DNA of 50,987 nt from Octopus sinensis (lineage: Eukaryota), in the NCBI RefSeq assembly GCF_006345805.1, contig NW_021834348.1, forward strand, positions 1 through 50,987, written 5' to 3'. Within the stretch, counting starts at the first letter, position 1. Each line of letters opens with the position of its first letter. Below are positions 1 to 50,987 of this stretch, one piece after another. Below the pieces are notes generated by a model. The model was not told the origin of the DNA. It saw nothing but the letters and a program-made list of their open reading frames with translations, and did no database searches. The translations under genes and the position numbers were made by a program.

Positions 1-74
1 ATATTCAGACATATTGGCTTTAAATTATGGTAATGGGCAGGCCTTTCTGAGGGGAGGGGAACTTGGATGCATCA

Positions 75-222
75 ACCTCAGTACATGACTGGTACTTATT
101 TTATTGACTCGGAAAGGATGAAGGTTTAAGTGAACGTCGGCAGAATTTGAGCTCAGAGTGTAAAGACGGACAAAATACCGCTAAGCATTTTGTCTGGCAT
201 GCTAACAGTTCTGCCAGCTCAG
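75..222 (-). mobile_element. tRNA-derived SINE (5' part)
   Basis: Minus strand reads GAGCTGGCAGAACTGTTAGCATGCC...CTGAGCTCAAATTCTGCC (A/B-box-like). Same family at 22520-22670, 29110-29277 and 43410-43548. Confidence 0.7.
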
Positions 223-399
223 CATCTTCCCATGGTCAGACAGATTTTCACACAACACTGGAAACGAAGAAGGATATTCATTACAATAATCATACACTGT
301 CAAGATAAGGAGACATAAACATGCACACACCCACACTCATGCATAGTATTAATAGAATAGAAGACAAGTAAGCTGTAGTTGAAGAGCCTTGCCCTAGGT

Positions 400-817
400 G
401 CCATGCAGTGGGACTGAACCTGAAACTTTGTGTTGAGAAGCAAACTCCTTAGCCATACAGCCATGCAGTGGGACTGAACCTGAAACTTGTGGTGGGAAGC
501 AAACTCCTTAGTCATATAACCATGCAGTGGGACTGAACCTGAAACTTTGTGGTTGGGAAGCAAACTCCTTAGCCATACAGCCATGCAGTGGGACTGAACT
601 GAAACTTTGTGGTTGAGAAGCAAACTCCTTAGCCATACAGCCATGCAGTGGACTGAACTGAAACTTTGTGTTGAGAGGCAAACTCCTTAGCCATACAGCC
701 ATGCAGTGGGACTGACCTGAAACTTTGTGGTTGTAAGCAACCCTTAGCCATAATGCAGTGGGACTGAACCTGAAACTTTGTGGTTGAGAAGCAAACTCCT
801 TAGCCATACAGCCATGC
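400..817 (-). repeat. 7 tandem ~60-bp units of a tRNA-derived SINE head
   Basis: Unit GCCATGCAGTGGGACTGAACCTGAAACTTTGTGGTTGAGAAGCAAACTCCTTAGCCATACA repeated 7 times with small indels. Single copy in paralogous regions (~22272-22340, ~43730-43795). Confidence 0.92.
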
Positions 818-939
818 CTGTACCTATAAGCTAGTAAAAACTGAAAACTAAAAATTGCAGTAGAAGACTTTTTTTCTATTGTTTCTGGTATTTTATTACA
901 AAGTTGTCATATTTTCACTTATTTCTTTTCATCATTTCT

Positions 940-941
940 AG
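940..941 (+). promoter_or_regulatory. 3' splice acceptor of the fucosyltransferase-like exon (also 22140-22141 minus and 43921-43922 plus)
   Basis: Pyrimidine tract TTTTCACTTATTTCTTTTCATCATTTCTAG precedes in-frame ATTCGAGTTCTT. TAG 939-941 is an in-frame stop, and no in-frame ATG precedes the hydrophobic segment. Confidence 0.7.
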
Positions 942-2059
942 ATTCGAGTTCTTGGATTCATTGCTGTGGTCAGCATCTTCTTTCTACTGTTTGCCTGGAA
1001 GCAATATTCTGTGAATAAAGAATATACAGGGACAACATTAAACAAACACAACCAAAAGTTTATAAATAATTCTAAGGAATTTCCAAATAATCAAGTGCAT
1101 CATACAAATAACAAAACTGTAAGCAAAGAGAAACAGGAATTGGTTCAGTTAAACAACAAAACTAAATATATTATTTTTTACTGTGTTAATAATATAGAGT
1201 GTGGCGGTTGGGGAGATAGACAGCATGGAATAGTCTCTGTATATTTAATGGCACAGGCCATGGGTCGTCGTTTTGGTATCATTATTTCAAAACCTTGTAA
1301 TTTTGCAAAATATCTTCAACCAAACAAAATTAACTGGACAATTGACCCAAAAGAGTTGCATGGCCTAAAAAGTCGTCACCTCCGTTTGACTCGAGATAAA
1401 GGGTACATATCTGCTTTACGATCAGTAGACTTAGAAAGACGCCACCCTCAAAATGTCCTCTATGTGACAACAAATCAAATCTATTTTCACACCTTAATAG
1501 AGAATCCTCGCTACAAAAAACAACTTCTTTGGTCATCACAAATGCCATATGGAAATGTATTTGCTAAAATAATGAATTTAATGTTTCGATTCAATGATCA
1601 TTTTCAAGAAGCGATTGACAAATTCTTTGAAGTCAATATCCCCAACCCAAATATGCATTTGGTGTGTGCTCAGATTCGAATTGGACGGAACCCCACAATG
1701 CCACATGATGACTGAAGGATGTCAATGTCAAGTGTTCAATCTCTCTGGAACTTCTTAAGTAAATACAAAAACACCAGCAAGTACAAAATGTTTGTGACAA
1801 CAGACTCAGAAGAGGTACAGAAGATAGCTTTAAAAAAATTTTCTCCTCAAATCGTGGAAATGTGAAAAATAGGTGTGAAGGTTTAAGGAAGGTCATTATG
1901 GACCAACATATTCTGACTAAATGTGATACGTTGATAATAAGCCGAAGTAATTTTGGTGAAAATGCTATGATGATGAGCCAAAAAGACAACAAAGTGTATT
2001 ATTTTAAAGAAGGAAATATAACAAGGATCGACAAAAAAAGATTTTTTCGTAACAGGTAA
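942..2059 (+). pseudogene. Fucosyltransferase-like (GT-B, alpha1,2/alpha1,6/O-FucT superfamily) exon, copy A, disrupted
   Basis: Signal anchor IRVLGFIAVVSIFFLLFAW, motif GGWGDRQHGIVSVYLMA, motif I VCAQIRIG, motif II FVTTDSE, motif III ILTKCDTLIISRSNFG. In-frame TGA at 1713-1715; 42-nt deletion plus 2-nt insertion near 1855 versus copy C. Confidence 0.8.
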
Positions 2060-2329
2060 AATACTTGGTTGTGAGACAGGATTTTTTTGACACCCAGAAT
2101 CTGAAAGTGACATCCATGTATCATCATCATGTCAAGATCTTAAGATACTGGATGCATAGAATTTCATTGGTCTTTCAATAAAACAGCTTATGAGGAATAA
2201 GGTATAACATACAAACATACATAGCAATTGATTTTCCTTCAAAACCAGAATGTTTTCTTGAAATTCTACTGAAGAACTATTAAAAATCTTCAAATTTCTA
2301 TAGGCAAATTATATCATTTACATATGCCC

Positions 2330-2408
2330 ACGGGCATATAGTGTAGGGGTTTTGAGCATGAGCTATTAACCCCAAGATTCCAAGTTCAATTCTAGGCAGT
2401 GACCTGAG
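2330..2408 (+). mobile_element. tRNA-like SINE head with (AAT)n tail
   Basis: A-box-like TAGTGTAGGGG and B-box-like AAGTTCAATTC, followed directly by the (AAT)n array. Marks the end of copy A homology (~2318). Confidence 0.55.
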
Positions 2409-2431
2409 TAATAATAATAATAATAATAATG

Positions 2432-2462
<31 letters not shown>

Positions 2463-2534
2463 ATAATAATGATAATAATAATAATAATAATGATACTAAT
2501 AATAATAATAATGATAATAATAATAATGATGATG

Positions 2535-2573
<39 letters not shown>

Positions 2574-2583
2574 TAATAATAAT
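2409..2583. repeat. (AAT)n/(GAT) microsatellite
   Basis: Direct reading. Confidence 0.97.
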
Positions 2584-3435
2584 AACCATTGCTGGGATTT
2601 TTCTTTGTCTATTTCTTTTGCTAAACTAAACGCAAAAGAAATAGACAAAGAAAAATCCCAGCAATGGTTGAGAAGCTCAGGACAGAGGGATTTTTAATTG
2701 CAGCACAAGACCAAAGCCTCCCCACCAGAAATTACCAAAAACATGTAATGAAAAGAAATATAACAAGTAACTGCAGAATATGTGGAGACGGATAAGAAAC
2801 AATAAATCATATTATCTCTGGCTGCCCAGTCCTGGCTAAGTAGGAATATATTCACAGACATGACAGAGTTGGAACCTACATACACTGGAAGCCATGCCAA
2901 CATTATGGAATAACAACAGAAAAAAGATGGTATAGGCACACACCAGAAAAGGTCACAGAAAATGAGAAAGCAACCATACTCTGGGATATGCCGATACACA
3001 CAGATAGAGAAATTAAGGCCAACAGACCAGATATAGTTGTCAGAGATCATGAAGAAAAAAAATGCTTTCTAATTGATGTATCAATACCGGCAGATGACAA
3101 CATGTCTCTAAAAGAAGTGGATAAACTTTCAAAATACAAAGACCTGGAAATAGAGGTAACCAGAATGTGGAATCTAAAAACAGAAACAATTCCTAATATA
3201 GTAGGTGCATTAGGCATGATAAAAAAATATTCAGACAAATACATAACAAAAACACCAGGACTTACAAACACATATAACATACAGAAAATTGCACTACTAG
3301 GCACTGCACACATCCTACGCAGAACACTTTCCATACAATAACCATCAGAGCATCACAACAAATCACAGCACATACCAAAGGCACACAGAGCTGCGCTCGG
3401 TAGTGAAGTGAAAGCACGCTATAAAAATAAAACTA

Positions 3436-3438
<3 letters not shown>
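2584..3438 (+). mobile_element. 5'-truncated R4/Dong-like (restriction-like endonuclease) non-LTR retrotransposon, copy 1
   Basis: Translates FLIAAQDQSLPTRNY, CCHC knuckle CRICGDG*ETINHIISGC, RHDRV, and RLE RPDIVV...LIDVSIP...KLSKYKDL. Two in-frame stops; 3' UTR with AATAAA; flanked by (TAA)n. Confidence 0.85.
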
Positions 3439-3526
<88 letters not shown>

Positions 3527-3602
3527 TAATAATAATAATATTATTATTATTATAATAATAATAATAATTATTATTATTATAATAATAATAATGATGATGA
3601 TG

Positions 3603-3654
<52 letters not shown>
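3439..3654. repeat. (AAT)n array with internal (TTA) flips
   Basis: Direct reading. Confidence 0.97.
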
Positions 3655-4690
<1,036 letters not shown>

Positions 4691-4956
4691 ATTCTTTTTA
4701 TTGGCCACAAGGGCTGATACACATGATTAGAAAACATAAAGGGACAAAACAGGACGAAAGGTTACAAAGGGCTTTGTCCGTTTGTGAAAAAATCGCGTAA
4801 AAACAGTGTAATAATCAAATAATATAACAACGAAAAACTCCCAATAGGGGGAGGCGTTATGAAAGGTTCCTGGTGGAAAAACCCATAAAAGCCAACGGGA
4901 GCCCGGTCAAAAGTGGGGTAGAGAGCCCCTTTCTCCTTTTATAACACCTTTTCCAA

Positions 4957-7900
4957 TTACAGGCGAAACCTGAGAATTGGTCCATTCATACTGGCTATTC
5001 TTGCACAATTCACCCACCTTTCAGAAAACTTGCTATCAGACAGCACCCTCCTCTCATCTTCCTTTTCAAGTGAAACTTGAAAAAGTTGATGAGGCCTTGA
5101 CCAAAGAGGAAAGTGTCTGACCTTAGCCCTTTCAAACGGGTCCACCATACAACCTCCTTCGCCACAGCCACCAGGCACAGGAAAACGGCCTTGCCCTCCT
5201 TGTTAAAGGAGGTCGGCGGGCAATCCTCACTATGGATTCAGCTGATAGCCGGATCCGTCCCACACGTGACAGTAGCTGTTCGACACAAACCCACAGTTCA
5301 GCAATACTTGGGCACTGGACGAGTGCGTGCAGAACGGTTTCGTCGTCCTGGCAACACCTCGGGCATGCCCGGCTGACGGTACTTCCGTGCCGGTAGAGTT
5401 CATCCCGAACAGGCAGAGCCCCTCGGCAGCACTGCCAGGCGAGCGACGTCTGGAAATCATCCATTGGCCCCAGCCTGAAAGTCCTTCCGAACAGACCGCT
5501 CAGTTCGTTATCATCAACGCCTAGAGTTTCCCCGAGAACGTCGTCGCATTTTCCCTCCACTATACCCTCTATAGAAAGCTAGAGTGGAACAAAAACCGAT
5601 CGCATTGCCCGCTTGGCGGAGGGTGGAGAGAGCTTGACGGCACTCGAGGTGCCAAGCGCCCTTTCTCGGTCTACGTTTGATCCAGGTCTGCAGCTCTGTC
5701 AAAGAGACGAGCTGCGGAAAGTCGCGTCTGACAAAAGACGACCACACCTGTTCACCGTCGAGGAAACGCTTGAGATGTCGCAGCCTGAGCGCCTGTCTGC
5801 GCATCAGTAACCACGGCATGCCAAGGCCTCCGTTCAGCGGTCGTTGACAGCAGATTGATCGCCTGACCAGTGGCACCTGACCCTTCCACAAAAAGTCGAA
5901 GAGCAGGCGTACCAGCTTAGCCAACCAGCGGTCGGGACAAGGGATGACGGTCAAGCGGTAATAGATGACGGATGCGATGTACGCATTCGTCACCTCCGCT
6001 CGACCTTTCAAGGACAGCTTCCTCTCGGCCCATTTCTGGGTGAGACGTGCCATCCTGCTCGTCACTTCTTCCCAGTTTTTATCCACCTGGAGGTCTGGAC
6101 CGAACCAGACCCCGAGCAGTTTAACGGGTCCGTCTGTCCAGCGCCCTACGACGCTGTTGGACGGCATGGGCTTGCCTCTCCAGGTGCCCAGTTGCAAGCC
6201 TACAGACTTTTCTGCGTTAATCTTTACCCCTGTCACCGCTTCGTACTCGATTAGTGTCTCGCCAATCAGGTCAATGTGCCTGTGGATCGACACCATCACG
6301 GTGACGTCGTCGGCATAGGCAGACATGCTGTTTCCACCTCCTAGATCACGCGGGATACCCCTCAAATCCTCCAACTTGTGCAGTAATGGCTCAAGAGTCA
6401 ATATGTACAAGAGGGAGGAGAGAGGGCATCCTTGGCGGACCGAACACGAGATGTCAAACGGTTCCGAAAGGTGACCATTCACCCGTATCACCGAGCAGAT
6501 GTTGCTGTATAAAGCAGCGATCCACCCGCGGAAGACTGGACCGAAGCCGGCTGCCTTGAGAACAGCTGCCAGGTACCGATGGTCGACCCTATCGAAGGCT
6601 TTACTCTGATCTAAATTGATCAAAGCCCCACCCGCGCCAGCGTCGTTACCCACCCTCTCTAAGATGTAGTGCATGAGATGGAGGTTGTCGTGTATCGACC
6701 TGGTCAGCACGGCGCATGTCTGCGTTTTGCCAACCAGCTTGTCCACGACAAGCGCCAATCTCTTGGCTAGCACCTTGGCCAAAATCTTCAACTCTGCGTT
6801 GAGCAGAGTGATGGGCCGAAAATTCCCTATAATGCCCCCTTGTTTGGGTCCTTTCTCAGCAAAGCCACTACCCCTTGACAGACAAAAGCAGAAATTCTCC
6901 CGTTTTGCTGCCAATTGCAGTAGACGTTTGCCAACAGGCCCGCAAACAAGTCTGGCATTGAAGTGTAAAGCTCGTATGGCAGACCATCCAAACCCGGCGA
7001 TCTACCTCTCATGCAACTCTTCATTGCTTCTTCCACTTCCCAGGCAGATATCGGTCCTTCGCAGCACTCTGCTTCGCTGTCCGAGAGTTGCGGTAGGCCG
7101 TCCAGGTACACACCAATATCTATACCGTTGTGCGTTCCACCGCTCCTTCCAAACAGTTGAGCAAAGTGCCGCTGAAACACCACACACATCTGCTTCGGTT
7201 CGGTAACCTCGTGCCCGTTCTGCTCCACCAAAGACCGAATGTTTGCTATGTTGCCTTGCTTCACCTCCGCCACGCGGGCCCGTCGAGCGGCTCTAGTCCC
7301 CTCCTCGCTTAGCGAAAGTGCCTTAGCTCTGACAACGCAGCCTTCGTGCTTGGTGTCAAAGTGTTGGTCAAGGGCCAACCTTGCTGCCAACACGTCGGTC
7401 GCGATGCCAGTCTCAAGAGCCTCGTCTAGTTTCTTAGCTAAATCCCGCTCTCTCTTCCTACGTTCAATAGCTAGAGCCTTAATAAACCTAATCGACTCTA
7501 CTCTAATTGCTCTCTTGAGTGCAAACCACCAGTTGTTGTTGATGATTGCCCCTGTGAGCACCCGCTTAACTAGTAAACTAATCCGGTCTCTGTAAGCTTT
7601 GCATGCCGTTAACGACGCGTTCAGCTTCCAGTAGCCGGGTCCCTGTCTATGTAGCCTATCTAAGTCGACCGTACAGATCACGAATTTGTGGTCCGTGTAG
7701 TCGACTAGGTGGAATTGTGGACACCCTTTGCTGTCCTTATCCGCTGGCCTACAAAACACTTTATCTAAGTTTATCTAGACGACCCGATGCGATTGGTCCA
7801 AGTCCACAATGGCACATTCGGGTTGTCTAGTCGAAACCTGTCGAACAGCTGAAAGCGTCCGAGTAGGTTGGCGAGGTTCTTGCACCCCCCTCTCCTATCA

Positions 7901-8375
7901 GATGCTCCCTGCCCACCCGATCGAAACGTTCGTCTAAGACAGCGTTCCAATCCCCAACTAGCACTAGAGTGCGTGACGTTCCCAGAAAAATTTCCAGACG
8001 TTTGAAATAATCCGACTGCCCTGCTCCTGTCGGAGCGTAGGCAACCAGCAGTCTGAAAGCACCGCCGTCACTACCGTCTACGTCGAGGACCACCAACTTA
8101 CCTTCTGGATCCAGGAAGACTGTCCTTATTTTCAAGTCCAGGCCCTTCCGAAACATCACCGCAGTACTACCACCGCCCGCTCCCAGCCGACACGGAGATA
8201 GAAAGATCTCATATCCGCCGAAAAGGGCTGCGAGTTCCTGCGGGTCGGAGAGCCTCGTTTCACTAATGGCTGCTACATCCACATCATGAAACCTCAGGTC
8301 GTTTAACAGGTGACCCTGTTTCCAAGGTGACCCGAGGCCTCTCACATTCAAGCAACCGATTCTAAGTTTTGCCAT
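4957..8375 (-). pseudogene. LINE ORF2: AP endonuclease + reverse transcriptase + C-terminal zinc finger (several frameshifts)
   Basis: MAKLRIGCLNVRGL...AISET, VGDWNA; RPITLLNAELKILAK, LDQSKAFDRVDH, VRQGCPLS, YADDVT; CPRCCQDDETVLHALVQC. Split over ORFs 7827-8375, 6827-7759, 5514-6914, 5132-5560, 4957-5178. Confidence 0.93.
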
Positions 8376-8409
8376 GTTTCAAAGGTGACAAAAAATAAAA
8401 GGAGAAAAA

Positions 8410-9172
8410 GGCTCTACTTACTGTTGTTGTTGGTGGGGGTGGCTCCCATGTGCTTTTGCACAGGTGTTTCTACAATATTTTTATAAAGTTTCTTTGAGAA
8501 ACTTCTCCCTAGCGATCTGACATCATTAGGGAATATCTGTTTTATGTCACTGTATGTTTTTTGGTTAATTTTAATGGTGAGAATGTGTGCTGGTGGTGTG
8601 TTGTGTGTAGGTATTATGAAATCTGTAATGTTTGTACTTGTGTTGTCTTTTAGATATGAAACGAGTTTTTCATTTTTTTGTGTTTATGGCTGTAATCGTT
8701 TCTCTGTGTGTTGGTGTGTGTGGCAGTGGCAGTAGTGGTGTCGAAAATGTTGTTGTGAGTGTGTGTTGTTGTTGTTGTTGATGATGATGTTGGGAAGCAC
8801 TATTTGTTCGTGCATCCCCTGTGTGTCTTTTTGCTTCTTCCTCCTCTTCTTCTTCGGAGGCACTGTGTGCCATTCACCTTTCTCGGTATCAGTGCTCGCA
8901 CAATCCGAGCTGTCCTGATCCGAAAAGGGGATGGCTGTCGGGTCCGCTTCAGCAGCAGGGCGAAAAATTGCCGGTTCTGCTGGTATCGGTGGTGTTGCTG
9001 TATCTGTTGGTGATGGTGACGATGTCGGTGTCGGTGTTTCTTCCTTTTTTGTTGTTGTTTTTCTTGGTGTTGGTTTGGTGGTTGTTGGAGGTGGTGTCGT
9101 TCGTCGTAGTAGTGGTGATGGTGTTGGTGGTGTGGCAGCCTTTGGTGTTTCTTGCTGTTGTTGTTTCTGTTG

Positions 9173-9237
<65 letters not shown>

Positions 9238-10273
9238 TCTCGCCGTCTGCCTCCATTCTATTTTTGTAAATGGGGCAGTCCCTTCTTAGGTGGCTTTCGC
9301 TGCTGCAGAGCTAACATCTTGGCTTTCGCCCCTCCACAGCAACGTGCAGCCTAATGCCGTCCGGCAAATTAAACCGAGTCAGGTATGGCATTAATGTATT
9401 CCTGCTGGATTTGTACCTGCAGTTGAACTCCCATACCTGACCAGTTTTTTTCCTTCACTCTTCGTACATCTAGAATAGTGGCAGTGTCCTCTATGTCATA
9501 GAGGACAGCCGCCACCAGCCATGATATATTTAGTTCGGGGGGTACTATGTCGATTTTTATTTTCTGGACCCTCCGCCTGAGCTACATTGGAACGAGGAAC
9601 AAATTTTCATTTTGCAAGGGCGAAATGGCATGCGCCATTGCATCCTCCTCTGTTGGGAAGCGAATCTCCACTGTTCCGAAACGTTTCCCTCTGGTGACAT
9701 AGCTCTTTTTGCCCCATATAGGCTTCAGAGGTATTTCCAATTGTTGGGGTGTTGCGTTAATCAGTCTTTTGTTTTTCTTGTAGAAAACCTTGTCAAATAT
9801 TGTCTTCTTGTTAGTGTCATGTATGAGTTGTTGAGGTGTATTGAGGAAAACACTGTTTCCCTCTTTTCTCAACAACTCCTTTGCGCTTTTGATTTTGTCC
9901 ATCGTAACTTTTACTTCCTCCGAGCTTTGTTTTGCAGCGGAGGCGAAATTGCTACGATGGCTTGTTGTGTTGTTGCTAGTGGTGGTGTCGGTGTGGCTGC
10001 TGGTCATTTTCTTTCCCTCCTTCTCCAGTACTGGAGCACTGGTGGAGGGAAGAGAAGGAAAATCTTCGATGACGTCAAAGGTGACGCCATCGTTGTCGCT
10101 TTTCTTTGGAACGCTCTTTCTTCCCTCCTTCTCCGGTACAGGAGCATTGGTGGAGGGAAGAGGAGGGAAATCTTTGATGACGTCAAAAGTGACGACTTCG
10201 TTTTCATTTTTGGAATCCCTCCCCGGTCCTTTCGAACCCCTCCCCCATCATCTAACCGCTCTCCTTGGCCCAT
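8410..10273 (-). pseudogene. LINE ORF1 (RRM-like region, CX2CX4HX4C knuckle, polyQ and Pro/Thr-rich tail)
   Basis: FGTVEIRFPTEEDA; LPDGIRLHVAVEGRKPRC*LCSSESHLRRDCP (knuckle ~9273-9317, after correcting compensating indels); 23-Gln run. The 3' end is approximate. Confidence 0.75.
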
Positions 10274-10481
10274 AAATTGGGAGCCCTTCCGGCAAGGAAA
10301 ATAGTACGCCCAAAAGGACTCCCAGCCCTCTGCTTCAGAAGAGGTTATGTTCAGATCACAACTAAGCCTTAACCTAAGTCTAAGCTAACCTAGCGAAAGG
10401 GGGCATGAGAGCCTTTAAAAGGCAGCGACCAATCCCGATCTAGTCCTAACTCCACTTAGAGGTACTGTCGGTCAAGGCTGT

Positions 10482-10668
10482 ATCAAAGGTCTGCATTGGA
10501 GAATGTTGCATCAAAGGTTTGCATTGGATAAGGATGCATGGAAGGTTTGCTTTGGAGATCTGCAGTGAAGAATGTTGACTTAAAGATATGGATTGGATAA
10601 GATTGTATTAGAGATCTGCATTGGAGAAAGTTGATTCGAAGGTTTGCATTGGGGATCCGGATTGGAGT
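10482..10668 (-). repeat. Degenerate ~28-bp tandem repeats in the LINE 5' UTR
   Basis: ATCAAAGGTCTGCATTGGAGAATGTTGC / ATCAAAGGTTTGCATTGGATAAGGATGC and further decayed units. Confidence 0.75.
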
Positions 10669-10928
10669 AACTTAGGAAAACTTACCAATAGCGTTAACAA
10701 AAAAATAAGGGGCCTGGCCCTTCTAGCCTAACTCTATGAGCAACTTTGCCAAGCACTGATATCGGCTGAGTGAACGTTGTTGTTGGATTAGTCAGCATTG
10801 TCTAATAAAGAAGAGGAAGAGTCTTTGGATCATGTTGCCGTGGTTTGAAAATATGTCCGGCCAATGCTTCCGAATCACTTGTTTATAACCACATCGGCTG
10901 CAATGATAACTTGTTCTTCTTTCTACGT

Positions 10929-11390
10929 CTATGAAACATCGCTATAGACAACATTGCGCGTTCTGCCCCGAGGAGCACACACAAAAAGAGCGTTTCCACT
11001 CCCCACACTGGAGCAGGCTACATAAAGTTGCCCATAAGCATGGCTCCTCCAAATGGACGCCCACCACCGATAGTGTTTGGCCTTGGGATTTGTTGATGTA
11101 CATGGCAATCTGCGGAAGTTAAACAGCATGTCTGATCCCGGGGATAAAGCTACTTCCTTGAAATGAAAACATTTCCCCCCTCCCACACCCCATAACCATA
11201 GCAGCCTCAATAAATTGGGGCGTCAGGGACTTGACTACCAAGCGGGTCCCGTTGCACTGTATAGGCGGATAAAGCGTGTACTCTTTATCCCATTTGAGTT
11301 GTTGTTTTGAGTGGCAGGAGATAAGTTTCAGCAAACTTGAATAGCATGTTCGGAACTCGTTCCTAATGTTAAAATGCCACAAATGAAGAA
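10929..11390 (-). mobile_element. Helitron Pif1-like helicase C-terminal remnant
   Basis: CNGTRLVVKSL...IEAA, AMYINKSQGQTLSVVGVHLEEPC, GQLYVACSSV...RTRNVVY across frameshifts. Confidence 0.85.
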
Positions 11391-11651
11391 ATGCTTTTAA
11401 ATCACATAGGAAGAAAAATGGCTACAGCACGAAGTCATCGATTTGCTTCGACCACCGAGAAAGCAGAAGTACGTACAAGGAATTTCATAAACAGAAATGA
11501 ATGGAAAGAATGTTGCGGTTGAACAAAGTTTGTTGTGAGGTTTCTAGCGAACAGAAATAAAAAAAATAACAGCCAAGTAAAGAATTTTATTTCGTTTTTG
11601 GATTTGGTTTGCAAGGTTCTTTATATGAGTTCGTGTGTTGAAGCATATTCT

Positions 11652-11890
11652 GTTGTGTCTGGGAGAGTCATTTTCTTATTGTGCCTTATAATGTAACACA
11701 CTCACCGGTGAAATTTCCACTTATTTCTTATTTTTATTTTTCTAAAATTTTCGTTGCATCAAGACTATTGAACAGGTTGCAAGATGCAACGAAAATTTTA
11801 GGAAAACAAAACTCAGAAATAAGTGGAAATTTTACCGGTGAGTGTGTTAAATTATAAGGCACTAAAAGAAAATGACTCCCCAGACACAAC
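11652..11890. repeat. ~110-bp imperfect inverted repeat (MITE-like hairpin)
   Basis: 11652-11760 pairs with 11783-11890, with a 22-nt loop. Confidence 0.8.
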
Positions 11891-12807
11891 AAAATAAAGA
11901 ATTTTAATATTAAAGCAAACAAAAACTAAGAAACAAAATGTGCTAGTTGCTAATTACATCGTCATTAGGTTTTGTTTTCTAATTGAATAAAGCAACATTA
12001 ATTATCTAATATTCAAAATTTCATTTAGAATGAAATATATGGAAAAATTGAATACATACATATACTATATGCATACATTTCTTTCAGAGCGATTCGTCTT
12101 TGTTTTTCTGTATAATTGAAACTATATATACATTTCTTTCAGACCAGTTTATCTTTGTTTTTCTGTATAATAGTCGCCATTGCAGTGGACTTAACTCATG
12201 TTAGCAAACAACGGATTTCACAGACGTGAGAATTGGTAAAAGTTATGGATGAAAATCGATTTTTACTGCTGTCCAAAGATGTCTCGGGAAAAATATGTTG
12301 ACAAATGCACAGCCCTGATCGTGACTAATGTCCTCCTAACATTGGAGCGACATGCATGTTAATTTGTGGACATGCATAAATTACATTCACGTACACACCC
12401 ACTCATCGACAGTTCTTTTTTTGTTTTCTTTTTATGAGAACTTAAAGCATTTAAAGTCCCCATGAGTCCTAAGTATCGCTGGCATCAAGTTTGAACAAAA
12501 TACATCAAAACTGGTAAAAGTTATGGTTGAAAATGGGGTGTAGCCAATTTTAGTGGGAAATCCTATAAGGAATCGGTCTATCGATTTTTCATCCTGATTG
12601 AATGGAAAACCCCATAAAGAATCAGTTCATTGATTTTTCCCCCCAAAATAGAACTTAACCGAACGCTACATTGCTGATTCAAAAAATCTGTGTTTATAGT
12701 TTAAAGTTAGTTTTCACACCCGACACGGGTCTACAAAATCAGTGTCAAGACGGGAACGCATAGGTTGGGCGTTTGACCGGCGGACGTGATCGGGTTGCAT
12801 TTGCCAG

Positions 12808-13113
12808 CCCTTTCGAAACCACTACCCTCATCATCTAACTCCCCTTGACAGGGAGCCCTTCCGGCAAGGAAAATAGAACACCCAAAAACGGGTCCCGATC
12901 CTCTGCGTCAAAAGAGGTTATGTTCAGATCACAACTAAGCCTTAACCTAAGTCTAAGCTAACCGAGCAAAAGGGGGCTCGAGAGCCTCTAAAAGGCAGCA
13001 ACTAATCCCGATCTAGTCCTAACTCCTCCTAGCAGTACTATCGATCAAGGCTGTATCGAAGATATGTATTGAAGGTTTCCTCGGAGATCTGCATTGGAGA
13101 AGGTTGCATCAAA
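12808..13113 (-). mobile_element. Isolated second copy of the Tx1/L1 5' UTR region
   Basis: Matches 10229-10520, e.g. GAGGTTATGTTCAGATCACAACTAAGCCTTAACCTAAGTCTAAGCTAACC is identical. Confidence 0.85.
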
Positions 13114-13203
13114 GGTTTGCACAGTATTATATATATATATACATACATATACACACACATACACACACACAATATAAATGTCACATTCTCTAACATATAT
13201 ATA

Positions 13204-15793
13204 TCATCATCATCATCATCATCATCATTTAGCGTCCGTTTTCCATGCTAGCATGGGTTGGACGGTTCTACTGGGGTCTGTGAAGCCAGAAGGCTTCATC
13301 AGGCCCAGTCAAATCTGGCAGTGTTTCTACGGCTGGATGCCCTTCCTAACGCCAACCACTCCGTGAGTGTAGTGGGTGCTTTTTACGTGCCACCCGCACT
13401 GGTGCCAGACAGAGCTGGCAAACGGCCACGAACGGATGGTGCTTTTTATGTGCCACCGGCACGAGGGCCAGGCGAGGCTGGCAACGGACACGAAACGGGG
13501 CGGTGCTGGCAACGGTCGCGAAACGGAAAGTTCTCTTACATGCCACCGGCACTGGTACACATCTGCAATTTCCATTGATCGATTTCGATTCTGATCCTCA
13601 CTTGCCTCAATGGGTCTTCACAAGCAGAGTTTCGACATGCCACCGGCACTGGTAGCACATCCGCAATTTCCATTGATCGATTTCGATTCTGATCCTCACT
13701 TGCCTCAATGGGTCTTCACAAGCAGAGTTTCGACATGCCACCGGCACTGGTAGCACATCCGCAATTTCCATTGATCGATTTCGATTCTGATCCTCACTTG
13801 CCTCAACACGTCTTCACAAGTAGAGTTTTGTGTCTCAAGAAGGGAAGGTATGCATACGTAGGCTGGCTCCATCCCATGTAGAAGGCCACGGGTTGTGGAC
13901 TCACTTGTCCTGCCGGGTCTTCTCGCGCACAGCACACTTCCAGAGGTCTCGGTCTCTAGTCATTTCCTCAGTGAGACCTAAAGTTCGAAGGTCGTGCTTC
14001 ACCACCTCGTCCCAGGTTTTCCTGGGTCTGCCTCTTCCACAGGTTCCCTCAACCGCTAGGGTGTGGCACTTTTTCACACAACTATCTTCATCCATTCTCG
14101 CCACATGACCATACCAGCGCAAACGTCTCTCTTGCACACCACAACTGATGCCTCTTAGGTCCAGCTTTTCTCTCAAGGTACTCACACTCTGCCGAGTGTG
14201 AGTACCGGCATTACACATCCATCGGAGCATACTGGCTTCATTTCTACCGAGCTTACGCATATCCTCAGCATTCACGGCCCATGTTTCACTGCCATGTAGC
14301 ATGGCTGTTCGTACACACGCATCATACAGTCTGCCTTTCACTCTGTGCGAGAGGCCTTTTGTCACCAGCAGAGGTAAGAGCTCTCTGAACTTTGCCCAAG
14401 CTATTCTTACTCTAGCAGTTACACTTTCAGCACACCCGCCCCCGCTGCTGACTTGGTTACCTAGGTAACGGAAACTATCAACTATTTCTAGTTTTTCTCC
14501 CTGGAAAGTGACGGAAGTTGGTCTCAGAGCAATTTCAGTGTTTATTGTTCCTGAGCATCTGCCACATACAAAAACCATCTTCCTAGTTAGCCTTCCTTTG
14601 ACATTGCTGCATCTCTTATGTGTCCATAGCTTACACTTGGTGCATCTTATAGAGTTTCTACCTACACCTTTTCTACAGATCGAGCAGGGCCATCTACCTG
14701 AAGGTGTTTGTGATTTGTCTACCTTCCTACTGATTACGACTTTGGTTTTAGCTAGATTGACTCTGAGGCCCTTCGATTCTAATCCTTGTTTCCACACCTG
14801 AAACTTCTCCTCCAGTTCTGATAGCGACTCAGCAATTAGAGCAAGGTCATCAGCATAGAGGAGCTCCCAAGGGCATCCTGTCTTGAATTCCTCCGTTATT
14901 GCCTGGAGGACTATGATAAATAGGAGGGGGCTGAGGACTGAGCCTTGGTGGACCCCTACCTCTACCCGGAATTCTTCACTGTACTCATTTCCAACCCTCA
15001 CCCTACTAGCGCGTCCCTATACATGGCCCGCACAGATCTCACTAACCATTCATCTATCCCTAGTTTTCTCATTGCCCACCAGATAAGGGATCGGGGGACC
15101 CTGTCGAAGGCTTTCTCCATGTCAACAAAAGCCAGGTACAGGGGCTTATCTTTGGCTAGGTATTTCTCCTGCAGCTGCCTTACCAGGAATATAGCATCAG
15201 TGGTACTTTTCCCTGGCACAAACCCAAACTGCATCTCATCTAAACTAACTCTCTCTCTAATTAGTTGGGCTATGACCCTCTCCGTAACCTTCATCACCTG
15301 GTCCAACAGCTTGATACCTCTGTAGTTATTTGTATCTAGGGCATCACCTTTACCTTTGTAGCAGTTGACTATTATACTGCTACACCAGTCATTGGGTATG
15401 ACCCCTTTGTGTATCACCTGATTAACTATATGGGTGACTAGGCTATAGCCGACACTACCAGACATTTTGAGCATCTCTGCAGTGATTCCTGATGGGCCTG
15501 GGGCTTTCCCTGTCTTCATGCTTCTAATTGCCTTAGCTACCACAGAACTATCAACTCGGATAGCTGGTCCCTCTGTTGGGTCAACATTCGGCAGACTCTC
15601 TTTATCCCATTCATTTTCTTCATTCAGCAACCTTTCATAGTGGCGTCTCCAAACCTCTCTCTTTGCATCCTCATTTAGCGCAAGTGAACCATCTTCCATG
15701 CGATAAGTATACCCACGCCACCAACCCCGTCAGTGTTCCCTGCCCAGAAAATCTTGTACCTGCGTTCCTTGCCTGTGAGTGTACCTGCGTTCC

Positions 15794-15795
<2 letters not shown>
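13204..15795 (-). mobile_element. RTE-clade LINE: RT + 3' UTR + (GAT)n tail, internally deleted 5' part
   Basis: YRGIKLL, QFGFVPGKST, FVDMEKAFDRVP, GVHQGSVLSPLLF, LYADDL, RLRWYGHV. One frameshift near 15000. 75 bp of APE sequence (15704-15778) is joined directly to RMEDG. Confidence 0.93.
13538..13820. repeat. Three ~98-bp tandem repeats in the RTE 3' UTR
   Basis: Unit starts at 13538, 13635 and 13733 (ACATGCCACCGGCACTGGTA...). Confidence 0.9.
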
Positions 15796-15853
<58 letters not shown>

Positions 15854-15865
15854 ATATATATATAG

Positions 15866-15907
<42 letters not shown>
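15795..15907. repeat. (TA)n microsatellite
   Basis: Direct reading. Confidence 0.97.
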
Positions 15908-15908
<1 letters not shown>

Positions 15909-16319
15909 TGTTTATATTTTGTACCGTCGTTCTGTCCTGTTTTTGTTACCTTTTTTACCCCTCCGCAAAAAAATCTCAAATTTTATTTAATTTGATTTTC
16001 GCGGGAAGGATTGTTTCATTAAAGTCATGTATCGCCTTGACCTTCGAAACGTGGAGTAGGTGAAACAAAGGCGACTGAAGAAGGGGAATTTTCCCTGTTT
16101 TGTCTGTCCTGTACTCTATTTTTTCGTTGTTTAAGAAAAATGTCCATTTCCTTGGTTTTGTGTTTATGTTTTCGTTTCTCATTGTGTTCAACGTTTTTTT
16201 GGTGTCCCGTACCCATATATGCATGCATATATACATGTAGAGGTAGGTACGTACATATATGTATGTATATATGCATATGTTTTATTTACTTATTAATTTA
16301 TTATATATATAAATATATT

Positions 16320-16351
<32 letters not shown>

Positions 16352-16375
16352 TGTATGTATGTATGTATATATATT

Positions 16376-16838
16376 TGTAGCGCCACAAACAGCCAGCGCC
16401 ATAATGGATGAGACCTCACGGCAGCCATTGCCATCTCTGAGACTGGAGCAAGACCTCACCTGCATCCCTCTTGCCATGCACGAGAACACAAGTCTCGCGA
16501 TGGAAACGATATATAGACAGAAAACCGATTCAGACCTGTGTCTTTTGGCGCCACCACCACAGCAGCACTGGTTGAGGCTTTCTGCCTGTCTATCTCCAGA
16601 GGCAATGCGCCCACACTATCGGAGCGTAAGATGGGAGCTTAGAGCAGCACACTTCACCTTTTCTGTAAATAATCCAGTTGTACTTGAGGTCTTTTCTCTT
16701 CGCCTGCCAGAAGCCTGAACTACATAAATAACAAAAAGAATGATGGAAGGAGACGATATTCTTCTGATATTATAAACCTTGCCTTCCATTACTAAAAATG
16801 GAGACCCCTGAAGTAGAAAAGGTTTTTCGACAGCCACA
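16376..16838 (+). mobile_element. Gypsy 5' LTR
   Basis: Starts TGTAGC; 16376-16755 is homologous to the 3' LTR at 47218-47635 (minus), which follows a PPT. The end at ...CAGCCACA is tentative. Confidence 0.7.
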
Positions 16839-17884
16839 AACTGTCATCGCATTATAAAATGCCTGAACCGAATCATTATAAAATGCCTCAGCCGAATCAA
16901 CTCCTAACAAGACGACCATCACCTTCCAGTCATCGTTCCTGCCGCCATATTTGAATTGCCCCACGTGGAAACAGGACTTAACTGACAAACGGAAAAAAAA
17001 TATTTATTGGTACAATCACACACACCATTACAGTGTTTTTCTTTCCGCATTTTTTTTTTTTTGTTGAAAGAAAATAAGATTTAAAAAAAAGCACGTTTAG
17101 CGACGAAATTTTTTTCTTGTCTCAGCATTCAGTACTCAATTTTATAAATTTTGCTCAGAAAATTACTTTCCTCGCACACACGCTATAATTTGCAACAACA
17201 CTTTTTGTCGGTTATTTTTTATGGTCCATTTCTTTTCTTCTCTGACAGAAGAAAAAACAAAAAATGAGTCAACCTAATCTCCCTTCGAATACTGGTGACG
17301 TCTCACTTTGGTTTGCACAGTTAGAGACATATTTTGTACCTCATGATGTACCCCTGTCGCGCAGGTTCTACCGATGCAGTTCTTAGCCTGGCATTTTTTC
17401 TTGTCACCGCTGGAGATGCTTTTCATTCTCTTTTGGCTTCATTCCCAGAGCTAGTAGATCATACTTTTCATTCGAAAAAGCTCCTGCACTTGACCCTCCA
17501 TTCTATTACCACCCTTGGGCCACCTGTTTCTTCGCGCCCGCCACGGCTTGCACATGACCGACTAAAAACGGCTAGGGCTGAGTTTGAGCACATGCTCCTG
17601 CTTGGCCTGATACGCCCCTCCATCAGCCCTTGGGCATCTCCCCTTCATTTGGCGCATAAAGGGGTTCTGATTTTCGCTCGGTGGGGGATTATAGGCGTTT
17701 TAATGCAGTTATGGTACCTCACCGATATCCTATAAAAAGACCTTCAGGATTTTTCAGCAAATCTTCATGGTTGTACCATCTTTTCTAAAGTTGACCTCAT
17801 TCGCGCACCTGTCATCAGATACAGGTCAACCCAGCCGATATTCCAAAAACTGACTTACACTCCTTTTGGTTGTTTTCAGTTTCT

Positions 17885-18358
17885 ATATATGAGTGGCTGT
17901 GTGGTAAGTAGCTTGCTTACCAACCGCATGGTTCTGGGTTCAGTCCCACTGCGTGGCATCTTGGGAAAGTGTCTTCTGCTATAGCCCCGGGCCGACCAAT
18001 ACCTTGTGTAGACGGAAACTGAAAGAAGCCTTTCGTATATATGTATATATATGTATATATGTATATATGTATATATATATATATGTATATATATGTATAT
18101 ATGTATATATGTATATATATGTATATATATATATGTATGTTTGTGTGTCTGTGTTTGTCTCCCTAGCATTGCTTGACAACCGATGCTGGTGTGTTTACGT
18201 CCCCGTAACTTAGCTGTTCGGCAAAAGAGAACCGATAGAATAAGTACTGGGCTTACAAAGAATAAGTCCCGGGGTCGATTTGCTCGACTAAAGGCGGTGC
18301 TCCAGCATGGCTGCAGTCAAATGACTGAAACAAGTAAAAGAGTAAAAGAGAGAGTGTG
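17885..18358 (+). mobile_element. tRNA-derived SINE with internal (TA)n, inserted in Gypsy RT
   Basis: GGCTGTGTGGTAAG / GGTTCAGTCCC boxes and AGTAAAAG tail. Splits FLYM|SFGL with a TGAGT duplication. Present in both arms. Confidence 0.85.
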
Positions 18359-20189
18359 AGTTTTGGTTTGCGGAACACTACCAGTACGTTCCAGCGTTTC
18401 ATTGAGGAAGTCGTCTGCGGATTTGATTTTGTGTTCGCTTATGTTGGTGACATACTCATTGCAAGCGACACACGTGACAATCATCTCCGCTACTTGTCTC
18501 AGCTTTTTCAGCCTCTTCGCGCCTATGGTGTGCGTATTAATCCTGTCAAGTGTATTTTCGGGAAATCTTCTCTTGAATTTCTGGGACATCATATTGACTC
18601 GAGTGGCATCAAACCTCTCTCTTCCAAAGTCGATGCCATTCAAAGAATCGCACCCCCGACACTTCACTACTCCCAACTTCGTAATTTTGGGGCATTGTCA
18701 ATTTTTACAGACACTTCGTTAGAAATTGTGCAGACAAGTTACTTCCCCTGACTCTGCTATTGAAAGCAGATAACAAAAAGAGTAGCAGTTGTACTTGAGG
18801 TCTTTTCTCTTCGCCTGCCAGAAGCCTGAACTACATAAAGAACAAAAGAATGATGGAAGGAGACGGTAATATTTAATAATGAACCATGTAATTCACAATC
18901 TGGAAATTTGTTTCCCTAAAACGTTGGGAGTGGGTAAAATTTCCGAGGCTTCCACCTCACCCCACCCCATTATTCAGATACCAAAAAGGGTTTTGTAACA
19001 TATTAGGAGGTCAAAGGTATTCATTCAACGAAAAAAACAAATATTCCAAATGATTCCGGGAATGGGGAAGGGGGTTCCCCTCCCTTGCCCTGCCCCCCTT
19101 TTTTCCGAACCAAAATACGAGATTTGCCGCATATTGGGTGAGGGAACATGATTCCACTCAAAAAAATCCAAGTTTTTCTTTTTTCTTAGTGAAAATCATG
19201 CAAGTGTTAATCTAAAAATTTACCCAACGTTTTCTTTTGCGCCATTGCTAGACGGGAGACTTATCTCATGTTAGCAAACTTACGGATTTCACCGACGTGG
19301 AAATTGGTAAAAGTTATGGTCGAAAATCAGTCATATGGATTTGGGTTCAATCCCAGTGAATGGTACCTTGAGCAGTTATTTTCCACTGAATCCCTGGGCA
19401 ATCAATACCTTGTGATGAAGGGAGCAAGACAAACATTTGAAATCATTTAAGAATTTTAATTACACAACCCAGCAGGTATTTTATTGTCAGGAGATTTTTA
19501 CTTGGTTTGAAGGCTTTTGAAATGTTGAATTATCATGCCTAGATTTCAAGATACCAAAACGCCACAAATTTTGCAATTTTCCTCAATTTCAGAAAAATGC
19601 ATCGTCTGTGGAAATTGTGTCAGAAATTTAGAGCCAAGGAAAAACATTGGATAATCAAACAATGACCAGAGCAAACGTTAGTTCCAGGGTCTTTTAATGT
19701 GGCTGAAGAGACGGTAGTGGTTACATATAGACAGTACCAGGTGGTGACGTGGTTGCGTGTACATTATTAGAAATAGAAATAAAATATAAATTCAAGTTCT
19801 ATAAATTTACTGCATAAAAATATTTTTATTACATAACCAAAATTGTAGAATCTAGTTGAATGAAGTAATCTATGCAAGAAAATTCAGAGATAGAAAATAC
19901 AGAAATAACAGCTAAGTGGTGGCTTTCGGTAATGTGGCGTAGAGAAATAGACGGGCATAGGAATGACGTGAATGGCTCTAAGTCTAATCAACTAAGAAGC
20001 AAAGAGCAGGGTTAGCAAGCTGTTTTTATTAATGGAACGCTAAACATTCTAGAAACTTCCAAGAGAAATGCTAAGCTTCTTGAATAATTAAGAATCGTGT
20101 CTCCTGACACAAATGCTTGGAGAAACTTAGAGAGGGGAGGTTACTCTGCAAACTTTCTTGCAAGACAGATCCACTACAAACCGTTAATT

Positions 20190-20700
20190 CAAGGCATTTA
20201 TTTAAAAAATAAATATCTTCTTCCAGTCCATATCAAACTTGGTATTATGAAGCAGATTGTTGGTTTCACCATATTTGCAGCATGTTTCCCAGCCTGAGCA
20301 GCAAAAAGATAAATGCTGGAGTATTTGACGAGCCTCAAATCAGAAAATCTATGAAAGATGAGAACATGAAACATGGAACTTATTTGTAATAGTTGTAAAT
20401 AACTTTCTGGGAAACAAGAAAGCAACCAGTTATGCTGAAATAGTTGACAACATGGCTGGAGAACTTTCAAAACTTGACAGCAAATATAAGCATAAAGCTG
20501 CACAATGCCCACAGCCACCATGATGAATTCCCTAAAGATCTGGGGACACAAGTGACTAGCATGGAGAACATTTCCATCAGGACATAAAATCAATGGAATA
20601 AAGGTATCAAGGCAAATGAGTCTTGTATACGATGGTGGACCCATACTAGAACTTGGTTCGTCATCTTCCTGAGGTTCATCATTCAGGAAAAGTATCCAAA
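20190..20700 (+). mobile_element. DNA transposase remnant, probably CMC/Chapaev-like
   Basis: PVHIKLGIMKQIV, KINAGIFDEPQIRK, FLGNKK, SIKLHNAHSHHDEFPKDLG (H-x4-H), HGEHFHQDIK...RYQG. The superfamily label is from memory of motifs. Confidence 0.6.
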
Positions 20701-20967
20701 CAGATATTCATGGGAAATTAGGCATAAAACAATGATATAAGTTGCCTATAGAAATTTGAAGATTTTTAATAGTTCTTCAGTAGAATTTCAAGAAAACATT
20801 CTGGTTTTGAAGGAATCCATTGCTATGTATGTTTGTATGTTATACCTTATTCCTCATAAGCTGTTTTATTGAAAGACCAATGAAATTCTATGCATCCAGT
20901 ATCTTAAGATCTTGACATGATGATGATACATGGATGTCACTTTCAGATTCTGTGTGCCAAAAAAATT

Positions 20968-22139
20968 TTATTTCACAACCATTTTTTTTTGCCAGATGGC
21001 AGAAAATTTTTCTTTGTTGATTTGTTTTTTTTTGTATATCTAAAATAAAACACTTTGTTGTCTTTTTGGCTCATCATCATAGCATTTTCACCAAAACACT
21101 TCGGCTTATTATCAACGTATCACATTCACTCAGAATATATTGGTCCAAAAACGCCTTCCTTACACCATCACACTTGTTTTTCATCTCCTTACGTGGCCGA
21201 TCCATATGCATTATTCCCCTGATGTGTACACAATTTGAGGAGAAAATTTTTTAAAAGCTATCGCCTGTACCACTTCTGAGTCTGTTGTCACAAATATTTG
21301 TACTTGCTTGTGTTGTACTTATTTAACAAGTTCCAGATAATCTGAATACTTGACATTGAATTCCTTGGGGGATCTCCTGGAACACTAGGGTTCTGTCCCA
21401 TTCGAATCTGAGCACACACCAGATGTATATCTGGCCTGGGGATATTGACTTCAAAGAATTTGTCAAATTTTTCCTGTAAATGATCGCTGAAGCGAAACAA
21501 TAAATTCATCATTTTAGCAAATAAATTTCCATATGACATTTTTGATGCCCAATGCAGTTGTTCTTTGTAGCGAGGATTCCGTTTCAAGGCATGAAAATAG
21601 ATTCGATTTGTTGTCAGATAGAGGACATCTTCAGGGTAAAGCATTTCTAAGTCTGCTGATTGTAAAGAGGAAATGTACGTATTGTTGTCAACCAAATGAA
21701 GGCGACGACTTCTTAGGCCATGCAACTCTTTTGGGTCAATTGTCCAGTTAATTTTGTTTGGTTGAAGATAATTAGTAAAATTACAAAGTCTTGAAATAAT
21801 GATGCCAAAACGACGACCCATGGCCTGTGCCATTAAATATATAGAAATTATTCCATGCTGTCTATCTCCCCAACCTCCACAACCTCTATGATCAACACAG
21901 TAAAAAATAATATATTTAGTTTTGTTGTTTAACTGAACCAATTCCTGTTTCTCTTTGCTTACAGTTTTCTTATTTATATGATGCACTTGATTATTTGGAA
22001 ATTCCTTAAAATTATTTATAAACTTTTGGTTGTGTTTGTTTAATGTTGTCCCTGTATATTCTTTATTCACAGAATATTGGTTCCAGGCAAACAGTAGAAA
22101 GAAGATGCTGACCACAGCAATGAATCCAAGAACTCGAAT
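20968..22139 (-). pseudogene. Fucosyltransferase-like exon, copy B
   Basis: Open from the acceptor through motif I (ORF 21288-22115). Three 1-nt homopolymer deletions (~21297, ~21217, ~21097) break the C-terminal third. Confidence 0.8.
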
Positions 22140-23391
22140 CTAGAAATGATGAAAAGAAATAAACGTAAGTGAAAATATGACAACTTTGTAATAAAATACC
22201 AGAAACAAATAGAAAAAAAGTCTTCTACTGCAATTTTTAGTTTTTCAGTTTTTACTAGCTTATAGGTACAGGCATGGCTGTATGGCTAAGGAGTTTGCCT
22301 CTCAACCACAAAGTTTCAGGTTCAGTCCCACTGCATGGCACCTAGGGCAAGGCTCTTCAACTACAGCTTACTTGTCTTCTATTCTATTAATACTATGCAA
22401 TGTGTTGGGTGTGTGCATGTTTATGTCTCCTTATCTTGACAGTGTATGATTATTGTAAATGAATATCCTTCTTCGTTTCCAGTGTTGTGTGAAAATCTGT
22501 CTGACCATGGGAAGATGCTGAGCTGGCAGAACTGTTAGCATGCCAGACAAATGCTTAGCGGTATTTTGTCCGTCTTTACACTCTGAGCTCAAATTCTGCC
22601 AACGTTCACTTTAACCATAATCCTTTCCGAGTCAATAAATAAGTACCAGTCATGTACTGAGGTTGATGCATCCAAGTTCCCCCTCCCCTCAGAAAGGCCT
22701 GCCATCTCACCATAATTTAAAGCCAATATGTCTGAATATGGAGAAATACTAAACTGAAACAGATAAGGGTTGGTGACAGGATGGGCACCCAGTCGTAGAA
22801 AATCTGCCATGGTAAATTTGCTCACCCCATGCAAACATGGAAAAATGATTGTTAAAATTAGACTACCGTCAGACAAAGAATACTTACGACCCATTAATGC
22901 CAGCATTTTAATTCAAATCATTCTTGTATGCTAGCTAATTCCCTACTTTCGTTAACCATAATTTGGTCTTACCTTAGTAATAGACAATGTATTAGACCAT
23001 ATCCAGACATTCTACTACCTAGATCAATTGCAGTTGGATATTCCCTACATTGTTAACCATAATTTGTTTTCACCTTAGTGATAGATAATCAACAAGACCC
23101 TAGTCAAACATTTTGACATTTGTGAAAATACATATATGCTGTAGGGAATACGACCATACGTATGGAGCTGGTGACAAATGTCTCCTTTAAAATGCAGCAC
23201 ACGGTCGCCCCTAACAAAATATGAAAGCCAAATACAGAGCCAAAGGAATAAATGAAGGACAACAACCGTTCTACTGTTTGAGAGAGAAAAAGACTTTATT
23301 TACAATGTGTACAAAGAGAGTGTGTGTGTGAGTGCTAGCAAGGTGTAGTGTCTGAATGCATGCGCATAGTATTTGTGACTGAGTGTTCGTA

Positions 23392-23605
23392 TCATCATCA
23401 TCGTTTAACGTCTGCTTTCCATGCTAGCATGGGTTGGACGATTTTGATTGAGGGCTGGCGAACCAGATGGCTGCTCCAGGCTCCTAACTTGATCTGGCAG
23501 AGTTTCTACAGCTGGATGCCCTTCCTATTGCCAACCGCTCCGAGAGTGTAGTGGGTGCTTTTTACATGCCACCGGCACGGTGGCCAGTCAGGCGGTACTG
23601 GCAAC
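23392..23605 (-). mobile_element. RTE 3' tail fragment
   Basis: (CAT)n-CGTTTAACGTCTGCTTTCCATGCTAGCATGGGTTGGACG, the same terminus as 13204-13400. Confidence 0.8.
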
Positions 23606-23624
23606 GACCTCTGAAGCCCAGGCT

Positions 23625-24300
23625 ATTGCAGTATCTTGTCCTACATCTTGGTGGCAAATTTGGGGTCGTTGGCACTATGCAGTGATGCCCAGTTCTAGTA
23701 TTTGTGTAACTCTTGATGCCAAAGTTTGGGACAAGTCCTTCCAGGATCTTCCAGATATATATTATGGCATATCTTTCTCACCTATGCTCTAAGGAATAGA
23801 GTCTTAATCTATTGAGTCCTTCCCAATAGCTTATATGCTGCATAGAGTCGATCTTCTTCGTGTAGCTTCATTGGATTGCCTCAAGTTCTGAGATTAATTT
23901 GACCATGGCTGGTGACCATACCTGCGAGCAATAGTCAAAGTGGCTTAGGACAAGTGTCCTCCAGAGGACCATCATGGTTTCCTAATCTCTTGTTCTAAAA
24001 GTTTTAAGAATCCATCCGGTCAGCCGCCTACATTTCATTGCCAATTTAGCAACATGCACATGAAAGGATGCATCATTACTCATGTAAATGTCCGGGTCTT
24101 GCACTGACTGTGCCTCAGGGATTGCAATCCCTCCAGGTCCATGATCGACTTCATCAAAGGCCTTTGCAACGTCGAGATATATCACTTCCACATTTGAGTG
24201 GTTGAGCAGTCGTTTCAGCACCCAGTCATAGTGTTGTAAAAACTGAGTCAGACAGCTTCTTCCTGGTCAGAAACCATGCTGGGTGTCAGGCAGCAAGTCA
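23625..24300 (-). mobile_element. CR1/L2-type LINE RT fragment, internally deleted
   Basis: VIYLDVAKAFDEVDHG, WILKTF, VLSHFDYCSQVWSP, SYWERL. Confidence 0.8.
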
Positions 24301-25134
24301 TTATGCATGTATATATATATCTGGAAGATCCTGGAAGGACTTGTCCCAAACTTTGGCATCAAGAGTTACACAAATACTAGAACTGGGCATCACTGCATAG
24401 TGCCAACGACCCCAAATGCCTGTACATATTACATGTACATCTATATATATACATCTACACATAAAATACAAAATACAAAGTTATATCTTGATATCGCTAG
24501 TGATAACAATACTCAAAATATATAACAGACTGGAATTGTAGGCCCGCCTCTTGCAACTTCGATCAAGTGGATCTTGTCCTCCCTCTTGTATAGAAGTGTA
24601 CAGCTGCAGCGAAATTCATTTTTGGACTTTCTTCTATTGAAGGCATTTTAACAAAAATGCTTCCGTAAAGACGGTGAAAATATTGTCAATTTCCCCAAAC
24701 AGGGACACAATTCAATTTTTAAACAATAACCAAAGCCCCTTCTCCGAAAGGGGGAGGGTTACGGTTTACAATTATTTAACAAATGCAACATAACAACGTT
24801 TCCCTGACGAGGAACCAACGAACGTGATTACAATAGTCAAACAATAATAATAATAACAAAAAACCTTTTTAATTTATCCCCATTTATGTGAAACCACTTA
24901 TTCAAGTTCAAGTCATTGATGCAATTTTATACGAATTGCTAATACACACACACACATAATGAGGGTGAAAAATTGAATATTAATTTGATTAATATGAATT
25001 GAAAACCATTGGTGTAGCATATAAGACCATAGCGGATCTTCTTCTAGCAAAATGGATGTCCACTATTAATGGTTCATCCCTGTTATATAATACTTTCACT
25101 TGAATAGTTTCAGTATTAAAGTGAATGTCTGCAT

Positions 25135-25378
25135 TACAATAGAGAGATGTTTTTGTTTCACTTTTAACACGTAATACCGAAATAGTGGAGAAGATATGAT
25201 ATTGTTGTGGGGTGACCCTAGAGAAAAAGTTAAAATATCTTTTGGCGATGACATTCCCCGGACCTTAAGTAAGGCATGTGTAAAATTTGAATGAAATTGG
25301 TTTTGTAGTTCTCAAGTTTTAGGGAAACACATAGACAGACAGACAGACACACACACACACATTCTCAGTTTTATATAT
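25135..25378 (-). mobile_element. Non-autonomous Helitron/Helentron-like repeat
   Basis: Minus 5' TATATAAAACTGAGAATGTGTG...(TCTG)n, plus a TGTGTAAAATTTGAATGAAATTGG motif. Termini not confirmed. Confidence 0.45.
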
Positions 25379-25382
25379 AATA

Positions 25383-26265
25383 TATAATGTATATATATGT
25401 TTGTGTGTGTTTGTCCCCCCACCATTGCTTGACAACTGATGTCGGTTTGTTTACATCCCCATAACGTAGCAGTTCAGCAAACAGAAACTGATAAATAAGT
25501 ACTAAGTTTTAAAAAAATATATCCTGGGGTCGATTTATTTGACTAAAGGCAGTGCTCCAGCATGGCCGCAGTCAAATGACTGAAACAAATAAAAGAATGT
25601 GTGTGTGTGTCTTGCATGTGGAAAAATCAACAATATATTTACTTACTGAGTAAAAACTATTTCCTTGGCAATTCTTCATTATGAAAGTTTCTTACTTAAT
25701 AACTCGCTGTATTGCGTCTCTTTCCTTCCAAACTACAGTGAAATGGGTTAACAGACAGCTTCTTTTGTTATCTTAAATGTATAGTTGACTGGTAACTTTT
25801 AATCTGAAACACTTGGGCGGATTGCTTTTAACTGTTTGCTTTCTTTTGCTTTAGTATGTATGGGCTTTTTGTGTGTTTGTGTGTTGCCACTGTATAATAG
25901 AAAAGGCGGTACATGGAGGTGTCACACCCAGTGACTGGTGTAATGTCATCATAGTCAACTGCTACAAAAGTACAGGCGACACCTTAAATAGAAAAAATAT
26001 GGAAGTATCAAATTGTTGGATCAGGTGATGAAAGTCACAGAGAGGGTCAAAGCCCAACTTATCAGGGAGAGAGTTATTCTAGATGAGATGCAGTTTGGTT
26101 TTGTGCCAGGGAGAAGCACCAACGATGCTATATTCCTGGTAAAGCAACTGCAGGAGAAATACATAGCCAAAGATAAACCTCTGTACTTGGCTTTTGTTGC
26201 CTTGGGGAAGACTTTTGACAGGATCCCCCGATCCCTTATCTGGTGGTCAATGTGTAAACTAGGAA
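25383..26265. repeat. Inverted duplicate block (SINE 3' half + unique sequence + RTE RT fragment)
   Basis: Reverse complement of 37770-38603. The latter lacks 51 nt (VPGRSTNDAIFLVKQLQ). Confidence 0.92.
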
Positions 26266-26760
26266 TAGACGAGTGTTTGGTGAGAGCTGTATGATCCATG
26301 TACAGGGATACTGTCAATAAGGTGAGGGTTGGCAATGAGTACTGTGAAGAATTCAGGGTACATGTAGGTGTTCACCAAGGATCAGTCCTCAAATCTCTCT
26401 TGTTCATCATAGTCCTCCAGACAATAACAGAGGAATTCAAGACAGCCTACCTCTGGGAGCTCCTCTATGTTGATTACTTTGTTCTTATAGTTGAATCACT
26501 ACCAGAACTAGAGAAGTTTCAGGTGTGGAAGTAAAGTTTAGAACTGAAGGGCTTTAGAGTTAACCTAGCAAAAACCAAAGTTTTACTATGTAGGAAGGCA
26601 GATAAATTACAAATCCCTTCAGGTAGAAGGCCCAACTCGGTTTTTAGATAAAGCATAGACAGAAACTCTGTAAGATATACCAAGTATAAGCTTTGGACGC
26701 ATAAGAGGTGCAGCAATATCAGAGGAAGGTTAACAGGGAAAATAGCTTTCATGGCAGCTA
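25905..26760 (+). mobile_element. RTE RT fragment (decayed)
   Basis: LLDQVMKVTERV, QFGFVPGRST, GVHQGSVL; homologous to 14300-15400. Confidence 0.88.
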
Positions 26761-26769
26761 TTTTCAGCT

Positions 26770-26990
26770 TTGTCCGCCCATGCTCTTTCCAAAACTTGCA
26801 CCATAACACCTTCAAGAGTTTCAGACCCCACTTCTCTGATTTCTCTATTGATGTTCTCCTTCAGTTGCACCAGAGTCTCTGGTTTGTTGACATAAACCCT
26901 CTCTTTCAGATATCCCCACAAGAAAAAATCCAGGCTAGTCAATTCTGGAGCATGTGAATGCCAATTGTTATTGATGTTGTGTAAAATTAT
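26770..26990 (-). mobile_element. Tc1/mariner-family transposase C-terminal remnant
   Basis: WHSHAPELTSLDFFLWGYLKERVYVNKPETLVQLKENI, resembling the WPPRSPDLTPLDFFLWG motif. Confidence 0.8.
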
Positions 26991-27236
26991 TCTCTCTCCA
27001 ATCACTGCCATAGCAACAGCATTGTTTCTCTTGTGGCATGAGCAGTTGCCGCATCTTGCTGGAACCATATGTGAGGTCTACTTTGAATAGTCAGGCGCAA
27101 AAGGTCTCAACCATAGATACCTGAAAGAGAGGTTTTATGTCAACAAACAGGAGACCCTGGTGCAACTGAAGAAGAACATCAATAGAGAAATCAGAAAAGT
27201 GGTGTCTGAAATTCTTGAGAGTGTTACGGTGCATCT

Positions 27237-27343
27237 TTTACCGTTTATTCCTTTGGAATAAAACCATGTTGTCTTCGAAACATATGTCGAATGTAAAGGA
27301 ATTTTATTAACATCTTCGTTCAAGTCCATTTATTTATTTATTC

Positions 27344-27345
<2 letters not shown>
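27237..27345 (+). repeat. 5'-truncated copy of hammerhead-bearing repeat (3' half of ribozyme only)
   Basis: Has TCTTC-GAAAC-ATAT-GTC (27272-27288) but lacks CTGATGA. Confidence 0.8.
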
Positions 27346-27386
<41 letters not shown>

Positions 27387-27414
27387 CATGTATATATATA
27401 CATGTGTATATATA

Positions 27415-27469
<55 letters not shown>

Positions 27470-27599
27470 ATGTGTGTGTGTGTATCCATCTATCTATCTA
27501 TCTATCTTGTCAGGTCGGAAGAGATCAGATGAAAAATGCCTAAAAGGCGATCACCACAACAACCCTCTTCTTTTCAGGCACTGAATTACATCCCTCCTC

Positions 27600-28200
27600 C
27601 CCAAACCTCACCCCACATTACCTTCCTAGTTTTCAGATTTGGCATTGTCAATGTTGGTCCACTGAAAGGTAGGTCTAGTGAGATTGTAGAGAAGCTTGAA
27701 AGAAGACAGGTTGATGTATGCTGCATACAAGATCGAGAGGTGCTTCAGTTAGGGTCCTCACAGGCAAGGCACCTAGATATAAAGTCTTCTGGCTAGGTAA
27801 CATGGATGGTGTAGGGGGTGTAGACATTCTCCTAGTGGAAAAATGGGTGGATAAGGTCATAAAGGTTTTCAAGGTATGCGATAGAGTACTCAAGCTCAGG
27901 TTAGTCCTACAGAACGGCACAGCTACGATTATCTCCGCCTATGCCCCACATGTGGGGTTACCAAATGATCAGAAGGACCCCTTTTATGATACCTTCAACA
28001 GGCTACCTCAAAGACGAGTGGCAAGGACCTCATATTTGTGGGTGGAGACTTTAATGGGCATGTTGGGCAGGAATCGGGTATCTTCACTGGGGTACACTGT
28101 GGCAATGGTATTGGTACCCGAAATGATGAGGGAACCTGACTACTGGAATTCTGTGATGCATGTAACCTTTTAATCTGCAACACTAACTTCAGGAAGCCAG
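27600..28200 (+). mobile_element. RTE AP-endonuclease fragment (decayed)
   Basis: VNVGPLKGRSSEIVE, IISAYAPH, GDFNGHV-like, CNTNFRK. Confidence 0.85.
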
Positions 28201-28409
28201 ACTTTTCTGAATTCTTCCATATTCTCTTCTCTAAGAATCCCCTTGTAAACACACTTATAGAGAGATCGTACAAATGTAAACTCTGGCAGAAACATACATT
28301 TTGCTCATATAAGGTATTTCGCCAGTCATTATAGTTTGAACAATTAGTTTACCTTGCACTTCACTTCAATAGAGGAATCTTTTCCTAAGCCTTTGAACAT
28401 TCTTTTAAT

Positions 28410-28895
28410 CAAGGTACCCCTCCCTCTCTATTTGTTCTCTTATTATTATTCCTTTAACCCTTCTCTTCCTACTATCTGCCTTTGACGTCAAATCTACTAA
28501 CGATTTTTTTAAATACTTAACAACGTTCTGTTTATCATGTAGGCAGCCATCATAATTGTTATAATGTCTTGTTGTTGAGAGAGGATCTCTTTCTTTCCTG
28601 ATGAGAAGATATCATCTTACACCGTTTATTCCTTTGGAATAAAACCATGTTGTCTTCGAAACATATGTCGAAAGTAAAGGAATTTTATTAACATCTTCGT
28701 TCAACTCCATTTATTTATTTATTTATTTATTTATTCATCTATAACACACAAATTACTGCACATTAACTCGGAGTTTCTACCTTTGGAGAGGTCACTTCAA
28801 CCGGGTTTTTGACGTGAATTTGCTACCCTGGTAACGGTCAATTGAATTTTCCATGTTAACAGTAAACATAGGATAATTCATTCACCCATCGAAAT
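28410..28895 (+). mobile_element. ~450-bp Penelope-like/retrozyme-like repeat containing a hammerhead ribozyme
   Basis: Direct homolog at 39905-40350; carries the hammerhead motif. Upstream 28240-28300 weakly resembles a PLE GIY-YIG C-terminus (KCKL..AETYIL). Confidence 0.6.
28587..28681 (+). ncRNA. Type I hammerhead ribozyme (minimal, palindromic loop 3)
   Basis: CTGATGA 28598-28604; stem II GAAGATA/TGTCTTC; GAAA 28658-61; C-ATAT-GTC, predicted cleavage after C28669; stem I CTTTCTTTC/GAAAG(T)AAAG. Confidence 0.85.
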
Positions 28896-28949
28896 ATATA
28901 TATATATAGATCGTACCAATTTACTGGAGTCATTTTTGTTGCTTATTTT

Positions 28950-28954
28950 CAGTA

Positions 28955-29047
<93 letters not shown>

Positions 29048-29075
29048 ATATATATATGTGTGTGTGTGTATATAT
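28950..29075. repeat. (TA)n/(TG)n microsatellite
   Basis: Direct reading. Similar arrays at 27345-27500 and 30465-30650. Confidence 0.95.
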
Positions 29076-29089
29076 CTAAACAGAGAGGG

Positions 29090-29277
29090 AACAAACAAGG
29101 ACAGACAAAGGGATTAAGTCAATTATATCGACCCCAGTGTGTAACTGGTACTTAATTTATCGACCCCGAACGGATAAAAGGCAAAGTCGACCTCGGCGGA
29201 ATTTGAACTCAGAACGTAACGGCAGACGAAATACCGATAAGCATTTCGCCCGGCGGGCTAACGTCTCTGCCAGCTCC
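29090..29277 (-). mobile_element. tRNA-derived SINE
   Basis: GAGCTGGCAGAGACGTTAGC...GAGTTCAAATTCCGCC...GGGGTCGAT. Confidence 0.8.
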
Positions 29278-29752
29278 TTGCTGGCATGCTATATATGAAT
29301 TACCCATGAAATAAGTATCTGACTTAGTAACATACTGATATTAAAAAATATATTTATATCTAAATTAAATATTCTATGGAATGCATGGATGGTTCTTCTT
29401 TTATTATTGAGGCATATTATAATTTTGAAGGACTAAATTGTAGCATAGTTGCTTCCTTCTTGTTTATCTATGTGCTAGTTGTTGCTTGGAATTATGTATG
29501 TGTATAAGTGTATGCATATACATATTACTATGTGTGTATGTGCGATTGATCTGTAGATGCGTGTGTGAATATTGGCGTTCCCTGACTAACCAACCGTATA
29601 ATTTTCTTTTGTGATTTAAATTTCAAACCTATAGCCAATAGAATTAATCTATTTTTTCTTTACCTAGTGGTCAGCATTTCTTAACTCATAGTTATTTCGA
29701 TCTTGTAAGGATGGACTTGGTGCTAACTTAACTGTATCTATTTTTTATTATA

Positions 29753-29791
<39 letters not shown>

Positions 29792-30142
29792 TATTATTAT
29801 TATTAATAGTAATTTTTATTAACTTTTATAGCTTTAGTATCTTATGAACTATACCACGGATTTATTTATTATTTTCCATCTCCATATATGTTAGCCTTTT
29901 TTTTATATATAAAAAACTACTAGCCAAATATGTATAATATCGGTACTTATTGATATTAATATATACACTATTATATATTTTGTTTTATTTTGTTCTGTTT
30001 GCTTCCTTTTTTGTACAAATGTGTAGTATATTATATAAGTGTAGCTTATGATGTATAAGTTTTTATATTTTATTTTTTTATATTTTTATATTTATATGTA
30101 TATGATTGTATAATATTTTTCACTATTATAACAAATTTAATT

Positions 30143-30262
30143 TAATTCTCTGAAGAGGCCGTGGGGCATCCTTGTTAATGCCTCATTTATACCTGCCTTT
30201 ATGGCTTATAGGTTAAATGAGGTATGACTGTCCTCACTGCCGAAACAGCTGTCAGTTTTGAT
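30143..30262 (+). ncRNA. Type I hammerhead ribozyme, second family, extended branched stem II
   Basis: CTGAAGA 30150-56; stem II GGC(C)GTGGGG/CCTCAC(T)GCC; GAAA 30242-45; C-AGCT-GTC, predicted cleavage after C30253; stem I is weak and AT-rich. Confidence 0.75.
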
Positions 30263-30548
30263 TTATTTGCATATTATATTTGAAAAAAATTTTTTACTTA
30301 TATCTCTTTATCTTTTTATCTTTTTACTATTACTGTATATCTCATTTCATTTTATGTATTGCCTTTACTCATATGTAATGGTGTATTAAAGTATGGATTG
30401 AGTATCATCGGATAGTTGATGTTTTACTGATTTAAGTATATTTCTCCATTCTCTAATTTTGTAGTATATATATATATATATATATACAGATATATATATA
30501 TATATATATATATAAACATACATACATACATACATATATATGTATATG

Positions 30549-30599
<51 letters not shown>

Positions 30600-31419
30600 G
30601 CGTGTGTGTATATATATGTATATATATGTGTGTGTATATATATATATATAGCTTCCGCACATGTGTTCCTTGACCATTTCTTCCCCCCCCCTCCCCAAAC
30701 TAACCCTGTCCCTCTCCCTATGTCTTCTATATGCCCCCGTCTTCGATAACCACCATCGCCATATATAAACCAGCGACCGCAAATCGCTAAGCCCACTCGC
30801 TTTCGACTCCACTACGAATGCACAGCTCATGAACGGCTAAAAGTTAAGATTTCTTCTTTCAACCTCGCTCCTACTACCCTCTGCACGTATAATCACTATT
30901 CCTTCAGTTCCTTCAATTTCTCTCTCATATTTTCCTTCAAATTGACTTCTCTGATACTTTCAAACCTACTTTCTTGCTATCACGATTTTTCAGTACCCTC
31001 TATTCATATTTTCTTTCAGTTTTTAACATACCATTCATGTAATGTTTTTCGTTTAGCCTTGTCTCGTCTCCCTATTTGCTCCCATTTCATAGCCACTCAT
31101 CGTCCCCCCTAAAAATTGACTTCTCTGATACTTTCAAACCTACTTTCTTGCTATCACGATTAACAGAATCCTCTTGCTAGTTTGGGGTTGACCCGCCCAC
31201 CCACCCCCTCCACACATGCCGGAAGTTCCTATTCTTTTCATCCCTAGGTTGCTTCCCTTGAAGACTGCAAATGCTCTTTCACCATCCCTACCCCTAGTTT
31301 CGACCTAGGTAAGGTAATGATCATACAGTGCAAAATATGAATGGGTAGTGTTATGCAGGTTGAATTGAAGGCTACTGTATTACTTGCTCATGAATTCTGC
31401 CAAATGCGAGCTTTCTTTT

Positions 31420-32955
31420 CAGGTACATGAAGCTACTGTCCACCGACGCAGGGTCTCTAGGGCCCATACCTCCCACACCCTCAGGGTTGGCACCCTCAAT
31501 GTTGGCACACTGAAAGGTAGGTCTGGCGAGATAGTTGAGATGCTTGAACGGAGACGTGTGGATATATGTTGTATGCAAGAAGTAAGGTGGAGAGGAGGTT
31601 CTGCTAAGTTCCTCACAGGCAAGGAACACAGGTACAAGATTTTCTGGGCAGGGAACACTGACGGGGTTGGAGGCGTGGGTATACTTATCGCTGAGAAATG
31701 GGTAGATAAAGTAATTGAGGTAATCAGAGTATGCGACAGAATACTTAAGATTAGATTAGCGCTTCATCATAGTTTAGCAACCATTATATCAGCCTATGCT
31801 CCTCAGTCGGGGCTACCTGATGGACAGAAAGACCGATTCTATGACACTCTACTGCAGACTACCTCGTTGACGAACGACAGAGACCTTCTCTTTGTGGCTG
31901 GTGACTTCAATGGTCACGTTGGACGACATGCTGGGGGCTTCCACGGCGTACATGGAGGCTATGGCTCTGGTTCCCGCAACGAGGAGGGAACCAGGCTGCT
32001 GGAGTTCTGCGATGCAAATAATCTTATGATTTGCAACACTAACTTCAGGAAACCTACCAGCCACCTAGTCACCTACCGATCGGGCCAACATACCAGCCAA
32101 ATTGACTACATCCTTGCCAGGCAAAGGGAGAGATGGCTACTTATAAATGTCAAAACCTTCCCAGGCGAAGAATGCACCCCACAACATAGACTGGTAGTTA
32201 GTGACTTTAGGATCAGGAGTAGGACAACCAGAAGACGGATCTGAAGAAGAAGGATCTGGAAGCTTAAGGATCCTGTGAATGGACAGAGATTTAGAGACAT
32301 GTTACTTGAAGCCTTTGACGAAGTAGAAGGGGATAGTGTATCACATGGGGTAGAGGACAACTGGACGTTTCTAAGGGACAACCTGCTGAGAGCCACTGAC
32401 CAGATCTGTGGCTGGTGCAAAGTCCCCTCTCGTCCCAAGGTAACGTGGTGGTGGAACAGTGTCGTAGACAGGGCTATTAGAGAAAAGAGACAGACTTGGA
32501 AGCACTGGAAGAATGGTGGTAGCAGGGAATTGTATCAGACTGCTAAAAGGGAAGCTAGGAGACAGGTCTATCTAGCCAGAGGGGAAGCAGATAAGAAAAA
32601 ATTTGCCAATGTTCTGCGCCGTGAGGACCAAAGACTGGAGGTGTTTCGCGTTGCAAGACAGTGTGTGAGAGAGAATTGTGATGTGGTGGGAGAGAAGTGT
32701 GTTCGCATGGAAGATGTGTTCGCATGGAAGATGGTATGTATATCTGTATCTTCCGTGCCGGTGGCACGTAAAAAGCACCCACTACACTCACGGAGTCGTT
32801 GTTTTAGGAAGGGCATCCAGCTGTAGAAACACTGCCAGATCCAGATCAGACTGGAGCCTGGTGCAGCCTCCTGGCTTCCTAGACCCCAGTCGGACCGGCC
32901 AACCCATGCCAGCATGGAAAACGGACGTTAAACAATGATGATGATGATGATGATG
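31420..32955 (+). mobile_element. RTE LINE: APE domain and linker, RT deleted, 3' tail and (GAT)n retained
   Basis: TLNVGTLKGRSGE, CMQEVRW, AYAP, GDFNGH, SQIDYIL, QHRLV. After RMEDG it jumps to the last ~190 nt of the 3' UTR. Confidence 0.92.
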
Positions 32956-32974
32956 TTCATGTGTTGAGATCCTG

Positions 32975-33640
32975 AATTGGGTAGGAGACGTATGACCTCT
33001 GGTCTTAGCCTTGGATGAACCTAATTTGGAGATCGTTTGGACAATGCTGGTGGTATATCCTCCACATTGTGCAAATGATGTACAGCAGTACTGGTGGGAA
33101 CAGAGTTTCAATGCCTTAAGGCGGTTCCAATAATTAAGATCGGTCATTTCCTTAATTCTTTCAGTGAATGTCCTCTGGGGTAATTCAGTTTTCAAAATGT
33201 TTTTTTGTGTGGGAAGACCACAGTGGGCAGCAATATTCTAGGTGTGGGCGTACTAAGAAAGAAAACAGAGGAATGATGACACCTTCTTCTCTGGATTGGA
33301 AGGTTCTTAGGATCCAGGAGCTCTTCCTACGAACTATATCAACCTTATTGTTGATGTGGGCACTCCAGCTGAGATTGTTGTCTGATATTAGTTTCTGTCA
33401 ATGATTCCCCTGAAGGAAGGGAATATGATTGCTTTAGCAGGATCTTTCTTCCAAAATGCATCAGTTCAAATTTTGCCTCATTTAATCGCATTTTGTTTTT
33501 GTCTGCCCATTGACTTACAGCGTGTAGATCGGACTGGAGTTCAGTTCGGTCTTCTCTGTTGATAATCCTGTGGAGCTTGGAGTCATCGGTGAATATTTTC
33601 GCTTTGCTGTGTTTGATGACGCTTGAAATGTTGTTACTCT
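32975..33640 (-). mobile_element. CR1/L2-type LINE RT 3' fragment
   Basis: LQSDLHAVSQWADKNKMRLNEAKF, WILRTFQSR, LVRPHLEYCCPLWS, YWNRLKAL. Confidence 0.82.
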
Positions 33641-33811
33641 AATTCAGTTCTGACTAGGTATCGAACTGAGTTTGGTGACTTTTGCTTTGTTTAGTAAATG
33701 TATTTGTATTTTGTTAATTTGTACAAATATTGGTTCTTATTTGCATACTGCTCTGCTTTGAACGTGGATTTTTGGGTTCTGCTTTAATCAGCGTGTATTT
33801 TTGAGAATGTG

Positions 33812-34110
33812 GAGGTGCAATGGCCCAATGGTTAGGGCAGCGGACTCGCGGAATCAGAGGATCGCGGTTTCAATTCCCAGACCAGGCGTTGTGTGTGTTT
33901 ATTGAGCAAAAACACCTAAAAGCTCCACGAGGCTCCAGCAGGGGGTGGTGCCGACCCCTGTTGTACTCTTTCGCCCCAACTTTCTCTCACTCTCTCTTCT
34001 TGTTTCTTGAGTAACACTGCGATGGACTGGTGTCCCATCCAGCTTGGGGGAACTCATACACCACAGAAACCGGGCCCATGAGCCTGGCTAGGCTTGAAAA
34101 AAATGACGTT
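33812..34110 (+). mobile_element. tRNA-derived SINE (different family)
   Basis: A box TGGCCCAATGG and B box GGTTTCAATTCCC, followed by a non-tRNA body. Confidence 0.75.
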
Positions 34111-34194
34111 TATCATTTTTTTATCGTATTTTTGAGAATATATTGCTCACACATTCACTCTGTTATTGCTGGACAAGTTTTCACGTGGATAATC

Positions 34195-34670
34195 ATCACC
34201 ATCATTATCATCGTTTAATGTCCGTTTTCCATGCTAGCATGGGTTGGACGGTTCGACCGGGGTCTGGTAAGCCATGGAGGCTGCACTAGATTCCAGTCTG
34301 ATCTGGCAGTGTTTCTACAGCTGCATGCCCTTCCTAATGCCAACCACTCTGTGAGTGTAGTGGGTGTTTTTTACGTGCTACCGACACAGGGGCCAGAGCA
34401 GGCTGGCAAACGGCCACGATCGGTTGGTGCTTTTACGTATCACCGACACGGACGCCAGTCAGGCGGTGCTGGCGTCTGCCACGTACGGACGGTGCTTTTT
34501 ACGTGTCACCGGTATGGGTGTCTTAACTACAATTTCCATTTGATTTTTATCAGGCATCTGCCACGTTCGGACGGTGCTTTTTACGTGTCACCCGCACGGG
34601 TGTTTTAACTACAATTTCCATTTGATTTTTATTTTGATGTTGACGTACTTGACTCAATAGGTCTCCTCAA
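34195..34670 (-). mobile_element. RTE 3' tail fragment
   Basis: (CAT)n-CGTTTAATGTCCGTTTTCCATGCTAGC terminus and GGTGCTTTTTACGTG repeats. Confidence 0.8.
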
Positions 34671-36393
34671 AAACATAACACGTACATACATACAACAGCA
34701 GAATCAATGTAAATATTTGAGCTCCATTGGTGATATGAATATATTAAAGTGGCTGGTTTGTCCTTTGTGTGTGAAGTCTATGCAGTCATGTGACGAAAAC
34801 AGTTTCTTTGCAGTGGTGTAATATTTTCATTAATCAATTAAAAGAGTCACTTGAAACAGCCATATTGAATTTACACCTGTAACTCATTTATATCATATTA
34901 CCTACCCTTGAATCTGCACTTTGGAAATGTTATAGAAAGTATTTTTGTATTGTTATACAAAGTACAAGTCTGAATAACTGAGAGCGGATCCCTTCACTAA
35001 GTTGGGTTGTGTTATCTGCATTATGCTGCAAGAATATCAAGTGCAAATACTTTACTTCTGTACAGAGTTTGGTATTCACCTGATATTGTTTGGATGTGCA
35101 AATTAGATCAATCTAACAAGGTGCCTCAGTTTAAGTACCTAATTCAACCGAATCTTAAATACACACACACACACACACATATAGATGGCCATGGTCACCA
35201 TTATGGATAGTGGTCTGTGGTGCATATCGTGTGACCATCTAATATCGACTCATATCAGAAGGCTGAAATAATACATACTACATGTCTATGCTATGTATGT
35301 ATGTGTGTATATATGAACGTTGAGCAAAAAATATTTGACAGTCAAAAAAATACATGAACAAAATATTTAACAATCAAAAACAGGAACAGTGTGAAAAAAC
35401 AAAAGTGTCCTGAAAAGTGAAAACATGCGAAAACTATGTAAAGCCAGTCTTTTGAAATTTAAAAACACACAAATAGTTCATTGTGTAGAGTTCACTTTGA
35501 TATGAACTGTAGTGAATATGAAAGATGGACGTGGTGAATATGGAAGGTGCCAGAATCCAAAATGGCACAGTAGAAGACAGGTGTTGCCTGAACAAAGGCG
35601 TCAAAAGATGGAATGTTGTTCGAAGATTTGCAGGAGCAACAGGGCATCTAGTTGAGAGGTACTATTGAGTGGCATTACTTGAAAATGCTGTCATGAAATC
35701 AAAGCTGTGAGCAAGAATGACCAAAAGATGCTTTGTAAATGAAGATAAGCCAGAACTGCCCCCATTTTCCGGCCGAGAGTAGTGGAGAGCTGACGAAGAA
35801 TGCTGAACTGTGAACAAGAAGGCATCAAGAAATGTTATGTACTCACTGGAAATGTAACCGTGAATTTTACTACTATTTTCAGCAAGTAGATGACACTGTG
35901 TAAGAGTGAACTGATGTTTCATGAAACATGAAGAAAACTGCTCAAAAAGTTGTTAGGATGAAATAACTGTGAAGTTTTTTGTGTGAAGGTCTCAGCCACA
36001 AAGAAGTCTTTAGTTGTAGGCTCTGGAAGTCACTGACAAAATGAAAAACTTCAACGTAGAAAAATTTTTGTAGCTTTCCACTTGTGATGGATGATAATGT
36101 AGAGGCAATCCTGAAGTTGAATGTCGCAAAGCACACAAATTCAATGGCTGTTGAAACGAAGACTGTAGATCTTTTAGCTCGGGGTACCAATTTGTAAAGG
36201 ACCATGTGATGCGAGATAACGAGAGTTGATGTTGGACAACACACAGTCCTTACAATATATGTTAGATGGAATGCATTTCTAAGTCGGATCCGTGTTCCAA
36301 ATCAGGGTCACCATTATAGATAGGGGCCCATGGCGCATGTTGTGTGACCATCTAATACCGACTCATATCAGAAAGTTGAAATAATACATATAA

Positions 36394-36938
36394 TGTGCCA
36401 GTTGGAAAAGAGAAGAGACACAACCGAGTAGAAGGTTTATGAAAGATTTATTCATATATTTACATGCATCTGTGTGGGTTGTATGTTTGCTGTTAACCAC
36501 GGCGAAGTAATTCAAAAACAGTGCTAGGTTAGAACCTGTGCAGTGTTGCTGGTGTTGTGTATGTAGAGATGTTGCTGATGACATTGGTGAGAGACATGAT
36601 GGTGGCGACAAAGACGGAGATCACTGTGATGCTGTTGGACAGGTGTTGTCCGGCGTCATCGCTGGAACTGGCTGTGTCATGTGGTCAGTGGCTAGACCTT
36701 AGAAGGTCTGGAACCAAAGACTCCAAGACATAGAGAAGTTGAGTTTTTATAAGTAACGGTAGGCTCAAATTGGGGTTTAGAACAAACTGTCTCACATGAT
36801 TTATTTGGAGGCTGCAATTGGTTAGGTTACATATTGGCACAACAGAGTAAGAGATAAATTGCGCCAATACTAACCAATCAGAGTGGTGGACACAATGGGG
36901 TCCAAATAGCACCAAAAGATTAGCTGTTATCTACTACA
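36394..36938 (-). mobile_element. Possible solo LTR
   Basis: Minus strand TGTAG...GGCACA with internal AATAAA; no target-site duplication found. Confidence 0.35.
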
Positions 36939-37112
36939 TTCCATTGTATGTATATATAATAAAGGGAAGAGGAATTTCACAAGAGTGTCTGCTACATATA
37001 CATATATATATAGTTAATCCAAACAAGAAAGCACAAAAAAACACACAACAACGCAAGGACGTGGAACAAATATAGTATTATTGGACGCTCAGGAAAGAAG
37101 GAAGGAAGGAGG

Positions 37113-37147
37113 GTTTAATGTTTCGAGCGGAGCTCTTCGTCGGAAAC
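37113..37147 (-). ncRNA. Degenerate minimal hammerhead-like motif (Penelope-type)
   Basis: Minus: GTTT-CCGACGA-A-GAGC-TCC-GCTC-GAAAC-ATT-AAAC; core U4 replaced by C. Confidence 0.4.
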
Positions 37148-37769
37148 ATAGGAGAAGGAAAGATCCAGAGAAGGGAAGACAGAGGAAAAAAATCGCCAAC
37201 AATAGTGTGTGTATATAACGGTTTTAATTGATTAGTAAAGATAAAGTTTTTAATTGAAGTTGAGGGCCACCAGTTTGTGACGGGAGAAATTGATTGCTGA
37301 ACATTATTATGATATGTTGTGGTCAGCATATGCAACAAAAAAAAGTTGTGGTTATAATTGTTTACTGTAGGATATGAAAGATGAACAGTGCATGAAGTTA
37401 TAAGAAAGTATTTATTTACCTTTACATTACAAATACCTTTCCTCGATGGGCAGGTTTTGATACATCCAAAAGCATGCGAAGTAAAGTTTGAGTTTGGGTT
37501 CTCTTAATTGTTTAGTAGTAATTGTGGAGACAGATAGAATGATGTTGTAAGAGAACAGAATTAGAGCTAGTGAGAATTGGAGGGTGTTGTCTGACAGTTG
37601 CTGGCAGTAAACTTCATTTCTCCCTCTGACCAATGTTGGTCAGCCAGACCACGTTGAGTCATCACCGACTGTGACTAACTGATTTTTACTTGGGATGAGC
37701 TGGCTTATATAAAGATCCAGAAGGATAGATATATCATTGAGAACAATAGATTTAGTTGGTGGTCTTGTT

Positions 37770-38603
37770 ATCACTATTCCACATTGACTACCAGATAAGG
37801 GATCGGGGGATCCAGTCAAAGGTTTTCTCCAAGGCAACAAAAGCCAAGTACAGAGGTTTATATTTGGCTATGTATTTTTCAAAACCAAACTGCATCTCAT
37901 CTAGAATAACTCTCTCCCTGATAAGTTGGGCTTTGACTCTCTCTGTGACTTTCATCACCTGATCCAACAATTTGATACTTCCATATTTTTTCTATTTAAG
38001 GTGTCGCCTGTACTTTTGTAGCAGTTGACTATGATGACATTACACCAGTCATTGGGTGCGACACCTCCATGTACCGCCTTTTCTATTATACAGTGGCAAC
38101 ACACAAACACACACAAAGCCCATACATACTAAAGCAAAAGAAAGCAAACAGTTAAAAGCAAATCCACCCAAGTGTTTCAGATTAAAAGTTACCAGTCAAC
38201 TATACATTTAAGATAACAAAAGAAGCTGTCTGTTAACCCATTTCACTGTAGTTTGGAAGGAAAGAGACGCAATACAGCGAGTTATTAAGTAAGAAACTTT
38301 CATAATGAAGAATTGCCCAAGAATTGGATTTCACCCAGTAAGTAAATATATTGTTGATTTTTCCACATGCAAGACACACACACACACATTCTTTTATTTG
38401 TTTCAGTCATTTGACTGCGGCCATGCTGGAGCACTGCCTTTAGTCAAACGAATCGACCCCAAGATATACTTTTTTTTAAACTTAGTACTTATTTATCAGT
38501 TTCTGTTTGCTGAACTGCTACGTTATGGGGATGTAAACAAACCCACATCAGTTGTCAAGCAATGGCGGGGGTACAAACACACACAAACATATATATACAT
38601 TAT
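37770..38603. repeat. Inverted duplicate of 25383-26265
   Basis: Near-identical reverse complement including non-TE-like sequence. Confidence 0.92.
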
Positions 38604-38619
38604 CTCTCCATATAAATAA

Positions 38620-39008
38620 CTAGCTTAAGGTGACCCGCTCTACGCGCGGGTGTGGTTGTTACTTTCTGTTGCTTTCTTTTCTAAATTTGAATCCCCTTCC
38701 AGCTCCATTTAGACTCGTTTTTACATAAAAATCCAATTTGTGTATACGTTCGCCTTCTTCATTTTATAGATAAGATTAGATGCCAATTGCGCCAATCTGG
38801 AGGGGCTTAGCGCCCCCTTAAATCTTCTCACCATAGCAACCGCATCTTTCCAGATGGGGAGTTTTAACCTACTCAACTCTTTGCCTCATCACGCCTTCTA
38901 TGCCTGTGTAAATTTTCAGCTCGATCTGACCACTGCTGTGGCCGCCAACCTCTGACGTAGCAAAACATGCATGCAATTTTGACCCAAAGCCTCTTTTATA
39001 TATATAGA
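38620..39008 (-). mobile_element. Non-autonomous Helitron with canonical ends
   Basis: Minus: A|TCTATATATATAAAAG ... ACCCGC-GCGTAGA-GCGGGT hairpin, 9 nt, then CTAG|T. Confidence 0.8.
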
Positions 39009-39009
39009 T

Positions 39010-39540
39010 AGCAGAGAAACCCGGTCTTGCTCGGGATTAAAATAGTTTATCAACGTTGTATTTGTTTCGGTATTATAACTTGATTTCATTCGGATCTACA
39101 TGGGCCACACTTTAAAGATGAGGAATTTTGCCATAGAGGCCACACCTTTCAATTGAGCAAACTCAAAGTTGCCATGCAAACTCGCCAGGACTTTTAACAT
39201 AGGTTTGCAAATTTTCAACTGAATCCTACCATATTTACTAACACTTTTGCCTGTATAACTGCCTGTGAGACAACGTCTGCCCTTTACACAAATATGTAGT
39301 AGACCTACAGAGATACCCGACTTTACTTGAGATTAAAATGGCATAGTTTTTCATTGTTTTACTTGTTTGGTTAATATAAGCCGATTTCATTCAGGTGTAA
39401 TCGGGCCACATTTTAAAAGATGAGGAATTTTGTCTTAGAGGTCACGCCTTTCATTTGAGGATAAAAATAGTTGCCATGCAAACTCGCCAGCACGTCTAAC
39501 ATAGGTGTGCGTATTTTCAGCTCAACCGAACACATAATGC
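39010..39540 (-). repeat. Two related ~290-bp Helitron-like units in tandem
   Basis: 39010-39250 is homologous to 39305-39530. The first unit ends in a CCCG..CGGG hairpin abutting the next Helitron's TC. Confidence 0.55.
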
Positions 39541-39692
39541 ACACATAATAAATATATATATATATTTATATATATGCATTAAATATATATATGTACATAT
39601 TTATTTTATATATATGTGTGTGTGTGTGTGTGTATTATATACACAAATGTGTGTGTGTGTGTGCATTATATACACAAATGTATACAAATTAA

Positions 39693-39723
<31 letters not shown>

Positions 39724-39904
39724 AGTACAGATATATACACTTTGTATATATACATTATATATACATGTTTATATATAGATACAGACAGATACATACACAC
39801 ATATATAAATTAACCCAATAAATATCTGATTCATAATATTTGTTCTCATGATTGTGTGGTGGTGGTGGTGGTGCTAATAAGATGTGTTACAGAGTTCAAC
39901 CAAT

Positions 39905-40350
39905 ATATCTCTCTTTATTTGTTCTCTACTTATTATTTCCTTACCCCTTCTCTTCCTAGTGTCTGCCTTTGACGTCGAATCTACTAACGATTTTTTTTAA
40001 ATACTCAATAACATTCTGTTTATCATTTATGCAGTAATCAAAATTGCTATAATGTCTTGTTGTTGAGATAGGCTCTCTTTCTTTCCTGATGAGAAGATTG
40101 CATTTACACCGTTTATGCCTTTGGAATAAAACCAATGTTGTCTTCGAAACATATGTCGAAAGTAAAAGAATTTGAATAGCATCTGCGTTCAACTCAATTT
40201 ATTTACTAATACTACACAAATTACTGCACATTAACCCGGAGTTTCTACCTTTGAATAGGTCACTACATCCTTGTTACTTGCGTGAATTTTGCTACCCTGG
40301 TAACTGTTTATTGAATTTTCCATGTCATCGGTAAACAAAGGATAATTCAT
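39905..40350 (+). mobile_element. Second full copy of the hammerhead-bearing repeat
   Basis: Homologous to 28410-28895. Confidence 0.75.
40075..40168 (+). ncRNA. Type I hammerhead ribozyme (family 1, copy 2)
   Basis: CTGATGA 40086-92; GAAGA/TCTTC stem II; GAAA 40146-49; C-ATAT-GTC, predicted cleavage after C40157; GAAAG stem I. Confidence 0.85.
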
Positions 40351-40411
40351 ACATCCATTTACAGATATATATATATATATATATATATAGTGTGTGTGTG
40401 TGTGTGTGTGC

Positions 40412-40442
<31 letters not shown>

Positions 40443-40489
40443 TGTATTGTGGAAAGTTTCTGACCTACCTCATATCACTCTTAGTGTAC

Positions 40490-41640
40490 TGTGACACAAC
40501 TATTAAGTTGACAATTTTCAGGTCGTTAGCAGATCAAGTTGGGAAATACTTGTTGCCACGATTCAGAGCATTTCAAGTTTTTGTAATAGTAATGTAGTGT
40601 GATAGATGAAGAGGACAACAGAAGGAGAAGGAAATACAAACAGGTCTTACCTCGGCGAAGATGGGGTCTCTTACCAAACTCGGCACGTCCAGTCGCTTCC
40701 TCGTCTCTGCTCAAAACGCTGGCTTCGTTGATCGCCACACGTGCGTGCTGCTTGACCGCTTCCGCTTCCCCCTGCACATGCGCCCTCCGGTCTTCCACCG
40801 GGCCCCTGCAAGCCCTACTTCCGCCCTCCCTTATCTGTCGTCCTCTCCACCGACACCACACACCCCCCTGATCTACAGATCACTGAACCGGCTTTCTCAC
40901 TCGCTCCCCGCTCCCGAACTCACACCCTTACTGGTTTCATAATCAGCCAACCAGGGAGGAGGGCGCCATTCCCTCTGTGGTCACAGTTCGACCCTAGGAC
41001 AGGTTCCTGGCATGTTGCTGCTGGCCTCATCATCCTGTCTACTGGTGTTGTTTTCATCTTGCCCACTGCTGCTGGTCCCATCCTCTGAGGCATGGACAAT
41101 CCTCCGTATATCCAAAACGTGGCGTGGAAAACCATCGACCGAGATGTTGCTCTTTGAATTTACAGAGGCTATTGCTCCCTTTCCCCATCGTGATGTACAC
41201 CGTGCGTTTGGGGGTTTTACCCAAACTTCTTCCCCGACCTGCACGAAGGTGTGCTCTTCCTCCGCCCCGGGTCGCATTGACGCAGTACACGGATGCCGCC
41301 ACTCGTACCTGAATATTGCCCTGTGTGGCACCGACTTCTCAGCCTTCCTGATCTGGGTGACATATTGTACCAAAATACAGCCTCGCTTGGTGAAATGTGA
41401 CCCCTCTCTGCCATGGCCTTGATGGTACGATGATGCCTTTCCCCCACCCCATTTCCACTTGGCCGGTATGCCGCCCTGAAGAAGCGGTTGACCTTCCACC
41501 CATCAAGCATTTCTTTCAGCACATCTGAGCGAAATGCAGTGCCATTATCCAGAAGCAGTTCATCCACGGGGCCTCCTTCCAGGAATATCTCATTCAATAC
41601 TTTCACAATTTCCTCTGCGGTCCCCGTCTTATATATACGA
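40490..41640 (-). mobile_element. Gypsy (second family) integrase fragment + PPT + 3' LTR
   Basis: ELLLDNGTAF, YRPSGNGVGERHHRTIK, GEEVWVKPP. PPT at plus 40863-40872; LTR 40490-40862 with TGTG...CACA ends. Confidence 0.85.
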
Positions 41641-41792
41641 AAGAAGGTTTGAAAATGCAATTTCTAAAAGATGTTTATTTACTTTACCAGTTTCACTCTT
41701 TGGAAGAAGATTGTCAAAAGTAACATGTAGAAGTTTGGTTGCGTTAATTATTGGTTGTTACAAAATGCTACATTACATATATACAGTCTTTG

Positions 41793-42917
41793 GTAACACG
41801 GACATGTTAAGGACATAAGAAAGTTTAACAAGTTCCTCAAAATATTGGGCACAAAAGATTACAACATAAATAATCGTTCTCAAGAATATGTTAAAGATAG
41901 TTTCCAGAAGGAATTATTAAAAAGTTCAGTGGGATATTGGTATTGTATCTGTATATTCAAACATGCACAGAATATTATATATACATTCTTTGGTGACAAG
42001 AGCATGTTAAGAACATAAGAAAGTTTAACAAGTTCATTGAAATATTGGGCACAAAAGATTACAGTAAATATATTATACGTTCTCAAGATAATTTCCAGAA
42101 GGAATTATTAAAAAGTTCAGTGGGATATTGGTATACATGCACAGAATATTATGAGTTCAAAAAGGTTTACATTATAATAGTAGGGAAGCTAAAACTGATC
42201 TGTCCACCATGTTAACATAAAAGAATATTATCTCTTTCAAGGGACACTGTAGGTGTGTTTGGGTGGGGGGAAGGAGGAGTAATATGGAACTGAAAAGAAT
42301 TTCTCCCATATGTCTCTCCTTCAAGCATCAATGATTTGGGGGATTGGCTTTAGAGGTCAGGATGGTTTCAATGTGTGTGTCTTTGTGTGTGTGTGTATAT
42401 AGATATGTGGTGTGAATAGATGTGTCTGTGTGTTTGTAAAATCTGGTAGGATGGTGTGTGTATATGTGTGCCCGTTTGTCAACCATGTGTGTGATTGTCT
42501 TGGTGTTGTGTATGTGTGTGTATGTATGTGTGTGCGATTGGCATTTGGCATGGTGCTGCATGTGTATGTGTGTGTGTATATGTGTGTCTGTATGGAGGTC
42601 AAAATGGTGTGAGCGTGTGTCTTTGTGTGTGTGTATATATATATATATGTATACATGTGTTTGTGTGTGTGTGTGGACTGTTTTTCATTGGTCCCAGGGT
42701 CCATTGTGGTGTAAATAGATGTGTGTTTTTTTTTATTTGGTACGATGTGTATGTATATGTGTGCCCGTTTGTGTGTGTGTGTGTGTGTATGTGTGTGGTT
42801 AATGTTTGTTAGTGTGTTGCGTGTGCATTAGTGTGTATGTGTATGTTCTAATCTTTTGTGCCCAATATTTTAAGGAATGTGTTAAACTTTCTTATGTCCT
42901 TAACATGTCCCTGTTAC
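41793..42917. mobile_element. Foldback/TIR-like element with ~70-bp inverted ends and ~200-bp internal tandem
   Basis: 41793-41866 is the reverse complement of 42848-42917; direct copy at ~42003-42062; (TG)-rich interior. Confidence 0.5.
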
Positions 42918-43922
42918 AAATGTCGGTTCACAAATATCAAAATGTTTGACTAGGGTCTTGTTGATTATCTATCACTAGGGTGAAAACAAATTATGGTTAA
43001 CAATGTAGGGAATTATCCAACTGCAATTGATCTAGGTAGTAGAATGTCTGGATATGGTCTAATACATTGTCTATTACTAAGGTAAGACCAAATTATGGTT
43101 AACCAAAGTAGGGAATTAGCTAGCATACAAGAACGATTTGAATTAAAATGCTGGCATTAATGGGTCGTAAGTATTCTTATAAACAACAGAATGTCTGATG
43201 GTAGTCTAATTTTAACAATCATTTTTCCATGTTTGCATGGGGTGAGCAAATTTACCATGGCAGATTTTCTACGACTGGGTGCCCATCCTGTCACCAACCC
43301 TTATCTGTTTCAGTTTAGTATTTCTCCATATTCAGACATATTGGTTTTAAATTATGGTAGAGGGCAGGCCTTTCTGAGGGGAGGGGGAACTTTGATGCAT
43401 CAACCCCAGTACATGACTGGTACTTATTTTATTGACTCGGAAAGGATTATGGTTAAAGTGAACGTCGGCAGAATTTGAGCTCAGAGTGTAAAGACGGACA
43501 AAATACCGCTAAGCATTTTGTCTGGCATGCTAACAGTTCTGCCAGCTCAGCATCTTCCCATGGTCAGACAGATTTTCACACAACACTGGAAACGAAGAAG
43601 GATATTCATTTACAATAATCATACACTGTCAAGATAAGGAGACATAAACATGCACACACCCACACTCATGCATAGTATTAATAGAATAGAAGACAAGTAA
43701 GCTGTAGTTGAAGAGCCTTGCCCTAGGTGCCATGCAGTGGGACTGAACCTGAAACTTTGTGGTTGAGAGGCAAACTCCTTAGCCATACAGCCATGCCTGT
43801 ACCTATAAGCTAGTAAAAACTGAAAAACTAAAAATTGCAGTAGAAGACTTTTTTTCTATTTGTTTATGGTATTTTATTACAAAGTTGTCATATTTTCACT
43901 TATTTCTTTTTATCATTTCTAG

Positions 43923-45090
43923 ATTCGAGTTCTTGGATTCATTGCTGTGGTCAGCATCTTCTTTCTACTGTTTGCCTGGAAGCAATATTCTGTGAATAAA
44001 GAATATACAGGGACAACATTAAACAAACAAACCAAAAGTTTATAAATAATTCTAAGGAATTTCCAAATAATCAAGTGCATCATATAAATAAGAAAACTGT
44101 AAGCAAAAAGAAACAGGAATTGGTTCAGTTAAACAACAAAACTAAATATATATTTTTTACTGTGTTGATCATAGAGGTTGTGGAGGTTGGGGAGATAGAC
44201 AGCATGGAATAATTTCTATATATTTAATGGCACAGGCCATGGGTCGTCGTTTTGGCATCATTATTTCAAGACTTTGTAATTTTACTAATTATCTTCAACC
44301 AAACAAAATTAACTGGACAATTGACCCAAAAGAGTTGCATGGCCTAAGAAGTCGTCACCTTCATTTGGTTGACAACAATACGTACATTTCCTCTTTACAA
44401 TCAGCAGACTTAGAAATGCTTTACCCTGAAGATGTCCTCTATCTGACAACAAATCGAATCTATTTTCATGCCTTGAAACGGAATCCTCGCTACAAAGAAC
44501 AACTGCATTGGGCATCAAAAATGTCATATGGAAATTTATTTGCTAAAATGATGAATTTATTGTTTCGCTTCAGCGATCATTTACAGGAAAAATTTGACAA
44601 ATTCTTTGAAGTCAATATCCCCAGGCCAGATATACATCTGGTGTGTGCTCAGATTCGAATGGGACAGAACCCTAGTGTTCCAAGAGATTGCCCAAGGAAT
44701 TCAATGTCAAGTATTCAGATTATCTGGAACTTGTTAAATAAGTACAAAATATTTGTGACAACAGACTCAGAAGTGGTACAGGCGATAGCTTTTAAAAAAT
44801 TTTCTCCTCAAATTGTGTACACATCAGGGGGAATAATGCATATGGATCGGCCACGTAAGGAGATGAAAAACAAGTGTGATGGTGTAAGGAAGTCGCTTAT
44901 GGACCAATATATTCTGAGTGAATGTGATACGTTGATAATAAGCCGAAGTGGTTTTGGTGAAAATGCTATGATGATGAGACAAAGAGAAAACAACCTGTTT
45001 TATTTTAAACATGGAGAAATACAGCAAATCAACAAAGAAAAAGTTTCTACCTGGTGGCCAAAAAAATGGTGTGGGGGAATTATATCTTGA
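43923..45090 (+). pseudogene. Fucosyltransferase-like exon, copy C (C-terminal 287 aa open)
   Basis: Two 1-nt deletions (~44029, ~44150) in the stem region. ORF 44227-45090 holds VCAQIRMG, FVTTDSE, IMHMD and DQYILSECDTLIISRSGFG. AATAAA at ~45177. Confidence 0.8.
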
Positions 45091-45339
45091 CAAACAGAAT
45101 CTGAAAGTGACATCCATGTATCATCATCATGTCAAGATCTTAAGATACTGGATGCATAGAATTTCATTGGTCTTTCAATAAAACAGCTTATGAGGAATAA
45201 GGTATAACATACATAGCAATGGATTTTCCTTCAAAACCAGAATTTTTTCTTGAAATTCTACTGAAGAACTATTAAAATCTTCAAATTTCTATAGGCAACT
45301 TATATCATTGTTTTATGCCTAATTTCCCATGAATATCTG

Positions 45340-45900
45340 TTTGGATACTTTTCCTGAATGATGAACCTCAGGAAGATGACGAACCAAGTTCTAGTATGGG
45401 TCCACCATCGTATACAAGACTCATTTGCCTTGATACCTTTATTCCATTGATTTTATGTCCTGATGGAAATGTTCTCCATGCTAGTCACTTATGTCACCAA
45501 GATCTTTAGGGAATTCATCATGGTGGCTGTGGGCATTGTGCAGCTTTATGCTTATATTTGCTGTCAAGTTTTGAAAGTTCTCCAGCCATGTTGTCAACTA
45601 TTTCAGCATAACTGGTTGCTTTCTTCTTTCCCAGAAAGTTATTTACAACTATTACAAATAAGTTTCATGTTTCATGTTCTCATCTTTCATAGATTTTCTG
45701 ATTTGAGGCTCGTCAAATATTCCAGCATTTATCTTTTTGCTGCTCAGACTGGGAAACATGCTGCAAATATAGTGAAAAAATGGTTTGTCTTTATCCAGAA
45801 CTTCAACAATCTGCTTCATAATACCAACTTTGATATGGACTGGATGAAGATATTTATTTTTTAAATAAATGCCTTGAATTAACGGTTTGTAGTGGTAGCT
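45340..45900 (-). mobile_element. Chapaev-like transposase remnant (arm-2 copy)
   Basis: HPVHIKVGIMKQIVEVLDKDKPFFHYICSMFPSLSSKKINAGIFD. Confidence 0.6.
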
Positions 45901-47217
45901 AGATAGTTGAATGATCTGTCTTGCAAGAAAGTTTGCAGAGTAACCTCCCCTCTCTAAGTTTCTCCAAGCATTTGTGTCAGGAGACACGATTCTTAATTAT
46001 TCAAGAGGCTTAGCATTTCTCTTGGAAGTTTCTAGAATGTTTAGCGTTCCATTAATAAAAACAACTTGCTAACCCTGCTCCTTGCTTCTTAGTTGATTAG
46101 ACTTAGAGCCATTCACATTATTCCTATGCCCGTCTATTTCTCTACGCCACATGACCGAAAGCCACCACTTAGCTGTTATTTCTGTATTTTCTATCTCTGA
46201 ATTTTCTTGCATAGATTACTTCATTCAACTAGATTCTACAATTTTGGTTATGTAATAAAAATATTTTTATGCAGTAAATTTATAGAACTTGAATTTATAT
46301 TTTATTTCTATTTCTAATAATGTACACGCAACCACGTCACCACCTGGTACTGTCTATATATAACCACTACCAACTCTTCAGCCACATTAAAAGACCCTGG
46401 AACTAACATTTTCTCTGGTCATTGTTTGATTATCCAATGTTTTTCCTTGGCTCTAAATTTCTGACACAATTTCCACAGACGATGCATTTTTCTGAAAATT
46501 GAGGAAAATTGCAAAATTTGTGGCGTTTTGGTATCTTGAAATCTAGGCATGATAATTCAACATTTCAAAAGCCTTCAAACCAAGTAAAAATCTCCTGACA
46601 ATAAAATACCTGCTGGGTTGTGTAATTAAAATTGTTAAATGATTTCAAATGTTTGTCTTGCTCACCTTCATCACAAGGTATTGATTGCCCCAGGGATTCA
46701 GTGGAAAATAACTGCTCAAGGTACCATTCACTGGGATTGAACCCAAATCCATATGACTGATTTTCAACCATAACTTTTACCAATTTCCACGTTGGTGAAA
46801 TCCGTAAGTTTGCTAACATGAGATAAGTCTCCCGTCTAGCAATGGCGCAAAAGAAAACGTTGGGTAAATTTTTAGATTAACACTTGCATGATTTTCACTA
46901 AGAAAAAGAAAAACTTGGATTTTTTTGAGTGGAATCATGTTCCCTCACCCAATATGCGGCAAATCTCGTATTTTGGTTCGGAAAAAAGGGGGGCAGGGCA
47001 AGGGAGGGGAACCCCCTTCCCCATTCCCGGAATCATTTGGAATATTTGTTTTTTTCGTTGAATGAATACCTTTGACCTCCTAATATGTTACAAAACCCTT
47101 TTTGGTATCTGAATAATGGGGTGGGGTGAGGTGGAAGCCTCGGAAATTTTACCCACTCCCAACGTTTTAGGGAAACAAATTTCCAGATTGTGAATTACAT
47201 GGTTCATTATTAAATAT

Positions 47218-50200
47218 TACCGTCCCCTTCCATCATTCTTTTTGTTCTTTATGTAGTTCAGGCTTCTGGCATGCAAAGAGAAAAGACCTCAAGTACAACT
47301 GCTATTTACAACTGGATTATTTAGAGGAAAGGTGAAGTGTGCTACTCTCAGCAACCACCTTAAGCTCCGATTGTATGGGCTTATAGCCACTGGAGATAGA
47401 CAGGCAGAAAGCCTCAGCCAGTGTTGGTGTTCAGACAATGCTGCTGCGTAATGGCGCCAAAAGAGAAAAGACAGGACTGAATCGGTTTTCCGTCTACATC
47501 ACTTCCATCATGAGCCTCGTTGTGTTCTCGCACATGGCAAAATGGATGCAGGTGAGGTCTCGCTCCAGTCTCAGAGATGGCAATGGCTGCTGTGAGATCT
47601 CATCCAATATGGTGCTGGCTGTTGGTCCTGCTACAAAGGGCTCCCCACTGAGTGCGGAAGTACGGAAACAGAATAATTGGAGCAGGCACAAGAAAGAGCA
47701 AAGATGACAACTGATCGCAACCAAGATATGGCACAAATATGTCACAAGTCAAATAGAAAAATAACTGCAAGAAATTTAAATTGGCATGCACAAAATTTGA
47801 CAAAATGTTCAATGGCAGAGTATTGGAACTGCCCAGTAACACAAGAAAGTGATTGTCTGTCACAGAAAACACAAAAGAGATTGTCAGATATAAATAGTTT
47901 TAGTGAGTTTTTAGGCCAATGCAGAGTGCAGCCAGTCCTGGTGACAAAGGGTTTGTTCATGTTAGGCAGTGGCGACGAAGGTATGGGTGATGGTGTGGTC
48001 AAAGGTGCATGTGCAGGTGGATGTGTAGGTGGTTGTAAAGGATCAAAGGTGGGCTTGTTTGGGGTGTCATCGAAGGGTGTGGACACCTCAAGATATGCAC
48101 TTTTAAGTCTGTCGACCGACACAGTCTCTGTTCGACCATTGATGTTGAGACTAAAAGTTTTGGGTGCATGTGATAGCACACGAAATGGTCCCTTATAAGG
48201 AGAAACGAGAAGTCCTCTGACAGAATCATCCCGAACAAAAACATCAGTCCATTTGTCAATATCCGGAGGGACGTGAGAGGGAATAGACTAGTCACGCGGC
48301 TGCATGGGTGGAAGACTTGAGAAATACAAGCGAAGTCTAGTGACATACAATGTTGGATCGGGGGACGATGAGTTGTCTGGCACTAACATTGTACCAGGGA
48401 GTGCCAGGGTGGTACCGTAAATGAGTTCAGCAGAGGAGAAGCCTAAGTCTGCTTTAACAGCAGCGCGACAATCAAAAAGAATGATAGGCAGGAATTCTGT
48501 CCTAGACTGCGAGTCAGAAGTGACGCATAGAGCAGCTTTCAGTTGCCTGTGAAAACGTTCAACCATCCCACTGGAGGCTGGGTTGTAGCTGGTTGTACGA
48601 ATGTGATGAACTCCTAGGATTCGTGATAATTCACGAAATAGGGAAGCCTCGAACTGGCGTCCGCGATCAGTGGTTATTTAAGCAGGGACTCCAAAGCGAG
48701 CAATCCAGTTAGAAACGAAAGCTCGAGCAACTGACTCAGCGGAAATGAACACTATTGGAATGGCCTCTGGCCAACGAGAGAAATGGTCGACGCATATCAA
48801 TATGTAAGAGAAACTGCGACTGACAGGCCATGGTCCAACCAGATCAATGTGGACATGGCGAAAATGAGCCTCCGGAGGGGAAAACTGTCCGAGAGAAGTG
48901 TGAATATACCTGTGGATTTTAGAACATTGACATTTTACTCAAGGGCGTGCCCAATCAGTGATCATCCGGCGCATCCGCCAGAAAAACCGAATAAGCTTCA
49001 CCGAGGCAGCAACGCCAGGATGTGACAGTGAATGCAAGGCATCAAAAACGGAGCGCTGGTGGTTCTCAGGTACAAACGGCCTGGGAGAACCAGTAGCCGT
49101 GTCAGCAGTCGGAAGTGGCAGATAGGCAAATTTGCAGCAGGACAACATGGTAGAATCTAAATCCAAAGCGTCCAGAGCCGGCTGATCCTGTGCAATGGCA
49201 GTTAAATCGATTGCTGCAGGAGATGAAAGGGAGCACACAGGAAGACAAGAGAATGCGTCAGCAGGCACGTTCTCTGTTGCAGGAATGTGCCGAATGTCAC
49301 TCGTGAACTGGGAAATGTAGGCCAGGTGACGAAAAGCATGAGGCGAGTGGTTGTTCGATTTAGATGGCAGAGCAAACGTAAGACGCTTGTGATCAGTATA
49401 AATCACAAAATCTCGGCCCTCGACTTGATATTGAAAATGATGAACTGACAGGTAGATCGCCAAAAACTCGAGATCAAACGTACTGTACCGACGTTGAGCT
49501 GGCTTTAATTGATGAGAAAAAAACCCCTCCAAAGGTTTAGTCTGATTGTCTACGGTGTGCTGCAAAACAGCATCAACTGCAGAATCCGATGCATCAACGG
49601 TCAAAGAGAGAGGGGCGTTGGGAACTGGATATGCAAGCAAAGGGACAGAAGCTATTTCCTTCTTAATGGACTCAAGAGCAGATAACCCCCTCGTCAGATA
49701 AAGCAATAGGAGGATTCTTTTTGTTATCTACTTTCAATAGCAGAGTCAGGGGAAGTAACTTGTCTGCACAATTTCTAACGAAGTGTCTGTAAAAATTGAC
49801 AATGCCCCAAAATTTACGAAGTTGGAGTAGTGAAGTGTCGGGGGTGCGATGCTTTGAATGGCATCGACTTTGGAAGAGAGAGGTTTGATGCCACTCGAGT
49901 CAATATGATGTCCCAGAAATTCAAGAGAAGATTTCCCGAAAACACACTTGCCAGGATTAATACGCACACCACAGGCACGAAGAGGCTGAAAAAGCTGAGA
50001 CACAAGTAGCAGAGATGATTGTCACGTGTGTCGCTTGCAATGAGTATGTCACCAACATAAGCGAACACAAAATCAAATCCGCGGACGACTTCCTCAATGA
50101 AACGCTGGAACGTACTGGTAGCGTTCCGCAAACCAAAACTCACACTCTCTCTTTTACTCTTTTACTTGTTTCAGTCATTTGACTGCGGCCATGCTGGAGC

Positions 50201-50363
50201 ACCGCCTTTAATCGAGCAATTAGACCCCGGGACTTATTCTTTGTAAGCCCAGTGCTTATTCTTTCGGTCTCTTTTGCCGAACCGCTAAGTGACGGGGACG
50301 TAAACACACCAGCATCGGTTGTCAAGCGATGTTGGGGGGACAAACACAGACACACAAACACAT

Positions 50364-50432
<69 letters not shown>

Positions 50433-50987
50433 TACGACAGGCTTCTTTCAGTTTCCGTCTACCAAATCCACTCACAAGGCATTGGTCGGCCCGGGGCTAT
50501 AGCAGAAGACACTTGCCCAAGATGCCACGCAGTGGGACTGAACCCAGAACCATGTGGTTGGTAAGCAAGCTACTTACCACACAGCCATTCCTACGCCTAT
50601 ACGAACTATATCGAACTTATTATTGATGTGGGCACTCCAGCTGAGATTGTTGTCAACAATTACTCCTAGCTCTCTAATATTACTAGATGCTCTGGTATTA
50701 TTACATAACCAGGTGTTTCATTTTAATTTCATGACGAGTGGAATTATAAAGTATAGTAGTTAACCACTATAGCAGAAGACACATGCCCAAGATGCCACGC
50801 AGTGGGACTGAACCCAGAACCATGCGGTTGGTAAGCAAGCTACTTACCACACAGCCACTCATATATAGAAACTGAAAACAACCAAAAGGAGTGTAAGTCA
50901 GTTTTTGGAATATCGGCTGGGTTGACCTGTATCTGATGACAGGTGCGCGAATGAGGTCAACTTTAGAAAAGATGGTACAACCATGAA
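47218..50987 (-). mobile_element. Ty3/Gypsy pol (RT-RNase H-integrase) + PPT + 3' LTR, arm-2 copy
   Basis: AYVGDILIAS; LTVDASDSAV, YSTFDLEFLAIY, IYTDHK; HSLSHPG; DHFSRWPEA, GMVERFHRQLK; PPT GGGGAGCCC then TGTAGC at 47635. Confidence 0.92.
50140..50862 (-). mobile_element. SINE inside Gypsy RT with duplicated head and 180-bp CR1-like insert
   Basis: Head at 50497-50586 and 50767-50857. 50620-50655 matches the CR1 sequence at 33345-33380. Confidence 0.8.

What the first reader, a model, noticed from the sequence alone, without database searches (positions are those of the whole stretch)
1320..1630. Inverted divergence profile: catalytic domain diverged, stem and non-coding flanks nearly identical
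Seen by manual alignment: A vs B differ at only 4 of 74 residues in the TM/stem. A vs C differ at 31 of 86 residues in SRHL...DKFF of the N-terminal catalytic lobe. The upstream intron and ~220-nt 3' flank are close to identical. Established: stems usually evolve fastest in Golgi glycosyltransferases. Inference: diversifying selection on acceptor recognition, or conversion tracts from or between paralogs.
Basis: partly seen in the sequence, partly recalled or inferred. Interest (0 to 1): 0.72.

Follow-up and report, generated by a model that had tools for sequence, protein, structure and literature searches.

The report
Gene-conversion mosaic in octopus fucosyltransferase-like pseudogenes
Three copies of an octopus fucosyltransferase-like gene are almost identical at both ends but about 17% different in the middle, because their ends were copied between paralogs (gene conversion) while the middle kept an old divergence; there is no sign of adaptive change, and all three copies appear to be broken.

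Summary
The profile is far from uniform. A vs B differ by 0/92 nt in the intron end, 4/244 in the TM/stem, 151/904 in 1186-2095 and 2/221 in 2096-2318 (two-breakpoint chi-square 131; highest of 200 permutations 23.6).

The cause is patchy gene conversion between old paralogs, not diversifying selection. In the flagged tract dS rises with dN (A-C: dS 0.30, dN 0.21, ratio 0.67). In the stem, synonymous differences are 0 over 45.5 synonymous sites. Both catalytic lobes diverge equally (27% and 31%).

The O. sinensis ortholog of A carries the same mosaic. In O. bimaculoides a head-to-head pair is identical in intron and stem (2/321 nt) and diverges from almost the same position. Intron plus stem group by species (bootstrap 100). 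The central block groups by paralog type across species (96).

All three window copies carry disabling lesions: A has a TGA and a 40-nt deletion; B and C have several 1-nt indels.

The protein is a type II membrane protein with a GT-B fold related to FUT8 and NodZ. It reaches no Pfam threshold.

This is an ordinary, well-known kind of concerted evolution in a TE-rich paralog cluster.

The parts
1..941 (+). Copy A: 3' part of intron 1 (cut by the window start). It is near-identical to the introns of B and C. It contains a 59-60-nt minisatellite at 400-817.
   Evidence: A has 9 mismatches in 466 nt to B and 9 to C. A-B differ by 0/92 in 850-941. The acceptor AG is at 940-941, and the frame opens at 942. 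TRF finds 7.1 copies at 400-817. B, C and O. sinensis have a single copy.
942..1185 (+). Copy A: 5' block of exon 2, encoding the TM helix and stem. It is homogenised with B and C.
   Evidence: A-B 4/244 nt and A-C 3/242 nt. Synonymous differences are 0. The AF2 model shows a TM helix from residue 11 and a disordered stem to residue 82.
1186..2095 (+). Copy A: old, unconverted central block. It covers the whole globular GT-B domain (A-type), the native stop at 2057-2059 and 36 nt of 3' UTR.
   Evidence: A-B 151/904, A-C 164/891 and A-sD 148/907, but A-sA (the O. sinensis ortholog) only 16/909. NJ groups A, sA and O. bimaculoides bY with bootstrap 96.
1366..1632 (+).
   Evidence: 31/86 residues differ from C. 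dS is 0.304, dN 0.205, ratio 0.67.
1713..1715 (+). Premature TGA in copy A (CGA in the O. sinensis ortholog). It removes the GDP-fucose-binding C lobe.
1853..1854 (+). Junction of a 40-nt frameshifting deletion in copy A. The 40 nt are present in O. sinensis sA, B, C, sD, bX and bY.
2096..2318 (+). Copy A: 3' homogenised block, made of the distal 3' UTR (AATAAA at 2177-2182) and the downstream flank. Homology ends at 2318, where a repeat insertion starts.
   Evidence: A-B 2/221, A-C 3/214 and A-sD 6/223. The alignment breaks after 2318.
20731..22739 (-). Copy B (B-type). Intron end 22739-22140; exon 2 from 22139 to the homologous stop at about 20974; 3' block 20951-20731. It has 1-nt indels at about 21299, 21219, 21097, 21028 and 20990.
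25647..25679 (-). Exon 1 of copy B (MKNCQGNSFYS, followed by a GTAAGT donor).
38305..38337 (+). Exon 1 of copy C (MKNCPRIGFHP, followed by a GTAAGT donor). It is homologous to exon 1 of O. sinensis P0001.
43328..45309 (+). Copy C (B-type). Intron end 43328-43922; exon 2 from 43923. It has 1-nt deletions at about 44030, 44151 and 45070, and a 15-nt deletion at about 44746. The internal ORF 44227-45090 is all that remains open.
44977..45095 (+). A patch in C that is 25% diverged from B and resembles the O. bimaculoides bX C-terminus. Over A coordinates 1925-2023, B and sD are instead A-like. This points to additional small conversion tracts.
   Evidence: B-C 29/118 here against 7/809 in the rest of the central block. 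Best breakpoints for B-C are 1976..2098, chi-square 244. See also the alignment.
18783..23126 (-). Arm 1 of the 4.4-kb B/C inverted duplication.
   Evidence: It matches 42927-47304 at 95.8%.
42927..47304 (+). Arm 2 of the B/C inverted duplication.

Best explanation
The window is octopus DNA about 1.8% diverged from O. sinensis chromosome CM016881.1, probably from the O. vulgaris/sinensis complex. It carries three copies of a two-exon gene for a type II membrane protein with a GT-B fold related to FUT8 and NodZ.

Two catalytic types exist. Copy A is the A-type; B, C and the O. sinensis gene P0001 are the B-type. The types separated about as long ago as, or before, the split between O. bimaculoides and the O. 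vulgaris group.

Since then, ectopic gene conversion between the nearby copies has repeatedly overwritten two blocks: the end of the intron plus the TM/stem part of exon 2, and, in the vulgaris/sinensis lineage, a 223-nt 3' UTR/flank block. The roughly 900-nt block encoding the globular domain was left unconverted. The flanks therefore coalesce at 0-2% divergence and the middle at about 17-20%.

The 'inverted' profile is thus a difference in age between blocks, not a difference in selection.

Shown directly: the block structure, the elevated dS, the conflicting trees, the same pattern in two other genomes, and the disabling lesions.

Inferred: the mechanism. Conversion probably spreads from the shared 5' side of inverted or nearby repeats. 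It probably stops where mismatch density becomes too high, or where selection once kept the two catalytic types apart.
For: 1. Block structure with sharp edges. A-B differ by 0/92, 4/244, 151/904 and 2/221 nt in the four successive blocks. The permutation test is far beyond chance.

2. Neutral sites follow the blocks. The intron and 3' flank are near-identical. Synonymous differences are 0 over 45.5 synonymous sites in the stem and 13 over 52 in the tract (dS 0.30 against dN 0.21).

3. Two breakpoints require conversion (or a double exchange), not a single unequal crossover.

4. The O. sinensis ortholog sA (L001) has the same mosaic. It is A-type in the centre (16/909 from A) and shares its flanks with the B-type copies.

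5. The O. bimaculoides head-to-head pair bX/bY (L003) differs by 1/95 in the intron and 1/226 in the stem, but by 123/947 in the centre. Its first cluster of differences is at A coordinates 1192-1198. In the window, the first A-B cluster is at 1188-1199.

6. Trees conflict between blocks. Intron plus stem: {bX,bY} bootstrap 100. Central 1186-1975: {A,sA,bY} 96. Informative sites in 1366-1720: 17 support the type split, 6 the species split and 4 the third split. In intron plus stem: 12 support the species split and 0 the type split.

7. There are further small patches of exchange (C 44977-45095; B/sD A-like over 1925-2023).

8. Divergence increases with distance from the 5' side in both species, as expected for conversion tracts of variable length.
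Against: - The age of that sub-tract relative to the speciation is therefore uncertain.
- No outgroup was used, so rates along the A and B lineages are not polarised.
- The direction of exchange cannot be fully determined. The flanks may have been homogenised, or the centre may have been imported into A.
- No conversion event was observed directly, and no population data were available.
- The single-base indels in B and C could in principle be assembly errors. In that case the 'pseudogene' label would hold only for A.
Confidence: 0.8

Rival explanations
1. Diversifying (positive) selection on the acceptor-binding N lobe drove the catalytic domain apart, while the rest of a young duplicate stayed identical.
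For: Many replacement differences: 31/86 residues. dN/dS is fairly high throughout the family (0.4-0.9). One non-significant value above 1 was found for bX-bY in 1633-1975 (1.26).
Against: dS in the tract is 0.30, above dN at 0.21. Stem dS is 0. Lineage-specific N:S is 12:5 and 14:5 against a neutral ratio of about 4:1. The C lobe is as diverged as the N lobe (30.9% against 27.3%). The central block groups by type across species. A is a pseudogene here, and sA also carries frameshifts.
Confidence: 0.04
2. The exchange ran in the opposite direction, or the copies have a chimeric origin. A would be a B-type locus whose central block was overwritten from a divergent A-type donor. Alternatively, B and C would be hybrids made by unequal crossing-over between an A-type locus (5' side) and a D-type locus (3' side).
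For: The upstream sequence of B and C (to 23611) matches the O. sinensis A locus at 95.4%. The intron of the intact B-type gene sD is unrelated from about 17 nt upstream of exon 2. The centre and downstream flank of B and C match sD.
Against: No second A-type gene turned up in O. sinensis (one search found only P0007, which is sA). A versus sD also shows two breakpoints, with stem 11/244 and 3' block 6/223 against centre 148/907; a single crossover cannot produce that. The O. bimaculoides pair shows the same 5' homogenisation with both types intact.
Confidence: 0.13
3. Functional constraint, not conversion, keeps the intron end, the stem and the 3' block identical (for example through regulatory or targeting elements).
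For: The 3' block differs less between species (A-bY 12/223) than the intron does (10/91). It contains the polyadenylation signal.
Against: The same intron and stem differ by 7-11% between species, yet by 0-2% between paralogs within a species. That is the signature of concerted evolution, not of constraint. Stems are unalignable across the wider family.
Confidence: 0.02
4. An assembly artefact: collapsed or chimeric assembly of repeats.
For: The region is rich in transposable elements and repeats.
Against: The same mosaic is present in an independent assembly of a different species (O. sinensis GCA_006345805.1). An analogous mosaic is present in O. bimaculoides GCA_001194135.2.
Confidence: 0.01

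Closest known systems
Partial gene conversion with concerted evolution of duplicated genes (textbook case recalled from my own knowledge: the human fetal globin genes HBG1/HBG2, homogenised on the 5' side with a sharp boundary)
   Same: Paralogs are near-identical, including intron and synonymous sites, on one side of a sharp boundary and diverged beyond it. Paralogs within a species are closer to each other than orthologs are between species in the converted block.
   Different: Here both a 5' and a 3' block are homogenised around an unconverted centre. No simple-sequence element is evident at the 5' boundary. The copies lie in inverted orientation 18-20 kb apart and are largely pseudogenes.
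Arm-to-arm conversion in inverted repeats or palindromes (own knowledge: primate Y-chromosome palindromes)
   Same: B/C (95.8% over 4.4 kb) and O. bimaculoides bX/bY (a 1.95-kb inverted repeat with a 2.2-kb spacer) are head-to-head arms. Their inner parts are almost identical.
   Different: In bX/bY, homogenisation covers only the inner roughly 900 nt. The outer part keeps about 13% divergence and two distinct catalytic types.
GT23 alpha-1,6-fucosyltransferases (FUT8, NodZ) and the wider GT-B fucosyltransferase superfamily (GT11, GT37, GT65, GT68)
   Same: The family profile hits FUT8 (E 6e-11) and NodZ (3e-5) over the GDP-fucose-binding half. The AF2 model (pLDDT 87.7) matches AtFUT1, NodZ, FUT8 and POFUT2. 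UniProt names the O. bimaculoides member 'GT23 domain-containing protein'.
   Different: The octopus proteins have no Pfam hit. The model shows a TM helix, a disordered stem and one globular GT-B domain, with no additional domain. In motif I only one Arg is kept: QIRxG where FUT8 has HVRRTD. Activity and acceptor are unknown.

Membership tests
Concerted evolution by ectopic gene conversion | In the converted tract, paralogs within a species are more similar than orthologs between species | tested here: met
   Stem: A-B 4/244 and bX-bY 1/226, against A-bY 15/226 and sD-bX 18/226. Intron: A-B 0/92 and bX-bY 1/95, against A-bY 10/91.
Concerted evolution by ectopic gene conversion | Adjacent segments give significantly conflicting phylogenies | tested here: met
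{bX,bY} bootstrap 100 in intron plus stem; {A,sA,bY} 96 in 1186-1975. Site patterns 12:0 against 6:17.
Concerted evolution by ectopic gene conversion | Differences are clustered beyond chance, with at least two breakpoints | tested here: met
   Maximum chi-square 131 (A-B) and 165 (A-C), against permutation maxima of 23.6 and 27.9.
Concerted evolution by ectopic gene conversion | Silent and non-coding sites are homogenised like replacement sites | tested here: met
   Stem: 0 synonymous differences over 45.5 synonymous sites. Intron 0/92. 3' flank 2/221. Tract dS 0.30.
Concerted evolution by ectopic gene conversion | Direct evidence of exchange (shared polymorphism between paralogs, pedigree or sperm typing) | not testable with these tools
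   No population or read data were available.
Positively selected (diversifying) paralog domain | dN/dS above 1 in the tract, with dS not elevated relative to flanking coding sequence | tested here: not met
   A-C tract ratio 0.67 with dS 0.304, against stem dS 0. Lineage N:S 12:5 and 14:5.
GT23-like GT-B fucosyltransferase | GT-B two-lobe fold with a C-terminal Rossmann-type GDP-fucose-binding lobe | tested here: met
   AF2 model pLDDT 87.7, pTM 0.79. Foldseek probability 1.00 to AtFUT1, NodZ (TM 0.63 on the target) and FUT8. This rests on a predicted, not a solved, structure.
GT23-like GT-B fucosyltransferase | Conserved fucosyltransferase motifs I-III, including the catalytic or GDP-binding Arg of motif I (FUT8 HVRRTD) | tested here: inconclusive
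   The profile alignment puts LVCAQIRiG on VIGVHVRRTDK, IFVaTDSeeV on VYLATDDPSL, and LDQxILskCDvLV on ILDIHFLSQADFLV. One Arg (R257) is nearly invariant. The His, the second Arg and the Asp are not kept.
GT23-like GT-B fucosyltransferase | Match to the Pfam FUT8_N_cat or NodZ models at the gathering threshold | tested here: not met
   The window ORFs and P0001 have no Pfam hit. Only 10 of 50 relatives give sub-threshold FUT8_N_cat hits (best 4.5e-05).
GT23-like GT-B fucosyltransferase | Demonstrated GDP-fucose transferase activity and linkage | not testable with these tools
   No biochemical data. The literature search found nothing on this octopus family.
Processed or unprocessed pseudogene (copies A, B, C) | Disabling lesions relative to intact relatives | tested here: met
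   A: TGA at 1713 plus a 40-nt deletion. B: five 1-nt indels. C: three 1-nt deletions. B-sD N:S 26:4 and B-C 18:1, compatible with neutrality. Caveat: the 1-nt indels were not verified at read level.

The most novel reading that the evidence does not exclude
The conversion boundary sits at the stem/catalytic-domain junction in two independently homogenised octopus lineages: A coordinates about 1188 in the window and about 1192 in O. bimaculoides. This could mean that selection, and not only mismatch density, blocks conversion into the globular domain. A shared 'targeting module' (5' intron, TM and stem) would then be kept uniform, while two catalytic types with different specificities are preserved. 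That would be a modular form of concerted evolution in a lineage-specific glycosyltransferase expansion.
Probability: 0.15. Interest if true: 0.5.

Novelty: new member of a known kind. Interest (0 to 1): 0.22.

Why it matters
The main value is as a caution. A steep 'catalytic domain diverged, flanks identical' profile among clustered paralogs looks like adaptive diversification. Here it is explained by blocks of different age produced by gene conversion, in copies that are no longer functional.

It also documents a lineage-specific, FUT8/NodZ-related fucosyltransferase-like family in octopus with two catalytic types. Both types are intact in O. bimaculoides. This gives a defined pair of proteins (P0002-type and P0004-type) for anyone wishing to test whether the two types differ in acceptor specificity.

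Tried and rejected
- Direct Pfam and PDB sequence searches with the window ORFs gave nothing useful. The family assignment needed a 50-sequence profile and a predicted structure.
- A tRNA scan for the SINE-like insert that ends A's homology found nothing.
- Two literature searches found nothing on this octopus family or on stem-restricted conversion in glycosyltransferases.
I rely on the whole central block and on site patterns instead.
- I considered whether O. sinensis P0001 (sD) is the ortholog of B or C and rejected it. Its intron is unrelated from about 17 nt upstream of exon 2, it lies about 200 kb from sA, and it differs from B by 3.4%, against 1.8% for A-sA.
- I considered a single unequal crossover and rejected it as the whole explanation, because A differs from B, C and sD across two breakpoints.
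I mapped them onto lobes and secondary-structure elements instead: 47/180 in helices and strands, 40/120 in loops.

Full report
**What is at the coordinates**

The window is AT-rich, repeat-laden animal DNA. A self-comparison finds three copies of a roughly 2-kb segment:
- A at 1-2318 (+), cut by the window start
- B at 22739-20731 (-)
- C at 43328-45309 (+)

B and C are the arms of a 4.4-kb inverted duplication, 42927-47304 against 23126-18783, at 95.8% identity.

Each copy consists of the end of an intron, one large exon and a 3' flank. In A the acceptor AG is at 940-941 and the frame opens at 942. The exon encodes a TM helix, a stem and a globular domain.

A 33-nt first exon with a GTAAGT donor lies at 38305-38337 for C and at 25679-25647 for B. 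It is homologous to exon 1 of an annotated O. sinensis gene.

**What the gene is**

The window ORFs hit no Pfam family and no PDB sequence. The only close homologs are octopus proteins:
- O. sinensis LOC118767645 (P0001, 400 aa, intact, 88% identical to C)
- O. sinensis LOC118767632 (P0007, 194 aa, about 97% identical to A)
- O. bimaculoides P0004 (397 aa)
- O. bimaculoides P0002, which UniProt names 'GT23 domain-containing protein'

An exhaustive search finds 819 cluster representatives. Similarity starts at about residue 80-85, after the stem.

A 50-sequence profile hits FUT8 (E 6e-11), NodZ (3e-5) and plant and other fucosyltransferases. The hits fall over the GDP-fucose-binding half.

An AlphaFold model of P0001 has pLDDT 87.7. 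It shows a TM helix, a disordered stem to residue 82 and a two-lobe domain. That domain matches AtFUT1, NodZ, FUT8 and POFUT2.

The labels 'Golgi-type glycosyltransferase', 'stem' and 'N-terminal lobe' are therefore reasonable. Strict GT23 membership is not established. There is no Pfam-threshold match. Motif I keeps only one Arg.

**Check of the observation**

Nucleotide differences between A and B:

| Block (A coordinates) | A-B differences |
|---|---|
| Intron 850-941 | 0/92 |
| Stem 942-1185 | 4/244 |
| Central 1186-2095 | 151/904 |
| 3' block 2096-2318 | 2/221 |

The two-breakpoint maximum chi-square is 131 (A-B) and 165 (A-C). The highest values in 200 permutations were 23.6 and 27.9.

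It runs from 1186 to 2095. Divergence rises from 8% in 1186-1365 to 20% in 1366-1720. There is a low patch at 1901-2000 and a very diverged last 95 nt.

At the protein level the N lobe (27.3%) and the C lobe (30.9%) are equally diverged.

**Selection or conversion**

- In 1366-1632, A-C has dS 0.304, dN 0.205 and a ratio of 0.67. Over the whole central block the ratio is 0.7-0.9. In the stem, synonymous differences are 0 over about 46 sites.
- Changes assigned by parsimony to the A lineage are N:S 12:5, and to the B lineage 14:5. Neutral expectation is about 4:1.
- The non-coding flanks show the same near-identity as the stem.

The contrast is therefore one of coalescence time, not of selective regime.

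**Evidence from other genomes**

O. sinensis:
- Its ortholog of A (sA, L001) differs from A by 16/909 in the centre. It carries the same mosaic relative to the B-type copies, so the mosaic predates that species split and is not an assembly artefact.
- Its intact B-type gene (sD, L002) lies about 200 kb from sA. Its centre and 3' flank match B and C. Its intron is unrelated from about 17 nt upstream of the exon.

O. bimaculoides (L003):
- It has a head-to-head pair, bX (B-type, equal to P0002) and bY (A-type, equal to P0004). The pair forms a 1.95-kb inverted repeat with a 2.2-kb spacer.
- bX and bY differ by 1/95 in the intron and 1/226 in the stem, but by 123/947 in the centre.
- Their first cluster of differences is at A coordinates 1192-1198. 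In the window, the first A-B cluster is at 1188-1199.

Trees:
- Intron plus stem group by species: {bX,bY} bootstrap 100, with 12 informative sites for the species split and 0 for the type split.
- The central block groups by type across species: {A,sA,bY} bootstrap 96.
- Within 1366-1720, 17 sites support the type split, 6 the species split and 4 the third split.

This is the classical signature of concerted evolution restricted to part of a gene. The 3' block is homogenised only in the vulgaris/sinensis lineage. In O. bimaculoides, bX and bY differ by roughly 10% there (estimated by eye from the alignment), and bX loses homology at about 2210.

Additional small exchange patches exist:
- C 44977-45095 differs from B by 29/118 and resembles bX.
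- B and sD are A-like over A coordinates 1925-2023.

**State of the copies**

Relative to the intact sD frame:
- A has a TGA at 1713 (CGA in O. sinensis) and a 40-nt frameshifting deletion at 1853/1854.
- B has five 1-nt indels.
- C has three 1-nt deletions and a 15-nt deletion.
- The O. sinensis sA has two different 1-nt deletions.

B-sD (N:S 26:4) and B-C (18:1) look neutral. A's lesions cannot plausibly be sequencing errors. The 1-nt indels in B and C were not verified at read level.

A keeps the family-consensus residue at nearly all of the near-invariant columns that remain readable in it. This includes three columns where the intact sD deviates. A's inactivation therefore looks recent.

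**Mechanism and its limits**

Shown:
- blocks of very different age with sharp edges
- homogenisation of silent and non-coding sites
- independent recurrence in two lineages

Inferred:
- Ectopic conversion acts between nearby, partly inverted copies. It is more intense between A, B and C, which lie 18-40 kb apart, than with sD about 200 kb away. In the stem, A-B is 4/244 and A-sD is 11/244.
- Tracts start on the shared 5' side. They end where mismatch density rises, or where selection once kept the two catalytic types apart.

The direction of exchange and the exact duplication history are not resolved. In particular, B and C combine an A-locus-like upstream region with a D-like centre and downstream flank.

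**Verdict**

The conversion alternative is supported and the selection alternative is not. The phenomenon is a well-known kind, here in a previously undescribed octopus FUT8/NodZ-like family, and mostly in pseudogenes. Interest is low to moderate. The one point worth following is the coincidence of the conversion boundary with the stem/domain junction in two lineages.

Noticed in passing
window 400-817: A 59-60-nt minisatellite is expanded to 7.1 copies in A's intron. B, C and the O. sinensis ortholog each have a single copy. The unit also matches dispersed repeats at about 17894-17985 and 50496-50857.
   Followed up: partly
window 44977-45095 (C); A coordinates 1925-2023 in B and L002: The last roughly 120 nt of C's coding region differ from B by 25% and resemble the O. 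bimaculoides B-type C-terminus. B and O. sinensis P0001 carry an A-like patch just upstream. These look like extra small conversion tracts.
   Followed up: partly
window 2319-4700: A's homology to all other copies ends at 2318, at a repeat insertion. It is followed by (TAA)n arrays (2409-2585, 3439-3656, 4509-4688). There is also a tandemly duplicated element that begins with an 86-nt hairpin (2584-2669, 3655-3739) and carries identical 117-aa ORFs (2988-3341, 4058-4411) with no Pfam hit.
   Followed up: partly
window 5132-9256, 13901-15699, 31384-32826, 48939-49706: Retrotransposon remains. Non-LTR elements have APE endonuclease and RT ORFs (7827-8375 and 5514-6914 on the minus strand; 31384-32244), with a poly-Q ORF at 8684-9256. 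RT fragments with a PHD finger lie at 13901-15699. An LTR-type RT-RNaseH lies at 48939-49706.
   Followed up: partly
window 25647-25679 (-) vs 38305-38337 (+): The 33-nt coding part of exon 1 differs at about 8 positions between B (MKNCQGNSFYS) and C (MKNCPRIGFHP). The surrounding promoter and intron sequence is nearly identical.
   Followed up: no
L002 (O. sinensis P0001), residues 120, 129, 282: The intact O. sinensis B-type protein has H, L and L at three columns that are R, P and F in at least 90% of 50 family members. Pseudogene A keeps the consensus residues at these columns.
   Followed up: no
L003 6001-6144 and window 22589-22906 (-): The annotated first exon of O. bimaculoides P0004 (…LPVTNHYLFQ) corresponds to an ORF (…HPVTNPYLFQ) about 900 nt upstream of exon 2, inside what is intron in the O. 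sinensis gene model. It may be an alternative first exon or an annotation artefact.
   Followed up: no
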